Shown: positions 1 to 64,000 of the stretch, piece by piece | Layout: every line of letters starts with the position of its first letter | How positions within the stretch are numbered: the stretch's first letter is position 1 | Assembly: GCA_965113315.1 (NCBI GenBank) | Contig: OZ220365.1 | Direction: 5' to 3' (one strand) | DNA length: 64,000 nucleotides | DNA from: Podarcis vaucheri | Lineage: Eukaryota | Notes under the pieces: model-generated | What the model saw: only the letters and a program-made list of their open reading frames with translations | What the model was told of the DNA's origin: nothing | Database searches by the model: none | Made by a program: the position numbers and the translations under genes

Positions 1-1856
1 TGCTCAAAACTTCTATTTCTTAGTTTATGTTCATCAGAATGCCTTCCTCGGCAACAGCGAGGATACAAGATGAAATGTCTGCAATTGACAGTGCAATCTT
101 ACATTTTACTCAGAAGGAAGCCATGTTGATTTCAGCAGTAGTCTAGGTAAGTATAGGATTGTGGCCTGAAAGAAAAACATTTTGCTTCTCAGTTGACCGC
201 TGTGTCCATTGCCCTCTGCTTTTGCTACTGTTGTCCTTTGTGTGTGTTTTTATTGTAAACTCACTGGGACACGGACCTGTCCTCTTGTAATCTGTCAAGC
301 ACTATGACTAGTGATAGTGCTGCTATAGAAATAAAGCTCTTAAATGGTTGATTGGTGATTGGATGGGGCTTGCACAAGTCCAGGAAGCTGTGCTGGGGGC
401 GGGGGCTGAATTGGAGAGGCTGGAGGGGATTAGTGTGGCCGCATTTAAACTGCAGCCATCGCTGCAAGAAGGAAGAGAGCAGAGGTGGAAAAAAGAATCC
501 AGAGAGTGGAGGATGGGGAGCTACAGATGACCTGTGAAGGCCAAGTGAAGGAAGCTGGGGGACAGCTGGCAATCTAGGCTAGAGGGAGGAGACAAAGAAA
601 AGGGAGATGAGCTAAGAGAAGACTCCTAGCACAGTTGCTTGCTATAGATACATCTATAGATTTCAATCTATAGTTGTTTTGAGGAGCAGCTGAGTTCTTA
701 TCCTGTAGCCACGCATCTGGCAGCTGCTGGAGTGGGAGAAAATATGCCTCCTTCACAAATACACACAGGTTTGATCGCTGCTATCTTAGCTGGCACTAAT
801 GATTCAACTAGGGAGCTCCAGAGTGAAAGCAATATCAAAAGTTGGACTGTGCCGCCAGAACTAATGCAAGAGAGAAATAATAGCACTCCTTAAGAGAGCT
901 AAAAGAACTGAGAGCCCGTGTTCTTATCTGTGATTATTCATTATGTGGCTGTTCATTCTTTCTGCTCATACATGTAGCCAAGAGAGATTTGGCTGCAAAC
1001 ACTCTTATCTAAGAAACAGCCTGACTAGCAAACAGTGGTGAGGCCGAGGTACCCCACTTGACATCACTGTTGCTTCCCCAGATAGATTTGGGGTGGGATG
1101 GTGGTGAGGTTGTGGCAGAGCAGTTGTCCAGGCCAAAGTATTGAATTGACCATAGTGTTCCGGATGGTACAGAAGAGTGAAGTATATATATTTGCTAGTT
1201 CAAGCAGTATAATATACAGATTGATACCTATCTTGTGACGGCAGCAGAATAAATCTCTGTAGCACATGTGTATCATTCAATCTGAGTACATATAGTGGTA
1301 GGATATAGTGGATGGTATATCACACATTCCAGGGGACAAACTGGCAATTTTTTGTTGTTGTTGATAACGGTGGCAGATATACCCAGTTCAGCTATCAACT
1401 AGTATCTCAGCCAAGGCTCTTTATATACATTTTATAAAATACAAAAAATCCTGTGAGAAACTGTCTCATGGGTAAACAGGCACTTCTACTGGTGATTGGC
1501 AGCAGGGCAGATGAAATACATATGGATCATAGATAATCCTTCTTGCTATACCAGATCTGTGACTTGGTTTCAAATGAGGTTGCTGCAAGGAAAGGGCAGT
1601 ATCTCTTAAACAGGTTAAAGCCAAAGGCACAAAATACAGCATACACACAAGTTGCAGTCATAGAATTAATCTGACCAGAGGAAATATTCCAGATAAAGGC
1701 TGATTGCAGCTAGAGAAATAACCAGCAGAGCTACATATTTATACCTGTTTAGGCATCAGGTTAAAAAAAAAGACCTACTACTTTTCTGTCAAGCTTTCAG
1801 AGGCTGGTGTGTAGAATTACTTATGAGTTTTGATGCTACCTATTATGTTATTTATG

Positions 1857-2069
1857 TAGAGTTGCCATATTTCAAAAAGTAAAATTCCTGATACTTGCAA
1901 AGTTGAACTTTTTTGGGGGTGAACATTTTGGAGCTGTTTCTGCTGCTTTTTCCATCGCGTTACCATTCATCTGGGTTTTCCCTGACATTTTGCAAAATTC
2001 CTCTCTGATGCTTTTTTTACACCCAAAACTAGGACATGTCAGTAATTTTCCTGACGTATGGCAAGCCTA
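1857..2069. mobile_element. hAT-like MITE (TAGGGTTGCCA-type termini); related copy at about 39874-39988
   Basis: TAGAGTTGCCATA..TATGGCAAGCCTA imperfect TIRs. Confidence 0.55.
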
Positions 2070-2613
2070 ATTTATGTATTTATGAGATTTCTTTTTAAAT
2101 TTGCATTATGTTTTGTATTCCCTTACTCTGATGTAAATTGCCCTAGGACCGCTTTGGTGAAGGGATGCATGGACGTATCTGAATACACGCATGGAAGTAT
2201 CTGAATACATCAACAAGCAGGAGTGAACTTACATATCTGTCTGACAGATACCACTGAAAGACTATATTAGAAACCCTTCTTTGATTGTTCTCCATATCCT
2301 ATTAGTATACATGCGGTATTTAACAGAATGAGAAACCCAGCTTGTATACCAGTGCACAGAGAGCAAATGAAGATGTAGTCAGAGGAAACGTATGTAGAAG
2401 GATGAAAGTAAAGGTGCTGAATATTTGCTGACCCTGCTATGCATCTTCTCTTATCCAGTCTTGTGGAGCAGAGTCAGAATTATTCTTCTTTTACAGATAG
2501 ATGAGCAAATGTAAGCAAATTTCATACTAGACCTCTCTAGCCTAATCTAGAGAGAGCACATAGGTGGAAAGGAGATCACAGCCCATTCAATGTTCACTCA
2601 GCCATCTTCACAG

Positions 2614-3055
2614 CAGGGGTGGAGGAAGGGGTGGTGGGGGCGGTCCGCCCTGGGTGTTGTCACTGAAGGGGGTGACATTCGGCATGCCACCCGCCCACAA
2701 CTCCCAAGCCTACCCCGAGCCATCAGGGAAAGGGGCGGAGCTGCGCCGCTTTGCTGGTGGCCTTTGCCCCTTCCCCCTTTGTTTTGACAGCTCGGAGGAG
2801 GCTTGGGAGTTGCTGATGGGCGGCCCGCCATCGCCCCCCCCATTTCTGGGCTTCTTCCTGGTGGGGGAAAGCCTCCCCTGAACTGTCAAAAGGAAGAGGA
2901 AAGGGGGGAAGGCTGCTGGCAAAGCGGCATGTCTCCCTCCCCCTCCCACCCAGGAAGCAACCTGCCGTGGGTGTCTCACTCCCCCCCATGGCCCCACCCC
3001 CAGGTGCACAGCATGTGCACCACTCCAGGTGCCAGAGCAGCTAGCTCTGCTTCTG
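2614..3055 (+). mobile_element. GC-rich hAT-like MITE with internal long inverted repeat
   Basis: Termini CAGGGGTGGAG / CTCTGCTTCTG. 8-bp flanks CTTCACAG / TTTGACAG (6/8). Internal arms at 2745-2804 and 2869-2928. Confidence 0.6.
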
Positions 3056-4514
3056 TTTGACAGAGACCACACACAAGCAAGTTGTATCTGTAGCCTGCAT
3101 TTTTTCAGGGTAGAGAAGATGGGGAATACACTGTTATACCCACAAAACCATAGAAATTAACAAATGGGAGGATTTTGATTATTTGGGATGTGAAGGAGAA
3201 ATACAAGCTTCAGAGGAAATTCTGAACTAGCCCATGCAAATGACCTGGCCAATCTAAGGCCATTAAGAAACAACACAGGGCCATTGAGGACCATTGGCAA
3301 TGCAAGAGAACTGTCCTACCTCTACCCTGAGGTGTGAACAGAGGCTGACAATTTATACAGTTGCCAGCATACATTGGTTTGAAGGGGAAAATGTCTTGGG
3401 CAAGGTGTGCTGGGAAGAAGATGGGGAAGAACAAAGACAGGTAGCCATCTTTGGCAGGATGGCTGAAGGCAGGCTGGCAGAGATGCCTTTTGCTCCACTG
3501 CAGCACTGCTGTGGAGACAAGCGCTTCTTGAGATGACCATGCTGTAAGATCTGTATTCCCTCCCTGAGGGACATAGCTGTGGGCAACATGAGGAAGCTCC
3601 ATCCACCTTGGAGACTAGAGACCCAAGGAGACTAGAGTGATGCACTAGGATGATGCCAGCCATTTTCAGGCCCCTTTTTGTGGGTAAGCCGTGAATTTGT
3701 TTCAGCCTCGGGCAAGAGCTGGGAGCCTGCAAAGGGAAATGTGTCAGAAGGAGAGAGAAAAATAATATCTGACTCTTTCTATTAGTAATTTGTCAGTGTA
3801 ATGCTTGATATTGTTGAAGTTGTTGGTTGCTGCTGCTTGGTTTTCTGCATGCCACTTGAGAGATATTTTGTTTATATAGTAAGCGGTATAGAATTGGTCT
3901 AAATAAAGGTAACTTCATAAGGGCTTACATTCATTTGTTCTGCCCCTTTTTTCATGCAGGCCAACTTTCCACTGATATGGCGCCCCTGGAAATTTGGCCA
4001 CAAGTGATTGTGACACTCAAGTTGAAAAACCCCTGGGTTCAAGGGGGGGGGTCTGTGCTCCCTTTATTTTGGGCACATATTTCAGACATCAGGCAGGACT
4101 AATTTTGCCCGCATTAATAAACTCTTCCAAGATGTGCCCATCTCAACACAGTGCAAATTTAGTTTCAGCCACAACCACATAGTTTCTTCTTCCATTCACC
4201 ATACTTAAAGTGGTGACAATAATCCTATTATCTATGAATATAGCAATAAAAGTTTAGATAAACCGCAGGCTATTTAACAGACTGCATGCTGGTAGGCCTT
4301 GGAGGTGCCTCAGCTGGATCCCCACCCCCAATACGAAAGATTGTCCCATGGTAAGCTTCAGCTCTTGGTTGAACATTATGGTCCCATAAAGAATAGTTGG
4401 CTCCCTCCCTTCCTCCTTGGTTGTTACAGATAGAAACACACCAATGGTCAGGGATGACAGGAGTTGCAGTCCAATAAAATCTGGAGGGGCACAGGTTATG
4501 GGGTCTTTAAATTA

Positions 4515-4729
4515 CAGTGGTACCTCGGGTTAAGTACTTAATTCGTTCCAGAGGTCCGTTCTTAACCTGAAACTGTTCTTAACCTGAAGCACCACTTTAG
4601 CTAATGGGGCCTCCCGCTGCCGCCACACGATTACTGTTCTCATCCTGAAGCAAAGTTCTTAACCCGAGGTACTATTTCTGGGTTAGCGGAGTCTGTAACC
4701 TGAAGCGTATGTAACCCGAGGTACCACTG
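4515..4729 (+). mobile_element. Tc1/mariner (Tigger/pogo-like) MITE, family A
   Basis: TIRs CAGTGGTACCTCGGGTTA / TAACCCGAGGTACCACTG and TA target duplication. Four copies in the window. Confidence 0.85.
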
Positions 4730-4852
4730 TATTATTTAGCAGGTCATCTTGAACTTGTTTTTCACTTGAACTTGTTTTTGTGGTGGAATATAGATGGCTC
4801 AAATAAAGCATAAGACTATTTTGTTTTTAGGGTGTGGGTATTGTTCTGCCAT

Positions 4853-5213
4853 GGAGGGACGCGGGTGGCGCTGTGGGCTAAAGCCTCAACGCCTAGGGCT
4901 TGCCGATCGAAAGGTCGGCGGTTCGAATCCCCGCGGCGGGGTGCGCTCCCACTGTTCGGTCCCAGCGCCTGCCCACCTAGCAGTTCGAAAGCACCCCCGG
5001 GTGCAAGTAGATAAATAGGTACCGCTTACCAGCGGGAAGGTAAACGGCGTTCCGTGTGCGGCTCTGGCTCGCCAGAGCAGCGATGTCACGCTGGCCACGT
5101 GACCCGGTAGTGTCCCCGGGCAGCGCTGGCCCCCGGCCAATAAATGTGAGATGGGCGCACAAACCCCACAGTCTGTCAAGACTGGCCCATTCGGGCAGGG
5201 GTACCTTTACCTT
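4853..5213 (+). mobile_element. Sauria SINE, full length
   Basis: tRNA-like head with A box (TGGCGCTGTGG) and B box (GGTTCGAATCC), (ACCTTT)n tail, and 14-bp TSD TATTGTTCTGCCAT (4839-4852 and 5214-5227). Confidence 0.9.
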
Positions 5214-6177
5214 TATTGTTCTGCCATAATAGTGGAACTGTGAATTTCTTACACTTTTATGAATGCTCCTGCTTTTTTAAAAAAATGTATTTTCCTCCAT
5301 AAATAGGCATAAATAACTTTTTCCTAGGGTTTATATAGTAAGTTGACAGCTGGATAAAGCAAAAAGGCAGTGTTAAAAATACAAAATTCACAGCTTATGC
5401 AAGGACACCAAGTCTAGGAAGGAAAATCTGACATCAAAGAAATTATTGGTTTGGCTGAAAACTAGTTATTGGATTAAGTCTGTTGGGATTTAAACATAAG
5501 GTTTATTAATCTCTTGCCATTATAAACTCCCCCCTGATCAGCAGTCAGTCCTTCACTGATCATATGCTGCAGGAAGACAAGAAAAAGAAAGAGACTTTTG
5601 AGATATGAGTAATAAGCCTGAGTTATGGAAACAACCATAAGTGACAGTGATTTATGTTCCCCTATTTTAAGAAACAGGATTACAATTGCATCTATCATAG
5701 ATAAACCCCAGACTTTTGGAGACCTGATTCAAAACATTTCAGAAACTGTGTGGTATAGCCCTGAATGCAACTTGAGCACTTTGCCTCAGAACGTATGTGG
5801 CAGTCAAATTGTTTACATATATTTCATCTGAAATATATGGTTTCCCCCCATGAACAGAAATAACCCCTCACATGGATTGTGCATGAAATCATGTCCAGGA
5901 CTGTACCACATTCTCTTTTGGGTGTCTGAAAAAACCCTAAATTCCTTGTTCAGAACAGGTCATGATTTAATACTCCAAAGGGACTGACTCATGTGGGAAA
6001 AGTAACAGCCAAATGTTGTGGTACACTATGTACTGGAGCCTATACATGTCAGCTCTGCTGTCACCATTGTGATTTTTAAATACATTTGTAGCACAATCCT
6101 AAGGCGTATCCAATCCAAAGTAAATCACACATCGTGGCTGGGGAAGTCCAGCCAGATGGGTGGGGTATAAATAATAA

Positions 6178-6230
<53 letters not shown>
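6178..6230. repeat. (ATT)n microsatellite
   Basis: Pure ATT run following GGGGTATAAATAATAA, which is probably a retroposon tail. Confidence 0.95.
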
Positions 6231-7237
6231 GGTTCAATGCGACTCACTCTAAGGTGTAGTGTGTGTTAGGATTGCGGTCATAAAGTATTTAAAAGATAAT
6301 ATCTCCAAGAAGAATCTCACCAGGAAATAACTTTTTGTAAGAGTACTTTTAATTTATAGTATGAGATTAGCCAGTTGTGTTGTTGGGGGTAATTGTGCAC
6401 CCCACACCCCAAATCCTCACACCTGGAAAATGGAGAACTCTTTCTCCATCTCCTACTTCGTGATGTAGTAGAGTTGGTGGAAACAGGGTCATTTTGGCTG
6501 ATTCCACGACACAGCTGAAGGAGCATCTCTACCCCTATCATTCAGGTTCACCTCCAAGGGTCTTCTGGCAGTTCCTTTGTTGAGAGAAGTGAAGTTACAG
6601 GGAACAAGGCAGAGTGCCTTCTCAGCGGTGGCACCCTCCCTGTAGAATACTCTCCCCTCAGATGTCAAGGAGATAAAGAACTACACAACTTTTAGAAGAC
6701 ATCTGCAGAGGGGATATGGAAGGAGAGCTGCCATTAGGGCAAACTACTAACCTCAGTCTTGCTTCTCCCAAGTACATTTGCCTTCTTTTTTACAGTGAGT
6801 ACAAGGAGTGGCCCTGGCTTCTTCTTCAGCTTCTTCTGTTGTCTCAGTTTCGTTGCTGCAAAACTCAACAGGGAGGAAGATGGGGAAGTCTACAAATTTA
6901 GACTTATGTAGGTTTGCCAGTCATTGGCTCAGGCTCAGTCCGTCATTGGTTCTGACTCTACCAGTCTCAATAAGTACCAGCCACCACTGAAAGCTGCCCT
7001 GGGGTCCTGTCCATCTCATCTATGGCTGACCAACCATGATAGCAAGGACAATCAGGTGTCTGCTCCCTGCACCTTTAAGGTGTTTTGGGGGAGTGCAAAT
7101 GAGTCATCAGCCAGCACTCAGCAGCCAGCAGCTCTTGTGCTCAGCACTAGCATGGAATCGCTGTGCCAGATAAACATGGGGAGAGGTATTCCTCCAACTT
7201 TTACCTGAAGTTCAGAAATCAACAATGAGGGGTTCTT

Positions 7238-7486
7238 ACCAGTGTGGTGTAGTGGTTAAGAGCGGTAGTCTCGTAATCCGGGGAACCGGGTTCGCGTCTC
7301 CGCTCCTCCACATGCAGCTGCTGGGTGACCTTGGGCCAGTCACACTTCTTTGAAGTCTCTCAGCCCCACTCACCTCACAGAGTGTTTGTTGTGGGGGAGG
7401 AAGGGAAAGGAGAATGTTAGCTGCTTTGAGACTCCTTAAAGGGAATGAAAGGCGGGATATCAAATCCAAACTCTTTTTCTTCTTCT
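7238..7486 (+). mobile_element. tRNA-derived squamate SINE (Squam-type)
   Basis: A box TGGTGTAGTGG, B box GGTTCGCGTCT, GTGACCTTGGGCCAGTCAC core and (CTT)n tail. A second copy lies at 43153-43436. Confidence 0.8.
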
Positions 7487-8928
7487 AATTCAAAAATGTT
7501 TTTGCTCATTGCAGATCTTAGGTTAAGAAAGTCAATGCCAATTTACCCCAATCTATGCCTCATGTCTTCATTCCTGAGGCAATAAGATGCCTCTGAGCTT
7601 CCCCAACCTATCATCTCACAATGTGGAAAATCTACAATGAAAACCCATTTTCCCTCTGTGGCAGTGGATTTGCATGTGTAAAAGTCTCGTCCAGAAGTAC
7701 ACAAAACTCTCCTGGCTTAACTCATTTCTTGAAGCTTTTAAAGACATGTCAAAATTGGGCGCCTGTTTGCCATTCATAAAATTACTTAAGCATATGCAAG
7801 TACACTCAGATTGTTAAGACTTGACAGAGTTGCAGCTGCATAAAAAGATATTCAATCTTTCTCAAGCTTTCTCCAACACATGAAATGGTGCGTTGCTTAT
7901 TATTTTAGATTTAGTATTGCTATACTACACTACTTAAAACATATTAATCACCTACAGTATTGTGAATGATGATTGCCTATTATTCATATCACTCTGAAAA
8001 ATAACAAGGTCATGGCTGGGGTATCATATCTTGATGAATGGTTATTATGCTTGAATGATAATACAATGGTTCGGGCACTAGCTGTCATGCTACCTATTTG
8101 ATTTTGCATTGGAGGCAATTAATCACATGAGATGATATGCTATGAACACACAAGGGGAAATAAAACTTTCAAACACAAGGAAATGGAGGGTTTTATCTTA
8201 TCACAAACCTGTCTCTTCCCCCCTTTACTTCCTTCTTAAAATTTTGCCAAGACAACAAGCATAGACAAATCTTACATCCAGTTATTCAGCATTTTTTTTA
8301 AAAAAAGCAATATTGTGGCTGTTACTAACTTCCCTTACAATCATGAATGAAAAAACATGAATCAATGTCTTAAAGAAATACCATTAGATGACGTACAGAA
8401 GATTACCTGATCACCAACAGAAGCTCATATAGCACTTATCTCCAGTGGTTACCTCTTTCCAGGCTAAATTCAAGGTGCTAATTTTTACCTTTAACAACCT
8501 AAATGGCCTGATCCCAAGACCATATTAGCTGTTTTCTTGCACCTGATTCCTTATATTTGGCCCAACCACTGAGGTCTTTAGAGGAGTCACTGCTAGTGGT
8601 GCCATTTGCTCAGATGCACAGCTCTGTTGGCTGCCTCAATAGTAAGGTAAACATGAGAAAAACCCTGCACCTGGCCCACAAGAATTTCACCAAAATCCTC
8701 TTTCGCTTTTTCTATTGACATTTCCTTTTCTGATTAATGGAGAATGGTTGTGGGGGACAGGAAAAAATTCTGACACAGCAGTAAAATGTAGTAATGTGGC
8801 CCTACAGTAGTGGCACATTTGTGTTGGGTGCATTGGATGGTATTTAACAAAATAACTGTGTGAGTGGAATGACTTCCACTTGCACAATGGGGCTTATCCC
8901 CCTCTCCTCCCCATGTACCACCTAACTA

Positions 8929-9165
8929 CAGTGGACCCTCCGGATACGAATTAAATTTATTCTGGGGGGTCCATCTGCAACCCGAAAAGTCTGTAGGCAG
9001 AGGTGCCACTTCTGTGTACGTGCACAGTGCAATTGATCACTTCTGCGCACACGTGCAGTGCACAGAGCGCTTCTGCGCATGCGCGCACTGTGAAACCTGG
9101 AAATATACACTTCTGGGTTTGCTGCATTCGTAACCCAAAAGTTACGTATCCAGAGTAACTAGCTG
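8929..9165. mobile_element. Tc1/mariner MITE, family C (diverged)
   Basis: TA-CAGTGGACCCTCCGGATACG ... CGTATCCAGAG..CTG-TA imperfect TIRs. Confidence 0.65.
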
Positions 9166-10398
9166 TATGTTCTGGGAGTTCCCCCAACCCTCTAGAGCAG
9201 ATCTGGGGGCAGCACAGCGTGCATGGAGGGAGGGGGGAAACACTTTTGTAGAAGTCATTTGGCTCACACAATTATTTAATTGAATACCACACATAATTCA
9301 GGAACTGCACCTGGAAAGTGGACAGCACCACAACACCCAATGGTGGCCCAGACCCTGTATGAGCAAAGCAATCTGAGAATGCCCCATGCAGCCCAGATCT
9401 ACTTCATGCAAGATCTGAGCACTGTCATCTGATGATGACAGGGAGCTCCTAACATCTCACTGGTGATGGCTTGCAAGTCCTGAATGCAACTCCACTGTCA
9501 TCCAAATGCTTCACCATAAAGCCAGTTCAGTCAAATTGTGCTCAAACTCTGGGGTGAAATGTGACCCTGCACTAGCCCCAAATCTTGATTTGGAGTATAT
9601 TTGATGGTGACTTTAATTACTGTCTTCAGCTTTTAGAGTTAGTAGAGCTGTAAGTACCCCCAAAGAATAAATAAATACATGATCATAATGTATCATATGA
9701 AATGAAGAAAAGATTGCTTTCCTACCACATAACCATGAAATGAGAATTGATATAAGATTGATTTTTTTTTACAGTTGCTGATGAGTAATTATGTTCACTA
9801 TGGGTTTAACTATATATAGTATTAATAATTGTCAGTTTATATGAGATTATACATGGTTAGCTGTGCACATATTAGAAACTGAAGGGTTATTGACAGGGAG
9901 GTGTCATTGCTCCCCATATCGGTCCAGCCATGGACAATGAACATTTAGGCTGGTAGTGAGGTCAGGAAATAGATTTAAAAAGAAGATTGGTATCTCTGTT
10001 GAAAATGCAGTGCAAAACTTATTTTGGTTTATAGTCCCTATAAATAACAGAACATGACTAAATGAAATATATCTTGGGGAAAATGCTATTGGAGAAAGGC
10101 TCTATTATGCAGTTTCCCAAAGCACAGCACAGAACCTGTTTCCAGATTCGGGACAACATCACAGGACATCACATCTCATACTTACTCTTCACCAATTCTA
10201 TTCCTGCTTTAGGAGGTTGTCTACCAATGTGCACTGATGATTCCAGATCATGGCAACAGACTGCTTGCATTCAATAGGTTGTGCCACTGCTGACATCCTC
10301 CCAAACATGGGGACAGCATGGGTGGATGGGCACAAGGAAGCATATCTGGTCCCATTTTCTGAAGGCCCAACCAATGGATTACACTCCCAGCAGCCTGG

Positions 10399-10882
10399 TG
10401 TCAGTCAGGGATTGGGTAGAGAAGGAATGGTGGAGACTGCCTGTCCTGACCTTCCAGGGAGGAAGAAGAGGAAGACAGTATAGATTTACAACAGGGGTTT
10501 GAGGGAGATCACAGCTCAGAGGCAGATGAGGGGGGAAGTTGGGAAATCATGGGAGAGCCAGAACAGCTGGCTGACATGTTGTCATTAGAAAACACTCCAG
10601 ACCCACCAACTCCCAGAACCCGATGGGCCTTAAAAGCAGGAGAGCAAGAAGCTCAAAGACAGAGAGCAATTAGTGGAACCCGTAGATGATGACGCCGAAT
10701 GAGGAAGTGAGAGAGATGGGGGGTGGGGTGAAGATTCACCCGGGACAATGCCATTATCCAAGAGGCTGACTTCTATAGCCTCTCTCTGTAAAGTATGAAA
10801 TAAAAAAGGAGTGTAAGAAACTTTGCATTGTTTTCATACTTTCCTGGGCAACCAGCCGGGAGCCGCTGACAGCATCCTGACA
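10399..10882 (+). mobile_element. Probable solo LTR (about 484 bp)
   Basis: TGTCAG..CTGACA inverted termini, AATAAA at about 10799, and flanks CCTGG / CCTGT (4/5). Confidence 0.55.
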
Positions 10883-10929
10883 CCTGTACACTCCCAGCTG
10901 CCCAAGAAATAGTTGACTTCAGTTAGGAG

Positions 10930-11200
10930 CGTAAGATGATGCTGTTGGATCAAGACAATGGCCCATCTAGTTCAGCTTCCTGTTTTGACAGCGGCCAACC
11001 AGATGCCTCTAGGAAGCCACTAACAGGACCCAAGCATAAGAGAACTCTCCCTTCCTGTGAAGACAGAGGCAGAGCATAGCCATCATGGCGAGTAGGCACT
11101 GATAGCCCTCTCCTCCGTGAATCTGTCCAATCCTCTTTTAAAGACAAGCCACCCAAGTTGGTGGTCGTCACTGCTTCCTGTGGGAGTGAGTTTCATAATT
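10930..11200 (-). mobile_element. CR1-type LINE 3' fragment (a similar fragment lies at about 40250-40550)
   Basis: TGCTG.TGGATCA.AC.A..G.CC.ATCT.G..CAG..TCCTGTTT and CCT.TTTAAAG.C A..CA.. GTGG.CGT blocks are shared between the two loci and resemble reptile CR1 3' ends. Confidence 0.55.
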
Positions 11201-14200
11201 TCATTTCATTTGAGGACAAGTATGGAAGTACCGCTTTCTCTCTCCTTATCTGATACTGAAGGAAGAGAACAAGAACCTCAAACACCTGATGATGAAGGTA
11301 GTACTTCAGTATGGAAAGTTGTCCCCAGAGACGCCTAGTGGGCACCACGATTATGGAACTTTTTGGCACCAAGTGAAAACCATTTTATTTACCAAGGTGT
11401 TTTAAAACTGTAATTTAGTTCATTTTGGATCTTGGCAATAATTGCTCTTTCCCCTGATTCAAACTTTGTGTGTTTACTGTATGTGCTTATGTGTACATGA
11501 TAGGGTGTTGTTTTTTCCACCTAAAAGTTTGACTCCCGATACAAAATTCCCATTACTGCTGGGTTTTTTGTTGTTGGGGGGGGAGAGCTTTTTATTAAAT
11601 TGCCAACTTGACACAGCTTGAGATGATATGTCATAGTGCAACATATCAGTGTGAGAAACAGTAAGTGTACATCGGAAGCATTGCTCTTAAAACCCAGCTG
11701 GTGAGTCTCTTGCAGTTGATGGTCTCAAAGCCTGCTTGTTGAAGACAATTGCTCGATGCTTTCAGACTTGGCTTTATAACATACTGTGCTCTCCTGCCAG
11801 AATCGACTGCATTTCTCATGCTCAGCTTGTTAAGGTAACTTTTATTTCTGAGATGCATGAAACTTTTCATGACACATTCACTAGCAGATCCATACTGCCC
11901 GCACACGATTTTATCTAAAGTGCCCAGCAGAATGCTTCCCCTGCTTTTTACATTTAAGAAAAGACTCAAGTCATAATATTGATCGCTTTCCACATGGGCT
12001 TGTGCCACACAAGATGGCCTTCCAAGGAATGTCCATTTAGAAATGGATGTTTACAGCAATGTTCAGAGTACTCCTGATGACATTAGTGGGAAGTGGGGCA
12101 GGAATCTTGTAATCTACCAAGACTTCACATTGAGGGATTCAGAGAGAATTATACCAAGGTAATTATGTTAAAATTTGAAATGCAATGTCTTTATTTGTAA
12201 AACCTAGGCTGGCAATGGTCCGTTCACTCTGTGGTCTTTTGGTAAGAAACACTGAAGAAACTGGCACCCAGCAGGGATGTGAAGCATCAGTACTTTAGGA
12301 CACGGCAGGGAATATGATCTCTCCCTGCTTGCAGGACTACAGAAATTGGAGATGGCAGTGAGAAAAAGTTTCACAGTTGGAAAAGGTTCCCTAAAGAACC
12401 TTTGGCTCACCTATAATTCCCTAGGAATATGTGCTAGTAAGGAAGAAACAGTGTCTGTCAGTCAGATAGTCTGCTTTTTTGCCATGCCTTTCATTCCACT
12501 TGCAAAAAATCCCACTGCTGTTAGGAGTAGCTAATGCAGTGCCATTCAGAGGTAGTGGAATACAACCACCATCATCACTAACCATTGGCTGTACTGGCTA
12601 TGGCTGGTGGGATTTTTAGTCCAAAATAAATGGAAGGTTCTGCACTGGCCACCCCTGCTCTGGTTCCTCCATATCTTTCTGCCCCACTGGAAATTTTCTT
12701 CAAGGCAGCCTCTCCTATATAAACGGCAGCACTCCGGCCTCCCTCAGGTACAATAAAAGGTGCCGTAGAATAGATGTGCACATTTTCTTTCAAACTTATT
12801 AGAGAAAGTGATGAATTGAGCAAGTTTGAAATCCACATTGTCTAGACAAGATCAGTCAGAAATATGGGAGGGGAAAATATGCCAGATCAGGCTCTTCAGT
12901 GTCCATTATGCAAATCTCACTGTAAGTGTAAAGACCTGACAACACCTGTCACTGCAGCAGCTAATGGCATCTTATGGCAAGGTGAAGGAACACTGTGATT
13001 CTACAATGTGGAAGAAAGGTCATCCACTAATGTGACTTTTTCTTTGTTAGTTTGTTTGGATACCTGCTGTGTTTCCAACAGAGCACAATATTCAAGAAAA
13101 GTCAAACTTGCGTTTCTAGAAATGCATGTTCAATCTCTCCCTCATCCCATTAATCTGAGATTGTCCATATGGTGCCCTCCTGATGTTGCTGGGATGCAAC
13201 TCTCATCAACAACATCCAATATTGCCAGTGGCCAAGGATGGTAGAAGCTGTGGTCATTGGCAATCCCTGCCATAAACTCTCAGGGGAAGGCATCCCAGTA
13301 AATGTATTTGTGAGGTTTGCCTATGATAAAAATGTTGCAAAGGACCCAGACATTACAGGCTTTCCTTTATTCACTTTGACATTCTTGCATGTTTCTTATC
13401 CGACATTGTCTTCTTTGACATGAACACCAGACAGTGTCAAAAATCAACTATACACCTTGGAAAAATGCTAATGCTGCCTCAAAGCTGACCTATTGACAGT
13501 GCTTTTTTCCCCCCAAGGGGAAAAATATGGAAAGATCCTAGCCTAGATGTATTCCTATTGCAAACACAGAGAAAAATGGAATAGATGTACACATCGTATA
13601 ATGCAGATACACTAAGAAGAAAAATACATTTCGGACACAATGTACAATATAATCATTTGCCAGTGGAATCAAAAATTAAAATAATGCAAGGGAAGTGGAT
13701 ATAAACCTGAAATCTGCTCCATGGAGACTATTGGCAGTCTGTGGGTAAACATTTAGTGCACTGTACTTGAAAACAGACTTAGCCTGGCACGGTTAGCTCT
13801 CAGTCCCAGTTCACGTTTTCTAAAAATGGGTTGTTGTTGCTACTTGCTTGGCAGTGTGGTTGCAAATGTTAAAGAAGATTATACATCAATTTGCCTCACA
13901 AACGAGCACACTTTGTTCCTTCTGCATTATCCAACTTTGGCTTTAACTTTATCTTATTATCCCTTGGGGCTCCCTAACTTAATGTCCTCATGAAAACAAC
14001 TTGCTCTTTTTTGAAAACAATGTCCAACTCCCAAAATTCTGTCATCCAGTTTTGCATGCAGGAAGTTTCAGGTTTGATCTCAGCCATCTTCAAGTAGGAT
14101 TTGTAAAAATCCCTATCTGAGACCCTGGAACTTGCAAAAGATGAGGGGACTCCAATTTCCATTAACCCTAGCGAGCATATTGAGTAATCAGGGAAGATGT

Positions 14201-14869
14201 GAGTTGTAGTTCAACAACATCTGGAAGGCTGCAGGTTCCCATACCTGGTGTAGACAATACTGTGCTAAAATGGCCAGTGCTCAAGGCAGCTCCCTGAGGA
14301 AGTAATAGAGAAGTTGAAGGAACCAAAATGTTACCTGAATTTTTGAATATGACACATATAGGATGAAGGATTGTCCCACCTCAGAAAACATACTGGTCTT
14401 TTGTCAAGCTCATGTAACCAGTTTTCAGGTGCATTTATTTAATGATTTTCTGAGAAAAAGGCAAGCTGCTAAAATAGGAAGGGAGGGGGAGGAAACCATG
14501 GAAAATCCCAAGAAGCTGAAGAGGCAAACTCCAGACAAGTTTGTCCATGAAAGTGAATCACTACATCTTTGCACTATATATATAAAAAAGCTCACTGTAA
14601 ACATTTTCCACCTGTTTAAAAGCCACTTCACCAGCAGAGCTGAGAATCTGGTTTCTAGTATGGATAACAAATAGATAAAGCACTGTGAAGCCAATTTGCT
14701 GTGAAGATGATGTTGATTTTTCCTTTGCACACATCATGACGATAATGTTTCACACAAGATAAAAGGGGAAGATCTCTCTTTTTCCAGTGGTCTTCATCTT
14801 CAACCAGCAGAAATTTCAAAACAGTATTATAAACAATCTAAAATCCATATCTAAAACTCACACACAACA

Positions 14870-15035
14870 CACAAACTGGCAACAAGTGCAGGCATTTTAA
14901 AACAAGGGTTATCTGAGATCTAGATGGAACCCCAGCCAAGATTCTGGCCGCTGCATTTTGAACCACCTGAACTTTCCAAATTGTCCCTGCATGTAAACCT
15001 CTGCATGGATCTGCATGCAATATTGCAGCGTTAAT
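14870..15035 (-). mobile_element. L2-type LINE ORF2 fragment
   Basis: IWKVQVVQNAAARILAGVPSRSQITLVLKCLHLLPV matches the L2 motif LQ.VQNAAAR...ITP.L..LHWLP. Confidence 0.8.
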
Positions 15036-15910
15036 TCACTTGGAGGGACTCCTTTGCTTGAAAATCTCATGCACTTCTGCGAAAAGGCATCAGCATAGCT
15101 GATTTCTGATTCTCAAGTTAGGTCGGGAGTGGCAGAGAAATAGCTTTGGATTTAACAGATCTGATTTGAACCCACATAACTGGAAAACAATAGAAACATC
15201 AAAACCAGATCAAGTTACTTCCTGATGCAGATATAAGGTGACTCTTGTGACCAGTGCACCCTCCAAATAAAAACAGATTTTCCCATAATGGAATCTTCCA
15301 ATACTTTCTACGAACAAAAGTAAAACTGCTGTTTCCCTACTTTTTTCCTCTGTAAGCATAGAATAGTGTTTGAGAGTACTTGTTGACAGTGAGAATTACA
15401 GCTGACACAGAAGTTACTCTAACATTTGCAGTAATCAGCAAATTTTGCACTCAGCTTCCTGGCGAGTTAGAGCAGGCGGGGTTGTCTTTAATATTTCCTC
15501 CATGGTTTCTGAGGATCACAAATGGAAATATACACAGCTGAAAAGGTTTCTCATGTATTGATTCATGTCTGTCACAAAATATATATAATGAGCGAACAGC
15601 TGCCTCAGTGGTCTGCTGTCATTGGCAATCTACAGTGCAAGCAATATGCTGGAGAAGAGGGAGAACTATTAAGCGACCTTAGCATTTTAACCTCAGAATG
15701 TCTAAGTTGTCAGTCAACGGGTGTACCTCACAAACTAATGTTTATCACAGCTTGAAACTCTATCATTGTCAAAAGAGCTGGGCTGCTGCCAAAAATGCAA
15801 TCTTCCATTTTTTTGTAAATTTAATGTTTGGTATTATTAATTCCTAGTGGAGTATGAGGAACGCAAATGTGCTAGTGCTGAGGACCAAAGAACAATAGGC
15901 AGGTTAAGTA

Positions 15911-16141
15911 CAGTGGTACCTTGGGTTAAGTACTTAATTCATTCCGGAGGTCCGTTCTTAACCTGAAACTGTTCTTAACCTGAAACACCACTTTAGCTAA
16001 TGGGGCCTCCCGCTGCTGCCACACAATTTCTGTTCTCATCTTGAAGCAAAGTTCTTAACCTGAGGTACTATTTCTGGGTTAGCGGAGTGTGTAACCTGAA
16101 GCGTATGTAACCTGAAGTGTACGTAACCCGAGGTACCACTG
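15911..16141 (+). mobile_element. Tc1/mariner MITE, family A
   Basis: Same TIRs and internal sequence as the 4515 copy. Confidence 0.85.
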
Positions 16142-17091
16142 TGTCTGCATCTGTGAACTAAATTTGTGTGAGATGCATGCATATATAGAGTCTTTAAAAA
16201 ACAAAAACAAAAATACTCACATTATGCATCACACCAGACATACTTGGTTCAGGGATGGATTCAAAAAATTCCTTTCCTGTGTGTGTGTATCCTCTCTTCT
16301 CTCAGTCTAGTTTTGTTACAGTGGAACTAAACATTGCTAAATCTCCTTGCATCTGCCTGACCCCTAATTCCAACAACAAACCCCTAATTCCAACAACAAA
16401 CCTCCTTGACACATATATAAATTTTAACATTAAAAATACCTATTTTTCTCAATTTAGAGTTGTCTGCCCTCCCCCAAAAGGATACTCATGTGAACCAGCT
16501 TTACATTGTGGCCCATTTGGTTGCTCGACTTTTATAGTTTACTTTTTACTGCTTCCAGCTTCACAATTCATTTTTTTTTTTACATGAAATTTTTGGTATC
16601 TTCTGACCTGGGATTAAGCCGCATTGAACTCAGTGCACTAGCTTCCAAACAGACATGCACATAATCTGTGTTGTCAGTAAGTAATCCAGACTCTCAGCTT
16701 TGTACTTTTGTTGTGTACAAACTTCACACACTTGGCAAGGTGGTATATTATCAATTTTACAAGTTGTGGAGAAATAACCTCTTACAGAGGGATAGTTCTT
16801 GGTCTCCTTTGGAGACATTGGCTCTGAGCCATTTATGAGGGTTATCTGGTAATAAGATGAGTCATAATGAGCCATTCTGCTCCTTTTCCTGCTCACACTG
16901 TGACGATCACCTGTGTTGAAGAAACTTGTGCATCAAGAGAAATGCTTTGAAAAAATGTTTTTACCCTGTGGGGGAGCCATGCTGAATCCAGGTATCAAAC
17001 AAGCTGCTGTAGGTCAAATAAAGCCAAAGCAAAAAGTCAAAGAGTGACTTCCCACTGCCTTGAGAGATGCACATGATATATCAATCACAAC

Positions 17092-17094
<3 letters not shown>

Positions 17095-17136
<42 letters not shown>
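17095..17136. repeat. (GA)n microsatellite
   Basis: Directly visible in the sequence. Confidence 0.95.
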
Positions 17137-17946
17137 CCAACAAGTGCTGGAATGTTATTTGCCTGTCTTCCTTGATTACTGTCATAAGCCCATCAATTGA
17201 AATCAACCACTTTGATTTCATAAATATTGTTTTGAGTTTTGGATTTCCCCCCCCCTGCTGTCCTACTATTTGCTCAATATAATGATTTTTTTTACGATGC
17301 AATGGATCTCATGTGAAAAGATGTTGCTACTCCTTCCCTGTTTGATTGTCAGTAAAAATTTAAAGAAGAGACTACAGCTGGCTGGGACTAAGAAATATAA
17401 TTGACAAAAGCAGCATGAGAAAGGATCTTGCGTGGTTGAGACTGTAGATAAGAAATTATATGAGAAAAGTAGCCAGTCAATAGGAACGCAGCATGTTGTC
17501 TCAAGGATAGCTGAGGCAGAGCGTATTCAGATTGGTTTCACTCTTTCCAAGCTTTTTCAGACAAGATTTAGAAATAGTTTGGGCTCCTTCCTACAATTCT
17601 TTGAAAATTTAGAAATTCATATCCAACCCATTCAGAATGAAAAGGAGGCAAATTCTGTGCCCCTTTCCTTTCACTAAAGAGATCCAACATTCAAAATCCA
17701 TAACCTTTTTGCAATACTTTCTCATTCTTTCAGCTTCTCCGAAATTATTTCAAACAGCAGAAGCATTAGGGGTTGGGAGATCCACAACACAGGGTGAAGA
17801 ACATATTTTGGATTGAGAACCACATAATCAGAGGCCACATTCCGGTACTAGATGGTGCCTAGACCCACACATAATTTCTCATTTTTCCGTTCTCAAATTC
17901 AGCACTTACAGATGTATGTTTGTGAACTTTATTTTAGGGATGTATG

Positions 17947-18383
17947 TGTCAGGAAACTGACATCGGAGCAACAGGAGAAGGAGAGGCTCTCCGATTCTGC
18001 AGGAGAAGGTACCAGCACAAGGGGGAGACGCAGCTTGATAGAGGGGGAAGGAAATCAGCGTAACACCAAGGATCCAGGAGAGCAAATGGGGAAAGAGGGG
18101 AAAGGGCTCCGGGATTCTTCCTTGGACGTCAGTGAAGAGAGCACTGGTCCTCCACTACCCACGCCCTCCCTGCGCAGAAGACTCCCGCGCAGTGAGAGGC
18201 GGAGACGACTGGGAGTCAAACAGCTTTTATGCTGGCAAAGGTTTAAGAAATGCCCACAGACAGATTCTGCTAGCGACTGAGGCAGCCACGCGGAGATGGG
18301 CTGTGCAGTCAAGACGGTTTAACCCAGGCCGTTAAGCTCCCAAACGGGGACAGTTTACGCACGAGTAACTCCAAACCACTACA
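17947..18383 (+). mobile_element. Solo LTR (437 bp)
   Basis: TGT..ACA termini with a perfect 5-bp TSD GTATG (17942-17946 and 18384-18388). GC-rich block in AT-rich surroundings. Confidence 0.75.
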
Positions 18384-19627
18384 GTATGCAAATTTGTCAG
18401 CATTTAATGCGAATTTCTCCTATTATACAATAGGAAATTAATAATATAATATAATTATATTCTATAATACAATACAAAACTACTCTAAGGGAAACAGGGG
18501 TATCCAGACAACTCTCAGCATCCTTAACAAACTGCAATCCCCAGCTTTCTTTTGAAGAAGCCATGACTATTTAAAGTAGGACTGTATGTGTATTTAAATA
18601 CAAATTTATGTACTTGTGTTTTTTTAAAGCACAGATTAGTAACATAAATGGACTTATGATTGAACACTTGCGAAACTGACATGGCCAAGAAATAGATTTA
18701 TCCGTTCATCCATCCATCTTTATGCTAGACAAAGCAGTTTGTTGGCATCATTCATTCAGTGTTTTGTCGGTATGAGATTTGTTGTTGCTGCTGCTTTGCT
18801 CTTCTTCTAATGACTAGTTCACTGAATCTTTCTCTGTCTAATACTTACAGGCGCGCGCACACACACCCCTATCAAACCACAACTCATAAGAATTGGTGGA
18901 GCAAAAATCTCTCATTGCACAAGACCTCTGCTTTTTATGAAAGGGGACTGAGTAATAAAACTAAGAGCATATGACTTGATGAGTACATGGTTACACAAAA
19001 AAACTTCATTAGCCAGAGTTTCCCTTCCCATAAATCTAGTTTTATAAAAGTAGATACCTGAGATGGGGAAATGCATTTTTTTTTTTTTGACAACCAGACT
19101 GTGTATGAGTAACATAATTTTGTGCTTCTATAATCTCTCACTTATTAGTTGCCTAATCGATCTGATGAACCAGAACATTAAAAAACAAAACAAAACCGGA
19201 CATGGGCAAACGGGTAGCTCTGTATCCTCCTTCTCCTCCTGTAGTTAAACCATGCCTAGAAAAAGACAGAATCAGCTTCCTGCATAATATGAAGTAGCTG
19301 GGTAATTAATGAGCAAGCAAACCCTTTCTAATTCTGAAAGCACTATAAAATGTTTCTATCTGCATAGAGCCTTTCTGTCTCTCAGCCGTTATGTGGCTGC
19401 TCAACAGCTTCTAATTAGTCCATAGCAATTAACTCCATCTGACCTCATTATGGTTTGAAGAAGTTTTATTTAAAGTTCATGTTGACTATAGATTAAGGGG
19501 AGGGGGGGAATGCTATGAAAAATATGGAGGAATATATTGCTATTCTTTATCACAATGCTGATGTTCACGCAAATCTGTTTTTCTCCAGTTCCAGACTGAA
19601 AAATACATCCAGCAGGGCATAATCCAC

Positions 19628-19755
19628 CTATAGAATTATATAGAAGGAACCACAAGAGTCATCTAGTCCAAGCCCCTGCAATGCAGTAATCTTTTGACCA
19701 ACGTGGGATGTGAACTCACAGCCCTGAGATTAACAGTCTCATGCTCTACCGACTT
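19628..19755 (-). mobile_element. tRNA-Lys-derived SINE with CR1-like tail (degraded)
   Basis: Minus strand AGTCGGTAGAGCATGAGACTGTTAATCTCAGGG..GTTC..CCCACGTTGG resembles tRNA-Lys(CTT). It is followed by a GGACTAGATGAC..GGTTCCTTC..ATTCTAT CR1-type tail. Confidence 0.7.
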
Positions 19756-20813
19756 GCTCTCAACATGTGAATTATACATCTCGATGTATGATTCACATTC
19801 TGAGTGCTGTTTCACACAACGGCAAACCCACAGTTGCTTCCAGGCCTGTAAGACAGGTGCTTGCAAATGGATTTTTCAGATTCAAAATTAAATCACATTT
19901 GCTACTCCCCTACACCTGCTGCTTGAGACTAGGGATGGGGGAGAGATTTGCTTCAGTTCACTCTTAAAAGTGAAGCATCCCTAATTCATGCTTTCCAAAA
20001 CAATACATGAATCCAAACACAGCTAAATTTGCACTTCTCCAAATTTTACACTGCAGGTCTCTAGCCGAACAATGTGTACACGTACAAATGTCATGTGTGA
20101 ATAAAGCGACACCCACATTTACTGTAGTGCATGTTTGCAATTTTTTTAGCCACTGTTATGCCTTTATTAATGGAAATGTTCACATTCTTCTCAATATTGC
20201 AGTGCAGAACAAAAATATGCCTACCCTATGCAAATTCAATTACTTTTAGTCCTGTTTCATAAGGATTCAGGATCATAGTCTAGGATCAGCATTTTATTAT
20301 TATTATTTCAGACAAAATAGTTTCCTTCTAATCATCTTGGTCAACAAAATCAGCAGTAGGTTGTTCTTTCTCTTTTTCTAATTTCTTAAACTCAAAGATC
20401 CACTTAGTACATATTTGATGGGGTCTTTCAGATAGAACCACATTCTTTCAGTTATTGAAAAGGTGCTGACAAAGCTTTATTTCTAGCTACTTATATTACA
20501 GCTAGAAAAATGGTTTAAAATGATGGGATTATTTTTTATTTGCACCCTAATGTGTCCAAGAAATAAAATGTTCCACTATATGTTAAAGATATATTAGTAC
20601 TTTCACCATTATATCAATTGCATGCATTTCCATAAACAAAAAAGCATTAGGAAGGAAGCTTAAATTGTATACTTCAGAGGACATTTCTGTCTTTGTGAGT
20701 ACCTTGCCACATTTGCTTGACATGAAATTAAGAACTGCAATCTAAATGGTTGAAAATGAGAATGTCACACATTTTTATTTTATCCTATGGCTGTTGAAGG
20801 ATTATTTGCAGAA

Positions 20814-21166
20814 TAGTGGTGCCCCGCAAGACGAATGCCTCGCAAGACGGAAAACCCGCTAGACGAAAGGGTTTTCCGTTTTTGAGCTGCTTCGCAAGAC
20901 GAATTTCCCTATGGGCTTGCTTCGCAAGACGAAAACGTCTTGCGAGTGTTCCGATTTTTTCCGCTTTCCCCCCCTTTTTCTAAGCCGCTAAGCCGCTAAT
21001 AGCCTTTTAGCCGCTAAGCCGCTAAGCCTTTAATAGCCGCTAATCCGCTAAACCGCTAATAGCACTAATCCACTAAGCCGCTAATAAGGTTGCTTCGCAA
21101 GACGAAAAAACCGCTAGACGAAGAGACTCACAGAACGGATTATTTTCGTCTTGCGAGGCACCACTG
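20814..21166. mobile_element. Tc1/mariner MITE, family B, with internal short repeats
   Basis: TIR (C/T)AGTGGTGCC(C/T)CGCAAGACGAA, multiple internal GCAAGACGAA copies, and an AAGCCGCT minisatellite. Confidence 0.8.
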
Positions 21167-24100
21167 TATTAAAAGATCCCAAGCATAACAAGGTATATCA
21201 GGGATACAGAACCACTGCAACTGAAGCCCACTTTTTATTAGTCAAAATGACTCTCTCTTTAGGAATGATTCGCATTTAGGAGGTATGATGGACAAGATGT
21301 GATCGTAATTTGTATATATTACAAGCCACCCAGTGTATTTATACCAGAAAAGGTTCTTTCAGATGGGGAGCAGAAAAAGAAGCAGTTTGCTAGCCCTATG
21401 CTCAACATAGAGGCAACGCCTCTTGTGCTCTGGTTCCTATCTTGTCGTTGGCCTTTTGGGAACCCCCACAGCATGCATTTGTACAGGTAGGCGGGACAAC
21501 CCACCTGTCAGTCCTGTGATATTATATGATTGGCAGGGAGGTAGTCCAACCGAGCTGTCAAAGTGGTTCAGAAAGGTTCCTCACCCCTGGTCTATATCAT
21601 TTGCTGTTTTTGCTGTAACTCTGGGAAGAGAGGATCGAAGCTTATAATGCAGTCATGTAGCAGATTTCTTTATATCCTTGCCATGCTAAATTAGCTCGCT
21701 GCATTTTAGTGTGTGATCCATGCCATCATACAAGAAAATCGTTCACGAGAAGCTATTCCTTTGTCAAACATCTCATTCCACTTCCTCATTAGACATTGCT
21801 TTTTCATAGCTAAAGAATTATAATGAAAAAAGCGTCCTGTAGTTTTGCTAGGCAAACCGTAGGAATGAAAAATCAAATGTTCTGCCTGCTTTTCAAGCGA
21901 GCAGCACTACTACTTCTATTAAACTTCTACTTCCATTAAACTTCTACTTTCATATCCTAAACTGAGATAGCTGGGCCTTGTTGTCAGCATGGTGCTGGGT
22001 AACTAAATCCAAATATTTTAGGGTCAGAGACATATTTCTGAAAACTTTCAACTCTTTCCAGTTTGACCTTCTTTTAAGAAGCAAAAGCGCCACCAACATA
22101 TTCATATAAACATTCTGAGTCTGATCAACTCAAGTATAAACAACACTTTTCTATCCTACATATATCATGCCAGGACTCCCCTTTGAACATCATGCAGACC
22201 TGCGGTTTTATTGCTCCCATTCCTTCTTAATTTTGATCCCACTGACCACTGGTCTACGATACATATAGCACTGAACAAAGTTTGCATGAACTCCACTGAC
22301 ACAAAAAAAAATGGACTGCCAGCTCTCAGACTCTTCCATCCTGGCACGGAAGTCTTGCCTGCTGCTGCTGTAGGCCTGTTTCTGATACCTGAATGCCTGT
22401 TTCATCCAGAATTATTTGGTTGTTGTGCTTTAAGGTCCTCAGACCATTATAGTTTCTTCACTTTGTCAGGCCAAGACTATATCTAACTCACCATTCTGTT
22501 TATGATAAATGGCTTTCCACAAACAGGAAGTTCCAGGAAAGTCCACAAAGGGGGAGGAAGAGAAAGACAGAACCACAAGGGATTGTGATAACAGTGTGGC
22601 TGCTAACCAAGAGCTAAACATATAGGTATCTGTATGTGGTTTTAGGGGAAAAAAGGTAAATGCACAATGTGGGAATGTTTGTCAGGTGCATTGTTTCTGG
22701 TGCTTGACAGGTAGAGCTAGAACTGAGCCAAAATTACTATGAAGACTTTTTTTTGAGACTCTTTTCTTTCTCTCCCTGCTCCATCCACCATCATACCTAG
22801 AAAAAAGAAAAGCCAATTTGCTGAATTTTTCCCTGTTTTGGTTGGTGTCACTATTTTCTACCATCTATGCCCTGGAAATATGCTAGGTTAGGGCACTGTG
22901 GTGCATACAAAATAGCGTCCAGGCTTCACTGCTGCTGCAGCCACCAGCACTACTAATGGTGAGCCACGCTCCAGAATCTATTACAGTTTCTTATTTGCCT
23001 GGATACATTTGATGAAATCCCCCTCCCTTCCAATTTCCTGTACACAGCTAGAGTCAATTATTTTTATAGACCATATGTGGACAGCTCTAGGTAAAGAATG
23101 GCTGCAAAACCTGCTAAATGTTTTTTAATGAATTAGGTAAAGTAAAATGTTTAGATGGTCAGGTCAGTCAGGCTCCATGCAGGCTTGCCCTCCTTATAGC
23201 ATGGGCAGTTCATGTCTCCTTCGATCCCCTCCTCAAATTCTATGGGTAGAACTAGGTAATTCTAGTCTCACCTTTACAGCAAACACAAGTTTAAACTGGA
23301 TAATTAGGAAAACTACTTGGGGCATTGGCGTACTTGGTTGTCTAAGAATCCTCTGCGTGTCTGAATCCTTGTTAAAACAATAACATGAAGTTATTGTTCT
23401 ACAATTTACTGCAGACATTTCCATGTGCCTGAGCATGTGCACATTTGTTTAGCTTCAAACAAAATTTCCTTTACAGGACACTGGCATTAAACATTTAAAG
23501 CTTCCTGAACATCTCTGAAAAGTACACTTCTTTTGTACACAAGTACCTTCCAGCATTTTTAAATTTGAACACAGTATTTTTCTTTATTGATATTGGTATT
23601 ATTTAATTTCTGTATTTAAATTAATTATCTAATGCCAAGATGGCTTCTAAGTGGTTTCCAAAACATAAAAAACACTTGCACAACATGGTTAAAATGCAGA
23701 ATAATGGAAAATACACCAGAATTAAAATACAGAATTAAAAACAATCCCATTGGAAATATTCAAATATAAATGTTCATGATGATTAAAATATGAAACAGAA
23801 TGAAGTTATTTAAACAGCACAGCAATTAAAACAAAAGAGTTAGGGCAAGAGATGTCTTATAAACAGATGCGTTTTCAAAAGCTAGAAGAATGCCAATACA
23901 GATGGTGCTGCTCTCTTCCTTCAGCAGGGTGTGCATTCTTCAACACAAATGCCTCCAGTGAAAAAGGCCACCTCCACCTCACCAGAAACAGATAATCTAA
24001 ACAGCCACTCCTTTCCCCTCTGGTACTTAAGGATTGCCTGAGGTGCTTCCACTTGCCTGAAGTCATAATATTCAGTTGTTGTTCAAAGCACCACATGTGC

Positions 24101-25236
24101 ACCCAGAACTTCCATTGCCACTGATGGCAGGTGAAGCTCCAGAAATATACAGGCTCTTTCCCTGCAAAGTACCATAGCTGAAAATGGGATAGTTCCTGAT
24201 ATACCTGCAAAGTCACACAACTGAATTGTGGAATACAGGATTCATTAAACAAGAGACTTGTTCTTCCATATTTTTCAGAACAGTATCTTCGGTAAAATCC
24301 TTAACAAAAAGCCGACTGGTATCTCATTCTCTCGACAAGAATGGAACTAGCATTTACTCTTTGCTAGAAATCTTTCATTTTTTTTAAAAAAGCACAGAGA
24401 GTAAAAGTGTATTATTTGAAATAAATGACACATGTTACTTATGCATACAATTTTCTACCTCTTTGAAAGGGAGTGCAAAAATAACTATAAATGGGCTTTG
24501 GGCACTTAGTTGTACAATGTGATAAAATAGTGGAAATTAGGTCTGTTGAATTATTGATGATTCAGCCCTAAGAATCGTGATTATTTCTGACCTTTTACAC
24601 TAGTGAAAGGTGCCGTACAGGGAGATAATATTTTTCATGACTGAATGCCAAAAATAATCACCATGTTCCACCTTTTGAAATTATGGACATGAACTTGGTT
24701 TGGGGAGGGGAACTGGAATGGTGCAATTTCACCCTCTTTTATAGGGAAGAAAAGATTTTAGGTAACATAAAAAGTGGGCTATTGATTATGAAAGGTGGAA
24801 AGTCCACTACTCTTCCTTTGTCCTATACAAATGTAATATTTTATATGCAAGTAGAAGATTGATTAGATATAGATATAAAGAGATCTTCACCACTTTGTTT
24901 TTGATACTCTTTTAGTTTGCAAACTGTGCATCCCCATCCCCATTATTTCCACTGTTCACAGTTGAGTGCCTTTGTCTATGTAACCAAAACAGCATAGCTG
25001 ATATGTATAGACATCAGTAGGCTCACGTGAACCCCAAGGTTAGTAGAAGGCCCTTGGGTCAGGTGGCAAGGGGGAGGGTGAAAAGGGAAATGATGAAAGC
25101 GAGAGTTTCATCTGCACCGTCTCCTTCTTCTTCCCTTTTCTTGCCATCCAACCATATTTTATAAGGTTTTAAACCCCTAATTAAGCATGTCAGGTGGAGA
25201 GGAAAGAAAGAGACAATGCAAGCAAGACTCCTTGCC

Positions 25237-25464
25237 TAGTGGTGAAGCTCCATGCTCTGCTACCGGGGGCAGAGAGCAGGCGGGGGCATGATACACCTCC
25301 TGGGGTGTGGTGCGCCACCCAGGAGGATGTGGCATGCATTCTGGGGGCGTGACGCGCCGCCTATGGGGGTGCGGCGCGTGTGCGGAGCGCTGCGATGGCA
25401 CCCTACCGTAATAGTGGTGGTGGGGCTGGTCTGCTCCCTCTGCACTCCCATTCCTCTGCCAGTG
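25237..25464 (-). mobile_element. GC-rich hAT-like MITE related to the 2614 element
   Basis: Termini resemble the reverse complement of the 2614 element. 8-bp flanks TCCTTGCC / TCCCTGTC (6/8). Confidence 0.5.
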
Positions 25465-28063
25465 TCCCTGTCTGCGTTGTCTGATTATCCTCCACATTTG
25501 CTGCCTAACCGCATGTTATATCCTTCTCCCCTTTTTGGCAGCTCTGGATCACTCCTGATAGACCCATTCCCATCCGTGGCTACCTTGACCCAATCTGGAA
25601 GAGCCCTGATTTGTTCCAAATCATCCCAGTTCTATTCAGTGTTTAGCTGGAGAGGTAGCATTGTTCATACCAATCTGAATACTGGTGACTGGAGCGTATG
25701 ACTGGCAAATTGCTATTGTGCTCATGCCTGGAATGTGGGCTTTGAGGCATCTAGTTGGCCACTATGACAACCAATTGCTGGGACTAGCACTGATCCAAAA
25801 GTGCTCTTCATTTAGTGCCGCTACTATTGTCTCTTCCTAATTCACACATCATACATTACATTGCTCATTTGAGTGAAAAGATGTGGATGTTAAAAGTTGG
25901 TTTTACAAAGCCGAAAGTTGGACAATTGCTATACTGTACCTGTTTCACGCCAGTCCGTAACTGAGTACAAATGACAAAGATCCAGGTTTGCAGGTATAAT
26001 TAGTGAGTGTTGGGGAGGAATCTTCATTCATAAGCAAAGTCAGAGAGGTTCCATATCCAGGACCAATATCACTTTCATTTAGTAGTTCAATGCACACTGT
26101 TGAGCTTCTATAACAGACTCTTTATTTCATCAACTAAGTGGTACAAAAACAAAATACAGAAAATGTTCTGCATGGCTGAAGTTAATCAGAACACGTTGGC
26201 TTCAGTACATTAGACTCCAAATAAAGCACAGAGTCAGGTAAGAAAACTATCAAGAACATGGTCACCATCTGTTTCCAAGCAGCAGTTAAAATCAATGTAG
26301 GGAATCTCATATAACATTGTGCTGGTGCAGAGCTTTTAAAATATCAAGATAGCGTAGTGAAGAGGGATTTTGATGTAAAGCACAAATAGGTTCTGCTATT
26401 ATTTTCTCATTCGACTACATAAATAACAGACATAAGTGTGACTAGGAGTTCCTTAAGCTCAGTCAAAAATAGTTTTTGTTTTAAGTATATGCCATGGGTC
26501 AGTGATGGAGTTCAGTCTAGGGGAGAATTCACAAGCTGATTTATCAGGTTCTGGGCAGTGTTGCAGCCAGCACCATGCAAACACAGAGTGGAGGGTTGAC
26601 CCTGATGTCAGCAGCCTTCTGCATGCCAATACAACCCTACACCTTTCCATTATGCTGTTGCATAGTTTTGTCTGCAGTACCGCCCTCACATTTACGGATG
26701 CATCCCACTAAGCACAAGGTAAGTATTAGGAAGGCTCATTCCGGGTCTGACACCTTGCAACAGCTTTTGAGGGTTTCACCTGCTTCACTGGCTGCCACTA
26801 ATACTGACTACTCTGACTGTCTTCAGTCCAAAGACTCTTCAAGGCTTCAACCTTGCAACTTGAGATACTAAATTTAACCTGGGGACTTTTATCTTTAGAG
26901 CATCATCTCCAAAACTGAGCTAGGTCCTCTCTAGTGGTAATGTCTGGATTGCAAGATTCTAATTCTACAATAATTTGATATGAGACAAGCTTTTCCTCAA
27001 CACCACACCTACCGACCTACAAAATGCATTGAATAATCTGGGTGGCTGTAGGTTGAGATCCAATGTGTGATCTAGATCTGGATTTCTGTTAGCATCACTG
27101 CTTAATATTATTTACTTGAAATAATTGTAATAGATCTTCAGATCTGGGACTCATAAAAATGTAACAGTAATAATTTATATGCTGTTATTTAAAGCAATCG
27201 GTTGTCTTGGGAAGATGATCTTTCATCATTAGACTGTTTACTTGTAGCACTGCTTTTCATAATGATAAATGCAAGCAGCTTCCTTTAGAAAAAAACTTTT
27301 TTAAAAAAAAAACATGTGAAATATCAGTTCTAAAATGCAATCTAGATCACAAATTGGAGAAGTCGCATACCACTTTAACAAATAAAATATTTTCATGAAA
27401 GTCTATCTTTTAATATGTCATCCCACTATAAGACCTCACATTAAAAACAGACTTTAATGTGAAATGATTTCATTTATAAAAGTGGTGTTAATTCAAAAAA
27501 ATGTCACCATGATATCAAACCCCATACTGATTAATGCTGGAGATGATACCTCAAAAATTCAAGACACTCAGACTGCTGAGGGCAGAATTATATAATTTGT
27601 CACCTGAGGGTGCAGCTGACATTTCAGGTACCGAATAAATGCTCAAGGGAAATAGAGAATGACGGGTTTGTGAATCCCTATCATATCAAGGAATTTCATT
27701 TTGCATTGCAGGTTTTGTAGTTTTAAGAATGCATGGGAGTTGTAGTTCAACACATTACCCACCTCTGTCTTAGACAACCACTAAATTGACAAATGGTTTG
27801 ACTCAGCTTCGTATGCTATTTGTTAGAAACAAACTAGCACATGGAGTACCTGCTTTTAGCTGATTTCTCCTTAAGCTATGTGAATTTATCAACGCCGAAC
27901 ACTGACAAAGCGTGTTCTCCCTAGCAGAGAGCACGTGTTGCGGTTGGGAACAGGCCACCCTCCTGTGACTAGGCAAATTTAGTTCAATCATGGCCACTTA
28001 AAGGGTTAAATTGGGTTGCTGGGGTGTTTTGAGTGTTACTTTTTTGGAGGAGGGGTCAGAGTC

Positions 28064-28071
28064 TATATATA
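28064..28071 (+). promoter_or_regulatory. Putative TATA box of the YR element internal promoter
   Basis: TATATATA about 130 bp inside the inferred 5' end, preceded by CAATCA (about 27985) and followed by a pyrimidine-rich tract and a CpG island. Confidence 0.5.
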
Positions 28072-28424
28072 CAGGGACCCAACTTTGGCACGGCCTCTTG
28101 GCCGTTTTCCTCGGATCAAGGAGCTCAAAGACGGTTGTATTTGAACCTACCTGAATTCTTAATTCTCGCCCTTATTTCCCCCTTTTACTTCTTTACCTTT
28201 CCCATCTCCTCCCATATTCTCTTACTCTCTCTTCTCCTACTGTTTCCCTTCTTATTCTATTGGTCTGTTTCCTTTCTAGTTTGCTCCTTTCCTTACTGTT
28301 TAACTCAGCCCTGGTTATAATTAGAAGGCTGAGGGTGGGCACCCCCCCCCCGGCCTGGGGTAGGCCTGGGAGGGCAGGCTTGCGGCCGCTTTGGCCCACT
28401 GGAACACCCCCTCCCCGATCGCTA

Positions 28425-29030
28425 GTGCCGCGGCTGCGGATCGCGGCCGTTTCCTCGCCCCGTCTCCACCCCCGCCTCGCGGTTTAGGCCTAGTAACGGC
28501 CTAGAGGTCGGCCTCCCGCCGGTGGGGCGCCACCGGACCGCGGACTCGCCGCGCTTTTCCCTGGGCCTGGGATCGCGGCCTCCCGGCTGCCGGGCCCTTC
28601 CGGGCTGCTTTTTCCCCCGACCTTGCTGGTCCGCTGGGGAGCTTCCGAGCGCCCGGCCCGGCTCCGTCGGGCGAGGCGCGGTGAGTGGCCTTGCTCCTGC
28701 TCGGCCCCAGGAGCTCGGGGTGTGGCGGAGTTTACGCGGCCGAGGATTGCCGCCGCCTCCTTGCCCCCCCACCCCTACCTGTGTTTAGGCCTAGCGTCGG
28801 CCTAGAGAGCGGTCTCCCACCGGTGGGGCTCCCGACGGGCGGCGGACGCGCCGCGCCTTTCCCCGGTTTGGGGGGTTGTGGCCTCACGGCCGCCGGGCCC
28901 TGCCGGGCTGTTTCCCCCTCCTGACCCTGCTTACCTGCGGGGAGGCTTCGGACCACGCCAGGCCCGGCTCCGTCGGTGCGGCCGCCGCGCTCGGTCCTCC
29001 GCCATTGGTGCGGCGCGCTCCTGCGTGGCC
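28425..29030 (+). repeat. Diverged tandem duplication (about 301-bp period) forming a CpG island in the YR element leader
   Basis: GTTTAGGCCTAG at 28482 and 28783, each followed by matching blocks (CGGCCTAGAG, CCGGTGGGGC, GCCGGGCCCT, GGCCCGGCTCCGTCGG). Confidence 0.8.
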
Positions 29031-29154
29031 CTAGGGGAGTGGTTGGCGCGGCGGAGCTCCCGCTAGCCCCCCTGCGGTTCTGGATCTGAGAGCAGGCCAA
29101 GGCTTCGGTGCAGCCTGCACTGTTGATTTGCCTGCTCTGGCTTCAATTGCTTCC

Positions 29155-29408
29155 TGGCCCTCTAGTGGCCGCCTGGTGTAACTGCAGGCTGCCTGCTCGT
29201 GAGCTCCCCTAGTGGCTCAGAGCAGCACTGCAGCTCTTTAGCTCATTGCTTAGAGCAAATAGAGCCACCTTCTGGCCACCTGAGTATTGCAGCCTGCTGC
29301 AATTTAACTGGTAATAGCTCTATCTAGTGGCTCGACCTGGTATTGCGCTTCATCCCACTGCGCTTAAATTGCTAGTGCCCCTGCAGGACGCAGTGAGGGG
29401 CGCACTGT
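29155..29408 (-). promoter_or_regulatory. Tandem array of 4-5 co-oriented CTCF-like sites (core plus upstream motif)
   Basis: Minus-strand reads: CTGCAGTTACACCAGGCGGCCACTAGAGGGCCA, CTGCAGTGCTGCTCTGAGCCACTAGGGGAGCTC, CTGCAATACTCAGGTGGCCAGAAGGTGGCTC, GCGCAATACCAGGTCGAGCCACTAGATAGAGCTA, and a weaker CCTGCAGGGGCACTA. These match the CTCF consensus CCAC/GYAGRKGGC with a TGCAG/A upstream module. Confidence 0.75.
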
Positions 29409-29653
29409 GTTATAATAATCATTAGAATTACTTAAATTAATTACCTTCCTTGAATTTTATTTCTGTAGTAATTTTAGTTCTTCTAGTAGTGGTTAGTCAA
29501 GGGTTCCTAAAGTGTTTTGGCTCACTAGTAGGTACTTTCCAGTGCTCCAGGGTTAAAGGCCTTTGGCCATTCTTGGTTTCCTTTATCCAAAGCTAACAGT
29601 CTGCTCGGGTTTATTGATACAGGCCTTCTTTATCCTTTGTTTAACTAGCAGGT

Positions 29654-31192
29654 ATGGCTCCAAAGAAAGCTTCAACCCGCGCTGGCACATCTGTTTCTAC
29701 AAAACGGCCTATTAAGGGGCCATCTCAAGCGCTCCGCTCTTCGGCTCCGAGACAACCAGTGGGGCGGATCCAGTCCTTGGTGGCAAGCATGGCCGGTGAT
29801 CCTGAAGCCTTGTCTCGCTTCGCAGCGGACATGGACGGTTTCCTGCAACAATGCTCCAGTCAGCCTTCCACGTCTGCACGGCCGCCTCGTCCAGTGAGGG
29901 TGTCGTCACCGGTGTCGTCTGCCTCTAGCGAGGATGGGAGAGAAGGGTTGTCAGCTGGGGGTGGCAGGGTTGATTCCCAATTAACCCAGCCTTGTTACTC
30001 ACCTGCAGTTCGCGGCCTTCCACGGAGGACAAGTCGCTCTTCCAGGAGGGCACCAGGGGGGAGGAATCCTCCGGCATCTACCAGCCGCAGGGGCAGGAGC
30101 GCCCACCCTCCCGCCGAGGTGGCGTCTGGTTCTGGCCTTTCACTCCTTGTCTCTTCTCCATCAGTCCCAGATTCAGCGCAGGATCCAGGTGCCTCTCAGC
30201 CAAATTCTGACTCGGCCTCTTCTATGGAAGATAGCTTACCAGTCCCGGCTAAGAGATCATTGGGGGGGAAGCGTCACCGCAGAAGATCTTCCCGGAAGCG
30301 TGCCAGACGTAGGAGGGCGGATTCTTCTTCATCTTATACGGGTACGTCATCTAGCTCTGACGATGAGGCTGGTAAATCAATGGAACTTTATTGGGGTTTC
30401 GGTGAGACGGCTTCTGGGCTCCCGAGGTGGGCCTGGGAACGGCGCGCCAATACGCACCGTGCTAGGTATGGTGCAGTACAAGAGTGCAGGGATGGTGTGT
30501 TGGTACCTGACACTAAGGTCTCTACCAATTCAGCCAGGGACATTATTCCTGGTTCACACTTGGCTACGAAGCTTCGGTCTAGGATATTGAATGGCCGTTA
30601 CGTAGACATTTTTAAGTTGGCCCCACCTTCGGAAGATTAAGAGAAGGGGCCTTCTTCCAAGAAGCGCCAGGGCGCTGCCACTTCAGACAGAACATTCGAA
30701 CTTTGGCTCGACTGTTTTCAAGTCTTCGCTGGTGTTGTTGTGGCAGCCTATCCTCGGAGGTCTCTTCACTTGTTTGTTTACCTATCCATTGTTCGTTCTG
30801 CTTTCACCAAAGCTGGTGAACGGGCTGCGATCAAATACGATGAAAATTTCAGGCGCCGAGCGGCCAAGATTCCCACGGCCCGTTGGGATCGTAGGGATCT
30901 CGATGTTTGGACCACCCACGTGGCCCCTTTCATTGATAAGAAAGCGCCAGAACAGCAGAAATCTAAGCCGGCAGCCTTTAGGTCTGGTCGCAGGCTTATA
31001 TGCTGGGACTTTAACAAGGGCTCCTGTCAGCGACAGGGGTGCAGATATGCCCATGTCTGTGAAAAGTGCAATGGTTCGCATGCTGCCTCCTCTTGTTTTA
31101 GTGGTCGCCGGCCCTTTCGAGGGGGCAGAGGGGGTTCTCAGCAAAGCCACAAACCAACCCCCTCCCCTGCAACTTCAGCTGCAGGGAAATGA
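29654..31192 (+). pseudogene. YR-retrotransposon ORF1 (Gag-like, about 512 codons, C-terminal Cys/His zinc finger) with one premature stop
   Basis: ORFs 29654..30640 and 30740..31192 are in the same frame, separated only by TAA at 30638-30640 (..PPSED*EKGPSSKKR..). Ser/Arg/Pro-rich N-terminus. C-terminal CWDFNKGSCQRQGCRYAHVCEKCNGSHAASSC finger, as seen in ORF1 of DIRS-order elements. Confidence 0.8.
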
Positions 31193-32798
31193 CACACTGA
31201 CCTCCTTGGCGTACACTCCTGTTCGCCTACAGCCCCTGCAGTTATGGCTGCAGTCTTACCCTAATAGGGAGGCTGCGGCCTATTTGTTCAATGGTTTTTC
31301 TGTGGGTTTTCGGATTCCTGTAGCCATGCCTCCCATGGCACAGAATCCTGCTAATCAAAAGTCAATTCGCGAGCTGCCTCAGGTCGCTCGCAAGAAGATA
31401 GCGAAGGAAGTGGCCATGCAGTGCATGGCTGGCCCCTTTGATAGACCTCCCTTTCATAATTTGCATGTATCCCCATTGGGTATCGTGCCTAAAAAGGCCC
31501 CTGGTGAATTTCGTTTAATTCATAATTTGTCACATCCCACAGGCACGTCAGTCAATGACGTTATTCCTCCAGAGCTATGCTCCGTAAGGTATGCTTCTCT
31601 TGATCAAGCGATCAAGATGATTAGGAAGTTCGGCCATGCAGCATTATTGGCGAAACGCGATATTGAATCAGCCTTTCGCCTTTTGCCAATTCACCCAGAG
31701 GACTTTTGGCTGCTTGGCTTTCAGTTTGAGGGCAGCTATTACTTTGACAAGGCCATGCCTATGGGATGTTCCGTGGCATGTGCCGCCTTTGAGGCATTTA
31801 GTACCTTTTTGGAGTGGGCCCTAAAATTTAAAACAGGTTTGGGCGGAGTCACTCGTTATTTGGATGATTTTTTATTGGCCTCGGCGAGCGATTCTGGCGA
31901 GTGCGCAATGTTGCTGCAGGCCTTTGCTGACATTACGCAGGAACTGGGAGTTCCGCTTGCAGCCGACAAGACGGAGGGTCCTTCCACCCAGCTCACTTAC
32001 TTGGGTATCCTATTGGATACTGTGGCTCAAACTTCCAGCTTGCCAGAGGACAAGTTGGTTGCTTTGAGGAGGATCATTGAGGACCTACTTCCTCTGAAAA
32101 AGGTGTCTCTCAGGCAGCTCCAGTCACTTTTGGGACACCTGAATTTCGCCTGTAGAGTGGTGGCCCCCGGGCGCCCCTTCTGTTCACGCTTGGCGCGCCT
32201 CACTGTAGGGTTGAAGGCTCCGCATCATCGGGTTCGCCTCTCTAGTGAGGTGCGAGCGGATCTTCGGATCTGGCTTGAATTCCTGAAGGAATTCAATGGG
32301 GTGTCCTTATGGCAGGACACTTTGAACCTGCATAATGACTTCCAGGTGCATTCCGATGCGGCAGGCTCCTTGGGTTTCGGCCTATATTGGAAGGGTCGAT
32401 GGTGCGCTCAGCGTTGGCCGGCTGAGTGGCAGGGAAGTGAGATTACGCGGGATCTAACTTTTCTCGAGTTTTTTCCAATTGCAGTGGCAGTACATTTGTG
32501 GGTCGAGGAGTTCAGGAACCGCCGTGTCTGCTTCTGGACCGATAACCAGGCGGTGGTGAATGTGTTGGCCAAGCTTTCATCTCGCTCGCCCAGGGTGTCT
32601 GCCCTTTTGCGAGCATTTGTGCTGCATTGCTTACGTTGTAATATAGTTTTTTCTGCACGTTTTATTCCCGGGGTGTCAAATGAAATTGCTGATGCTCTGT
32701 CCCGTTTTCAGATGGAGCGGTTCAGACTTCTGGTTCCAGAGGCGCGGATACGTCCGGAATATTTCCCGGATCATCTCTGGAACCTTGGCAGCAATTAG
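30732..32798 (+). CDS. Reverse transcriptase-RNase H of DIRS/Ngaro-type retrotransposon (real start probably about 31100-31190; overlaps ORF1 in another frame)
   Basis: Uninterrupted frame. RT motifs SPLGIVPKK, FRLIHNLS, KRDIESAFRLLPIHP, MPMGC and YLDDFL. RNase H motifs SDAAGSLGFG, LEFFPI, TDNQAVV and NEIADALSR. Confidence 0.93.
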   Translation: MLLWQPILGGLFTCLFTYPLFVLLSPKLVNGLRSNTMKISGAERPRFPRPVGIVGISMFGPPTWPLSLIRKRQNSRNLSRQPLGLVAGLYAGTLTRAPVSDRGADMPMSVKSAMVRMLPPLVLVVAGPFEGAEGVLSKATNQPPPLQLQLQGNDTLTSLAYTPVRLQPLQLWLQSYPNREAAAYLFNGFSVGFRIPVAMPPMAQNPANQKSIRELPQVARKKIAKEVAMQCMAGPFDRPPFHNLHVSPLGIVPKKAPGEFRLIHNLSHPTGTSVNDVIPPELCSVRYASLDQAIKMIRKFGHAALLAKRDIESAFRLLPIHPEDFWLLGFQFEGSYYFDKAMPMGCSVACAAFEAFSTFLEWALKFKTGLGGVTRYLDDFLLASASDSGECAMLLQAFADITQELGVPLAADKTEGPSTQLTYLGILLDTVAQTSSLPEDKLVALRRIIEDLLPLKKVSLRQLQSLLGHLNFACRVVAPGRPFCSRLARLTVGLKAPHHRVRLSSEVRADLRIWLEFLKEFNGVSLWQDTLNLHNDFQVHSDAAGSLGFGLYWKGRWCAQRWPAEWQGSEITRDLTFLEFFPIAVAVHLWVEEFRNRRVCFWTDNQAVVNVLAKLSSRSPRVSALLRAFVLHCLRCNIVFSARFIPGVSNEIADALSRFQMERFRLLVPEARIRPEYFPDHLWNLGSN

Positions 32799-33682
32799 TC
32801 CTTCAGGGAGTAGCGGCATCGGTTTCCCCTTCTACCTTGAGATCTTATAGTAAAGCATGGGCCGATTTTCAGGCATTTGTACAACAGTCAGCTAGGTTAC
32901 TAGTTGGGGTCCCCCCCACCTCTTCGCAGGTGCTACAATATTTAGCCCATTTATTTCAGCTAGGGCGTGCGGGTAGGACACTTAGGATGCAGGCAGCTGC
33001 TATATCATTTTTCTGTAAGACACATTTTGATACCGATCCTTGTGCAAAATTTGTTGTTTGCAGAGCCCTAGAGGGTTGGGGCCGTCTATGTCCTTCTCAG
33101 CCGACAAACCGACGCCCCATCTCGTTTGAATTATTGAGCAAGATGCGCAAAAGTCTGAGGGTGGTGTGTTGGTCTACCTATGAGGCTCGCCTTTTCGCGG
33201 CTGCCTTTTCAATCGCCTTCTTTGGAGCTTTGAGAGTAGGTGAATTGGTAGTGGAAGACCACCGGGATGGTCGTTCCAGGGGCCTTCTGCTCCAGGATGT
33301 GCAATTATCCCCTGCTGAACTGAGAATTACGATTCGGTATTCAAAGACGGATCAGAGGGGCAAGGGCGCTCTCATTTGTCTTCCTGCCACTGGGGCGGCA
33401 GGCCCTTGCCCAGTAAAGGATGTTAATAAGTATCTAGCGGTGCGAGCGCACGGGGATGGGCCGCTGCTTCGGCACGAGAATGGGTCACCCCTTACAAGGC
33501 ACCAGTTCGCAGGGGTGATGCGTAAAGCTATCCTGGCCTGTGGTGGCGTGGCCACAGATTTTGCCCCCCATTCCTTCAGGATAGGGGCTGCCACGACTGC
33601 AGCTCATTGGGGTTTGTCAGCTGCTAGAATTCAGGATTTGGGGCGTTGGAGGTCAAATGCGTTCAAGGGATATGTTCGTTAA
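32714..33682 (+). CDS. Tyrosine recombinase (phage-integrase family) of the retrotransposon
   Basis: Catalytic motifs FGALRVGEL (R), SKTDQ (K), HSFRIGAAT (H-x-x-R), GRW and KGYVR (Y). The frame is open from 32693 and overlaps the RT C-terminus. There is no ATG before the domain (the ORF track starts at TTG 32837). The start given is the first full codon after the putative acceptor at 32711. Confidence 0.92.
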   Translation, partial: GAVQTSGSRGADTSGIFPGSSLEPWQQLVLQGVAASVSPSTLRSYSKAWADFQAFVQQSARLLVGVPPTSSQVLQYLAHLFQLGRAGRTLRMQAAAISFFCKTHFDTDPCAKFVVCRALEGWGRLCPSQPTNRRPISFELLSKMRKSLRVVCWSTYEARLFAAAFSIAFFGALRVGELVVEDHRDGRSRGLLLQDVQLSPAELRITIRYSKTDQRGKGALICLPATGAAGPCPVKDVNKYLAVRAHGDGPLLRHENGSPLTRHQFAGVMRKAILACGGVATDFAPHSFRIGAATTAAHWGLSAARIQDLGRWRSNAFKGYVR

Positions 33683-33725
33683 CAATTTTAGTGTCTGATA
33701 CTGTTTTGGTTTATTTATCCCAGGT

Positions 33726-34298
33726 CTGCCAGCCGTACGCGTCTGGATGGTGGGCCACAGCATCATCCATTGGGCTGGTGTCGCAGCACGGCAGTCCGGA
33801 TTGGGTCCAGGTCTCGGCCTTCCTTCACACGTTCGGGTGTCCTGGCTGTCCAGATGAGGAATGCGGTGGTCGGAGTTTTTGCCACGAATTCGAAGGCAGT
33901 TGCTCTTGGAAGGGCCGCCAGAGGCTATTGTGGTGCAGCTGGGAGAGAATGACCTGGTTGCCATGGACTGCTTATCATTACGTGCTGCAATTTTGGCTGA
34001 CCTGGAGACGCTGCGGGCAATGGTGCCCACAGCCAAGTTATTTTGGTCTAAGCTTTTGCAACGACGCGTTTGGTTGGGAAGTCGTTGCCCGGTTGCCACA
34101 GAAAGGGCCAGGAAACGCATCAATGCAGCAGTTTCCAAAAGGATTGTGGAACTGGGTGGAGAGGTGATCTTTCACCATGAAATCTCCTATCCTGCGGCAG
34201 CTCTCTTTAGGGCCGATGGAGTGCACCTTTCTGCTTCTGGGAATGAGGTTTGGCTAGGTGCGGTGGTGGCCAAGCTGAGGTCTTGGCTGGGGTTGTGA
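33726..34298 (+). pseudogene. SGNH/GDSL hydrolase (esterase) ORF of the retrotransposon, with one premature TGA
   Basis: Block I VWMVGHS (33741-33761), block II RxGMRW, block III QLGENDL and block V DGVHLS. In-frame TGA at 33855-33857, probably CGA>TGA CpG decay. The downstream part is ORF 33861..34298. Confidence 0.85.
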
Positions 34299-34648
34299 GT
34301 GGTTTGGCGGTGAGCTGAGGGCTCTATGGCGGTTAGGTGCTGGTTAAATTGGTGCTTGGAGGGGTAAGTGCCTACCCCTCCAAATGAGGCGAATGGGAAT
34401 TCCGTTAAAGGAAATCCAGGGGCTTGCCATTCTTTTGTCCTTGTCCCCGGAGTCGGACTTGGGCCGTGCAAGCCCCACAGGAACATGAGGGTGAGAAGTA
34501 ATGGTCTGTTTCCCGGCTTTATTTCTCACCCAATACTTGTTTCCCACGCTGGCTTCCGCTGGTGTCCGGAAGGCCAGCCCTGTCCCTGAGGGCAAGGACA
34601 GATAGTCATAACCAGTGCCTAAGCAACCACTCACATTTTTTGTATTTG

Positions 34649-34654
34649 AATAAA
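34649..34654 (+). terminator. Polyadenylation signal of the YR element
   Basis: AATAAA about 95 bp from the inferred 3' end, followed by a GT-rich tract (TGATGTGTGAAGTGTG). Confidence 0.6.
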
Positions 34655-36612
34655 GTTGTGGCCAAAATTATGCCAAAAACCTTAAACAAAAATTGATGTG
34701 TGAAGTGTGAATTATTGGGGGGCTACTGTGACTCAACACGCAACCTAAGAAATGTGTTTTGTTTTTAGCTGGCTGCTTTCAGAATTTAACAGTAGCAGAG
34801 AGTGAATTTTGCTGTAATAATTGTATAAAGATTTGCTTCCCTTTATATAAAAAAATCCAAATTGATAAAATGGTTTGCCAACTCCATGTCCTCTTTATAA
34901 TTAAAACCAAATCATTAACTCAGTTGGGCATCACTGCTCATGTGTGAAGGAACACTCTGGAACACACAGGGATATTGCAAACCTAATTGTTTTTGACACT
35001 GACAATATTATTAAAGGTCCCCTTTGGATTGTCAGGTAATGTTACAGTCATTTGAGTTCTACACATTTAAGTACCTGATGAAAAAGTAAGATTCGTCATT
35101 TACCATAAAAGGAGCAGAGCTTCTTCTTCTTTTTCGTAGGCCCAAAATTCAGAGCGCAAAGAGTATTTAAAAACACACTTGCATTTGCTGGCCTTTGAGA
35201 AAAATTCAAATGCTTTGAAGCTTCCAGATTCACTCTTTGGTTCAAAACCTTTGGGAAGTGTGCCTGAATATTTTCAACAACATTTCTGCTCGGGTTAATG
35301 CAGGAATCATTGCAGCCATGTTTTAAATGGCTATATTTGCTGGATAATTACCATTCATTTGGCAATAAGCTAGATTCAGCCTGCTTCATAGAGTGCTGCA
35401 GTTTTATTTAATAATTTAAGCCACATTTCTGTTTGTTCAGTACCAGCTCAAAATACTTTGTAATGCTGGCAGTTCTTTGCCTGTTTATAATTTATTTATC
35501 CCATTATTCTTGGATTGCAGACCTAATCGTTCCACTAGGTTTGTTCTTTTGAAATAACTAGCAATACATTTATGTTTATGGATGATATACGTAGGCTATA
35601 TTTATCATGCCGCTTCTGATTTGACATGCTGCTTGGGCTATCAAAGATTATCTGAGGAACTTGATGCACCGTACTGAAGGTGTTAAGATAGGTTTAAGGT
35701 GCTATTTTAAGGAAATATAAATTGCTTGGGAAGAGCCATTCATTCTTCTTTAACTTGAGGTAGATTTGTGAAGCCATTTGATGACCTGACTGTGAGTTCC
35801 TTTCCTTCTGCATTTTCCTATGTGCTGTAGGGTTGCACAATTTCATTTAGGAACTTGGTAGCTGTGCTGCGACATGGGAAGGAGGGGAAAGATCCCTCAC
35901 TCACTTCATGCAGATCCTTCGAAGGCCTAGTCCTGAAATGCATACCATTTGAATGGCAATGTCCATCAACTGTGGGGGGCCCTAGCCCCTAAAATATTTT
36001 ATTGGGGGGCTGAAAGGACCTTAGCCCCTAGGAGTTGGCTCCTATGGTGCACTGCTTAGGGTGACCTGCTTACACATCACCAAAACAGAACACCAGAAAA
36101 AGAGACTGCAGATTTTCAATTTAGATGAATAGGTGCCAATTTAGAAATGATGGATTGTATCCAACTATGTTTTCTTCAGAGTAGACCCACAGGACATGAA
36201 CAGACCCAAATTAGTTATGTCCACTAATTTCAGTGGGTCTGTTCTGAATATGACTAATGCTGGATACAACCTAGTTACAGCACCATAATTTTAACAGAAA
36301 TGCAAGACATCTGCAGCTACAAAAGCTGAGGCTGCTGAACAAAATATTGGACAGGGGTCTGCCAAGGGGCATTATTGCTGTTAATTTTTTTGGATCTTAC
36401 AATTTATGTGGAAATTGTTCTATTTGGTTGGGTACTTTTTGAAATTCTGTTTATTGTTTATGACTACTTTTGTTACGTTTCTAGTCGTGTATTTTTTTTA
36501 AGTTGTAAGCTGCATTGGACATTATTTTAACTTTAGAAAGACAGTATACAAATAAAATGACTGATTGACTGATTGATTGGTCTCACCATAGTGGGAAAGG
36601 CTATGACCGAGT

Positions 36613-37474
36613 TGTGGACCACAGGTATGAAGTTTACGGCATGTAATGCCTTGAGAGAGACTATTATGAAAATGATTTACAGGTGGTACATGACCCCAGT
36701 CAAGCTTGCAAAAATCTATCATTTGCCCGATAATAAATGTTGGAAATGTAAAGAAACTGAAGGTACATTCTTTCACCTTTGGTGGACGTGCCCAAGGATT
36801 AAGGCTTTCTGGGAAATGATATATAATGAACTGAAAAAGGTATTTAAATATACCTTCTTGAAGAAACCAGAGGCCTTCCTCCTGGGCATAGTCGGCCAAT
36901 TGGTGCTAAAGAAGGATAGAACTTTTTTTATGTACGCTACAACAGCAGCAAGAATACTCATTGCAAAGTATTAGAAGACACAAGATTTACCCACTCTGGA
37001 AGAATGGCAGATGAAGCTGATGGACTATATGGAACTGGCAGAAATGACTGGCAGAATCCGAGACCAGGGAGAAGAGTCGGTGGAAGAAGATTGGAAGAAA
37101 TTTAAAGACTACCTACAGAAATATTGTAAAATTAATGAATGTTAGAATGATGTTGGATAGAAATTAAGTGGTTTCCAGCTGTAATGTTTTAAGGGAATAT
37201 GAAAAATGGGTTGTTAATAGAGAAAAATCTAATGTTACTATTTTAAGACCAAAGATTAGGATAAACAAAGAGGGTAAGGATTTGCTGAGCCAACAAATTG
37301 AACTGGAATACAAAAAAGGGAGGTATGAGGAGGTCCGGGAAACAAGCTAAGGAAAATAAGTAATAGAAAAATGGAGTGGTTTTTAATCATTTTTGTTTTG
37401 TTTTGTTTTTTGTTTTTCATTTTGTATTGTAATATCTTTAAAAAATCTTAATAAATATCTTATATATATATAAA
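36613..37474 (+). mobile_element. 5'-truncated L1-clade LINE
   Basis: ORF2 C-terminus [18 protein letters not shown] with a premature TAG at 36972. AATAAA and A-rich tail. 17-bp TSD AAAGGCTATGACCGAGT at 36596-36612 and 37475-37491. Confidence 0.9.
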
Positions 37475-38878
37475 AAAGGCTATGACCGAGTGATCTGTGT
37501 GCCTTCTCTGCCTGCTGTCTGGTGGTAACTGTTGATGGCCTGCTTCAAGGCCTTACTCGCTCACTCTTTTTGATAATTATTATTTATGCACTTTCCATTT
37601 TTCCATTCACTCTTTCTATAGCTCTTTAATCTTTCAACTAGAGTTGGAGTCAACAGCCATTTCAATGGAGGACTCCTACAGAGCCTATTCTCCAATTAGG
37701 AGGACAGCTCTATCATTAGGCAGAGTCAGCAACTGCCTCAGGATAAAGATGCTAAGATGCTCCTCCTGAGCCTCCAGCCATTTTCCTTTGCTGTCATGTG
37801 GTCTTTCCTGGGCCCTCTAATCTGGCCTGTTGCCTCAGGTGTGGTGGGTGATTCTATCCCATCACGTGTGATGAAGTAAGACATGACTGCCACTACATAG
37901 AAGGAAGTGGGTGCGCCATTTTCATACTGCATATTTGAGTCCATTTAGAAGAAGAGCAGGATTTAATGCTCTTCTTAAGGGCAGTCTGTTAACAGTGCCT
38001 CTCTCATGATTCCCAGGCTTCACATTTCTCATTGTGCTGTTTTCTTTTATCGTCTCTCTGTCTTCTGCCAGAATCATGTGTCATTCAACAATGGTCTCTT
38101 TTCTTGGCTGTGACCAGAACACTTTGCAGTAAATTAGTCTTTACTGAAGAATGAAAAGGAGTGAGGATGTGCTTGTGTACCCGAAAAGCCTTGTTGTAGT
38201 TTACTTGGCAGTTAACATACAAGCTGAATGGCTCATTTGAATATAACCTGATGGAGTGTCAGGTGGTAGTTGGGCCTTTCAGTCTCTTAGATGTACATAC
38301 TGATTATTTCGCACACATGTGATTTGGTGGTAACTGGCAGCATGATTTAGAAAGGCGGTATAATCAGACAGAATACGATGCCTTCAGTGTGATGTTTCAT
38401 ATTCCACTTGTGATGAATAAAAAGTTCAAGAAGACCCTTTTGAAGAAAAACCTGATTATTATGTCAAGTCGGACAATCTATTTGCCTCTGAAAATTGTAA
38501 CCATTTTATTCCAGCAGGCAGATGAAGTAACAGCTTTGGGGAAGTGAATGGCATTTCTAGAAAAAAACTCATTTGCAATTGTCTTGTTCCCAGTGCCTTT
38601 TTCTAGGGCATGAAAAGAACTTGTGCTAACCTTGGAACAAATATGATAGATTTGGCAACAGTCTGAGTTGAGAAGACCTTCCTTGGCACCACTGCTCTCC
38701 TACTAGGGAGGACTCGTTGCAGCAGATTTATGACATGAAATCCATCCAACAATGGGGTTGAACAAATAGGAGCTACTATAAATCAAATATGTGGTAACTG
38801 GCACCTATTCTACCAAAGATAACACTTGTCACAAGGTGACTTTTTATTTAGCTGTAACTATCCCCTACTCTCCCTGCT

Positions 38879-38914
38879 ACACACACACACACAACACACA
38901 CACACACACACACA
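38879..38914. repeat. (CA)n microsatellite
   Basis: Directly visible in the sequence. Confidence 0.95.
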
Positions 38915-41900
38915 CCAACAAGCATACCTCCACATTGCCTGCCCAAGACTCTAAAATAGCCACAGTATGGTGGACTAGTACTGCTTTAGGATCCATATGA
39001 AGAGCCTCCACGTTCATGGTAGCAGGGATCTATTCTCAGAGCTGCAGCTTTCTCTTTATCAGGATGTTAGTTAAGTTATTTAGATTGGCAATCAGATCCC
39101 GGACAACATCCTCTAGGGAAACAAGCCTTGCTGTGTGTATTGTCACACACATCAATATTTCCACAGCAAATAAGTGGTGGGCAGCAGTGGACTATTTTTT
39201 TATTATTATCTCCTGTCCAGAGAATAACTATGCAAGACCCACTCCTGCAACGTAACTCACTAAAGGCACACTGCAAGAAAGTGTGATCCACAGTTTCTCC
39301 ACAGATACCACAATGTTTTAGACCATGTTGCTTTTTTTAACGATTGGGGAGGACATGTACGCAATCATTTAAGAAAAATGCACCTATAATCCTTGCCCAA
39401 TCACAGGTGCTGTGTGAGTTCAAATGAGAGCTCATATAGCATCATGCAATGGATAAGAGAAGGCACTGTGAATCAGGAAGTATGTGTTTAAATGCCCATC
39501 TCTGCCCATGAGTTCACACCAAGGAGAACTTAGGAAAGCCACACTTTCTAGACCAGCCATATATAATATAAAAATAATAATACCAACAACTTACAAACAG
39601 GGGTAGCCAAAGTGGTCTGCTCCAAATGCTATTGGATTCCAATGCCCATCAGCCCCAGCCAGCATGGCCAATGGTCAGGGGTTATGGGAGCCAACAATAT
39701 TTGGAGAACATCATGCTGATTTACAGGGCTACTGTCAGTAATGGGATGATGGCAGTACCTTTACCTCTACCTTGACAGGCTGTTGAGCTTTTTCCCCCTT
39801 TTCTTTTTGAAAAATTGCAAAAAAACAATGAGCTATTTTTGAGGAAAATCAGCAAAAAATGACACTGCTGACATTAGTTGCCATACGTCCGGATTTTCCT
39901 GGACATTCGGCCAATTTCTGCCCAGACACTGATATCAACTGCAGTATTCTAGGTACGTCCAGGAAATTCCAGATGTATGGCAACCCTAACACAATGCAGG
40001 TAACCAACCCCTTAATCTTTGGTCTTTAGCTGGGCTAACCAAGTGGATATCTGTCATGTATGGCTTGTTCCCTCCCCCCAGTGACTGTATCATATATGTG
40101 GATTTCTTGTAATCGCTGAAATTTGTAATCGCTGAAATTTGATAGCCCAAAGCCCAACACTGTTGAACATATATTTCCATGTGCTTCTACATCCTGGAGT
40201 ATGCAGAGGGAGGTTCTTCCCATATCCATTGATTCATGGGCAGCATAAGAAAACATGATGAGCACTGCTGGATCAGACCAAAGACCTATCTGGCCCAGTC
40301 TCCTGTTTCAAGCAGTGGCTAACCAGCTGCCTGGTTAGGCCACAGCAGGACATGAAGGGAGTTCCCAGTATCTAGGATTCATAGGCATAGTACATTTGAA
40401 CATAGAGGTCACATATAGACATCATAACTGGTGGGCATTAGCTGCTTCATGATGCATTATTTGGTTTAATCCCATTTTAAAGCCATCTACCTTGGTGGCC
40501 GTTATCACAACTTGTGGCAGCAAATCCCATAAATTAGTTCCACACTGTGGAATGCATCATAATTTACCTGCTAAAATGTTGGTTGCAGCCGTCTGGTATA
40601 AGTGTTTCAAGGTAAAGTGAGTAATAAATGGATAAAATGTCACAGTGTTTACTTTTGGATGTTCAATAATGCAGTAAGACCAGTACAGACATATGCGTAG
40701 GTACAAATTTGTGTTGACTTTAATGGGTGTTGGGTAGGGCTGAAGGAAAGCTTACCACAAAGCTTTTAGCATTAAAAGCAAAAAACCACCAATGTTCCTT
40801 TAGGCTAAGCACAAACATCTTCTAGGTGACTGAGCAATCGTGCCCTGAGAGGCAAACTGGGACACAGCCTTTTAATTGTATTGCACACCACCATATGCAG
40901 AAGAAAAGGCAGGTGCCACATAGGGAACTATGACAACGGTACAGCCAGTGGGATTCAAAGGACCAGATATCCCCGTTTTGCAACTTATAGACATCAAGGG
41001 CTGAACCTTTCAACACATCTTTCCTATAAATGCTACAAACTAGATTGAAATAATCAACTGGATGTAGTTATAATTCAAAATTACCCAATCCTAGCCATGT
41101 CTACTCAGGACATCCTAATGAACTCAATGGGTCTTGCATAAAGGTAACTCAGGTTTCTTGAAGAAAATGTTGCTCCAGAATTGTATATTATTCAGTCATA
41201 GTTATTCATAAATCAGTGCTCTTTAATTACTGAATATTACTACTGTAATTAATATTACTGATACTAATTACTACTCAGTTTTAAACAAGTCATGCTATAC
41301 ATTTGTTTATTAGTATTATTATTTTTTACCTTTATATCCCACATTTTCTCCAAGGCACCCAAGGTGCCATACATAGTTTTCCTCATTTTATTGTCATAAC
41401 AATCCTAGAAGTCTCCCCGGTGAGCTTCTCAGCTGGGTGGGGCAAATCCTGGTCTCATCGCCTCCCCAATCTATTTCCACATCCAGAATAAATGGTTATT
41501 ATACTAAAAAGCATTTTGGGAGGGGAAGCGGGTTGCTTCTACAAACTAGCATGGCTATTCTTTCACCATTATGGCTATATCATAGTACTGCATATAGTTC
41601 TGCATTTAAATAAGTAAATCAGAGGAGGGGAGTCATTGAGGTGGCGTTGCCGAAGATTTGACACTTGCTAAATTCTAGTTGCTTTGTAGAATTTCCTCCG
41701 GAGTGTGAAAATACGCCTTATCTTATAACTGGGTTCTACCCTCTAGTGAAGGATTGAAGCCTGCCTAGGATTTACCCCTTCACTCTCCAATAACTTTGAA
41801 CAGAAAATGAAAATCTCTAAATCACTCCTGGGGCTACACAAAAGAAAAGATAAGCCTTTCACACACTCTTTCCTTTCTGAATGAAGGCTGAGCTGCAACA

Positions 41901-43152
41901 AGGCAGGGAACCTACCCAAAGGTCAGAAAGCACCACTAGTGAACTTATGCTCAGGTTCTGAAGAGATAACAAAGTGCGCCTTCATTTTTCTCTTTAAGCT
42001 CCTGTCTTGCAGGAGTCTAATCAGGAAAATGTAACATAAGCAGAAGGCAAGGGTGGACTTCCAGCAAATGCACATGAATGGCATTATCAAAACCCACTTC
42101 ACTATTATACGTTGACAGCCCAAAACAAAGGGTTGTTCAGAAAAGCTAAAGGCATCTCGGTAAAGGTTAATTCATAGATGTAAGTTCTAAGGGTGTTTTG
42201 TTTTAAATTGTGTAATGTTTCTGGGTCCAAGAACAGGCACCAAGAATAAGGAAGAATTTAACAGAAAGAGCTTAATCAGAGCAGCTGCAAAGAGCCTCTG
42301 CTAAAACTGAAATTGAAGGCCTAAGGCACTGCTCTCATCCAGGGCAAGACCTCAGACTCCCAAGTTCTTAACATAAAGGGAGTGTGAACAAACTACAAGC
42401 TCTGTTGTTACAAAATGTATATTTAAAAATGTAATGTTTGAATGAGAGACATATGTATTTGGAAACACATGTACCATAAATGTCAGTGACCCAGGAATGG
42501 AAGCAGTTGTTGTTCAGTCAGTTTTTAGCTTGGATTTGGTGCCACCTTATCTGTTTAGAAAAGGCATCAGCAGGAACTCACTGAAACTCAGTTCCAGCAC
42601 CTCTCAGGTGGGCACCATTACCCATTCGAAAAGAATGAGGGAGGTGTTCATGGTGAGTTGCGGCACCTCTTTTTCTAGAAAAATAGCACTGGGCATCTAG
42701 TTGCTTTATTGGAATTAAAGGCATCAGAGAGTCCTGAGTCCATTTCACAACTTTGCCAGAGGAATCTCATAGAGTGGCTTTAAAAGGGGGAACTGCATCT
42801 TTTAAACAATGGGCACTTCTACAGTGATGCTATTTCCAAGTGGTATTATCCCGCATCCCAAAAATCACCCTGACAGATTATGTATAGCAATTGGCTGGGA
42901 GTGTCTCTTGCCACCAGATTGGGGAGAAGAGGCAGGGTGTACAGTGTGGCATGTGCTTACCTGGTACCATCAGTGTAATGAAGTGGCTTGAAAGGGTGTT
43001 CAAGCCTGCAGCTACCTGTCCTTCCCCTCCTGTGACAGCTGGTGCATTAGATGGAAGAACACTAAGATGAGCAGGTGAGACGCTTTGGGAGGTGACGTGT
43101 GCAAATGGAAGCCAGTCACCACAGGCTGTGTGATTTGGAAGGCTGGATACAG

Positions 43153-43436
43153 AAGGAGGAGGAGGAGGAGGAGGAGGAGGAGGAGGAGGAGGAGAGTAGT
43201 AGTAGTAGTAGTAGTTTGGATTTGATATCCCGCTTTATCACTACCCTAAGGAGTCTCAAAGCAGCTAACAATCTCCTTTCCCTTCCTCCCCCACAGCAAA
43301 CACTCTGAGGTGAGTGAGGCAGAAGTGTGACTAGCCCAAGGTCACCCAGCAGCTGCATGTGGAAGAGCAGGGAATCAAACCCGGTTCACCAGATTACGAG
43401 TCCACTGCTCTTAACCACACCACACCACCACACTGG
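43153..43436 (-). mobile_element. tRNA-derived squamate SINE (same family as 7238) with expanded microsatellite tail
   Basis: Reverse complement of the 7238 copy (TTTGGATTTGATATCCCGC..GGTCACCCAGCAGCTGCATGTGG..CTCTTAACCAC). The tail reads (GAG)n(TAG)n on the + strand. Confidence 0.8.
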
Positions 43437-44774
43437 CTTTGGGGGGTTGCCCAGTTTCACCCATCAGTGTGACCCTATTCACCATGAAGTCCCCCTATTC
43501 ACGATTAAGAGCCAGTCTCAGCTAAGAGGCTATGATCAAGTCTAGCCCTTGCACCAAGCAGAGTAACTCGCACAATCTGAGTTGAATTATTCTCACTGCC
43601 ACATAGCGTTTACCCTCTGCCTGTACTGAATAAAACATAGCCTTACTTAAGTCCCACAATATTGTATCTAGCATCTTTATCTAATCCAGATGCAAAATCA
43701 AGGGGGCACAATTAAAGTTGATTTGGCGCATTTACTCAACAAATCTCCCCTTTTCAGAGCAGAAAGTGTGGGATAACAGTTGACATCAGATAGCCTCCCT
43801 GCAAATGAATCAGAATGAATTGTCTGGAAGCAATCAATGTTTGACTCACATCATGTTATTTTCGCCTCTTACAATCAATTCATATTTCTTTTCCTGGAAT
43901 GCAAAAAATAAAAATAAAAAAAAATCTGAGGCCACAAATTAGCTGGCAGTCACTTCCGGTGCCATGGATGCTACTCCCTTAATCACAGAAGAATTGCGTT
44001 TGCAAACGGACGTGAGCTCTGCCACCTTGCTCTAAGTCAGTAAACAGCATTATCAGTAAATCACGTGCCTAGCCCTTGGGAAGAATTTATTATTATTCCC
44101 CCAACAACTCAGCATCAAGGATAAGTTACAGCTGTAATTCTAAATAGCTTTGATACCCTTGCTTGGTGACTGCATTGTTGTAATAAGCCGGCAGCCTGCC
44201 AAACATCCCTCCAGGGCTGTTATTCCTCTTTCAGCTATATCATTTTAATTTACATGGAAATTATCAATACTTTAAAATGGTACTTGTCCATCAAGCTTGT
44301 TTGTTTCCCATCTCCCTAAAGTGCTGCAATCCAAATCCAGATCATTGATTGGTTGAGCAGCCATAATAGCTCCTCCACATTCTATTCATATTGCTTCCCT
44401 CATTCTGCTCTAACTGACCCAAGACCAGCTGTTAGTGACTGTTCCTCTGCTAATCCTCACTAAATCACACTGCATTTCCTCCATTATTTAGTTATGCTAC
44501 AGCATTTAGTTATGCTTTTGATGTTGTTACATGGTGGCTGGTGTAATTATATTATACAAATATTTATCTACCAGGGCTGTCAGTCAGTTAAGACCTGTAA
44601 TCCTGTGCACAGATATGCATCTCTAAACTCCATGGAAGATTGGCATCAGAGGTATAGTAATAGAATGTTGAGTTGCAATCTAACATCCCAGTCCAAAGTA
44701 TGTTTACTCAGAATAAGTCCTGTAGCTATCAGGAAAACTTAATGTCCAATGTGTTTTGAACCATGGTCTAAATA

Positions 44775-45000
44775 CAGTGGTACTTCGGGTTGCATACACT
44801 TCAGGTTACAGACTCGGCTAACCCAGAAATATTGCTTCAGGTTAAGAACTTTGCTTCAGGATGAGAACAGAAATTCTGCTCCAGCAGTGCAGCAGCAGCA
44901 GGAGGCCCCAATAGCTAAAGTGGTGCTTCAGGTTAAGAACAGTTTCAGGTTAAGTACGGACCTCCGGAACAAATTAAGTACTTAACCCGAGGTACCACTG
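44775..45000 (-). mobile_element. Tc1/mariner MITE, family A (inverted)
   Basis: Same TIRs and TA flanks; internal sequence is reverse-complemented. Confidence 0.85.
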
Positions 45001-48000
45001 TACAATATAACCCTGCATATATGATTTATTGGATTTTTATTTCAGCCATCCTTTAGAAGGAACCCAGGGTGGCTATATGGCATTGGGTCAAAATTATACA
45101 AAAATCAAAAGCTACTACACTTACATCTATGTGAACCCTATTAACTTCAGCAGGGCTTAAGCATATGGAACTGTGCCCAGGTTGAACAGAAAACTAGTGG
45201 ATAACTCTGTTCTGATCCATACTTTAGTTTGGAAGGTGCGGTTCATTATAGGAATTTGCAAAGTCCAGAAACAATCCTAGTGTGGGCCATAACAAATCAT
45301 GTTCAATGCAGATGTAAATGGCTGCTTGTGTAGTGATCCTTAATTACATTTGGGTGAAATTCAACATTGTGCTAGCATAATTGTTCCATCAATGCAAGCA
45401 TTTCTCTGGGTGTTCTCTTGCCCTTTGAGGGTGGATTTGAAGGGAGGGGACACAACAGGGATAAGAAAGCCTTGTTGCACTGGTGCAAGTCCTTGTGCTG
45501 GCTTCTCCTGGTTAGTTGAATCTGGTCCTTTTGTTTTGAAACATGAATTTAAAGCCCCTGAAACAAAAGCACACCCCAAATCTAAGGGCTTATCCACACT
45601 TCCTCTAGTGCCACTGCTTCCCTGCCCCACCCCCACCCTGGTAAAATCACTGTTTAGTGTTCAATTAGAGCAAACGGCAATTTGGGTTTGTTCCACATTG
45701 CCATTTGTTCCGCTCTATCGCTAAAGAGCGGGTTTTCCCTTGGAAAGGAGCAGGGTAAGGAGAAAGCCATTCAAACCCATGCCTAGAAAGTACATGTCGG
45801 GCGAGAAACTGCTCAGGCCCATGCTTTGTAGGCAAGAAACAAGCAGAAGTGTGGGTGAGCCTTAAGGCTGTATAGCTGTATTTCATCAATGTTCATCAAT
45901 GGAGCATTGCCCAAATAGAGAACTTCATGGGAATTCCTAGCCCAGGAGTGTGCCTCCTCATTTTATCAAGTGTACATACCACAGAATACAACTGAGGAGC
46001 TTTTGCCTATTTCATGGAGCCATTTGTTTATGACAACTGCCGTTGGCGTTATTCGCCAGTTGCCTAGCTGGATAGCATTATCAGCCATACCTATTTGTAT
46101 TGTTATATTAATGGATCATTTATATCAGTTAGTTTTTTGTAGATACTCTGATTAGTTTATTAATTTGTATATACTGACTTTAGAACAAATTCAGAGGTGG
46201 ATGCCTTTGCCTATTGTAATTCAAAGCACATTAAGAAACCATTTCTTGTTTGTTAAAAAGGTCCTGTAGAGGTTAAATTCAAAACAGGGCCATTTCATAT
46301 TTTCGTCTACTTTGCATGATTTATGCAAAATAGATCAAACTTTCCATTGTGTTACTTTATGGAAGTATGTGTTTCTAAATATATTTCTATGTATGTGCCC
46401 CTTTATAAATATTTAAATGGTCTTTCACTACTTCTTTTTGAAAAATGGTAAAGGTTCGTCGTTACACTCTCTGGTATCATGGGCATGATAGAATAATATC
46501 CCCTCATTATCATGCCTATTCATAGAAACATGAGTACATCAAAAGTTAGGATGCTTCTGAGATTTTTCTCATCCCTTTCCTGAAAATGAGTATGAACACA
46601 TTGTTTGCTCTCTTTCTTTTTTTAGGGCTGTTTGTATCAATATGGCCATACAGGGGGACATAATTGGGTTCAATTATGAGGAGACAGACTGGGGATACCA
46701 CCTCCCTCCTCTCTCCTTCTCTGTGGTGTTTTGCCAGTGCACAAACTGCAGCCACTGGAGCCGGATTGGTTTGATGGCAGCAGGGCTTGTTCAGGATGCT
46801 CTAAAAGCACTAAAGGATTATTACCTGCAATAATATGGCTCTTTTCTTTTCTTTTCTTTTCTTTTCTTTTCTTTTTTGCAAGGTTTGAACTGCAGGCAGT
46901 TAAAAAGGGTGAGGGAAAGTGTGCATTATCCGGTTCCATAATTAAATTTTAGAAATTATCCTAGTTAATTCAGAAGTAGTGCAACACTAATCAGAGTAAA
47001 TCAGAGGACCAATAGAAGAAAAGAACCGTGGAAATCATCCCAATCCTTAGTAGTATTAGTAGTATAAAAGTGGGCCCAACACTTTTCTCTTACAAAAGCC
47101 TCTCACCAACCATCCCAGACTAGGTTTGATATTTTGTGTATTGTCTTAATTATGCTGTTGGTTTATTGCCTCTAAATTTTATATATTTCAATAGCTGTGT
47201 TTTAGCTTTGTAATGTAAGGCCTCCTGGGATATATGTTAAAAAGGGTGGTGTATTGATACCTTAAACAATGGGTACAGCAATCTGAACCCCTTATTGTTG
47301 AGTGGGTGAAAATGAGTGTTCTGAGGGTGCATAGAGTCTGAGCCAGCCTGGAATCTTCTGGATCCTGAACCAGCCCCACTGCTATTATATGCTAGCTTTA
47401 GGCTTAATCTGAGGCCAGTCACTGCAGCAGCTCCTGGCTGGCACAGAGATTTGCCTGCCCATCCACCTTCCACCCTGTCTGGCATAAGCAGATGTGGTGA
47501 TAGCACTTGTCCATCAAGTGTCACTGCTGCCTAGCCAAAGTTTGGACTGCAGCCTAAAAAGAGTCAGGAGAGAGAGTCTTTGTCTATTGAATAGACACCT
47601 CATTTTCCTAAGGGGCATAACAGCTGATCAGTTCCGTGATGGGATCTGTACAAGTCCTTCACAGTGCTAACGCTTTGCTAGAAAGTGAAAGCCAAGACTG
47701 TGTCCATAATCAGATTGCTGGATGTCAGGTTTATTGTCTCACACATTATGCTGCTGCATCTTGAGTATAGCAGATTTGTGCAGCAACAACAACAAAACAA
47801 AAACCCCAAGCTATATGTGTTATAAAAACGACAAATTATTAATCTGGAATATTCATACTCAGTTCATTCCCAGAGTCTCTTTGGTCATTTGCCACCTCAA
47901 AGCCTATGACTTATGTAGAGTTTATTAACTCCAATCTTTCTTCTCTTGTGCTAACTCTAGAAGGGAATAGCTTAAAAGAATTTCATTTTGGAAACAAATC

Positions 48001-48519
48001 GTGGAATTCTGAGAGGCAATCTTATCATAATTATGTCGCTTTTTTCACTTCCTGGCTGAATGTTTAAATACATTTCTTAATTATTCTTATCCTCGTTTTA
48101 CATCCCAGCATTCTTAGCAGAGGGAACTAGGCAGTGAAATGAGAAAATAAGACTTCTGCCCAAATCCTAATTATGATGAATTAGGAATGATAAAAGATTT
48201 CAGTTGAAGACAATGAAGAAAGGGGAGACTGGAGAGCAGAGAGAATTGAATGGGGTGGTGAGAACTGTAACTGTTTTTCCAAGTACTTTACAGAAGACCT
48301 CATCCGAATAAAAGAATGACTATACTAACTCCACCTCACCCACAGCAATCTTAAACCAATGACTCTCCTTCACTGGATGTTTTTAAGCAGATATTGGATG
48401 TCCATCTGTCAAGGATGCTGAAGTTGAGATTCCTGCATTGTCCTCTCCAACACTACAATTCTATGAGCCACAACAAAGACTGAACACAGATTTTGCCCAG
48501 GTGGGGATGCAACTGAGGT

Positions 48520-49971
48520 GTTTTTTGTTTATAATAATATTTATTAGTTTTCCAACAAATTGAACACAACACTACCAAAAAACAAAGGAAAAAATACAAT
48601 AATACAATACAATACAAAAACAAAAACAAAACAAAACTGCAAAGCACTAACATACAACTAACAAAACAAAACAAAAACCATTTAAAACACAGTCCAATTT
48701 CAATATCTTATCTTTCTTTCACTAATTTCCATGACCTCCTCACACCTCCCTTTTTGTATTCCACTTCTATTAACTGTTTCAGCAATTCCTTTCCATCTTC
48801 CTCTGTTTTCTATCCTATAATTGTCTTAACACATTCTAACCTTATTTTTCCCTTTAATGCTCTAATAATCTATTTTCATACTTAATTCCTTATAACATTT
48901 CTACTAAAGCCATATAACTTCATTCCAACATCTTTCTAACATTCATTAATTTTACAGTATTTCTGTAAATAGTCTTTAAACTTTTTCCAGTCTTCTTCCA
49001 CCGACTCTTCTCTCTGGTCTCGGATTCTGCCAGTCATTTCCGCCAATTCCATGTAGTCCATCAACTTCATCTGCCATTCTTCCCTGGTGGGTAAATCTTG
49101 TGTCTTCCAATATTTCGCGATGAGTATTCTTGCTGCTGTTGTTGCATACATAAAAAAAGTTCTATCCTTCTTTAACACCAATTGGCCGACCATGCCCAGG
49201 AGAAAGGCCTCTGGTTTCTTAAGGAAGGTATATTTAAATACCTTTTTCATTTCATTATAAATCATCTCCCAGAATGCCTTAATCCTTGGGCACGTCCACC
49301 AAAGGTGAAAGAATGTACCTTCAGTCTCATTACGTTTCCATTATTATTGGGCAAATGGTAGATTTTTTGAAGCTTAATTGGTGTCATGTACCACCTATAA
49401 ATCATTTTCATTAAATTTTCTCTTAAGGCATTACATGCCGTAAATTTCATACCTGTGGTCCATAACCGTTCCCAGTCAGCCATCATTATGTCATGTCCAA
49501 CATCTTGTGCCCATTTGATCATAGCTGATTTCACCGTTTCTTCCTGAGTGTTCCATTTCAACAGCAAGTTATACATTCTTGACAAATTCTTAGTTTTTGG
49601 ATCTAACAATTCTGTTTCCAATTTTGATTTTTCCACCTGGAACCCAACTTTTTTGTCCAATTTGTATGCCTCCATTATTTGATAGTAATGGAGCCAATCT
49701 CGCACTTTGTTTTTCAATTTTTCAAAGCTCTGCAATTTTATTCTCTCCCCATCTTGTTCCAGAATTTCCCAATATTTCAGCCATTTGGCCTCCATATTGA
49801 CTTTTTTTGTGTGCCTTCGCTTCCATTGGTGACAACCATCTTGGGGTTTTTTTCCTAACAAATCCTTATATCTTATCCAAACATTAAACAATCCTTTTCT
49901 AACAATATGCTTTTTAAATGCTTTATGTGCTTTTACCTTATCATACCACAAATATGCATGTCATCCGAATA
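48520..49971 (-). mobile_element. 5'-truncated L1-clade LINE (same family as 36613-37474)
   Basis: Frameshifted ORF2 C-terminus (ORFs 49262..49951 and 48936..49265), nearly identical in protein to the other copies. TSD GCAACTGAGGT at 48509-48519 and 49972-49982. Confidence 0.9.
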
Positions 49972-50771
49972 GCAACTGAGGTTTGTAACTAATGCCATAC
50001 AGCTGATAACAAAATGGAAGTTCTCCGTAAAGGTGAATGTTGCATCTATGAATCCATATTGTGGCATATGGCAAAACCAGAATAACAGCATGCTGTGAGA
50101 ATCTGAAGCACAATCTATTTTTAAAAAAGAGATGCCGGAGTCTGCATCACCTTACATAGTAGGTTTCCACTGTCATGTATTATTGGATGTGTCTGTGATA
50201 TGAGTTGCGGTATTTACTCCACTAAGCCTCTCATGGACCAACAGCAAAACCCAAATCCGTGTAGACAAGGTTGACTTGGCTTTTTATATTTCTTGGGTGT
50301 TGAAACTGAAAGTGCAATCTTACATGTGTCTACTCAGAAGCAAGTCCCACTGCATTCAATGGGCCTTGCTCTTAGATTGAGTGAGCACGGTATTGGAAAC
50401 TGAGAGATTTCCAAAGAGTGTGCAAAAAGAGAAATAGCTACTAGTGTGGGAATGTTGTAGATACTAGGAGAGGATATATTGATTTAAGAGTATCCTTCCT
50501 AACTCACACTTGTGAGTCAGCAGCCGAGCGACATTCCCCTATGTATAGCAGGAAGCTAGTTGGTAGATTTGTTTGAATCTCTTTACTTAAGCAATCCAGT
50601 CTGGTTTTGTTCATATTGGAGTATATTCCTGGTAAGACCCCTTTTATCCCTCCTAAAAAGAATAAAAACACAAGAAGCTTCTTTTCAATATAATAAGTTT
50701 ACTCACATTCAGTTCATAGTTGGATCCCTGAAGGCAGGCTTCAGCTTAGAGTTACAGAAAAGGGTTTGAGT

Positions 50772-51270
50772 CAGGGCCGGATTTAGGTTTGAGGCCCTAA
50801 GCTACTGAAGGTAATGGGACCCTATATATGTCCAGCTGTCCTTTGTCAACAACAAATTGTTGCTGTTTTTGTGTGTTGAATATATGCTATATGGTAATTT
50901 ATGGACCTAATAGGTATCTAAAGCCATTTGCACATAACAAAATATGTATTTTATCACAGTAATTGTTGAAATGAAATACAATTAAGAAGTATATTCATAG
51001 TGAAATAATTATTAAGCTCTAACTTAAAATTATTTTTTATTCATAAAAAAATTTAGGGAGCAGACTAGCAGGTAGGGCGCATTACTTGCATCATAGGAGC
51101 CTACACAACACAAAACACTGTTGCTCTATGTAGGTTTTATTTTATTTGTTTTTAATCTTATATTTTGGAAATGTACATCCAGGGTTTTTTTCCTTTAATT
51201 TTTTTGGGGGCCCCCAAAAGAGTGGGGCCTAAACTATAGCTTGTCTAGCTTATACGTAAATCCGGCACTG
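50772..51270. mobile_element. hAT-type non-autonomous DNA transposon
   Basis: TIRs CAGGGCCGGATTTA / TAAATCCGGCACTG and a perfect 8-bp TSD GTTTGAGT (50764-50771 and 51271-51278). Confidence 0.9.
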
Positions 51271-54200
51271 GTTTGAGTTCATCCCATATGGGAACTCATC
51301 CCACATACTGCTGGCTGCTGGCTGAGAGCCAGCAGTATAGTGCAAGAAAAGTAAATGGCATCAAAAGAAAGAAGAAGAGGGGAGGTGGCTGCGTAACCAG
51401 TCCCTTTTATGGGGTCTCCCGGGGTCATGCCCATCAACCCGGTCACACGCAGGGGAGGAAGCTCCAGCCCAGGTGTGACAGGAAGTCCTCCTGGCTGTGG
51501 AGTAACACCCCCCTGCGTGTCCACTCTGGGCAAACACGAAGTGTCGTACTTGACTGCTTATGTTACATCCCGCAACTAGAACCTACAGCAGATTAGTGAC
51601 AACTATTGTGGCCTTCCATGAGATCCATTAGTAAGTGGCATTGACAACCACAATTTTCTTTCATATTAATCATCTTCATAACAACATAACTACTTTCTCC
51701 ATTCTCAAGCCTCCTTGTAATTAAAACAGAAAACAAAATAGAAATAGAGTCAAAATATCTAAATCAATAAAAAAATAAAATCCTGAAAAGCCCATTAGCA
51801 TTAAAGATAGTGATTTCTCAGGATATGGTGGATGCTACTGCAGATAGCAACCAGGTAACATTTTTCTGAACATTTTGCACAATTTGCTGGAAAGTGAGAA
51901 ATTGACAGCTGGAGTCAGAGGCTTCTCCCTCTTCTTCTCTCTGCCTGAACACAGCATATTAAGGTCACTGCTTATTGGCCAGTTTCCTCAAGCTCCACTT
52001 TGCTGTCTGTAAAAAAGAAAGGTTGAGGTAGAACAAGCTGCTGGGTCAGTAGGCTATCACCTGCTGCTACATGAAGCTTTTTGCTAGGTTAGGGAAATAA
52101 CTCTTCATTTAGTGAAGTCAACTAATGGGGCAGTCCTACACATGTCTATTTGGAAGTAAGTTGCATTGAGTTAAATGGAGCATACTTGCAGATTTGCAGC
52201 CTATAATATCTGGTCCTGTGCTTCACCCATTCATCAGACTTTACAGTGCACTGTTTGCTGTTACAGGTGTTTTAATTAAACTTATCAATATTAACATTCT
52301 GGAACGTATGAGCAGTGACAGATAGATAGGGGCCCTAACCAGTACAGTGGGGTGTATGCACTAGTCTAAATAAAAATAACTGGGTTGTATTCAGCTATGC
52401 CCTACACACCATAGATCCACTATGTCACGTCATGTTCATTCATTTTAATGAGTCTACTCTAAGCGAGACTAACATTGTGTGCAAGACACGATCTGTTCAT
52501 CTGCTTTGCCCCTTTCAAGGAGGCAATTAAATATATCCAGGTAGGGAAGATTTCAGTCATTTCCTAGATCCAAGTCAAACATATTCATCTGCATTTATGT
52601 ACTATTTATTAAAAGTAATTTTTGTACAACCCTTCATTCATATTCCTTGGGTGGTTTGCAGATATGAACATTTTACTTTGTCCTAAGTAGACAGTATATT
52701 TTGCAGTCAATGCACTGAACACAAAGGGAGAGTCAAGGTATGCACACTGTTAATTGTGGCATTGCAATTGTATGAATGGTGGCGGAGTATGTGAAAGGAC
52801 ATGAGGCTACTACAACCCTACAGAAGCTAAGGAGGCCTGCCTCCTTAGAATAAATGAAATAAAGGCGGAATATAAGTGCAAGGAAAAAAGTCACTGTACC
52901 TTATTAGAAATGAAAAGGAGCTGCCATGTGGACAAACAGGATTGAGCACATGGCAGTGGAGAGGTAGTAGTCAAAGTTTTCCCTCTCCTGCCACCTCAGC
53001 AAAAAATGCCCTCCAAAACATCTTTATGCAACAGGGATTAATTCCCACTGACAGCAATAGAAATCTATGTTCTAAGGATTTTAGCATCTTCTGGGTGGTG
53101 GTGACGGGCTGGGGAAAAGGTCAATGCCTCCTTCCCCACCAACTGTCATCCCAAAATCCCAGAGTGGCTATTTAAGTAAAAGAAACTTGCATGTCAACAC
53201 AATTAACATCATGCCTAGTCTGGCCAAAACTCACTATTAATATTTGTAAGGGAGCGCATGAGATAACTAATTGTTTTGCCTGAGTTTGTTCTGCACTTAG
53301 GTATTACTATCCATTTAGAAAAGCCACTTAGCTCTGTCACCTGGGGTTACAATTAGGAGTGTACCACTCAAGGTCACAGACTAATCTTGGCACTGTTGCT
53401 TTACTAAATGACATGACTAACAATGAAAGGATTTAACTGCCGTGGCAGAGCTAGTTTCTGCTTTAAGAACGATGGCATAAGTTATTTATTAAGCTGTTGT
53501 TCTCAACATCTTATGGTAAGCATCAAAATAATGGCGCCACTATCCCTGCTTAATTCAACAACTACATCATCACAATCCATGCTTCTTGTAACAATAACAC
53601 TGGCACCAAATGGCATAATAAAGTATCTTATGCCGATGTCCTTGAATGCTGAGTAATAATGGGAACTGAGGACACGATTGGGAATGTGCAATTTGGCATG
53701 GGTAGACCATAGAGTCTTCTGAGACCTAGAATGATATTTAATCAAACACTTTGACCTAAACAGCAAAGAAAAACACAGAGCTGAAGCACTTTAATAATTT
53801 GCCCACGAAAATTACAGGAAAGAACACGACTCAAAATTTTGTCATGTTATGTTATCCATGAAAACTACAATGCAAAACTCCCATGATTTTCTGAGTTGAT
53901 GGGGTTACAAACAGATTTTTTTTCCTGGAAGCAATTAACACAGAAATAAGCACTGAGTTTCCATGAAATTTCCAGAAGTAGCTTTTATGTCCTGTGAAAC
54001 AACACATAAAATGCAACTATCATGTAAGGAATCATCAGGAAAATGGAATAAAATGCTTCCTGAATGTCCCTTAGGGCTTCCTTCGTTCAGACAAGGTTCA
54101 TTGATGGGAAGCCAGTGATACTGCCAGGGCCTCCTTGGCACACTATACATGTGTGCAGACAGTGAAAAAGAACAAATACCTTATTTGCTATAAAGAACTA

Positions 54201-54336
54201 GCACAATATTGCCTTTGAGCAATGTTTTGAGCCAGGGTTGGTTGGCCCAAATAGATTGGCCAGCAGGCGACACAGTTTTCAAGAACTAACCTCAGTAGCA
54301 GGGAACACTTGGGGAAGTCTGGCCTCTAAATACGTA

Positions 54337-54562
54337 CAGTGGTACCTCGGGTTAAGTACTTAATTTGTTCCGGAGGTCTGTTCCTAACCTGAAACTATTC
54401 TTAACCTGAAGCACCACTTTAGCTAATGGGGCTTCCCACTGCTGCCGCGCAACCGGAACACAATTTCTGTTCTCATCCTGAAGCAAAGTTCTTAACCCGA
54501 GGTAATATTTCTGGGTTAGCTGAGTCTGTAACCTGAAGCGTATGTAACCTGAGGTACCACTG
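54337..54562 (+). mobile_element. Tc1/mariner MITE, family A
   Basis: Same TIRs and TA flanks. Confidence 0.85.
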
Positions 54563-55473
54563 TAATTATATTACATACCTCCAACAACTCAAGGCGAAAA
54601 ACCAGGACACTATCTTCAGGGGCTGCACTCCTGCATTAGTCATGTGACTAGTGCAAGATTGCAGCCCTGGAAAAAAAGCACGGTATGAGATTGCAGCACA
54701 AAATTGTGGTGCCCCAAATGGCCACTGCACTCTCAAGCAAAAAACCAGAATGTCCTGGTTTTATCGGGACATTTGAGGGGCATGATATTACAGATCAAAT
54801 ACTTTTAAAACAGCACAGGCAATCATGTCTTGTGTCTTCATGTCCATGTATATCTTTGTTTCCCAATGTCTGTTTGCATTTTCTCAGAAGCATTTCTCTA
54901 CTTAAGAGGCGCCTAGCATTTTCCATTCAATTTCACTTGCTCAGTATTTTTGCCCAGGAGAGTTCCAGGTGTCAGCTTGCTTGGTTTTGTGGATTGTAGC
55001 AAACACAGAGCGATACTGCCCTAGGCCTTAAACTGTTGGATGTTTGAAAAGAACAACAGGGAAGAAAATGCTTCATTATTGTGTCGCTATGCCCTTTCCC
55101 TGAAGCACTGGCAAGCAGCATCAATTCCTGCCAACAGGACACTCTTCTGTGTGGACGAATGACCCCACCAATTAAACAATGTTTATGCCCTGCCTCTTTC
55201 AATGATTTTTTGGCTAGCAAAATGTTTAGGATTGAATTGGAAAATAAATGTCTGTGAAAATAGGGGGGAGGGAATGTTTTTCTATCCATCTTATTTATTG
55301 CATTTATAAGGGACCTCATAAAATACAACTTTGGGGCTTGGTGCAAAGATCAAAATGACTAAAAATGTAACAATAAAACTATCCTACAATACAATACACA
55401 GGAACTAAATTAAAAACCAAATGCACAACCAGCACAATAAGACCATATACAGCACAGAACCAAAACAGCCAGC

Positions 55474-55816
55474 ATACCCTCTAACATTTCTCCGAAGAAA
55501 ATAGGGACGTCCCACTCCATAATGATAATTTTACTATTTATACCCCACACATCTTATTGGGTTGCCCCAGCCACTCTGGGAAGCTTCCAACATATATAAA
55601 AAACATAATAAAACATTTAACATTTAAAAAACCTTCACTATACTGAATTGCCTTCAGACTGCTCAGGGGTCAGGTAACTCCATGCCCTCTAACATTTCTC
55701 CAGTGAAAATAGGGATATCCTAAGGAAAAGCAGGCATTTTGGGATCAAATCAGAGACTGGGACAGCTTCTCTAAATCAGGGATGTCCCTGGAAAATAGGG
55801 ACACTTGGAGGGTCTG
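55474..55816. mobile_element. MITE-like element with CATACCCTC / GAGGGTCTG termini
   Basis: Imperfect TIRs and an internal duplication of CCCTCTAACATTTCTCC..GAAAATAGGGA. A related shorter element lies at about 54574-54784. Confidence 0.5.
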
Positions 55817-55959
55817 AGCCAGCAAATGCATTTACTAAAACCACCCACTATTCCACAGGTAGTTAAAACCAGCTCTTTAAAAGACCCAGGAGAACAGAAA
55901 AGTATAAACATTGTGCCAAAAAAGGAATATAAACACCAGAAAAGATTCCCTAGGAAAGC

Positions 55960-56544
55960 ATGCCTTTGTAATAGGTCCACCACAAAAGGCCTCCATAAAC
56001 AGAAACAAAGAAAGTCACCTTATACTGAGTTAGACCAGCTGTTCTCTTCAGTAGTGTCTACACTGGCTGGCAGGATGTGAGCAGGTACATACAGGAGACA
56101 CCATTAGGTACTGATGTCTAAGTCATGTATGGCTTTGTTTGTCAAAACTATCACATGGAATGAGGCCTGGAAATGGATTGTAAGTCAATGTGAGCAAGAA
56201 AGGACCAGTTTGATGCATTCATCATGCCTGGTTTCAGTTAATGCTTCCCTCTTTTTTTGTACCTACTCAAGTTTCCAGACCATCTTCAAAGAAAACCCTA
56301 TGTAAAACACATTACAATAATCCACATGGGAGGTTACTAAAAATTGTTCACTTCAGGCAGATTGACCACCCCCATACAGGGTTGCATCCTGGGATACTAG
56401 TCTAAGCTAGTATAAGGTCTTCTGTGCCACCAATCCCACTTGAGCCTTCATGTACAATGATGGAGTCCAGAGCACCCCTGAGCTACGCACCTGGTCCTTC
56501 AGTGTGTGTGTGGCTTCCCCCCTTCAAGAATCCCACTTATCCAG
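55960..56544 (-). mobile_element. Degraded L2-type LINE ORF2 fragment (3' part of a split copy)
   Basis: Minus-strand remnants LKDQVRSSGVL.. and LVTSHVDYCNVFYIG..KL*VQK resemble the L2 RT C-terminus. The left boundary is approximate. Confidence 0.65.
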
Positions 56545-57040
56545 ACTGTGGAACCACCTATTGGGTTCCCAGTCACGATGCCACCCATCCCTGTGGGACG
56601 CTATAATTAAAGTGCGAGAAACAAAATAGGATAAAAATGGCCACAACTTTATTGATTTCAGATGTAGGTGGACTTTAGCTCAGGCATTGGGTGTATATCC
56701 ATTTCAGGCTCCTGCTAGAGTGCTGAAACTTTTCAGGGTCAGGCCAAGGATTTTTGGCCTCCCCAAGAGGCTAATCTACTAAGGTAGCCATCCTCAGACC
56801 ACCACTGGAATCTCTATAGCCTGTTTGCCCCACGCTTGGCTTCTGAACAGAGATTTCCATCCAGATCCCTCTAATGGGGTACTCTGAATATCCTACTGGT
56901 TGAGGTCCAGGTGATGCACCTATTCACCCCAAACCTTGATGAATTCCACCTGATGCCTTACCCACCCTAAGTTGTGGTGCCTTGCTATGGGGTAGACAAA
57001 ACCTCCAAATGAACCCAATCTGTTTGTAGGCAAATTCCTT

Positions 57041-57784
57041 TTTTTTTAATAAAATTTTTATTGGTTTTACAGAAATTTTTTATAACAAACAAACATATAA
57101 AAAGACAAACAAACATGCATAATTTCATAATATCTTTTCTTAAACTTCTTTTCTGCGACTCCCCCATACCTCCCCTTTCTGCATCCTCATGTCCAAATTT
57201 TTATAGCAACTTGTAACTGTTTTTTCCACTCTAATTCATCTTAGTCCTTTCTTAATCAAATCTTACATTACTGCAACCCTTTCTTTCTAGAAAACCTCGA
57301 CATTCTAACATTCATCAAGTTTATAATAGTCCTTGAGATAGATCTTAAATTTCTTCCAGTCTTCTTCCGCAGTCTCCTTTCCCTGATCACGAATTCTGCT
57401 AGTCATCTCCGCCAATGTCATGTAGTCAATCACTTTCATCTGCCACTCTTCCAAGGTGGGTAGGTCTTGTGTCTTCCAATACTTTGCGATCAGTATTCTT
57501 GCTGCTGTTGTTGCATACATAAAGAAAGTTCTGTCCTTCTTTGGCACTAGTTGGCCGACAATGCCCAAGAGAAAGGCCTCTGGTTTCTTAAGGAAAGTAT
57601 ACTTAAATACCTTTTTCATTTCATTATATATCATTTCCCAGAAAGCCTTAATCTTCGGGCATGTCCACCAAAGATGATAAAAAGACCTTCAGTTTCCTTA
57701 CATTTCCAGCATTTGTTATCGGGCAAATGGTAAATTTTTGCTAGCTTGACTGGGGTCATGTACCACCTGTAAATCATTTTCATA
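57041..57784 (-). mobile_element. 5'-truncated L1-clade LINE
   Basis: ORF2 C-terminus with CWKC..H..C knuckle region (frameshifted) and poly(A) tail. 20-bp TSD TGTTTGTAGGCAAATTCCTT at 57021-57040 and 57785-57804. Confidence 0.9.
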
Positions 57785-58081
57785 TGTTTGTAGGCAAATT
57801 CCTTCCTGGCTCTGAATACGGCAATCATTGGGAACCACATGAAGGTCAGTTAGAGTGCAAGGAGGTGAAACGAGGTCAGAACAAGACAAAGTACAGTTCA
57901 GCATGAAAGAGAGGGAGAGTTTGCTCTTCTGCCGACTGCACTGAAAGTGCCAGGTGGAGTTGGCTTTTAAAGGTAGCCAGCAGACTGCAGTGGTGGACTG
58001 CCTGTCCCGGTCCACCAGTGAAGCTTCACTCACCGAGGTGCCCATGATTGGGCAGTTAAAATTAAGGTATATTGTGGGCAT

Positions 58082-58551
58082 TGTTACCATAAAGCACCAA
58101 TGCAGCAGCAAGCAAAGGCTTCAGCAGCTCAGTCAGCTGCTTGTGGCTGGAAAGCCAAACAGGATGTTTGTGACTGTTGCCATGGAAACAAAGGGGCAGT
58201 CCATTCTGTACTGAGCACCGGATGTTAGCTCAGAGTGTGAGTCATATGACCTGTACTGGAAGTAAATGTGTGGAGTTTCTTCTTGCTGTTGTCGAGTGCA
58301 GACATGTTTTCTCTGTACTGATATGAGAGACAGAAATAAAAGATGTAAATAGTTTTCTGTCTGCTTCTTTCCCCTCCTGGGGGACACCAAAGGGGAGAGA
58401 GGAAGAACGGTGTGTTCCTCTCACACATCTGAGATGAATCGCCGAGACCTCGCCTGCTTATCAGCAGAGTGGAGACGCGGGGAGGTCGACAGGAATATCT
58501 GCCGGTGCCTACGCTGTGGCACATTCCTCTGACCCAGGCAGAATTCCAGCA
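58082..58551 (+). repeat. 5' LTR of copia element
   Basis: TGTTACC...CCAGCA, a direct repeat of 61623-62092. I saw one mismatch (CCAGCA versus CCAACA). AATAAA at 58335. Confidence 0.95.
58176..58244 (+). promoter_or_regulatory. RFX X-box and AP-1 motifs in the copia LTR U3 region (duplicated in the 3' LTR)
   Basis: GTTGCCATGGAAAC at 58176-58189 and TGAGTCA at 58238-58244. Confidence 0.55.
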
Positions 58552-58552
58552 G

Positions 58553-58570
58553 TGGTAGCAGAGGATGGTT
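58553..58570 (+). promoter_or_regulatory. Primer-binding site complementary to the 3' end of initiator tRNA-Met
   Basis: TGGTAGCAGAGGATGGTT, 1 nt after the 5' LTR, is the reverse complement of the vertebrate tRNA-iMet 3' end (..AACCAUCCUCUGCUACCA). Confidence 0.9.
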
Positions 58571-59105
58571 GCTGTCCATCGGACATCTGGATGAGAGGTT
58601 GGTGAATTGTCCTCCTCTGCTTCCATGGAAGCCTGAAGTGAGAGGCTGATTCTCTGCAGCCAGAAGCTGACCAGAAGAAGCTGACAGCCAAGCAGATACT
58701 CAAGGTACGAGACTTTTAAGGGCTTAAAAGAGTGAATGCAGAATGATTCATTCTCTGCTTCACGGAAAGCGAGTGTGGGAAAGCAGCTCCAACTTAGAAG
58801 AGGACTGCATTCCAGGCATTCTTGTGGTTTCCTGCTCAAGGAAAGGAATGCGCTGTTGCCTAGCAACGTCCTTCAGAAGGCTGTGCCTCAGAGAGGAGAA
58901 ATGGAAAGTTACTCGGAGGGCTGGACAGTCAGACTATGCTTCAGAGAGGCGAAAACAAAGTTTTGTTATGACTAGGTCCTCACGAACTGCTGGAAGGGAC
59001 TTTCCAACGCAGCCAGTGTCAGAGTTGCCAGGTGTCAAGAGTGTAAACAAGCCAGCTATTGGATTTTAGAGGCTTGTGTTTTTAGAGTCACTGCAAGGAC
59101 TCAAA

Positions 59106-61769
59106 ATGGATGCCAAGAAGGGGGGAGGCTTGCCTTCTCCACCCCTCCTGACCAATGACAATTATTCATCTTGGTCTGTAAAGATGAAGGCCCTGCTGCA
59201 GAATCAGAGACTGTTTGGGGAGATTGAGAATCCCATCCCTGCAGCACCAACGCGTGCTTGGGAGTCACAGAATGTGAAGGCTAGGACTGCTATAATTCTG
59301 TGTGTGTCAGACTCGCAGCTTGTGCATATACAGCATTTGGAATTTGCGCAAGAGGTTTGGAACACGCTGCGTACAACGCATCAGAGAGATGCTGGTTCTT
59401 CAGCGTTGCTGTATTTTGAGAAGTTGACCAATCTGAGATTAGCGCCTGATGGAGATGTTCAAGCGCACCTGACAGAGATGAAGTTCCTGCGTCAACAAAT
59501 GGTGGAACGCAATTTCCGTCTACAGGAGGAAGTGTTTTGCTTCATGATAATAAACAGCCTAAACCGGACCTACAAGGTTGTTGCCAGTCAGCTTGGTTCG
59601 CTACCTGCTCAGCAGCTAACCGCGGAAAGGGTCTGTGCCGTCGTCCTGAACGAACACGACAGACTTGCTGCACTGGAAGTGAAAGACAGAAGGAGGCAAG
59701 AACAGAGTTCAAATCTTCCCACTGATGGTGCTACTGGAGAGCATGCCATAGCATTGAGTGCCGTCCGATGCCACAATTGTGGACAGACTGGGCATCTACA
59801 GCGAAATTGTAGGAAGCCGCGACAGTCAAGAGGAGCCAAGAACAGCTCAACGAAGCCTGAGGCGTCAAGCAAAAGCCGTACCAAGTGCCAGGTGAATCCT
59901 GCAAAGGCTATGATGGCGAAAGGAACCACGCCAGATGTTGGGAACGCATTCATAATCGATACCGACGCCACGAAGCATCTCTGCCCACACAGAGAACTGT
60001 TTTCGACGTTGAAGAAGCAAAGCTTCACTGTGAAACAAGCCAACGGTCAAGAACTGGAAGCGACCGGAATTGGAACTGTGTATCTTGAAAGTCTGAACTT
60101 GACTATAAGCGATGTTTACCTGGTTCCAGAACTGAAATTTAGTCTGCTGAGTGCTTCGCAGATTGCAAAGAAGGGACTAAAACTGTACTATGATGCTAAA
60201 AGATGCAAGATCTACAAAGATGGAGAACTGTTTCTTACTGCTAAAGAGAAAGATGGACTGTATTTGTTGACTTTTGATCAAAGTGATTACATGAAATGTA
60301 ATACTTCTGATTCTAACGAAATTTCTCTTGCAGGTGTGACCAGTGTGAACACCAGGAAGGTGTCCAAGAAGGTCCACAGAGCTTTTCAGCGGGTGTATGC
60401 TGATGTGATCGGTCCTTTAGAACCATCTAGAGGCGGTGCAAAATATTACCTTGTGTGTGTTGATTGTTACACAAATTATTCTTGGGTTTATATGATGAAG
60501 AAACCGCAGGAAACTTTAGAAAAGTTTCAGGAGTTTTGTGACAAGGTTAAAAGTATGCATGATGCTAACATTGATTGTCTTTTCACAGATGAGAAGCCAG
60601 TTTTTCTTTTACAGGATTTCCAGAGGTTCCTGGATGAGAAAGGGATAAGACACAAACTTGCCACTTCCGAAGAAGCATGGAAGAAATGTGTCTGTGTTAG
60701 GGTGAACAAAGAATTGCAAAAGGGGATGCATGCGCAATTGCTAAGTTCACATTTGCCACATGATTATTGGGCTGAATCTTTAGCGTCCTATCTTCATGTG
60801 TGGTTGAGGAAAGTCTCAACAGAGTTGGGATGTTCTCCTTTTGAGAAGCTGTTTAATAGAAAACCTTCTGTTGCCTATTTTAAGGTTTTCGGGTCTCATG
60901 TGAGAACAGAAACTCCAAGTGGGGTAAAGAATGCCAGAGGCATCTTTGTAGGTTATGAAAAAGGTCTCTACAGAGTAATTTTGTCTGAATCTGGTCAGGT
61001 GATTCTCACAAAGTTTCTAGAGAGTGCTCCTGAACGGGAAAGAGTGATTGTTCAAACTTTTTCCACAGATGATTCTGATGATGATGATGATGATGATGAG
61101 TTTGATCTTATTGAGTTCAGTGGTACTGATGATGAAGACACTGATAGCTCAGACAGCTCAGTTGTCACAGTCATTGAGAGGAAATCTCAAATGATGACTA
61201 GACCCTCAGAAGAGGAAGATAAACCACAGATTAAGCTTAGTACTGGTTCTCCAAAGAGTTCAGAGGCTGAACCAGAAAGCAGAGAAGAGCAGCAGCTCTT
61301 ACGAAGGTCTGAGAGAGCAACGAAGGGTATACCACCCAAGAGGTATTCAGAGGAGTTTGCTAACCTAGCATATGTTGCTGTTGTAAACGATCAAGGACAG
61401 ATTGAAGCAGTGTCTAAGTCAGAGACAAAGGCACAACAGAGAGTTGTTAACCAAGGAAATGCTAAGTCACACAACCAGAGAGGTACATTGGTGAAACCAG
61501 TGGCGGGTAGTTCCAAGGGTGGAACTGAAACAACAGGGGAATGTTATAAGTATAACAACTGTTTGTTTTCTTCTCTGGATGACGCTTTGCTCGCAGCACG
61601 CATTGATACTTTAGGGGGAGTATGTTACCATAAAGCACCAATGCAGCAGCAAGCAAAGGCTTCAGCAGCTCAGTCAGCTGCTTGTGGCTGGAAAGCCAAA
61701 CAGGATGTTTGTGACTGTTGCCATGGAAACAAAGGGGCAGTCCATTCTGTACTGAGCACCGGATGTTAG
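59106..61769 (+). CDS. Copia Gag-protease-integrase-like polyprotein (887 aa from ATG), lacking RT/RNase H
   Basis: Gag N-terminus LTNDNYSSWSVKMKALL, zinc knuckle CHNCGQTGHLQRNC, protease IIDTDATKHL and GIGTV, GLYLL, integrase core VYADVIGP..VDCYTNYSWVY..FTD..WAE..FKVFGS..GIFVGY, and post-IN LRRSERATKGIPPKRY. The stop codon lies inside the 3' LTR. Confidence 0.9.
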   Translation: MDAKKGGGLPSPPLLTNDNYSSWSVKMKALLQNQRLFGEIENPIPAAPTRAWESQNVKARTAIILCVSDSQLVHIQHLEFAQEVWNTLRTTHQRDAGSSALLYFEKLTNLRLAPDGDVQAHLTEMKFLRQQMVERNFRLQEEVFCFMIINSLNRTYKVVASQLGSLPAQQLTAERVCAVVLNEHDRLAALEVKDRRRQEQSSNLPTDGATGEHAIALSAVRCHNCGQTGHLQRNCRKPRQSRGAKNSSTKPEASSKSRTKCQVNPAKAMMAKGTTPDVGNAFIIDTDATKHLCPHRELFSTLKKQSFTVKQANGQELEATGIGTVYLESLNLTISDVYLVPELKFSLLSASQIAKKGLKLYYDAKRCKIYKDGELFLTAKEKDGLYLLTFDQSDYMKCNTSDSNEISLAGVTSVNTRKVSKKVHRAFQRVYADVIGPLEPSRGGAKYYLVCVDCYTNYSWVYMMKKPQETLEKFQEFCDKVKSMHDANIDCLFTDEKPVFLLQDFQRFLDEKGIRHKLATSEEAWKKCVCVRVNKELQKGMHAQLLSSHLPHDYWAESLASYLHVWLRKVSTELGCSPFEKLFNRKPSVAYFKVFGSHVRTETPSGVKNARGIFVGYEKGLYRVILSESGQVILTKFLESAPERERVIVQTFSTDDSDDDDDDDEFDLIEFSGTDDEDTDSSDSSVVTVIERKSQMMTRPSEEEDKPQIKLSTGSPKSSEAEPESREEQQLLRRSERATKGIPPKRYSEEFANLAYVAVVNDQGQIEAVSKSETKAQQRVVNQGNAKSHNQRGTLVKPVAGSSKGGTETTGECYKYNNCLFSSLDDALLAARIDTLGGVCYHKAPMQQQAKASAAQSAACGWKAKQDVCDCCHGNKGAVHSVLSTGC

Positions 61770-62092
61770 CTCAGAGTGTGAGTCATATGACCTGTACTGG
61801 AAGTAAATGTGTGGAGTTTCTTCTTGCTGTTGTCGAGTGCAGACATGTTTTCTCTGTACTGATATGAGAGACAGAAATAAAAGATGTAAATAGTTTTCTG
61901 TCTGCTTCTTTCCCCTCCTGGGGGACACCAAAGGGGAGAGAGGAAGAACGGTGTGTTCCTCTCACACATCTGAGATGAATCGCCGAGACCTCGCCTGCTT
62001 ATCAGCAGAGTGGAGACGCGGGGAGGTCGACAGGAATATCTGCCGGTGCCTACGCTGTGGCACATTCCTCTGACCCAGGCAGAATTCCAACA
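61623..62092 (+). repeat. 3' LTR of copia element
   Basis: TGTTACC...CCAACA, preceded by the purine tract AGGGGGAG and followed by TSD GGCAT. Confidence 0.95.
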
Positions 62093-62206
62093 GGCATATC
62101 CCACCCTGCAATGAGGCTGGCCCAAATAAACTACAATGGCTAGCTGTGGATGAGAATATCTGTATCTGGGGAGAGTGGCCAGCCCTCGAGGGGCCACAAC
62201 CGCAGC

Positions 62207-62345
62207 CGTCCCAGAACAGATTAAGTTGCCACTAACAGTGTCACTGTCTTGTCTGAACTGAGCTTGTTTGTGATCCCTCATCCAGTCCATTACCACAGCC
62301 AGGCACCGGTCCAGCCGTTCTACCACCTCGTCACACTCCAAAAAC
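62207..62345 (-). mobile_element. Degraded L2-type LINE RT fragment (upstream part of the same split copy)
   Basis: VERLDRCLAVVMDWMR..K.. resembles the L2/CR1 motif L..CL..V..WM..NKL.LN..KT, which normally lies just upstream of the 56544 segment. Confidence 0.65.
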
Positions 62346-63374
62346 GGAGAATTAGAGCTGCGTGCTTCCAACTCTGTCTCAGGCACTGACTATAAAGGTC
62401 ACACTTCTGTCCTGTTTCCTAACATTCATTTAATGCTGCAGTACCCATTACATTATGGAACTGTGCCCTTTTGATCAATATACTTCCATGTCACACTAAA
62501 TTTCATTCACACCAGTGTGTGTGGTGTGACACAAGAATGAATGTCATGGAGCAACATCACTATTTGACCACCCTTTCTGCACATGCATGTTTCTGTCCCC
62601 CCATGATTCTCCCATGAAACTGGTGGGAAAGAACTGTTTGCTAATATACCACCCCAAATTTAATCACTCTAGCCCCATGATTAGCTTTTAGGCTCAATAG
62701 AAGCAATCAACAAAGAAATAAACTTCCTCTATATTCTGCTAAATATTCAGAGGCGGCTTTTACACTGTGTTAAAAATCACATCAAATGCAAAAATTATCA
62801 AGCAAGAAAACCTTCCAGAAAACAAAATACACTACCATCTAAACGCAGCCCAGGACTGTTTAGAGCAGCATGATGTTGCTTTAAAAGTAATCTGCAAATG
62901 AGGCCTTAGCTTGTGTGAGGATGCTGAGGGTTTTCTGTGTTTTTCAGTTTTGATAAAGCTTTCAATTATTATTTTAACCATGGTTTTAATATAATTATAT
63001 TTTGTGATTGCTGAATGCTCCCCTGGGAGGAAGGGCATGTTAGAAAACGAATAAGTAAACTCATCATCATCATCATCAACCCACAATTCCCTGGGAGAGG
63101 GATTTAAGTCATGTTACCATTTCAATTTGGATATTGGTCCACAACCCTAAGGCACTTTCACACATCACAATTCCCAACATGGAGATCACTCTCTGCATAG
63201 CATATAAACCATTTGAAACTTAGCTGAAAAAAGAAAAGAAAAGAAAAACCACCACAAAGTATACTGATCAGAGATTGGGCAGGCAATATGAGCAGAGGCT
63301 CATGGTGGTTTCTGTGCAAGAAACTGTAACATATGAAACAGCCTTAAGTGACATTTCGCTAGCCATATACTGAG

Positions 63375-63375
<1 letters not shown>

Positions 63376-63426
<51 letters not shown>

Positions 63427-63453
63427 CTTTCGTATATATATATATATATATAT
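63376..63453. repeat. (TA)n microsatellite, compound
   Basis: Two TA runs, each followed by TTTGCTTT. Confidence 0.95.
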
Positions 63454-64000
63454 TTGCTTTTGTCATATATGTAATATGACAGCATCTCAGCAGTTATAAT
63501 AATATGGCAGCATATTAATTATTGTTAGGCCTAAAGCAAAGCCTCTCTTTGGACCAAGCTAACATTTCAGCCAACAGAGTAGAAATTAATCGAAACAGAC
63601 AATGAGAATGGGGGCTCTGAGGTTGGAATGAAATAATGAGACAGGATCACATTCAAGTATTCCAACACCTTGATTTATGTACATTTTCTACAAATATCCT
63701 GTGGGAAGCAATTTAGCACTTTAGCTGTAAACAATGGAGTGAAGGCTAACTCAATTAAAATTAAAGGGTAAGTGCTGAGTGCATAAAATGCTACAGGCCA
63801 TCTAACACAATTGATATTGATACGGTTGATGGACCTGGACAGAATTTGCCGCTTACATGCTTAGAGCAGTTGAAGCATGATATGGAGATGCAAGGTATGA
63901 AAGAGAAGCCCTGAAAAATATTTCTGAGTAGAAAAGAAATCTCTGCGACAAAAGAAAAAGCTTTGTGAATGATAAAAATAAACAGTAAATCAGAATCTCC

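Follow-up and report, generated by a model that had tools for sequence, protein, structure and literature searches.

The element at positions 27,937-34,744 (+ strand) of the window, the 64,000-nucleotide stretch of Podarcis vaucheri DNA (contig OZ220365.1) analysed here, is a copy of an SGNH-type Ngaro-like tyrosine recombinase (YR) retrotransposon with the layout A-ORFs-B. It is probably a non-autonomous, repeat-deleted version of an ordinary lacertid element of this type, and a new copying route is unlikely. We give a probability of roughly three in four to a canonical A1-ORFs-B1-A2-B2 element having lost A2 and one B, by recombination between B1 and B2 or by YR resolution. The original prediction had left two branches, a distinct terminal architecture or a copy that has lost its repeats. 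The stops found in its reading frames, the copies without split direct repeats (SDRs) known from Xenopus and a solo A-B-like relative in the same window favour the second branch and not the first.

Gene content and classification

The Ngaro-like gene content proposed earlier was confirmed, with the ORFs in the order gag, RT/RNase H (RT/RH), YR and SGNH hydrolase and no methylase. The gag-like ORF (29,654-31,192, +) carries a CCCH zinc finger and is followed in the +1 frame by the RT/RNase H ORF (31,191-32,798, +, open from 30,606), where the motifs YLDD, DAAG, LEFFP, DNQAV and ADALSR were found and 30 aa remain after the last RNase H motif. The YR ORF (32,693-33,682, +) comes after pol in the same orientation, overlapping it by 106 nt in the -1 frame, and its catalytic motifs are intact (LRVGE/SKTDQ/HSFR/GRW/GYVR). 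An SGNH hydrolase exon follows (33,724-34,298, +), preceded by a splice acceptor AG at 33,722-33,723. Pfam matches of the element ORFs were RVT_1 (8.5e-12), Phage_integrase (8e-5) and Lipase_GDSL_2 (2.3e-5), and scans of six ORFs gave no DDE integrase or protease family. Dam had no match at E<=0.1 in the RT/RH ORF, nor in 6 of 6 relatives. The closest proteins are those of Podarcis muralis (RT/RH 89%, SGNH 97%); the X. tropicalis relatives of RT/RH are 49-52% identical, in records that are "uncharacterized" gene models with no named family attached.

RT/RNase H together with a tyrosine recombinase, and without DDE integrase or protease, corresponds to the DIRS order, and the lack of a methyltransferase 3' of RNase H is the Ngaro-like condition. 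The SGNH/GDSL ORF downstream of YR is a trait of amphibian-type Ngaro-like elements, described with the position of YR after pol in PMC9210276 and PMC13003380. The split direct repeats A1...B1-A2-B2 of Ngaro-like elements are absent from this copy, and for this reason we file it as a Ngaro-derived copy and not as an intact Ngaro. The DIRS1-like features (long inverted terminal repeats with an internal complementary region or ICR, a methyltransferase and NTT at both ends) were not found in the element, which begins with GTT and finishes with AAC without direct duplication of the terminal trinucleotide. Both the methyltransferase and the split direct repeats of PAT-like elements are absent as well.

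Search for terminal and internal repeats

The absence of a long repeat between the ends and of a TSD, both part of the original prediction, was borne out. Comparison of 27.5-35.2 kb with the window by blastn (word 7, E<=10, two scoring schemes) found no long repeat joining the element ends and only one long off-diagonal match, an internal tandem duplication (28,429-28,670 and 28,735-28,976, 74% identical). Its two copies of ~240 bp form a CpG island in the 5' leader (28,429-28,976, +; GC 0.74, CpG o/e 0.84); as an SDR it was rejected, being too diverged and in the wrong position. No TSD of 1-10 nt was found at 27,937/34,744. Eight comparisons of a terminus with the interior, looking for an ICR, were at chance (best 12/200 shuffles), as were 18 comparisons of the end junction with the interior (best 19/100), so that neither a short ICR nor an internal junction copy was detected in these tests. 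Shuffled sequences also left a B unit in the left flank (976/1,000), an A unit in the right flank (213/1,000) and duplicated flanks (381/1,000) unsupported, and equalled in 293/1,000 cases the match of the A head to the region after SGNH, where a diverged A2 had been considered.

Termini, promoter and polyA signal

The left terminus (27,937-27,953, +) starts with GTTGCG and the right one (34,726-34,744, +) ends in CGCAAC; they are the putative right and left halves, respectively, of a B|A site for YR. The inverted match between them, with 6 bp perfect and 15/19 columns identical, is present as originally described. Its score was nevertheless reached by 491/2,000 shuffles and by 631 of 4,974 pairs of 100x100 nt drawn at random within the window, and alone the match is at chance level. 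Owing to microhomologies of 2-4 nt, the ends are placed with an uncertainty of about 5 nt, and no clear core suited to clean excision is shared by both ends. That the joined ends would form a YR site is a reasonable proposal, supported by the RTTG...CAAY termini of the relative described below. It is not a pointer to a new route, since a canonical Ngaro would carry the same B|A junction, and the palindromic ends would be this ordinary recombination junction.

The putative promoter region (27,983-28,071, +) has a CAAT-like box, CAATCATGG.CAC, at 27,985, common only to the element and its relative, and TATATATA at 28,064, 127 nt inside the left end. The 3' non-coding region (34,299-34,744, +) appears as a single B-like unit, with a perfect 11-bp hairpin (34,356-34,383), the sole AATAAA of the element at 34,649, 95 nt inside the right end, and a GT-rich stretch at ~34,694-34,709. 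These positions agree with the 100-130 bp estimated before for promoter and polyA signal. Their location inside the ends is normal for YR retrotransposons and has been shown for DIRS-1 (PMC7192593).

An ORF-less relative elsewhere in the window

A relative of ~770 bp without ORFs was found on the opposite strand, at 62,112-56,560 (-). It shares its 3' end with the element and has termini of the form RTTG...CAAY. Its 3' piece (56,560-57,037, -), B-like, shares with the element AATAAAGTTGTGGCCA, GTGACT and the CAAY end, and was the best of 56,635 positions (z 5.7 vs 4.7 for the next; 0/1,000 shuffles). GTGACT with CAAY at that offset occurs at 2 of 32 sites in the window, those of element and remnant. 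The middle piece (57,803-58,081, -) is A-like, with the CAATCATGG box, TTTAAAA and a pyrimidine tract, and its similarity is weak (6/300 and 34/1,000 shuffles; rank 17/562 and rank 9,916/56,600). The 5' tip (62,093-62,112, -), severed by the insertion of a young LTR element, begins with ATTGC, and its spacing from the CAATCATGG box corresponds to that in the element; 369 of 113,716 positions reach the score of this start. Furthermore, the terminal pair differs in concert between element and remnant (G..C vs A..T). The matching termini support the proposed element ends to within about 5 nt.

No coding remains were detected in the remnant with an SGNH profile over 3,318 six-frame segments or with tblastn; everything except the element itself scored at chance level, and a DWVHL stretch considered as a trace of SGNH was outside the top 15 of the 3,318 segments. 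An A-like part of ~325 bp together with a 3' region of 446 bp fits the length of ~770 bp, and the remnant looks like the corresponding solo A-B product.

State of the copy and other copies

Two in-frame stops, which the original prediction did not mention, were found in the gag (TAA, 30,638-30,640) and SGNH (TGA, 33,855-33,857) frames. Named relatives align through these positions in 14 of 17 cases for gag and in all eight for SGNH, and judging from these alignments the copy is defective, with stops that its close relatives do not have. A simple transcript does not allow this copy to rebuild its own ends, and it is probably dead despite the open RT/RH and YR frames. Mapping 21 named lacertid proteins onto the window gave gene models that were uninformative on 3' repeats.

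A scan of genome contigs gave five loci from 61 candidate stretches, on apparently eukaryotic contigs inside MAGs. One has all four ORFs and stops about 140 bp past SGNH, another has gag and pol with a weak YR trace only and no flanking long direct repeat, and the other three are fragments of 1.3-3 kb. None of the five includes both ends, and these distant loci are uninformative on SDRs. Plasmid and phage collections contained no match to the element.

Origin of the A-ORFs-B layout

We infer a parent of structure A1-gag-RT/RH-YR-SGNH-B1-A2-B2. Transcription would begin within A1 and stop within B2, giving an RNA without both tips, and the B1|A2 junction inside the parent would template the repair of both. 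A circle would then form, to be integrated by YR at the B|A junction; the halves of this junction would be the short imperfect inverted termini of the copy. Such an internal template for the ends is expected in active YR retroelements since experiments show that DIRS-1 cannot do without its ICR (PMC7192593). Removal of A2 and one B would leave A-ORFs-B with precise ends, no repeats and a single polyA signal. The likelier route, with about two thirds of this reading, would be a deletion by homologous recombination of B1 with B2, which lie close together; otherwise YR could recombine the circle at its two B|A junctions, and the resulting one-junction circle would integrate. The reciprocal kind of event, A1 with A2, would generate a solo A-B, which the ~770-bp remnant resembles. 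Against this reading, the structure of the parent is taken from other taxa and no SDR-bearing lacertid copy was seen, a B of 446 bp would exceed the 152 bp of DIRS-53_XT, and the polyA signal in B1 would have to be read through. The missing trace of A2 (the 293/1,000 above) is predicted equally by a deletion and by a family that never had repeats, and the remnant, with its weak 5' similarity, could be an internal-deletion derivative of such a family.

A repeat-free lacertid family is improbable in our judgement. In it, YR would excise a circle through the short inverted termini, a read-through RNA over B|A would be terminally redundant as in pararetroviruses, and RT would make new circles to be integrated by YR. 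It is equally doubtful that the lacertid SGNH-Ngaro is an active family of this kind, combining Crypton-like excision with retrotransposition and having RTTG...CAAY half-sites only and ~770-bp A-B non-autonomous partners. Both ends look precise and are common to an independent remnant with its matching G..C and A..T pairs, there is a single polyA signal and the RT/RH and YR frames are open. The DIRS-54_XT consensus published in PMC9210276 also lacks SDRs, and search listings of the literature gave no description of lacertid Ngaro termini. However, the case is based on one, twice-mutated copy with no clear core common to its ends for clean excision, the SDR-less Xenopus consensus has copies with SDRs (PMC9210276), the Repbase consensus of VIPER and TATE missed repeats present in real copies (PMC6681497), and the literature consulted describes no such route.

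Still less probable is that the assembler collapsed B1-A2-B2 into a single B. Direct repeats that are identical and separated by a few hundred bases could collapse and would look the same, but the window has no Ns and an LTR pair of 471 bp, 99.8% identical and 3.5 kb apart, was resolved in it. Least probable of all are wrongly placed ends, with the element at 27,965-34,733 between an 8-nt direct repeat and arms of host DNA, or bounded by a CACG repeat (27,932/34,737). The repeat CTGTGACT is exact (27,963-27,970 and 34,726-34,733), YR integration is expected to leave short direct repeats as its scar (PMC7192593, PMC3266345), and folding of the flanks after joining gives a hairpin (z -2.6 to -3.1), in a region that was picked because of its inverted match. 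However, an exact 8-mer was common to 89 of 600 random pairs, and shuffling this repeat is an unfair test since the pattern was picked after being seen. The remnant, without the 5' GTGACT, matches the element beyond these limits at both ends, and the restriction of GTGACT plus CAAY to element and remnant is a further argument against them. Rfam gave no match in the window at gathering and only two in the left flank, at E~9. The 8-mer frequency, Rfam and the remnant led us to reject true ends at CTGTGACT with a host hairpin or small RNA as arms; moving the ends would restore neither SDRs nor ICR.

Significance and comparison with known systems

With a repeat-deleted canonical Ngaro as the preferred reading, this is one more degraded copy of little significance. 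It does provide candidate YR-site termini, RTTG...CAAY, for a recently active lizard family, of which search listings of the literature gave no description, and a caution that consensus building can miss SDRs. Were the repeat-free case true, it would be a third mode of end regeneration in YR retrotransposons, in addition to ITR plus ICR and to SDR; with its many ORF-intact copies, the Podarcis family would then be a ready test system.

Ngaro copies without SDRs and solo AB repeats are already published. The Xenopus Ngaro-like elements described in PMC9210276 have, like the lizard element, gag, RT/RH, YR and SGNH ORFs in this order and no methyltransferase. Two retrieved copies of DIRS-54_XT have the SDRs that its consensus lacks, and other copies have lost all or part of theirs. 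Intact Xenopus copies are A1..B1-A2-B2 (in DIRS-53_XT, A of 236 bp and B of 152 bp; PMC9210276), a structure that the lizard copy, in a lacertid host and with a 1.7-kb CpG-rich leader, does not have. The remnant appears comparable to the ORF-less A-B units produced by split-repeat recombination in distant hosts, the solo AB repeats of the Cafeteria burkhardae Ngaro (PMC8547959) and SIRE, which is A2-B2 of VIPER (PMC6681497); these sources describe the solo AB product and not explicitly A-ORFs-B. DIRS1-like elements (DIRS-1, Anolis AcDIRS1/2) share with the lizard element RT/RH and YR, a transcript shorter than the element and the lack of TSD (PMC7192593, PMC3266345), but their methyltransferase, ITRs of roughly 100-200 bp, ICR and usual terminal NTT have no counterpart in it. 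Cryptons are likewise YR-mediated and without long terminal repeats; they are, however, DNA transposons without RT and with flanking direct repeats of 4-6 bp (PMC13465315), whereas the lizard element encodes RT/RH and gag.

Gene content and protein relatives

The element at 27,937-34,744 (+) is GC-rich, the surrounding DNA being richer in AT, and carries four reading frames in the + direction: a gag-like ORF that begins at 29,654 and includes a CCCH finger, an ORF for RT/RNase H (Pfam RVT_1, 8.5e-12), one for a tyrosine recombinase (YR; Phage_integrase, 8e-5) in the -1 frame with a 106-nt overlap with pol, and an SGNH/GDSL hydrolase (2.3e-5). It has no methyltransferase, since just 30 aa remain after the last RNase H motif. 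The gene content is that of Ngaro and, judging from the sequence, the element works like one. In this copy, stops were found in gag (30,638-30,640) and SGNH (33,855-33,857), at positions spanned by the alignments of 14 out of 17 named relatives for gag and of all 8 named relatives for SGNH.

The best matches were Podarcis muralis gene models, with 89% for RT/RNase H (523 matches among 8,000 scored candidates), 97% for SGNH (15 among 448) and 76% for gag (34 among 8,000); the contigs bearing them have many differing lengths. By these protein matches, the host falls within the lacertid lizards. Named non-lacertid squamate matches were at 52-59% and amphibian relatives at 47-55%. Plasmid and phage collections gave no match to the element, and a scan of genome contigs retrieved five distant loci, none with both element ends. 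These Ngaro-like loci (L001, 1-5088; L002; L003, 6,900-10,200; L004; L005) were found within bacterial or archaeal MAGs (Pseudomonadota, Mariprofundus, Nitrosopumilaceae), one contig being of 932 kb, and are most likely eukaryotic contamination.

Expression of the hydrolase probably involves splicing that yields a gag-SGNH fusion. The putative splice from a GT donor at 30,342 to an acceptor at 33,723 (+) keeps the reading phase, an acceptor-like tract also precedes SGNH in L001, and the gag N-terminus is joined to SGNH in gene models of P. lilfordi (P0124) and P. muralis (P0130). An intron is also predicted as possible in the 1.7-kb 5' leader (28,681-29,651, +), where the donor-like site is GTGAGT at ~28,681, and a pyrimidine tract with AG reaches 29,651, right before the gag ATG. 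The 3' region contains a perfect 11-bp stem with a 6-nt loop (34,356-34,383), which may play a part in priming, in packaging or in the control of polyA; apart from a TA microsatellite, the window has just one other such stem.

Ends of the element

A direct repeat of CTGTGACT, at 27,963 and 34,726, at first cast doubt on the ends; this repeat is likewise at chance level (89/600). The question was settled by another, older element of the window. This remnant (62,112-56,560, -) persists as three pieces (62,112-62,093, 58,081-57,803 and 57,037-56,560), ~770 bp without its insertions, with no detectable coding remains. It is interrupted by a LINE insertion (18-nt TSD) and by a young LTR element with a 5-bp TSD and 471-bp LTRs 99.8% identical, located in its 5' tip (58,082-62,093) and showing a CCHC knuckle near 59,769. 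The LINE 3' fragment (57,038-57,784) retains its polyA tail and belongs to one family with those at 36,611-37,413 and 48,654-49,466 (84-86% identical). Another interspersed repeat of ~230 bp, probably a SINE, has four copies 86-94% identical (4,502-4,735, 15,905-16,142, 44,769-45,003 and 54,321-54,569).

Piece 57,037-56,560 (-) resembles the 3' region of the element, with a local score reached by none of 1,000 shuffles. Among 56,635 positions, the last ~133-135 nt of the element scored highest at the remnant (z 5.7 vs 4.7 for the next), with a query length (133 nt) picked from the remnant itself. Both contain AATAAAGTTGTGGCCA, then GTGACT 77 vs 79 nt on, then CAAY at equal offset, an arrangement found at 2 of the 32 GTGACT sites of the window, those of the element and the remnant alone. 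Beyond both insertions, the upstream side of the remnant has the window's only other CAATCATGG.CAC box, and its tip ATTGCAGGGTGGGA corresponds to GTTGCGGTTGGGA, with approximately equal spacing to the box, a match equalled at 369 of 113,716 positions. The A-like bodies are weakly similar (6/300 shuffles; 9,916/56,600 positions; rank 17 of 562). Outside the ends, similarity was 4/25 upstream of the tip and 5/26 downstream of the 3' end. From these comparisons, support appears good for the 3' end and moderate for the 5' end. Read inwards, each of the four ends begins with RTTG (GTTG...CAAC in the element, ATTG...CAAT in the remnant), and microhomologies CACG (27,932/34,737) and AC leave ~5 nt of play in the exact ends.

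At and to the left of the 5' end, the stretch 27,800-27,964 has a CpG o/e of 0.67 vs 0.26 outside the element and a small hairpin near 27,898-27,919. An Rfam search of it gave no match; the stretch could have a regulatory role or represent a different element.

Absence of terminal repeats

The original prediction of Ngaro-like genes without split direct repeats (SDR), internal complementary region (ICR) or TSD was confirmed. No long repeat between the ends appeared in a sensitive self-comparison, the sole long self-repeat being a tandem duplication (74% identical) in the CpG-rich leader. Comparisons with the interior, in both orientations, were at chance level for the termini (8 tests, best 12/200) and for the end-to-end junction (18 tests, best 19/100), and no TSD was found at the ends. 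The promoter and polyA signals do lie about 100-130 bp inside (TATA 127 nt in, a single AATAAA 95 nt in). The short imperfect inverted termini exist as proposed but are weak, being equalled in 491 of 2,000 shuffles and 631 of 4,974 random window pairs, and an inverted match of such near-random score is unable alone to define the ends.

Of the two interpretations put forward, new architecture or lost repeats, we favour the second, with a probability of about 0.75: a Ngaro copy that lost its repeats, from a presumed SDR-bearing parent of a type not seen among the lizard copies. The B1|A2 junction of an SDR element would serve as internal template and the B|A junction as YR site, so the start of A and the end of B would be expected to look like imperfect inverted half-sites. 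Recombination B1 x B2 or, alternatively, resolution of the circle by YR at its two junctions would produce a repeat-free A-ORFs-B whose ends are precise, while A1 x A2 would leave a solo A-B. With A and B regions as assigned here, the window appears to hold one A-ORFs-B and one solo A-B, of different subfamilies.

A family-wide repeat-free design, using excision circles and read-through transcription and comparable to pararetroviruses, would agree with the precision of the ends, the presence of just one polyA signal and the fact that RT and YR are open, with the remnant as a possible non-autonomous partner; we consider it unlikely, its sole basis being one defective copy. In the literature at the level of titles, no active SDR-free Ngaro family was found described, nor any account of lacertid Ngaro termini; older work may cover Ngaro junctions or reptile families. 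Collapse of the repeats during assembly is very improbable, the nearby LTR pair having been resolved despite its near identity, and we give slightly less credit still to mis-set ends, under which SDR and ICR would be absent just the same.

Comparison with known elements

Ngaro-like elements are described as A1-ORFs-B1-A2-B2 without methylase, with SGNH in amphibians (PMC9210276). As SDR are missing from this copy, we class it as Ngaro-derived and not as an intact member of the superfamily; the defining features of DIRS1 and PAT were not found in it either. In DIRS-1 the tips are absent from the transcript, an internal template has proved indispensable and a circular junction is the supposed route of integration (PMC7192593). 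The element is a further example of an already known kind (further background in PMC13003380, PMC8498967, PMC4157794, PMC13465315, PMC8969392 and PMC3266345). In Xenopus, SDR are reported as wholly or partly lost in many copies, and DIRS-54_XT has a consensus without SDR and two copies with them (PMC9210276). Solo AB repeats are known in Cafeteria (PMC8547959), SIRE corresponds to A2-B2 of VIPER, repeats of real VIPER/TATE copies are missing from Repbase consensus sequences (PMC6681497), and most copies of fungal YR elements are described as devoid of complete repeats (PMC3783388).

What the first reader, a model, noticed from the sequence alone, without database searches (positions are those of the whole stretch)
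29155..29408. YR retrotransposon carries a tandem array of co-oriented, full-length CTCF-like sites in its 5' leader
Seen in sequence: four strong sites (29155-29187, 29201-29233, 29262-29292, 29315-29347) and one weaker site (29373-29408), about 45-60 bp apart and all on the minus strand. Each strong site has a CTCF core-like CCA(C/G)(T/A)AG(A/G)(G/T)(G/A)G motif plus the upstream TGCAG/TGCAA-type module 11-13 nt before it. The spacers between sites are unrelated, so the motif is retained rather than a generic tandem repeat. Established: CTCF zinc fingers 9-11 read this upstream module, and oriented CTCF clusters block cohesin loop extrusion. Inference: the element encodes its own insulator between its CpG-island promoter and ORF1. 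This could protect the promoter from silencing and would drop a directional chromatin boundary at each insertion. I am not aware of this being described for DIRS/Ngaro elements.
Basis: partly seen in the sequence, partly recalled or inferred. Interest (0 to 1): 0.85.

Follow-up and report, generated by a model that had tools for sequence, protein, structure and literature searches.

The report
CTCF-site cluster in lizard retrotransposon leader
A tyrosine-recombinase (Ngaro-like) retrotransposon in a lacertid lizard genome carries, between its CpG island and its first gene, a short row of same-direction sequences that closely match the two-part binding site of the genome-folding protein CTCF. 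This resembles the insulator of the fly gypsy element, but protein binding has not been tested.

Summary
The observation largely holds. On the minus strand at 29153-29348 there are four co-oriented CTCF-like sites, 47-60 bp apart. Each has a CTGCAGTTCC-like upstream module 7-9 nt before the CCA of the core.

- **Site strength:** two sites are strong (15.7 and 19.0 bits), one is moderate (11.6), and one has a defective 3' half (3.3). The fifth site is not supported.
- **Chance:** shuffled sequence never reproduces the cluster. No other core-like hit in the 64 kb has the upstream module.
- **Selection:** the sites differ from each other at 8-10 of 19 positions yet keep high scores (P<=0.002).
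- **Other copies:** contigs from related lizards show paralogous copies with such units placed directly before ORF1. One of these has a near-consensus core (23.7 bits) and a different linker.
- **Spacers:** they are not wholly unrelated, because the array is a decayed ~55-bp tandem repeat.

The host element is Ngaro-like (gag-like, RT, YR and SGNH ORFs). This copy is old, low-copy, has a stop in ORF1 and has no detectable terminal repeats.

The spacing and position fit promoter-associated clustered CTCF/CTCFL sites at least as well as a pure insulator. Binding and function are untested.

The scan holds unchecked notes of other transposon-borne CTCF sites in this genome, but none of this array on other DNA.

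The parts
29153..29187 (-). Site 1. Core CCACTAGAGGGC at 29157-29168. Upstream module CTGCAGTTAC at 29178-29187, 9 nt before CCA.
   Evidence: PWM score 15.7 bits and upstream match 9/10. Exact IUPAC match. The core is unchanged in the orthologue-like contigs of organisms D and E. The changes at 29153 and 29155 fall on low-information positions.
29200..29233 (-). Site 2. Core CCACTAGGGGAG at 29204-15, with a defective 3' half. Upstream module CTGCAGTGCT at 29224-33, 8 nt before CCA.
   Evidence: PWM score 3.3 bits and upstream match 8/10. This unit is the piece most widely shared with paralogues: depth in bins 29172-29239 is 3-7 times that of the flanks in all four runs. One paralogue has a duplicated 34-nt unit.
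29260..29292 (-). Site 3. Core CCAGAAGGTGGC at 29264-75. Upstream module CTGCAATACT at 29283-92, 7 nt before CCA.
   Evidence: PWM score 19.0 bits, the best in the 64 kb. No changes are listed in organisms D and E.
29315..29348 (-). Site 4. Core CCACTAGATAGA at 29319-30. Upstream module GCGCAATACC at 29339-48, 8 nt before CCA.
   Evidence: PWM score 11.6 bits and upstream match 6/10. It has 4 substitutions in organism E and 1 in organism D, so it appears to be decaying.
29373..29408 (-). This is a degenerate repeat unit, not a scorable CTCF site.
   Evidence: PWM score below 3 bits. The best upstream match has too long a linker.
28400..29130 (+). CpG island (GC 0.66-0.77, CpG o/e 0.6-1.05) just 5' of the array. 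It contains a diverged ~303-bp tandem duplication (28429-28670 versus 28735-28976, 74% identity).
29410..29644 (+). AT-rich, CpG-poor segment of the leader between the array and ORF1. It is missing from paralogues whose array unit abuts ORF1.
   Evidence: Joints 29171>29643 and 29217>29645. No contigs of organism F cover this segment. GC 0.36.
29654..31192 (+). Gag-like ORF1. It is interrupted by one in-frame stop at 30638-30640. Homologues of 505-565 aa occur only in lacertids.
30732..32798 (+). RT ORF, with a weak RNase H-like tail.
   Evidence: RVT_1 E=1.4e-11; RVT_3 E=0.15
32837..33682 (+). Tyrosine recombinase ORF.
   Evidence: Phage_integrase E=5.5e-5, 23.4 bits, below the curated 27.1
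33861..34298 (+). GDSL/SGNH hydrolase-like ORF.
   Evidence: Lipase_GDSL_2 E=2.5e-5, below the curated cutoff. SGNH ORFs are known in Ngaro-like elements (PMC9210276).

Best explanation
The array is a cluster of real binding sites for CTCF, and probably also for its amniote germline paralogue CTCFL/BORIS. It is built into the 5' regulatory region of a lacertid Ngaro-like retrotransposon family.

It arose as a ~55-bp tandem repeat. The repeat has decayed, while the core and upstream modules of at least sites 1 and 3 were kept.

The following is inferred, not shown:
- When unmethylated, sites 1 and 3 bind CTCF through ZF3-7 (core) and ZF9-11 (upstream module). Sites 2 and 4 bind more weakly.
- All motifs are on the minus strand, so the CTCF N-termini face the CpG island and the upstream flank.
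- Cohesin extruding from upstream would therefore stall here. This would hold the CpG-island promoter at a loop anchor and separate it from the element body and from downstream DNA.
- The close same-strand spacing beside a CpG island is that of clustered CTS (2xCTS) elements. These mark active and germline promoters and can be switched on by CTCFL.
- So the likeliest benefit to the element is an open, unmethylated promoter that is competent in the germline. Boundary or insulator activity would then be a consequence at the insertion site.
For: - **Motif quality and clustering.** Scores are 15.7, 19.0 and 11.6 bits. 0 of 2000 shuffles reproduce the cluster. The only two IUPAC matches in the window are both here.
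- **Upstream module.** It lies in the correct orientation at a 7-9 nt linker in all four sites, at 9/10, 8/10, 7/10 and 6/10, against 0 of 52 background core hits reaching 7/10. The published consensus and linker range are in PMC12885311 and PMC3368268.
- **Vertebrate-wide motif.** The two-part motif is found in lamprey, chicken and human (PMC5504073).
- **Motif-preserving divergence.** Sites differ at 8-10 of 19 positions, yet scores stay high (P<=0.002). Per-column conservation tracks the information content of the matrix (rho 0.49, p 0.03).
- **Paralogous copies in other runs**. Array units are joined directly to ORF1. One copy has a duplicated 34-nt unit. One copy in organism F has core CCACAAGGGGGCGC (23.7 bits) with the same TGCAGTTAC module but a different linker.
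- **Neighbouring CpG island.** It keeps CpG o/e around 0.9 although the insertion is shared between species.
- **Clustered CTS literature.** Clustered CTS elements are tied to promoters, CTCFL and transposon activation (PMC4562119, PMC10832218).
Against: - There are no binding, chromatin or RNA data. No RNA run was found.
- Only two sites are strong. The unit most shared among paralogues (site 2) has the poorest core.
- The sites share ancestry, so they are not four independent events.
- The orthologue comparison is not significant. Site 3 has 0 changes and site 4 has 4 changes in organism E, against about 7% in the spacers. The listing for 29138-29239 may also be incomplete.
- Most family copies share no alignable leader upstream of 29645 at 80% identity or more.
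- This copy has a stop in ORF1 and no terminal repeats, so it is not an active element.
- The transcription start site is unknown, so calling the region a "leader" is an inference.
Confidence: 0.5

Rival explanations
1. The array is a neutral, decaying tandem repeat in a fast-evolving retrotransposon 5' region. One ancestral unit happened to resemble a CTCF site and was amplified by tandem duplication. The resemblance has no function, and the sites are unbound or masked by heterochromatin or methylation.
For: - The units align over their whole length, including spacer blocks.
- Mean pairwise identity of the core (65%) and the upstream module (63%) is not far above the overall column identity of 59%.
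- Sites 2, 4 and 5 are degenerate.
- There is no significant excess of motif conservation in the orthologues.
- The copy is dead.
Against: - Random divergence of the observed size would have destroyed the PWM score (P<=0.002).
- A paralogue keeps, and even improves, the core and keeps the upstream module while its linker differs.
- Both modules lie at the correct spacing in all four units.
Confidence: 0.22
2. This is host co-option of this one old, fixed copy. The island plus array now serve as a host promoter or boundary at this locus, so the conservation reflects host function and not the element's biology.
For: - The leader sits at single-copy depth.
- Colinear contigs at 94-97% identity in organisms D and E suggest a shared, fixed insertion.
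- The CpG island is maintained.
- ORF1 is broken.
Against: - CTCF-like units also occur in paralogous copies next to ORF1.
- The other ORFs are still open.
- No host gene has been shown to use this promoter.
Confidence: 0.1
3. The repeated motif is read by a different zinc-finger protein, for example a lineage-specific KRAB-ZNF repressor that targets the element. The CTCF likeness is then incidental.
For: - Transposon leaders are common KZFP targets (general knowledge).
- The best-shared unit (site 2) departs from the CTCF 3' half in a conserved way.
Against: - The match covers two separate CTCF modules at the right spacing and orientation.
- Variation between the sites falls at positions where CTCF tolerates change.
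- No candidate protein is known.
Confidence: 0.1
4. The array is a cis-acting nucleic-acid signal of the element itself, such as a structured 5' leader RNA, a packaging signal or a tyrosine-recombinase target.
For: - Its position is in the presumed leader.
- The recombination sites of YR retroelements are poorly defined.
Against: - The RNA fold is not better than shuffles (z = -1.36; 21 of 200 shuffles fold as well).
- There is no convincing Rfam match: the only row is snoR9 at 19.1 bits against a gathering score of 90, E=0.48.
- The cores are not palindromic (read directly from the sequence).
- There is no matching repeat at the 3' end.
Confidence: 0.04

Closest known systems
gypsy insulator of Drosophila (12 Su(Hw) sites in the 5' UTR of the gypsy retroelement; PMC2374998)
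   Same: A tandem array of degenerate sites for a multi-zinc-finger architectural protein. The sites are separated by short variable spacers. The array lies in the 5' untranslated region between the promoter and the first ORF of an autonomous retroelement, and is about 200-340 bp long.
   Different: The protein differs (CTCF-type motif rather than Su(Hw)). The host is a vertebrate. The element is a YR retrotransposon, not an LTR element. There are only 2-4 usable sites. Insulator activity has not been demonstrated here.
Transposon-borne CTCF sites (rodent SINE B2, dog SINEC-Cf, lamprey hAT and Gypsy families; PMC3368268, PMC5504073)
   Same: A mobile element carries a full two-part CTCF motif. 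As in the lamprey hAT family, the cores here are CpG-free.
   Different: Those elements carry a single site per copy and are high-copy, mostly non-autonomous families with ChIP evidence. Here there is a tandem cluster in a low-copy autonomous YR element with no binding data.
Clustered CTCF target sites (2xCTSes) bound by CTCF+BORIS/CTCFL (PMC4562119, PMC10832218)
   Same: Two or more same-strand motifs tens of bp apart. The papers report 30-40 bp linkers and 33-58 bp in TSP50. Here the core-to-core spacing is 47-60 bp. The cluster lies next to a CpG-rich promoter-like region, and such sites are linked to germline and transposon transcription.
   Different: That class was defined in mammals by occupancy. 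Neither occupancy nor CTCFL expression was examined for this lizard.
Ngaro-like YR retrotransposons with an SGNH ORF (Xenopus DIRS-53_XT type; PMC9210276)
   Same: Four ORFs in the same order: gag-like, RT/RH, YR and SGNH hydrolase. There is no methyltransferase domain.
   Different: No split direct repeats are detectable in this copy. A CpG-island and CTCF-like leader has not been described for these elements.

Membership tests
Two-part vertebrate CTCF binding site | Core motif (CCASYAGRKGGC-type, read by ZF3-7) scoring well against the CTCF matrix | tested here: met
   Met for sites 1 and 3 (15.7 and 19.0 bits) and moderately for site 4 (11.6). Not met for site 2 (3.3) or site 5. The matrix was recalled from memory.
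Two-part vertebrate CTCF binding site | Upstream CTGCAGTTCC-like module, in the same orientation, a short variable linker 5' of the core | tested here: met
   Matches of 9/10, 8/10, 7/10 and 6/10 at 9, 8, 7 and 8 nt before CCA. The background rate is 0 of 52. The consensus comes from PMC12885311.
Two-part vertebrate CTCF binding site | Occupancy by CTCF in vitro or in vivo | not testable with these tools
   No ChIP or EMSA data are reachable.
Clustered CTS (2xCTS) class | [quoted passage not shown] | tested here: met
   CCA-to-CCA spacing is 47, 60 and 55 bp, all on the minus strand. Compared with PMC4562119.
Clustered CTS (2xCTS) class | CTCF and BORIS co-occupancy, with active promoter or enhancer chromatin | not testable with these tools
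   There is only indirect evidence: the adjacent CpG island has CpG o/e around 0.9.
Transposon-spread CTCF sites | The motif belongs to the family consensus and recurs in many copies | tested here: inconclusive
   Paralogue fragments with such units lie next to ORF1 in 3 of 4 runs, and there is a depth peak at 29172-29239.
gypsy-type retroelement insulator | Tandem sites for an architectural zinc-finger protein in the 5' UTR of the element | tested here: met
   This is sequence-level evidence only. The array lies between the CpG island and the ORF1 ATG at 29654. The transcription start site has not been mapped.
gypsy-type retroelement insulator | Enhancer-blocking or boundary activity that depends on the bound protein | not testable with these tools
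   No assay is available.
Ngaro-like YR retrotransposon | Gag-like, RT/RH and tyrosine recombinase ORFs without a methyltransferase domain | tested here: met
   RVT_1 scores above its cutoff. Phage_integrase scores 23.4 bits, below the curated 27.1. There is no methyltransferase hit.
Ngaro-like YR retrotransposon | SGNH hydrolase ORF after the YR ORF (amphibian-type Ngaro) | tested here: met
   Lipase_GDSL_2 E=2.5e-5, below the curated cutoff. PMC9210276.
Ngaro-like YR retrotransposon | Split direct repeats A1 ... B1 A2 B2 | tested here: not met
   No repeat longer than 13 nt is shared between 27600-29660 and 33600-35200. The copy may be truncated or decayed.

The most novel reading that the evidence does not exclude
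A vertebrate counterpart of the gypsy insulator. A lacertid Ngaro-like YR retrotransposon family carries, as a selected part of its own 5' control region, a tandem cluster of complete two-part CTCF/CTCFL sites. The element would use the host's loop-extrusion and germline CTCFL machinery to keep its CpG-island promoter open. Each new insertion would therefore add an oriented CTCF anchor.
Probability: 0.3. Interest if true: 0.75.

Novelty: new variant of a known kind. Interest (0 to 1): 0.55.

Why it matters
Transposon-borne CTCF sites are known mainly as single sites in mammalian SINEs and in some lamprey elements. Arrays of insulator-protein sites in a retroelement leader are known only from Drosophila gypsy-type elements, which use Su(Hw).

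A tandem, oriented, full-length CTCF-site cluster inside an autonomous YR retrotransposon of a reptile would show that vertebrate mobile elements can carry ready-made architectural or promoter modules. It would also give a natural system for testing three things:
- how clustered and oriented CTCF sites act next to a CpG-island promoter, using polymorphic or paralogous insertions in Podarcis;
- whether CTCFL drives germline transposon expression outside mammals;
- how transposons reshape 3D genome boundaries in squamates.

If the sites are unbound, this is simply a decayed tandem repeat with a striking look-alike motif.

Tried and rejected
- **Fetching other copies.** Only fragments from read laying were available.
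- **Metagenome scan.** A scan with the conserved ORF1 start 20-mer gave 8 loci (L001-L008). None has any further similarity to the element, so these are chance matches.
- **Other copies in the window.** There is no second copy of the element or its leader.
- **Tandem Repeats Finder.** It finds no array, because the repeat is too decayed.
- **RNA-structure reading.** Rejected: fold z = -1.36. The only Rfam row is a sub-threshold snoR9 match.
- **Terminal repeats.** A search for SDR or ITR/ICR repeats was negative.
- **Translated search across the array.** Not possible. No ORF longer than 42 aa crosses the array, so paralogous arrays could not be reached that way.
- **The search of earlier findings by sequence.** Blank.
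- **Whole-window IUPAC counts.** These are not above chance on their own. Only the co-location of the matches is informative.
- **RNA evidence.** No run on record as RNA holds the stretch.

Full report
**What is in the sequence**

Read on the minus strand, the stretch 29140-29420 contains a series of units. Each unit has a CTGCAGT/CTGCAAT-type 10-mer, then a 7-9 nt linker that often ends in GG or AG, then a CCA(C/G)(T/A)AG... core.

The CCA positions are 29168, 29215, 29275 and 29330, which gives spacings of 47, 60 and 55 bp.

I scored the cores with the MA0139-type CTCF matrix. The scores are:
- Site 1: 15.7 bits.
- Site 3: 19.0 bits, the best hit in the whole 64 kb.
- Site 4: 11.6 bits.
- Site 2: 3.3 bits, because CCACTAGGGGAG lacks the 3' GGC.

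An independent IUPAC search for CCASYAGRKGGC with up to one mismatch finds only two matches in the window. These are sites 1 and 3.

**The upstream module**

The literature gives the ZF9-11 module as CTGCAGTTCC-like. It is separated from the core by a variable linker bridged by ZF8 (PMC12885311). The two parts together form the 33/34-bp motif (PMC3368268).

The four sites match this 10-mer at 9/10, 8/10, 7/10 and 6/10, with 9, 8, 7 and 8 nt to the CCA.

At random window positions the chance of a match of at least 7/10 within that linker range is 1.3%. The chance of at least 9/10 is 0.02%. None of 52 other core-like hits (at least 6 bits) in the window reaches 7/10.

No dinucleotide shuffle of 29100-29450 (0 of 2000) gives three same-strand hits of at least 11.5 bits.

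Two corrections are needed: only two sites are strong, and the fifth is not a site.

**The array is a decayed tandem repeat**

Tandem Repeats Finder reports nothing. MAFFT, however, aligns the units at 59% column identity.

The spacers are 16-30 nt long and share short blocks of the AGCAATT-AAGC and GCAGGC types. The sites are therefore related by descent and are not four independent events.

**A test for selection**

The 19-mers differ from each other at 8-10 positions. If that many random substitutions are applied to any one site, the score of the other strong or moderate sites is reached in at most 0.65% of trials. Most comparisons give P<=0.002.

Per-column identity among the units correlates with the information content of the matrix (rho 0.49, p 0.03). 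The divergence has therefore preserved the motif.

**The host element**

Downstream of the array lie four ORFs:
- ORF1 (29654-30640) has no Pfam family.
- An ORF with RVT_1 (30732-32798).
- An ORF with a sub-threshold Phage_integrase match (32837-33682).
- A GDSL/SGNH-like ORF (33861-34298).

This is the gene content of amphibian-type Ngaro-like elements (PMC9210276). No methyltransferase domain was found. I also found no split direct repeats or ITR/ICR structure.

ORF1 homologues occur only in lacertid lizards: Podarcis muralis, P. lilfordi and Zootoca vivipara. They are 505-565 aa long. They align in one frame through 29654-31189, across a single in-frame stop at 30638-30640. This copy is therefore not intact.

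Upstream of the array is a CpG island at about 28400-29130, with GC up to 0.77 and CpG o/e 0.85-1.05, against 0.33 for the whole window. The island carries a diverged ~303-bp duplication.

The array itself is CpG-poor (o/e 0.29) and its cores are CpG-free. The same was noted for the lamprey transposon-borne CTCF sites (PMC5504073).

**Other copies and other species**

The only access to related DNA was one read-laying run on Logan contigs of four runs from four coded organisms. It showed the following.

- *Copy number.* From 29645 onward (ORF1) there are many diverged contigs, with summed depth about 10-20 times that of the leader. The leader 28900-29640 is covered by essentially one contig path per run.
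  - That path is identical in X1 (organism A), about 97% identical in organism D and about 94% identical in organism E.
  - I read this as an old insertion shared between species. It belongs to a family whose leaders are mostly too diverged to align.
- *Array units in paralogues.* Paralogues nevertheless carry array units.
  - Two contigs in X1 join a 24-nt match to the site-1 core directly to 29643.
  - One contig in X18 (organism E) carries the 34-nt unit 29183-29216 twice and then joins 29645.
  - Bins 29172-29239 are 3-7 times deeper than their neighbours in all four runs.
- *A paralogue in X20 (organism F).* A contig runs into 29178 from a sequence whose reverse complement contains CCACAAGGGGGCGC. 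This scores 23.7 of a maximum 28.4 bits.
  - That core is preceded by the same TGCAGTTAC module, but 5 of the 9 linker bases differ.
  - This is one clear case of the motif being conserved while the spacer changes.
- *Orthologue-like contigs.* Site 3 has no listed change in organisms D or E.
  - Site 1 changes only at PWM positions 17 and 19.
  - Site 4 has four changes in E.
  - Spacers in 29240-29410 differ by about 7%.
  - The direction fits "strong sites kept, weak site decaying". It is not significant, and the table may omit changes in 29138-29239.

**Alternatives examined**

- The plus-strand RNA does not fold better than shuffles (z = -1.36).
- There is no convincing Rfam match: the only row is snoR9 at 19.1 bits against a gathering score of 90, E=0.48.
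- The cores are not palindromes.
- Nothing at the 3' end matches the array.
- A reading in which a host promoter was captured is weakened by the paralogues that carry units next to ORF1.

**Mechanism (inferred)**

The two-part CTCF motif is common to lamprey, chicken and mammals (PMC5504073). A lizard CTCF is therefore expected to read it.

With all motifs on the minus strand, the N-terminal, cohesin-blocking side of bound CTCF would face the CpG island and the upstream flank. Cohesin coming from upstream would stall at the array. The promoter would then sit at the loop anchor, and the element body and downstream DNA would lie outside the loop.

That insulator is 340 bp long and has 12 Su(Hw) sites in the gypsy 5' UTR (PMC2374998).

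However, same-strand motifs tens of bp apart beside a promoter define the clustered-CTS (2xCTS) class. [quoted passage not shown] BORIS can convert such sites into transcription start sites, including those of dormant transposons (PMC4562119, PMC10832218). BORIS arose in early amniotes (abstract of PMC5973138, listed).

For a retrotransposon, a promoter-opening module that works in the germline is at least as plausible a benefit as insulation.

**Novelty and verdict**

Full-text searches found no paper connecting CTCF with DIRS/Ngaro elements, and none describing transposon-borne CTCF arrays in lizards.

Other first-reader notes in this genome mention single CTCF-like sites in a MITE and in an L1-like element. 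They also mention several Ngaro+SGNH copies. None mentions this array.

I rate the finding as a new variant of a known kind. The known kind is transposon-carried CTCF sites; what is new is a tandem cluster in the leader of a YR retroelement.

My confidence that these are functional CTCF-family binding sites is about 0.5. The overall interest is moderate until binding is shown.

Noticed in passing
window 28429-28670 and 28735-28976: The CpG island contains a diverged (~74% identity) tandem duplication of about 303 bp. It is reminiscent of promoter monomers in other retroelement 5' regions.
   Followed up: partly
window 30638-30640: A single in-frame stop interrupts the gag-like ORF1. Podarcis homologues (505-565 aa) read straight through in the same frame to about 31189. 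The 3' part of ORF1 overlaps the RT ORF.
   Followed up: yes
window 29644/29645: Similarity to most family copies starts abruptly here. Loose ends in four runs end in ...TGTCTCTGAC or ...TGTCTCTAC just before it. Leaders are therefore swapped or evolve much faster than ORF1.
   Followed up: partly
window 29410-29640: An AT-rich, CpG-poor 230-bp segment lies between the array and ORF1. It is skipped in paralogues (joints 29171>29643 and 29217>29645) and has no contigs in organism F. It may be a secondary insertion.
   Followed up: no
window 29948-29966 and 30047-30065 (+): Two moderate plus-strand CTCF-like cores (11.3 and 10.3 bits) lie inside ORF1. They are divergent to the minus-strand array.
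   Followed up: no
window 54257-54275 (+): An isolated strong CTCF-like core (15.4 bits) lies outside the element. It has no upstream module.
   Followed up: no
window 27600-29660 versus 33600-35200: There are no split direct repeats and no ITR/ICR between the two ends of the element. The copy lacks the termini that define Ngaro or DIRS elements.
   Followed up: yes
window 28066-28075: A TATATATAC box lies at the 5' edge of the element, followed by a pyrimidine-rich tract (28160-28300) before the CpG island. It may be a transcription start region.
   Followed up: no

Follow-up and report, generated by a model that had tools for sequence, protein, structure and literature searches.

In a Ngaro-like tyrosine-recombinase retrotransposon, ORF1 probably contributes its initial 688 coding bases as a shared exon (ORF1N), which is spliced onto the esterase ORF and likely also onto that of the recombinase; RNA left unspliced would provide both Gag and the genome. 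We give this reading a probability of roughly 70%. It predicts three products from a single donor at position 30342: if the donor is left unused, Gag of about 510 aa would be made; its junction to 33724, which is present in contigs, yields an ORF1N-SGNH protein of about 420 aa; and its junction to 32712 would yield an ORF1N-YR protein of about 550 aa. The two enzymes would thereby share a helical and Arg-rich tag, which could bring them to the Gag particle or to RNA.

The copy occupies about 27906-34740 on the + strand of the window, that is, the whole analysed stretch of 64,000 nt from Podarcis vaucheri; all features below are on this strand unless stated otherwise. Its limits follow from a contig of run X1 that connects 34740 back to 27906, and from a step in GC content. 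There is a single A end and a single B end, with no second A/B pair and no terminal repeat within the copy; the split direct repeats A1 ... B1-A2-B2 are absent from it. In the family a B1-A2 junction is expected, and the 34740-27906 join in the X1 contig corresponds to it. The element is classified as Ngaro-like from ORF and domain tests: it has gag-like, RT/RH and YR ORFs (CCCH finger, E 3e-4; Pfam RVT_1, E 1.6e-11; Phage_integrase, E 8e-5), with RNase H, which gave no Pfam match, identified from motifs by eye, and no methyltransferase family was found after RT/RH in Pfam up to E 0.1. An SGNH ORF follows YR (Lipase_GDSL_2, E 2.3e-5; SGNH fold), as in the hydrolase-bearing subgroup, and the residues Ser, Asn-Asp and Asp-Gly-x-His of this domain are at least 90% conserved across 50 sequences. 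A DIRS1-like identity was rejected, as the copy has no inverted terminal repeats, internal complementary region or methyltransferase. The closest named relatives are from lacertid lizards; among viral contigs, 12 pattern matches were obtained, none of which is a relative. An AATAAA at 34649-34654 is likely the poly(A) signal. In the analysed copy, both Gag and the esterase are broken, by stop codons at 30638-30640 and 33855-33857, respectively.

ORF1 (29654-31192) encodes a Gag-like protein with a C-terminal CCCH finger, the expected product of unspliced RNA. The exon ORF1N comprises 229 codons plus 1 nt (29654-30341) and encodes two helices predicted in a structure model (residues 35-45 and 50-69), a Ser/Pro-rich linker and an Arg-rich motif. 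It ends at a phase-1 donor (30342-30347) that is used in junction contigs of runs X1, X2 and X21. A preliminary description of this DNA had listed phase-1 donors at 30342, 30372 and 30402, all of which are located there, and had suggested that the ORF1 N-terminus may be a shared exon; the first donor of that list is the one used. In 12 of 20 homologous proteins, ORF1 has the full form (462-565 aa), and in all 12 the residues Gly-Thr/Met-Ser are conserved at the donor; the other 8 are ORF1N-SGNH fusions. Contigs of runs X4 and X5 continue unspliced across 30342. In distant Gag N-termini, the best donor was in phase 1 in 12 of 26 cases, that is, without enrichment; the 6 of 7 strongest distant donors in phase 1 are a post-hoc subset and were not counted.

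Splicing of ORF1N in frame onto the esterase ORF was seen in related copies. The join from 30342 to 33723 was found in transcript-like contigs of three of five runs, covering two studies (P1 and P2) and three sequence variants. The X21 contig matches 30208-30343, continues with 18 other letters and then matches 33744-33899, with 136 nt on the shorter side; because 18 letters are the exact length of 33726-33743, the cut extends from the GT at 30342 to the AG at 33723. Two contigs of X1 and one of X2 depart from the reference at 30343 and continue with the start of SGNH. These runs are presumed to be RNA, are from organism A and represent subfamilies that are roughly 80-92% like the analysed copy. 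The SGNH junction was absent among the rows listed for X4 and X5, and two raw-read RNA runs, with 95 and 55 reads and a depth of at most 0.5 at the donor, were uninformative on the SGNH, YR and RT joins. Contig depth rises over SGNH in all five contig runs, a measure that cannot rank gene parts. A replacement at 33698-33756, found in the DNA-size run too, is a DNA variant rather than a splice.

The used acceptor (33700-33723) opens an esterase exon (33724-34298) that, by length, gives a 420-aa fusion. The best YAG before SGNH was in phase 1 in 13 of 15 lineages (p 3e-5). Of 1345 SGNH matches, the best 150 were covered. The internal ATG of the SGNH frame (33747) lies within the first strand of the structure model (residues 228-234), as previously described, and Met is found at this position in only 4 of the 10 fusions. 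A PDB sequence search with the ORF1N-SGNH protein P0004 gave no match. It is very improbable that the element makes no use of these joins and that they stem from deletion derivatives at the DNA level or from cryptic splicing in decayed copies: annotation places some esterase exons on host genes (P0192 and P0296), and the RNA nature of the junction runs is a presumption, but identical GT-AG boundaries recur in the three variants and two studies with the frame preserved, the acceptor phase is maintained in distant lineages, and the SGNH join is absent among the 15 joints listed for the DNA-size run X9, of which 7 further joints lay beyond the listing.

It is possible, albeit rather doubtful, that RT, too, receives ORF1N by splicing, either at 31101 or at a nearby acceptor of floating position, so that three enzymes would be served by one donor. 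The proposed acceptor (31080-31101) is in phase 1, and splicing there would preserve the frame and yield a protein of 794 aa. The RT/RNase H frame (31104-32798) is +1 to ORF1, open from 30606 and conserved from about 31212. However, the AG at 31101 belongs to an AGT Ser codon of ORF1, and in 10 of 12 close homologs the residue there is Gly or Ala, which rules the AG out; thus, a splice to RT at 31101 itself is not supported. Contigs of X4 and X5 are continuous across 31101, and no ORF1N protein of 575-2000 aa was found among 914 candidates, a weak search for ORF1N-RT.

The acceptor phase in distant relatives depended on the layout. In the spaced layout, in which a long stretch separates the end of Gag from RT, all 13 clusters had their best YAG in phase 1 (p about 1e-5 versus both controls), in favor of a floating RT acceptor, which the two-codon movement of the YR acceptor (see below) also makes conceivable. 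In the overlap layout, which is that of the window, phase 1 was found in 11 of 19 clusters; among control sites it was found in 25 of 70 upstream (p 0.07) and, within RT, in 36 of 56 (p 0.78). When only CAG was considered, the count was 8 of 18. The pooled test (27/35), seemingly significant at first, was dropped, as the controls trace its signal to the spaced layout and partly to stop-codon bias. The RT frame is +1 to Gag in all 19 overlap-layout clusters and distributed 5/4/4 in the spaced-layout clusters. For the synthesis of RT, we hold weakly, at near even odds, that unspliced RNA yields it as a Gag-RT fusion through a +1 shift; splicing to an acceptor of floating position is nearly as probable, and initiation at its own start codon appears unlikely.

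For the recombinase, conservation and gene models make a splice from ORF1N likely. The candidate acceptor (32690-32711) coincides with the codon for the Gln that closes the RT motif ADALSRFQ, directly preceded by a YR-frame stop (32690-32692), and the RT frame terminates 28 codons past the motif. The following recombinase exon (32712-33682) has an intact frame and would give a 552-aa fusion with ORF1N. Of the 80 loci compared, 13 without the RT motif were dropped; loci were collapsed to 65 clusters. Among distant lineages with Gln at the acceptor position, the codon was CAG in 40 of 41, compared with a background of 51% (400 of 778 Gln codons) and with 33 of 58 Gln codons downstream in the same overlap. 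With one locus per cluster, CAG occupied codon 8 of the motif in 31 of 31 cases and, where codon 8 is not Gln, codon 10 in 9 of 10, so that the acceptor position shifts by two codons between relatives. The Arg codon directly upstream was AGR in 3 of 41 CAG-bearing loci versus 9 of 16 others. A YR-frame stop lies directly upstream in 37 of 40 loci, and no ATG precedes the domain match in 21 of 37 open YR frames; in the present copy, the first ATG of the YR frame (32987) is inside the domain, in agreement with the preliminary description. The motif Ser codon was never AGY (0/57), an observation that we discounted because both groups show it and exchange between Ser codon families is rare. Direct splicing of the leader to YR was rejected, since translation would then start at an ATG of the RT frame and stop after 28 residues.

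The gene models, which are predictions, point in the same direction. A non-RT N-terminal extension of at least 60 aa is present in 25 of the best 120 YR matches (of 256), and in models P0037 and P0291 this extension matches the ORF1N of the window and joins YR at the predicted Thr-Asp-Gly. In 4 of the same best 120 matches, YR is joined to RT pieces instead, in three of them from about nine codons upstream. No YR, RT or ORF1 junction was present among the joints and loose ends listed from the sequencing runs, beyond which lay 404 and 93 loose ends and 7 and 3 joints, and contigs in X1 and X2 pass the YR acceptor unbroken.

The lack of a YR junction among the listed rows is also what would be expected if only the esterase were spliced and YR were produced by -1 ribosomal frameshifting from RT, as proposed in a 2015 review. 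In most loci, the YR frame is -1 relative to RT, the end of which it overlaps, and frameshifting may apply to the 11 of 52 distant clusters that lack the YR CAG. However, a canonical slippery heptamer (X XXY YYZ) was found in only 1 of 42 overlaps and not in the window. In addition, CAG is fixed in 40 of 41 lineages although the following YR-frame residue is variable, and the gene models connect ORF1N to YR at this acceptor. We therefore consider frameshifting improbable as the general route to YR and retain splicing from ORF1N.

Upstream of ORF1, a TATA-like box (28064-28071) is a likely promoter element. It is followed by a GC-rich leader (28429-28976) in which a unit of about 245 nt is duplicated (28429-28670 and 28735-28976; 74% identical). 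The GCG/GTGAGT sequence at 28681-28686 is located as previously claimed and matches the donor consensus at 7 of 9 positions; it is a candidate leader donor, used in none of the joints listed from transcript-like runs. A putative cluster of motifs like the CTCF core on the - strand (29157-29330, at 29157, 29204, 29264 and 29319 and an overlapping one at 29168) includes 5 of the 41 matches with two mismatches in the window and is its densest 300 nt; with one mismatch, the window has two matches, both in the cluster, compared with 4.0 expected. Before ORF1, a pyrimidine tract and a tandem TAG-CAG (29625-29651) form a putative acceptor in the 5' UTR. Between 27900 and 29660, ATG occurs just twice: at 27990, upstream of the TATA-like box, and at 29654. 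Because the leader has no ATG, the phase of this acceptor is without coding meaning. In related RNA records, seen as loose ends of contigs, two distinct T-rich tracts precede the same 29651 site, and the RNA-like records listed there are all unspliced or uninformative. The acceptor is plausible, and we lean slightly towards the view that it closes a non-coding leader intron. The leader has little or no cover in the RNA-like runs.

The preliminary description had proposed that all four ORFs are preceded by phase-1 acceptors and that one exon is spliced alternatively onto RT, YR or the esterase. The four AGs do end at 29651, 31101, 32711 and 33723, and in every case 2 nt separate the AG from a codon of the respective frame, although for ORF1 this phase carries no coding meaning. 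Alternative splicing was seen for the esterase and is well supported for YR, whereas the part concerning RT at 31101 is not supported by the homolog comparison. As to junctions, contig joins end at 33724, with none at 29652, 31102 or 32712 among the rows listed. Altogether, two of the four proposed sites, SGNH and YR, hold up. When all 213 YAGs were ranked by a crude score of our own, 29648, the upstream AG of the TAG-CAG pair, ranked second, followed by SGNH (7), RT (8) and YR (12); 29651 itself scored 0.51, outside the top 25. A simple pyrimidine filter was passed by 29 of 406 AGs. The acceptor pattern in one copy is thus weak on its own, and the case rests on outside data.

If the ORF1N reading is correct, ORF-based annotation of these elements yields truncated proteins, and the likely real ones can be named with exact junctions: ORF1N-SGNH and ORF1N-YR. 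The element would then have to balance spliced and unspliced RNA. More tentatively, and with considerable doubt, one Gag N-terminal exon might lead RT, recombinase and esterase in phase 1 in Ngaro elements across animals, as a particle or RNA tag, with the acceptor in the RT Gln codon kept from invertebrates to lizards. Among the papers listed in our literature searches, we found no report of splicing in Ngaro elements.

In the accessible text of PMC9210276, which has no match for 'intron' or 'splic', the Xenopus elements DIRS-53_XT and DIRS-54_XT are described with four overlapping ORFs and a hydrolase without proven function. They share with the present element the order Gag-like, RT/RH, YR and SGNH, the lack of a methyltransferase and a B-to-A junction in the family, whereas in the present element splicing joins the hydrolase, as an exon, to the N-terminal part of ORF1, and the copy has no second A/B pair; according to the same text, DIRS-54_XT also lacks the A1 ... 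B1-A2-B2 repeats. In the newt element Bou1, YR likewise overlaps the end of RT in the -1 frame. On the translation of such ATG-less overlapping YR ORFs, the one published view that we found is the model of Poulter and Butler (2015), as quoted in 2026 in PMC13003380: probable frameshifting. In the present element, the evidence points to a splice acceptor that is conserved, and a slippery site is lacking. The splice to the recombinase would, if true, replace the frameshift assumed so far.

The architecture of the spliced esterase, resembling that of LINE esterase ORF1 proteins, hints at a shared role. In ZfL2-1 ORF1p (PMC3905857, as far as available; PDB 4C1B), a helical N-terminus, an Arg-rich motif and SGNH are found in the same order, although within one ORF of a LINE, whereas the product described here arises through splicing within a YR retrotransposon; it does not belong to the ZfL2-1-type class, and the comparison is functional only. 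4C1B ranked fifth in a fold search with the esterase (E 7.7e-7), and because many bacterial SGNH folds score as well, this rank indicates no special kinship to ZfL2-1. A further parallel is Arabidopsis EVD, a Ty1/Copia element (PMC5580714, accessible portion), in which the spliceosome likewise sets a protein ratio while unspliced genome RNA is kept. In EVD the spliced RNA makes Gag, whereas in the present element Gag would be made from the unspliced RNA and splicing would tag the downstream enzymes.

The N-terminal part of ORF1 (ORF1N, 29654–30341) is joined to the SGNH esterase frame in transcript-like contigs of related copies of the element, from runs that are RNA by guess. The material comprised five contig runs taken by guess as RNA (X1, X2, X4, X5, and X21), two RNA runs of raw reads, and a run of genome size. 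An X21 contig (study P2) matches 30208–30343, followed by 18 other letters and then by 33744–33899. Because these 18 letters have the length of 33726–33743 and a GT is common to both sides of the joint, the cut can be placed from the GT at 30342 to the AG at 33723, in frame. In study P1, two contigs of X1 and one of X2 depart from the reference at 30343 and run on into the beginning of the esterase; the joins from X1, X2, and X21 are of three different sequences. The join was not among the rows listed for X4 and X5, contigs of which run through the donor unspliced, and the raw-read RNA runs gave almost no cover there.

A search with ORF1 residues 1–110 retrieved 20 proteins: eight fuse ORF1N to SGNH at this junction, and the other 12 are full ORF1 homologs, all with Gly-Thr/Met-Ser at the donor codons. 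In the distant comparison set (80 metagenome loci forming 65 clusters), the highest-scoring YAG located no more than 130 nt from the esterase catalytic motif was in phase 1 for 13 of 15 clusters (p = 3e-5). By annotation only, esterases with N-terminal extensions also occur in other lizards, amphibians, and a snail. The preliminary description had proposed that one upstream exon, possibly ORF1N, is spliced alternatively onto RT, YR, or the esterase; for the esterase, this was borne out by the contigs, the fusion proteins, and the acceptor phase in distant clusters.

The model of a natural fusion protein, P0004, begins with two helices, followed by a long linker, modelled at low confidence, that ends in an Arg-rich stretch, and then by the SGNH domain, the first strand of which begins four residues past the junction; in a fold search, the ZfL2-1 esterase had rank 5, with many other matches scoring much the same. 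One subfamily replaces 57 nt at 33698–33756, including the esterase acceptor and the first strand, with 22–23 T-rich letters, a variant shared by the DNA-size run and RNA-like runs. Furthermore, the esterase exon is annotated as a host-gene isoform in P0192 (vestigial-like 4, snake) and P0296 (SPRY domain-containing 4, caecilian), annotations that suggest host capture through the same acceptor.

The tyrosine recombinase (YR) is likely to be produced by an analogous ORF1N-YR splice, as judged from codon conservation and gene models. The acceptor coincides with the codon for Gln in the RT motif ADALSRFQ. Counting one locus per cluster, Gln at motif codon 8 is encoded by CAG in 31/31 cases. Clusters without Gln at this codon may instead have one at codon 10, in the same phase, and 9/10 of those use CAG; 11 of 52 clusters have neither CAG. 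Background CAG usage is 400/778 in RT and 33/58 farther along the same overlap (Fisher p = 1e-6, overstated, as are all p values for this site, since the clusters remain related). The Arg codon directly upstream avoids AG in CAG-bearing loci (3/41 vs. 9/16 in other loci). Among the best 120 YR matches, 25 have a non-RT extension of at least 60 aa, four are fused to portions of RT, the N-terminus is short in 61, and in 30 the match begins too late for a decision. The fusion protein P0037 and a 544-aa version of it, P0291, match ORF1N of the window and join at the predicted Thr-Asp-Gly, and gene models from Anolis, Eublepharis, and a frog place the join at this Asp-Gly or close to it, all of these being gene predictions. 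Frameshifting from RT into YR would be confined to a short overlap, given a YR-frame stop just upstream in 37/40, and a canonical slippery heptamer was present in only 1 of 42 overlaps. Acceptor conservation and gene models favor the proposed ORF1N-YR splice, but its junction was not among the contig and read joints listed in the RNA-like runs, and contigs of X1 and X2 run through the site unbroken, although contigs drop rare variants.

For the reverse transcriptase (RT), the acceptor proposed at 31101 found no support. This AG is part of an ORF1 Ser codon that is replaced by Gly or Ala in 10 of 12 close homologs, and a weak search among 914 candidates yielded no ORF1N-containing protein of 575–2000 aa. 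A pooled phase test (27/35) looked positive and was rejected as the signal splits by layout. In clusters with more than 150 nt between the end of Gag and RT, a phase-1 acceptor is present in 13/13 and the RT frame shows no fixed relation to that of Gag (5/4/4), so RT is probably spliced in this sister layout. In the layout of the window's element, with Gag extending as far as RT, phase 1 occurs in 11/19, which does not exceed controls, and 19/19 have RT in the +1 frame; here, we lean slightly towards a +1 Gag-RT shift. In a sister group (L039, L042, L046, L052, L054, L061, L064, L067, L070, L073, and L080), Gag ends 300–650 nt before RT, a phase-1 acceptor lies at a near-fixed distance of 89–119 nt ahead of the RT start motif, and the YR acceptor CAG is missing. 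This group possibly follows the opposite plan, with RT spliced and YR made another way.

Within the window copy alone, the acceptor pattern is weak. As described initially, the four AGs end at 29651, 31101, 32711, and 33723, each 2 nt ahead of a codon in the named frame, and the donors at 30342, 30372, and 30402 are in phase 1. However, a simple pyrimidine filter was passed by 29 of 406 AGs, and our own acceptor score ranked the sites 2 (29648), 7, 8, and 12 among 213 YAGs. With no ATG between the TATA-like box and the ORF1 ATG at 29654, the leader is ruled out as the shared coding exon, and the phase at the ORF1 acceptor is meaningless for coding. The AG at 29651 is present as described, but splicing there is unproven: two other T-rich tracts precede the site in four raw RNA reads of X14 and one X2 contig, which fits a conserved acceptor, though the records look unspliced. 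The 28681 donor was absent from every joint listed. At 29649–29657, the AG of the ORF1 acceptor is followed by GTATGG, itself matching a donor at 7 of 9 positions, in phase 1, and this might conceivably be a recursive splice point. Just past the TATA-like box, a long pyrimidine tract (28140–28310) contains two strong acceptor-like AGs (28279, 28308). Farther along, at 29157–29330, the leader carries four spaced CTCF-core-like motifs on the minus strand; TGCAG or TGCAA lies about 15 nt upstream of three of them, and the fourth has a similar CGCAA. They may form a mobile insulator-like array.

Taken together, the four-site proposal is partly supported, with one splice seen, one likely, one unsupported, and one unproven. 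The ORF1N-SGNH join and unspliced RNA-like contigs both occur in related copies; unspliced RNA would serve as Gag message and genome, spliced RNA would presumably provide YR, and the shared ORF1N tag may have a targeting role.

The element encodes a Gag-like ORF with a CCCH finger, RT, YR, and SGNH, and no methyltransferase was among its domains; the nearest named proteins come from Podarcis. In the window copy, stops at 30638 and 33855 break ORF1 and the esterase, respectively, and the RT and YR frames are intact. Elsewhere in the window, a Copia-type gag-protease-integrase ORF of 899 aa (59070–61769) is present; this length is unusual in a vertebrate.

This splicing mechanism did not come up in the literature searches. 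Passages from six articles contain no description of splicing of Ngaro ORFs (PMC3783388, PMC6681497, PMC7192593, PMC9341512, PMC13465315, PMC2632668). PMC9210276 describes four ORFs that overlap and a hydrolase whose function is unproven, a 2015 review is cited as favoring YR frameshifting (PMC13003380), and the architecture of a LINE esterase (PMC3905857) and a splicing precedent in Copia (PMC5580714) are reported. The bounds of the element, about 27906 and 34740, are given by an X1 contig that joins both ends; repeated ends were not found within the window's copy. CAA forms the first three bases of the element and also directly follows its last base (27903–27908, 34738–34743), and three letters at the B-to-A joint fit either side, as a recombinase crossover might leave. 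The end-to-end joint itself is what the B1-A2 junction of Ngaro elements predicts.

Follow-up and report, generated by a model that had tools for sequence, protein, structure and literature searches.

A stretch of 64,000 nucleotides of Podarcis vaucheri (contig OZ220365.1 of assembly GCA_965113315.1; termed the window throughout) carries a short non-coding insert on its minus strand, which the first-pass annotation had read as a miniature partner of a 6.8-kb tyrosine recombinase (YR) retroelement in the same window. Does this locus hold a new miniature mobile element, or can the motifs common to both sequences be explained otherwise? According to the analyses described below, the insert is most likely an ordinary recombination leftover, not a novel miniature mobile element.

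Anatomy of the insert and its nested insertions

The insert of 0.89 kb is the non-coding remainder on the minus strand once a nested L1 and a nested copia element are excised. The features of the locus, in minus-strand order, are as follows.

62229..62389, minus strand: upstream half of the interrupted LINE, C-terminal part of an RT
62099..62228, minus strand: 5' piece of the insert, start of the putative A repeat, with motif 1 at 62206-62197 and 62180-62170 and a terminal hairpin at 62221-62159
58082..62093, plus strand: nested copia-type LTR element
57805..58081, minus strand: middle piece of the insert, rest of the putative A, with the CAATCATGG box at 58050-58042 and a TATA-like box at 57971
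57041..57784, minus strand: nested L1 3' end of 744 nt, 5'-truncated, with poly(A)
56559..57040, minus strand: 3' piece of the insert, putative B repeat, with a G-rich tract, the 16-mer and GTGACT
55950..56558, minus strand: downstream half of the interrupted LINE, without tool confirmation and with an approximate lower limit

The letters A and B are putative assignments drawn from the sequence rather than mapped repeats, because the parent family was unseen and the 6.8-kb copy is without A2-B2. Both excisions were delimited by TSDs, one of 20 bp for the L1 (57021-57040 and 57785-57804) and one of 5 bp for copia (58077-58081 and 62094-62098). The earlier finding that about 0.9 kb remains on the minus strand was thus confirmed, with 881 nt for the ends given there and 889 nt for ends at 62228 and 56559. 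The join of three pieces proposed there agreed with this anatomy, except that the third piece starts at 62099 instead of 62098 because 62094-62098 is the copia TSD copy. The 744-nt fragment, which we take to be L1 following the label of the first-pass annotation, was 84-86% like two further copies in the window (36665-37149 and 48934-49411). Copia is a young insertion; its LTRs of 471 nt (58082-58552 and 61623-62093) differ by 1 mismatch, and a single 899-codon frame with gag, zf-CCHC, protease, integrase and SH3 was found without RT/RNase H. In the middle piece of the insert the TATA-like box lies 79 nt downstream of the CAATCATGG box and is followed by a pyrimidine-rich tract. The 3' piece holds the 16-mer with AATAAA at 56653-56638 and GTGACT at 56576-56571, and it ends near 56559.

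The insert had been described as free of ORFs. This was correct for any meaningful ORF, while the longest stop-free frame comprises 146 codons, including a 110-aa ATG ORF, both at chance level (48/1000 and 89/1000 shuffles, respectively). Between A and B no coding sequence was found. Searched in the form in which the window contains them, the pieces gave no Pfam or Atlas match. Coding remnants were sought by tblastx against the 6.8-kb element and by tblastn of 120 YR homologues, and these small pairwise searches yielded scattered short matches only (best E 0.014 and 0.013, respectively). A second copy of the insert was not found in the 64-kb window by BLASTN and nhmmer. Self-BLAST detected no ICR-like match within the insert, self-BLAST and the end scan no terminal inverted repeats, and the longest internal exact direct repeat was 10 nt. 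Rfam at gathering thresholds reported 0 structured RNA or ribozyme matches for the whole window. A sigma-70 promoter scan, irrelevant for a eukaryote, gave nothing.

Ends of the insert

The boundaries had been placed where an L2 LINE is broken. The flanking LINE halves are presumably L2. The only tool match for the flanks as a LINE was weak (RVT_1, E 0.023) and was obtained on the related record P0121, which matches 62371-62224 and terminates at the same stop; it does not show whether the insertion is orthologous or the break came later. One L2 protein search of the flanks gave 1 short match and further ones nothing usable, and full-length L2 proteins employed for locating the break gave 0 matches among 18 and among 51 candidates. 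The presumed L2 break puts the probable ends near 62228 and 56559; compared to these positions the earlier 5' end fell short by about 22 nt, and the 3' end overran by about 14 nt. The terminal hairpin supports an extent of the insert to at least 62221. At these ends, which depend on the presumed L2 break, no TSD was found. Scanning about 70 x 70 candidate end pairs yielded 12 repeats of 5-6 bp, and the 6-bp repeat 62214-62209/56572-56567, being one of these 12, was treated as chance. None of the scanned end pairs combined TG..CA with a flanking direct repeat of at least 4 bp; the minus strand has TG at 62218 and CA near 56562. Palindromic att-like junction sites, judged by eye only, were inconsistent between the insert and the 6.8-kb element and are not claimed.

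The 6.8-kb element

The larger element of the window was composed as follows.

27937..34733, plus strand: 6.8-kb Ngaro-like YR retrotransposon, measured motif to motif
29654-31192, plus strand: gag with one stop, assigned by position and a CCCH finger
30606-32798, plus strand: RT/RH, in frame (RVT_1, E 1.6e-11)
32693-33682, plus strand: YR (Phage_integrase, E 8e-5)
about 33702-34300, plus strand: SGNH with one stop (Lipase_GDSL_2, E 2.5e-5)

The frames of gag, RT/RH and YR overlap, and SGNH follows YR. With this gene set it is a lacertid Ngaro-like YR retrotransposon, and its actual ends may be some 10-35 nt outside the motif-to-motif limits. A methyltransferase (MT) family was not reported by the domain search. 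Copies of the head or tail that would represent A2-B2 or split direct repeats were found neither in 21000-42000 nor elsewhere in the window. The element is Ngaro-like by gene content and not a structurally complete member. Among the 120 matches listed for the YR, 17 carried the name Podarcis muralis, at 53-85% identity. In a YR tree computed from database proteins, with no reference Ngaro, DIRS or PAT elements, 16 rows formed a lacertid clade in which at least 3 Podarcis subclades could be told apart. The parent of the insert could come from one of several divergent YR lineages that lacertids possess.

Comparison of the insert with the 6.8-kb element

All four motifs of the first-pass annotation were found in their places and in the same order in both sequences, with offsets of 1/27/140/773/850 in the cleaned insert and 1/17/49/6713/6792 in the 6.8-kb element. 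Only the 3' similarity passed blind tests. The best non-self match of the insert in 64 kb was the 3' tail of the YR element (rank 1 of 1,358 tiles), on the same strand and at the same place relative to the end, with whole-window E-values of 0.045 (BLASTN) and 0.049 (nhmmer). An exact 16-mer is common to both, a length reached by 1/1000 shuffles. Two of the 222 window tiles reached this level, both over the YR tail, and the next best had 12. From AATAAA to GTGACT 77 nt were counted in the insert versus 79 nt in the 6.8-kb element. The nhmmer match continued for about 70 nt upstream of AATAAA (34577-34673), so that the earlier description of the two sequences as otherwise dissimilar was a little too strong. 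Using strict chaining, 0/400 shuffles and 0/486 decoys were as good, and the 16-mer alone remained. For the last 150 nt the second-best tile was an unrelated repeat tail at 55501-55720 (60.0 versus 62.5), and with finer tiling it scored 67 versus 66 for the YR tail. The 3' part of the insert matches the putative B repeat, the tail of the element, at motif level only.

At the 5' end the motifs were weak or at chance level. The longest common word on this side was 9, which 845/1000 shuffles reached, and the chain score of the 5' half was reached by 595/1000. A gapped score for the 5' end was equalled by 57/2000 shuffles and 12/944 window pieces, and the YR 5' end came 68th of 5,788 tiles when the scan was anchored at the ends. 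The permissive chain score over the whole length was exceeded by 7/486 decoys and by the reverse strand of the insert itself (53.7 versus 37.5); it is therefore unreliable and was dropped. The insert shows a head-plus-tail layout, which includes a pyrimidine tract followed by a G-rich tract. The distance from the CAAT-like to the TATA-like box is 79 nt in both sequences, and a head of 426 and a tail of 445 nt add up to 871 nt versus 889 nt for the insert, the spacing and the length agreement both being after-the-fact observations. The proposed relation to a YR retroelement held as a likely Ngaro-type link carried mainly by the 3' end, with the 16-mer beyond chance and the 5' motifs not convincingly so. 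The view of the motifs as mobilisation signals had to be narrowed, as the best ones resemble promoter and polyadenylation signals; candidate recombinase signals would be confined to the outermost short words, which are statistically the weak ones.

Origin of the insert

We favor, as somewhat more probable than not, an origin of the insert as a solo A+B split-direct-repeat unit. The YR retrotransposon behind it would be Ngaro-like and SGNH-bearing, probably of a family sibling to that of the 6.8-kb element. By analogy, such a unit may be seen as the Ngaro counterpart of a solo LTR, a type of relic already known elsewhere. A full A1-ORFs-B1-A2-B2 element would have integrated into an old LINE copy via its tyrosine recombinase without TSD; the missing TSD is observed, the YR route we infer. 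Recombination of A1 with A2 would then have dropped the ORFs and left A-B, as for solo LTRs and with a precedent in print, and this would explain the same motifs in the same order without mobility. Into this remnant the L1 and, very recently, the RT-less copia would have inserted, an order indicated by the TSDs and the LTR identity. What distant families would have kept in common are the promoter boxes of A and the poly(A) signal of B, perhaps along with short recombinase or end signals.

Split-direct-repeat elements are thought to need an internal B-A junction for restoring their ends. A transcript running from the internal promoter to the poly(A) site would miss both ends of the insert, and the remnant is probably not mobile, because the repeats observed to be absent leave no B-A junction from which the ends would be rebuilt under the accepted model. 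Independent retrotransposition of the insert is doubtful. Nevertheless, the present data do not discriminate between passive persistence and mobility of the A-B unit.

Comparison with known systems

MITEs are short and non-coding and retain the ends of a larger element. In contrast to these, the insert has no terminal inverted repeats, no TSD and no demonstrated high copy number, and its partner is a retroelement instead of a DDE transposon. The proposal of a MITE-like non-autonomous family found no support, with one copy in the window, neither TIR nor TSD, and no internal B-A junction.

For the Ngaro elements of Cafeteria burkhardae solo AB repeats were described and explained by recombination of the 5' and 3' repeats as for solo LTRs, and Ngaro types within one genome can be without common nucleotide similarity (PMC8547959). 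Like the insert, these solo AB repeats are isolated ORF-free A+B Ngaro units; however, their parent A1-ORFs-B1A2B2 is known, while that of the insert is unseen and belongs to a lizard host and the SGNH-bearing group. SIRE of Trypanosoma cruzi corresponds to A2+B2 of VIPER, and was read first as a non-autonomous element and later equated with the split direct repeats; VIPER, its parent, makes no TSD, and the mobility of SIRE was left open (PMC6681497, PMC12278014). Both SIRE and the insert are short non-coding head-plus-tail forms of a YR retrotransposon. SIRE is about 430 bp long, multi-copy and matches the ends of its parent directly (PMC6681497, PMC12278014), whereas the insert has 889 nt, occurs once in the window and has only motifs in common with the 6.8-kb element. 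In Xenopus, DIRS-53_XT and DIRS-54_XT carry gag, RT/RH, YR and SGNH in overlapping frames, the gene set of the 6.8-kb element, and Ngaro-like copies and one consensus without SDRs were reported (PMC9210276). The A (236 bp) and B (152 bp) of DIRS-53_XT make up a smaller unit than the 889 nt of the insert, and the available text holds no mention of a solo unit among these Xenopus elements (PMC9210276). TOC1 of Chlamydomonas is a non-autonomous DIRS-order element (PMC9940879). It provides an example of a mobile non-autonomous partner of YR retrotransposons. With a length of several kb, TOC1 retains the complete split-repeat arrangement, in contrast to the insert. Literature on lacertid Ngaro solos was not found in a search of the openly accessible papers, nor was a paper with the phrase "non-autonomous Ngaro".

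Alternative explanations

A clean insertion without TSD would also fit an independently mobile, non-autonomous A-B family of the SIRE or TOC1 kind, as first proposed for this locus. Ngaro proteins would move it in trans, either as a YR-excised DNA circle or through RT from tandem (A-B)n arrays, which would provide the missing junction. The 5' hairpin of the insert (z -3.3 to -3.6) agrees with this, but 10/400 window tiles also reach z <= -3 and the hairpin of the 6.8-kb element is weak (z -1.8). Further points in its favor are the lack of A2-B2 in the 6.8-kb element, which would fit an integration of single-junction circles, the mobility left open for SIRE (PMC6681497) and the term non-autonomous DIRS element for TOC1 (PMC9940879). 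Nevertheless, the insert is a single copy in the window and has no internal repeat >10 nt, and its low CpG ratio (0.23 versus 0.33 for the window) together with two later insertions suggests an old, inert copy; we consider mobility in trans unlikely. Quite unlikely, in turn, is a mobile A-B class produced by circle resolution, in which a lacertid Ngaro-SGNH recombinase would split a two-junction circle into A-ORFs-B and A-B circles that integrate separately. The two products would be the 0.89-kb insert and the 6.8-kb element, which has no A2-B2, and the folded single-stranded 5' hairpin would perhaps be the recombinase site.

The order of promoter and poly(A) signal (U3-R-U5-like), the size of 0.9 kb and the TG and CA near the ends are also consistent with a solo LTR of a conventional LTR retrotransposon or ERV, in which the context of the poly(A) signal would have become alike by convergence or old exchange. 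However, the 16-mer and the GTGACT spacing match the YR element specifically, and the scanned pairs held no TG..CA ends with a flanking repeat, where old mutations could mask a TSD; we consider this origin improbable. An identical head-plus-tail anatomy would be expected if an A-ORFs-B copy from a sibling Ngaro family had lost its interior in a single deletion event not driven by homology, and truncated Ngaro copies are common in Xenopus (PMC9210276). Since such a deletion would often be expected to leave coding or long 5'-UTR remains and none were detected, we judge it very improbable. The window E-values, the chance level of the 5' motifs and the fact that the motifs had been picked with both sequences in view would suit a non-coding repeat of other origin, or several fragments joined together, with one 16-mer in common by chance. 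The shuffles for the 16-mer, the strict chaining and the position of the match on the poly(A) signal, equally distant from the end in both sequences, argue against such a coincidence and make it the least probable of the readings.

Meaning for Ngaro elements

As a solo A+B remnant the insert is ordinary, yet useful in annotation. Because they have no ORF, TSD or TG..CA ends, solo A+B pieces are readily classed as solo LTRs or left among the unknown repeats. Replication of vertebrate Ngaro elements is still a model, and a comparison of solo pieces across families offers a cheap mapping of their promoter, poly(A) and end signals. If circle resolution were true, A-B units would be vertebrate mobile mini-elements and the conserved end words would mark the recombinase site. 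If solos move alone, this would settle for Ngaro what SIRE left open, a mobile element versus a remnant, and the recombinase of a eukaryotic retrotransposon would then have a minimal substrate.

Nested insertions and boundaries of the insert

A non-coding piece of about 0.9 kb on the minus strand (the insert) lies in three parts between about 56559 and 62228 and was compared with a 6.8-kb tyrosine recombinase (YR) retrotransposon in the same window (the partner). The features concerned are:

27937-34733, plus strand: partner, a Ngaro-like YR element with gag-like frame, RT/RH, tyrosine recombinase and SGNH hydrolase
57041-57784, minus strand: L1 piece, 20-bp TSD
58082-62093, plus strand: copia element, 471-nt LTRs with one mismatch, 5-bp TSD

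After removal of L1 and copia, 881 nt were left between the ends first assigned (56545 and 62206), and inspection of the cleaned sequence bore out the four motifs in the order given by the first-pass annotation. The copia element is very young (LTRs 470/471 identical) and carries one intact frame of 899 codons, which holds gag, protease, integrase and SH3, lacks RT/RNase H and enters the 3' LTR; it looks like an RT-less non-autonomous copia. Two further truncated copies of the L1-like 3' end were seen at 36611-37413 and 48654-49466 (84-86% identity). Four copies of a repeat of ~235 nt with inverted ends (4502-4735, 15905-16142, 44769-45003 and 54321-54569; 87-94% alike) belong to a genuine MITE-like family of DNA elements that has no relation to the insert.

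The ends had been placed where an L2 LINE is broken. Translation of the flanks gives ...DKTVTLLV and GGSTVWI... for the two sides, which we take to be successive segments of a squamate L2 reverse transcriptase; on this assumed identity the break is put near 62228 and 56559 and the length at 889 nt. Further searches on the L2 identity of the flanks gave no support. A record of 50 aa (P0121), a close relative of the LINE fragment, resembles RVT_1 weakly (E 0.023, positions 165-191 of the 205 in the profile) and matches 62371-62224 (-) with the same stop. It may represent the orthologous locus of a related lizard, and its stop is compatible with an orthologous insertion as well as with a break located a few bases deeper.

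Irrespective of the L2 identity, the 5' end of the insert can form a hairpin (62221-62210 with 62170-62159) with z -3.6 (0 of 200 shuffles), and z -3.3 in a second run. When the insert was started at 62206, the outer stem was lost and z was -0.8, which suggests an element start upstream of that position; values of z <= -3 were also found in 10 of 400 window tiles. The 5' hairpins of partner (27901-27944, +) and insert (62221-62159, -) both carry TGTTCT in the 5' arm, with different partner arms, and differ in strength (z -1.8, weak, versus about -3.4).

The claim that the insert has no ORF stood in so far as no meaningful ORF is present: a stop-free frame of 146 codons with a 110-aa ATG ORF was at chance level (reached by 48 and 89 of 1,000 shuffles), the pieces tested had no match in Pfam or Atlas, and a search for a YR-element coding remnant in the insert found none.

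The neighbouring Ngaro-like element

Split direct repeats (SDRs) in the order A1-ORFs-B1-A2-B2, with A as head and B as tail, are the defining feature of Ngaro elements. The gag-like frame of the partner contains a CCCH finger, and matches were obtained for RT/RH (RVT_1, E 1.6e-11), recombinase (Phage_integrase, E 8e-5) and SGNH hydrolase (Lipase_GDSL_2, E 2.5e-5). One stop each was found in gag and SGNH, while the RT/RH and YR frames are open. No copy of head or tail was present nearby or elsewhere in the 64-kb window; the partner is best written A-ORFs-B. Amphibian Ngaro-like elements are described with the same gene set, and Xenopus copies without SDRs are reported (PMC9210276). The YR protein has 680 relatives; among the best 120, 17 are named Podarcis muralis and 1 Lacerta agilis, and the SGNH frame shares 96-97% with two P. 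muralis proteins. A YR tree with 28 rows (the window's YR and 27 named matches out of 30 chosen, 3 being excluded for short overlap) placed the partner inside a lacertid clade of 16 rows with at least 3 Podarcis subclades; thus, sibling families exist.

Two GC-rich, CpG-rich repeats of ~245 nt (28429-28670 and 28735-28976, 74% identity) lie in the long non-coding stretch at the 5' side of the partner, and in its tail an imperfect palindrome of 28 nt (34356-34383, +) directly follows the SGNH frame. By eye, the partner's motif-defined ends (27937-27946 and 34734-34744) form an imperfect inverted repeat of ~10 nt, which the insert lacks.

Similarity of insert and partner

The similarity that had been claimed for both sides exceeded chance at the 3' side, for an exact 16-mer with AATAAA, and was weak at the 5' side. 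The 16-mer was reached by 1 of 1,000 shuffles, and in 222 window tiles this length occurred only in the 2 over the partner's tail (next best 12). Strict-penalty chaining left it as sole survivor, with a score that none of 400 shuffles and none of 486 decoys reached. The gapped 3'-end score was equalled by 3 of 2,000 shuffles and by 3 window pieces out of 944, nhmmer extended the match ~70 nt further upstream (E 0.049), and the partner's tail ranked 1 of 1,358 tiles for the last 150 nt of the insert. Other results speak against the 3' match: window-wide E-values were only about 0.05, the last 35 nt by themselves ranked 163 of 11,590, and an unrelated repeat tail (55501-55720) nearly reached the partner-tail score and slightly exceeded it under finer tiling. 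When as many as 3 mismatches were allowed, 28 of 100 shuffles also gave two matches to the 16-mer, the two real ones being exact. A common repeat tail at 55519-55574 (-) and 6134-6188 (+) (82% identity) is presumably an L2 3' end; the former possibly forms the end of the LINE that the insert interrupts, and its likeness to the last 45 nt of the insert is taken as chance.

At the 5' side, the shared 9-mer was reached by 845 and the chain score by 595 of 1,000 shuffles, the gapped score was equalled by 57 of 2,000 shuffles and 12 of 944 window pieces, and anchored scans gave ranks of 68/5,788 and 314/5,776. A 13-mer pattern, drawn from the two sites themselves, occurred 2 times in the window versus 0.28 expected (5 of 100 shuffles). 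When chaining was permissive and spanned the whole length, the score was matched in 8 of 600 shuffles and in 7 of 486 decoys, and the reverse strand of the insert scored higher.

Origin of the insert

Judged from its sequence, the insert reads as a partner-type head joined to a tail. In both, a CAATCATGG box lies 79 nt ahead of a TATA-like box (we assume these names for the promoter-like boxes), followed by a pyrimidine-rich tract, a G-rich tract and a poly(A) signal, with GTGACT 77 or 79 nt past the signal. Head (426 nt) and tail (445 nt) of the partner add up to 871 nt versus 889 nt for the insert; these correspondences were recognised post hoc. For an element with split direct repeats, A+B is precisely what head and tail make together. 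On balance we favour the insert as a passive solo A+B unit of a Ngaro-like element, whose parent must be another family than the neighbouring element, since the two share motifs only. A full element would have entered the LINE through YR integration, and A1 x A2 recombination would then have left A-B. Two elements later entered the insert itself, which lacks an ORF and a TSD, holds no internal repeat >10 nt and has a low CpG ratio of 0.23.

The first-pass annotation had proposed a mobile, MITE-like non-autonomous YR family. Its link to the YR element is likely, mainly on the 3' similarity, while a mobile A-B family appears unlikely and is less favoured than the passive unit. By accepted analogy, the B1-A2 junction restores the ends in Ngaro elements. 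For DIRS-1, a transcript without ends is described, and their restoration requires the ICR (PMC7192593). As a lone A-B offers no template of this sort, by this analogy it should not retrotranspose as a monomer.

Still less probable is a recombinase that splits a circular intermediate into two circles, A-ORFs-B and A-B, each integrating separately, which would account for both partner and insert; the partner lacks A2-B2 altogether despite open RT/RH and YR frames. A conventional solo LTR is a little more doubtful again; no TG..CA pair among the end pairs scanned has a flanking repeat of at least 4 bp, and no TSD was found at the inferred ends. A one-off deletion we regard as very unlikely, and chance resemblance, to which the 5' scores would conform and the 16-mer would not, as slightly more so.

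In the literature searched (outside Repbase, Dfam and subscription papers) no lacertid Ngaro solos and no "non-autonomous Ngaro" were found, and "non-autonomous DIRS" was met for TOC1 only. Like the solo A+B proposed here, AB repeats standing alone are on record for Ngaro elements of Cafeteria, likely from recombination of 5' and 3' repeats (PMC8547959). Likewise, SIRE of T. cruzi, once taken as a non-autonomous VIPER, is described as A2+B2 of VIPER, with its mobility left open (PMC6681497, PMC12278014). Solo AB units are a kind already known, and the insert is probably a new example.

Follow-up and report, generated by a model that had tools for sequence, protein, structure and literature searches.

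Element architecture

The DNA that we analyzed (the window) is a stretch of 64,000 nucleotides from the lizard Podarcis vaucheri (contig OZ220365.1). Near its end lies a young copy of a Ty1/copia element, 4,011 bp long, with 470-bp LTRs, a target-site duplication, a primer-binding site (PBS), a polypurine tract (PPT), and a single open frame (Table 1). The LTRs are identical at 469 of 470 positions (sole mismatch, 58549 G / 62090 A), and GGCAT flanks both ends of the element, a 5-bp match with a chance probability of ~0.001. The PBS, TGGTAGCAGAGGATGGTT, begins 1 base past the 5' LTR, and we take it to pair with the 3' end of initiator tRNA-Met; the leader that follows is presumed to be the packaging region. 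A first-pass annotation of this DNA had listed near-identical LTRs, a perfect duplication, a PBS, and a PPT, and all of them are present. The assignment to Ty1/copia (Pseudoviridae) is based on the TG...CA LTRs, the 5-bp duplication, the PBS and PPT, a single Gag-protease-integrase frame with copia-type Pfam domains and the integrase directly after the protease, and trees that nest the element among copia proteins. Within the window there is neither a second copy nor a solo LTR of the element, and the single Rfam match is at chance level and outside it. Domesticated genes are recognized by a single fixed orthologous locus and decayed LTRs; the window copy, with its duplication and near-identical LTRs, does not fit that description.

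Table 1. Features of the element (window positions)
Feature	Position	Strand	Support
Left target-site duplication, GGCAT	58077..58081	+	
5' LTR, 470 bp, TG...CA, AATAAA at 58335	58082..58551	+	
PBS, presumed initiator tRNA-Met type	58553..58570	+	sequence
5' leader	58571..59105	+	neither Pfam nor Rfam match
Single ORF, 887 aa, Gag-protease-pseudo-integrase-tail, no internal stop	59106..61769	+	
Gag capsid domain, aa 13-190	59142..59675	+	PF14223 E 1e-22; copia VLP protein 8vvw E 4e-8
CCHC zinc knuckle, aa 222-235, intact	59769..59810	+	PF00098 above cut-off
Aspartic protease domain, aa 279-390; triad D-T-D at 59958-59966	59940..60275	+	PF22936 E 4e-18
Short spacer replacing deleted integrase HHCC domain	60276..60374	+	
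Pseudo-integrase core, aa 424-600, flexible loop remodelled	60375..60905	+	
Integrase C-terminal SH3-like domain	60906..61040	+	PF25597 E 1.5e-4
Acidic, disordered linker with GAT repeat	61041..61295	+	
Junction motif between integrase and RT of copia (RRSER...PPKRY), about where homology to full-length copia stops	61296..61385	+	
Family-specific tail in place of RT/RNase H	61386..61622	+	
PPT, translated within ORF	61613..61620	+	
3' LTR; contains final 48 codons and stop of ORF	61623..62092	+	
Right target-site duplication, GGCAT	62093..62097	+	

Protease, reverse transcriptase, and integrase

Pfam matches to Retrotran_gag_2, zf-CCHC, Pol_BBD, rve, and SH3_retrovirus were found in the open frame, where PF14223, PF13961, PF22936, PF00665, and PF25597 follow one another in that order. 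Gag and its knuckle are intact and all 887 codons are open, as had been annotated. The altered protease motif is likewise real, but it is not a family trait. Specifically, D-T-D occurs once among 97 triads, in the window copy alone. The D-S/T-G triad expected of an autonomous copia is replaced there and kept in P0002, P0003, P0012, and P0013; with P0014 and P0020, all six of the nearest relatives that cover the motif read D-T-G or D-S-G. With its D-T-D triad, the window protease is probably dead; either the change is private or this copy belongs to a young sub-lineage whose protease is borrowed as well. Of 10 protease differences, five fall within 17 residues near the active site, a clustering that is not significant (scan P 0.16).

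No Pfam match to RVT_2 or RNase H was obtained in the element, and a profile built from what follows the integrase in 70 full-length copia proteins recovered only the integrase/RT linker motif in the six frames. The reported absence of RT and RNase H, which would follow the integrase in an autonomous copia, is therefore confirmed. The tail in their place includes a conserved hairpin-helix motif (61542-61610) common to the window copy, P0002, and P0013; Pfam and Atlas searches of the tail returned nothing usable. Its SLDD was considered as a remnant of the RT YVDD and rejected: the tail (aa 761-839) scores -1.6 bits against a copia RT/RNase H profile, and its score as an RT remnant is equalled by 36 of 500 shuffles (23 of 500 for P0013). 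A BLAST match of the tail to the start of RT was rejected as well, since it rests on the junction motif.

Instead of the HHCC finger and D,D35E triad of an autonomous copia, the integrase region has no finger and a D-D-V triad. A search for the HHCC pattern in the window protein found none, and the distance from the protease triad to the first integrase D is 146 residues, compared with 184-205 in seven listed rows of the intact type. Aspartates D433 and D495 are kept and only the glutamate position is altered (V531); the annotated TDEKPVF around the second D and KKCVCVRVNK in place of NGxAER read as quoted. The rve match reaches 28.9 bits, under the 32.6 cut-off (integrase E 1.5e-6). In a census of 99 rows, 89 are DDE, three are DDV (window, P0012, P0002), one is GNV (P0013), and six are gapped or other. 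Also remodelled is the flexible loop, which among intact copia is conserved better than any other part (0.63). A deep-alignment model of the core (pLDDT ~97), which matches retroviral integrase cores at ~3 A rmsd, leans on the 90-odd intact integrases in its alignment; a fold made from five family rows only (pLDDT 41) was uninformative.

Related proteins

All relatives are protein models, and all comparisons with them were made at the protein level. The altered integrase is shared by Podarcis gene models that are 85-88% identical to the window protein and by a Zootoca vivipara model, P0013, that is 42% identical and aligns as a single stretch (aa 13-833). The near-complete models, P0002 (P. 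lilfordi) and P0013, have the same layout as the window element and likewise lack RT, with RVT_2 absent from P0013; P0002 also shares the tail and the read-through into the LTR (44/48 identical). P0012, P0004, and P0210 have the same altered motifs wherever they cover the region. The P. lilfordi models sit on contigs that have three different lengths, and the altered layout occurs among protein models of three species. With the layout shared by P0002 and P0013, the suggestion of a Gag-supplying, RT-less family is supported, and the element is not a one-off deletion. In lizard assemblies, such elements are mis-annotated as host genes (a vomeronasal receptor, a FAM168A isoform).

In trees, of which the Gag-plus-protease tree was built with a quick method, the altered-integrase rows form one clade (support 100), sister to P0014 (99). 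This 845-aa model is the nearest relative with HHCC and DDE intact. Its integrase looks active by sequence, whereas the window integrase lacks the finger and catalytic E. RVT_2 is absent from P0014, which terminates ~50 residues past the start of the junction motif; it may be a transitional form that had already lost RT, or an autonomous element whose model is truncated. On the stem to the altered clade, changes per column amount to 0.22 in Gag, 0.23 in protease, and 0.64 in integrase, which indicates a burst limited to integrase. Along the window-P0013 path after the split, the values are 1.27, 1.10, and 1.11, respectively. A back-translated PPT-LTR read-through fits the window copy, P0002, and P0013 but not P0014; the fit is weak and post hoc (background 16/300), the pattern having been revised after an earlier version missed the window copy and fitted P0014 alone. 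Protein searches found no close RT-bearing helper, the best full-length matches being ~30% identical, and an Atlas search with the integrase part returned ordinary integrase clusters only.

Constraint on the integrase-like domain

Between the window copy and P0013, the integrase core is identical at 85 of 177 positions without gaps, similar to Gag (78/178) and protease (53/112). Integrase identity (104/221) exceeds that of the linkers (41/165, p 8e-6), also when the acidic linker is excluded (18/85, p 3e-5); P0013, the sole partner in this deep comparison, is possibly a domesticated gene. Integrase has fewer radical replacements than a neutral codon model predicts at kappa 2.5 (p ~5e-6 for P0013, 7e-5 for P0012, 2e-5 for P0002), with similar results at 1.5 and 4; the cores of P0012 and P0002 agree at 96% of positions, so these two are not independent comparisons. 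At the window-P0013 distance, a stop-free core has a chance probability of 4e-5. Furthermore, the hydrophobic core is retained at 47/54 and 48/54 columns, and helix alpha4 is identical at 14 of 20 positions. In the two close pairs (P0012, P0002), the identity contrast is due entirely to the acidic linker and disappears once that linker is left out (195/222 versus 37/43, p 0.8; 197/222 versus 45/55, p 0.18). Relative to Gag, the pseudo-integrase changes about twice as fast as P0014's intact integrase (tip 0.29 versus 0.58), so its constraint is relaxed. Past the catalytic site, the window copy and P0013 do not have the same basic residues, and a single shared DNA-binding surface is therefore not favored.

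Taken together, Gag-like conservation and the depletion of radical replacements make the domain look like a maintained pseudo-enzyme, that is, one that lost its catalytic motif while remaining under purifying selection, as gauged by protein-level proxies and not by dN/dS. The view of a diverged integrase remnant that has been kept open and constrained is thereby supported, and by these proxies neither of the outcomes that the first-pass annotation named as refuting its reading was encountered.

Discussion

Our preferred reading, to which we give a probability of roughly 0.6, is that lacertid lizards harbor an old, non-autonomous Ty1/copia lineage, of which the element is a recent insertion. 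The lineage would take RT and active integrase from a helper while keeping its pseudo-integrase in a scaffold-like role. That there is a mobile family with a protein-constrained pseudo-integrase appears likely. By analogy with copia biology, the 5' LTR would drive an RNA that is translated into Gag, protease, and pseudo-integrase. Particles would then package element RNA along with the Pol of an autonomous copia helper, whose RT would copy the RNA from the tRNA-Met primer and the PPT, and whose integrase would insert the cDNA with a 5-bp duplication. Our best guess, a tentative one, is that the dead integrase serves the parasite as a non-catalytic scaffold that binds element nucleic acid, pairs with helper integrase, or both, drawing helper Pol into parasite particles, on which that Pol would then act. 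It is rather doubtful, although conceivable, that the integrase has become a dedicated pseudo-enzyme that captures helper Pol or, in a mixed integration complex, fills the places where no catalysis is needed, to favor parasite cDNA, with stepwise loss of RT (P0014), of integrase catalysis, and now of protease catalysis in a sub-lineage.

An unlikely alternative is that the domain is passively retained. Only Gag would be needed, the frame would stay open to avoid early-stop mRNA decay or to preserve genome length or RNA signals, and folding would matter only in so far as the domain must not poison the particle. The doubled rate relative to Gag fits this idea, as does the integrase identity in the close pairs, which is no higher than that of the non-acidic linkers. 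The frame also continues across the tail, PPT, and LTR, suggesting general selection against stops. Yet, the bias toward conservative replacements is a signal at the level of the protein and is not seen in the tail/LTR part (where few differences give low power), and there are no indels over 177 integrase columns as opposed to many in the linkers. Moreover, Gag-only plant TR-GAG and zebrafish Bik elements are mobile without such a domain (PMC4350172; PMC8704663; PMC12067270).

It seems improbable that the domain instead acts as a dominant negative, poisoning the helper integration complex for copy-number control, or that it serves the host, with members such as P0013 domesticated. In principle, a multimeric enzyme can be inhibited by subunits that fold but do not catalyze, and P0013 is annotated as a host-gene isoform. 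In zebrafish, young elements supply a Gag that works for the host (PMC12067270). Nevertheless, the window copy inserted recently and has LTRs and a duplication, and related models lie on different contigs. Blocking a helper integrase that the element needs would bring it little gain, and the end of P0013 fits a PPT-LTR read-through at the position where the window copy has it, albeit weakly. We give very little credence to an integrase that is still catalytic through a different acidic residue. Podarcis-type copies retain two of the three acidic residues, and all four family rows have a glutamate five positions after the catalytic one, but P0013 lacks all three (G, N, V), the HHCC domain is gone, and the flexible loop is remodelled. 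Finally, a one-off deletion derivative with a merely decaying protease and integrase is hardly credible: the private D-T-D and the lack of conservative bias among the 10 window-P0012 protease differences (p ~0.2) would suit it, but deletion size, replaced glutamate, and tail are all common to proteins just 42% identical, since insertion the ORF should have gained only ~3 substitutions (0.07-16), far below its differences from intact copia, and P0002 and P0013 already contradict it.

To our knowledge, described non-autonomous LTR elements have retained Gag alone, all except Gag, or nothing at all. We group mammalian MaLR elements with zebrafish Bik-1/Bik-2 as comparable non-autonomous elements. 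Copia is mobile in squamates, as illustrated by a Copia-6-like insertion in corn-snake OCA2 (PMC4657000); that element measures 5.8 kb, compared with 4.0 kb here. Unlike ordinary Ty1/copia, the window element is devoid of RT, RNase H, HHCC, and the catalytic E, and its ORF enters the 3' LTR. It resembles the TR-GAG elements of plants, which are ~4 kb long with LTRs, PBS, PPT, a 5-bp duplication, and one Gag ORF, lack RT, and are moved in trans, at times with no partner found (Chaparro 2015, PMC4350172); their mobility has been shown (PMC8704663). At 4,011 bp, the lizard element has the structure and size of TR-GAG, marginally above the 4-kb filter of PMC4350172. However, similarity to protease, integrase, RT, and RNase H is absent from TR-GAG by definition (PMC4350172), although a later tool admits Gag plus protease, whereas the window element retains protease (E 4e-18) and a constrained integrase-like domain (E 1.5e-6), and its host is a lizard. 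The annotated view that Gag-retaining non-autonomous elements are known mainly from plants proved too narrow. Zebrafish BHIKHARI Bik-1/Bik-2 are vertebrate, recently mobile, Gag-encoding, RT-less, and partner-dependent; they are retrovirus-related, not copia, and have zero pol components, hence no pseudo-integrase (PMC12067270). In HIV-1, class II mutants show that, beyond its enzymatic activity, integrase has a part in maturing the particle and positioning the RNA (PMC11054761); there a single active integrase does both jobs, whereas the window lineage appears to retain the non-catalytic part only.

An element that discarded RT and conserved a dead integrase across 42%-identical lineages implies a selectable, non-enzymatic integrase function in the copia life cycle. 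As a natural separation-of-function variant, it bears on integrase roles besides integrating, such as RNA placement, Pol recruitment, and cDNA protection, and offers a view of how parasitic elements compete for helper enzymes. If the pseudo-enzyme reading is true, this lizard lineage would represent a natural split between what a retroelement integrase does as an enzyme and what it does structurally.

Structure, age and coding capacity of the element

The copia element carries two 470-bp LTRs with one mismatch between them, GGCAT at either flank, a purine tract, and an 18-base primer-binding site, presumably of the initiator tRNA-Met type, that starts one base past the 5' LTR. The near-identical LTRs, perfect target-site duplication, primer-binding site and polypurine tract of the first-pass annotation are borne out. 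The sole mismatch (58549/62090) is close to the LTR terminus, three bases away; the final four bases are AACA in the 3' LTR, matching the initial TGTT in inverted orientation, and AGCA in the 5' LTR. Assuming 3e-9 to 1e-9 changes per site and year, the insertion would be about 0.35-1 million years old, with a wide interval (0.01-6). No second copy was found within the 64-kb window.

Coordinates of the copia element and of other features in the window
Feature	Position	Remarks
Copia element	58082-62092	4,011 bp
5' LTR	58082-58551	470 bp
3' LTR	61623-62092	470 bp
ORF	59106-61769	887 codons; final 48 (61623-61769) read through into the 3' LTR
Purine tract	61613-61620	
Conserved motif	61542-61610	just 5' of the purine tract
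DIRS/Ngaro-type element	29645-34298 (+)	
Its fourth ORF	33858-34298	presumed SGNH-hydrolase-like motifs
GC-rich tandem duplication	28420-28913	~300 bp; upstream of the DIRS/Ngaro-type element
Interspersed repeat, four copies	4510-4733, 15906-16142, 44769-45003, 54332-54568	~230 bp
Presumed LINE-like fragments (from translations)	36611-37174, 48654-49960, 57301-57800, about 62200-62389	

Pfam recognized copia Gag, a zinc knuckle, a protease barrel and an SH3-like domain in the ORF, with the integrase core below threshold. The reported lack of reverse transcriptase (RT) and RNase H held up: the element had no Pfam match to either, and neither tblastn with five other copia proteins nor a profile built from the regions that follow integrase in 70 full-length proteins found anything, in any frame, beyond the pre-RT junction motif. 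All protease and integrase motifs quoted earlier are present in the sequence; the integrase retains both aspartates and has valine at the glutamate position. The conserved motif 5' of the purine tract, predicted as a hairpin plus helix, recurs at the C-termini of two relatives, P0002 and P0013, across 42%-identical members. It matched no Pfam family or RT profile, and could represent a novel small domain or a signal in the RNA.

Other elements in the window

A seemingly intact tyrosine-recombinase retrotransposon of DIRS/Ngaro type encodes, in ORFs that overlap, a CCCH-finger Gag-like protein, an RT (PF00078, E 2e-11), a tyrosine recombinase (PF00589, E 8e-5) and a fourth product. The interspersed repeat, whose copies are 87-94% alike and lie in both orientations, is probably a small DNA transposon. 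The first three LINE-like fragments are 84-91% alike; none of the four matched Pfam. The copia element is flanked by one of these three and by the fourth, different fragment.

Relatives and family traits

At the protein level the nearest matches, 74-88% identical, came from gene models of Podarcis lilfordi and P. muralis, which makes a lacertid lizard the most likely source of the window. Searching the cluster representatives exhaustively (best 150 of 20,265 matches listed) gave the protein models P0012 (85%), P0013 (42%) and P0014 (38%). P0013, annotated in Zootoca vivipara as a FAM168A isoform, matches ORF residues 13-833 in one stretch, lacks RVT_2 and has a tail motif in common with the window; in P0002 the tail is the same and again runs on into the LTR-derived peptide (44/48 identical). 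The P. lilfordi models P0012 and P0210 lie on other contigs than P0002 and P0004. As P0012 stops in a linker and the models P0003, P0004 and P0210 are fragmentary chimeras, all four are uninformative on RT. Host-gene names occur among P0002, P0003 and P0013 (vomeronasal type-2 receptor 26-like, FAM168A isoform X1), P0003 being a chimera of copia with a class C GPCR model. Among the best 150 of 20,265 matches, no candidate helper protein with RT exceeded about 30% identity, an absence that carries little weight because transposons are usually masked ahead of gene annotation.

We aligned 99 proteins, of which 91 were picked by rank and length and the rest were the window ORF product and seven close relatives. 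The integrase triad was DDE in 89 rows, DDV in three (window, P0012, P0002), GNV in P0013, and gapped or other in six; the glutamate is also replaced in P0004 and P0210. The HHCC pattern, present in 91 of 95 rows, was missing from the window, as first noted, and from P0012, P0013 and P0002; the P0002 gene model skips the region and is therefore uninformative. Protease and integrase lie 146, 148 and 146 residues apart in the window, P0012 and P0013 versus 184-205 in seven rows of intact type, pointing to a single deletion in an ancestor. The protease triad was DSG in 86 rows, DTG in five, DSA in five, gapped in two and DTD in the window only. Across these relatives, the altered integrase is common to the family and the altered protease is not; of the altered motifs in the first-pass annotation, those of the integrase alone hold for the family. 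With about three ORF substitutions expected since insertion, and no significant clustering of five protease differences near the active site (P 0.16), D-T-D may be a post-insertion change or inherited. Residues 498-532 (about 60597-60701; alpha2-alpha3, beta5 and the flexible loop) hold fourteen of the 27 positions at which the integrase differs from P0012, and may be either a surface that changes fast or a tract of recombination.

In an integrase tree of 29 rows, the altered rows form one clade (100) with P0014 as sister (99), a grouping repeated with Gag (96), Gag plus protease (96) and protease alone (87). Because the stem to this clade is 0.64 for integrase versus 0.22 for Gag and 0.23 for protease, while later window-P0013 paths are similar (1.11, 1.27 and 1.10, respectively), the integrase underwent a burst of change at the loss of catalysis and thereafter evolved at a Gag-like rate. 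Intact copia proteins are well conserved at 67 columns; 24 of these are unchanged in the window and P0013 alike, and 32 are altered in both, 14 of them to an identical residue. P0014 has an intact HHCC and DDE integrase and an intact protease but no RT. It may be an intermediate Gag-protease-integrase element without only RT/RNase H, or equally, being known as a protein only, a truncated gene model.

Evidence for constraint on the pseudo-integrase

Window and P0013 share 85 of 177 integrase-core residues without gaps, compared with 78/178 in Gag and 53/112 in protease. Integrase exceeds the linkers (104/221 versus 41/165, p 8e-6), also after removal of the acidic linker (18/85, p 3e-5), and a stop-free core has a chance of 4e-5 under a neutral codon model. 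Radical replacements, scored by fitting window codons to partner residues (a protein-level proxy distinct from dN/dS), were depleted in integrase against P0013 (p about 5e-6), P0012 (7e-5) and P0002 (2e-5), the latter two rows not being independent of each other. Gag was likewise depleted; protease versus P0012 and the tail plus LTR part versus P0002, each with few differences, were not. Of 54 hydrophobic core positions, 47 and 48 are retained, and conservation is highest in helix alpha4 (14/20) despite the lost glutamate. A deep-alignment model gave a core pLDDT of about 97 and matched foamy-virus integrase cores at about 3 Å; because pLDDT falls to 41 with family rows alone, the predicted fold is supported mainly by homology.

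Proposed mechanism and significance

The element is copia by structure and phylogeny, but not autonomous. Because its cis signals are intact and its insertion young, copia biology implies that another element supplied RT and active integrase to the window copy. Gag acting in cis would favor packaging of its own RNA, and most members, judging from the intact motif, could still process the polyprotein with their own protease. We tentatively favor a scaffold role in which the pseudo-integrase would serve the parasite as a binding partner of its nucleic acid or of helper integrase; HIV-1 class II mutants offer a precedent for non-catalytic integrase function (PMC11054761).

Passive retention of the domain is unlikely. 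Two results count for it and against constraint: in close pairs the identity contrast is gone once the acidic linker is removed (p 0.8, 0.18), and relative to Gag the pseudo-integrase evolves about twice as fast as P0014's intact integrase. The depleted radical replacements count against it. A dominant-negative role, which would fit these results as a scaffold does, or a host role seems improbable. Residual catalysis is highly doubtful, and one-off decay hardly fits a shared integrase alteration. The first-pass observation was confirmed and its interpretation supported in part; the boldest reading, at a probability of about 0.25, is a helper-capturing pseudo-enzyme whose lineage lost RT, integrase and protease activity stepwise.

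Gag-only mobile elements in vertebrates include MaLR. They also include zebrafish Bik-1/2, according to PMC12067270. The lizard element works like plant TR-GAG yet falls outside their definition, which rules out protease and integrase similarity (PMC4350172). In mostly open-access papers we found this family undescribed, and no conserved pseudo-integrase in any non-autonomous element; prior cataloguing, e.g. in Repbase/Dfam, is possible, and repeat libraries published with lizard genomes may affect how new it is. What would be new is a copia lineage that lacks RT but conserves a pseudo-integrase.
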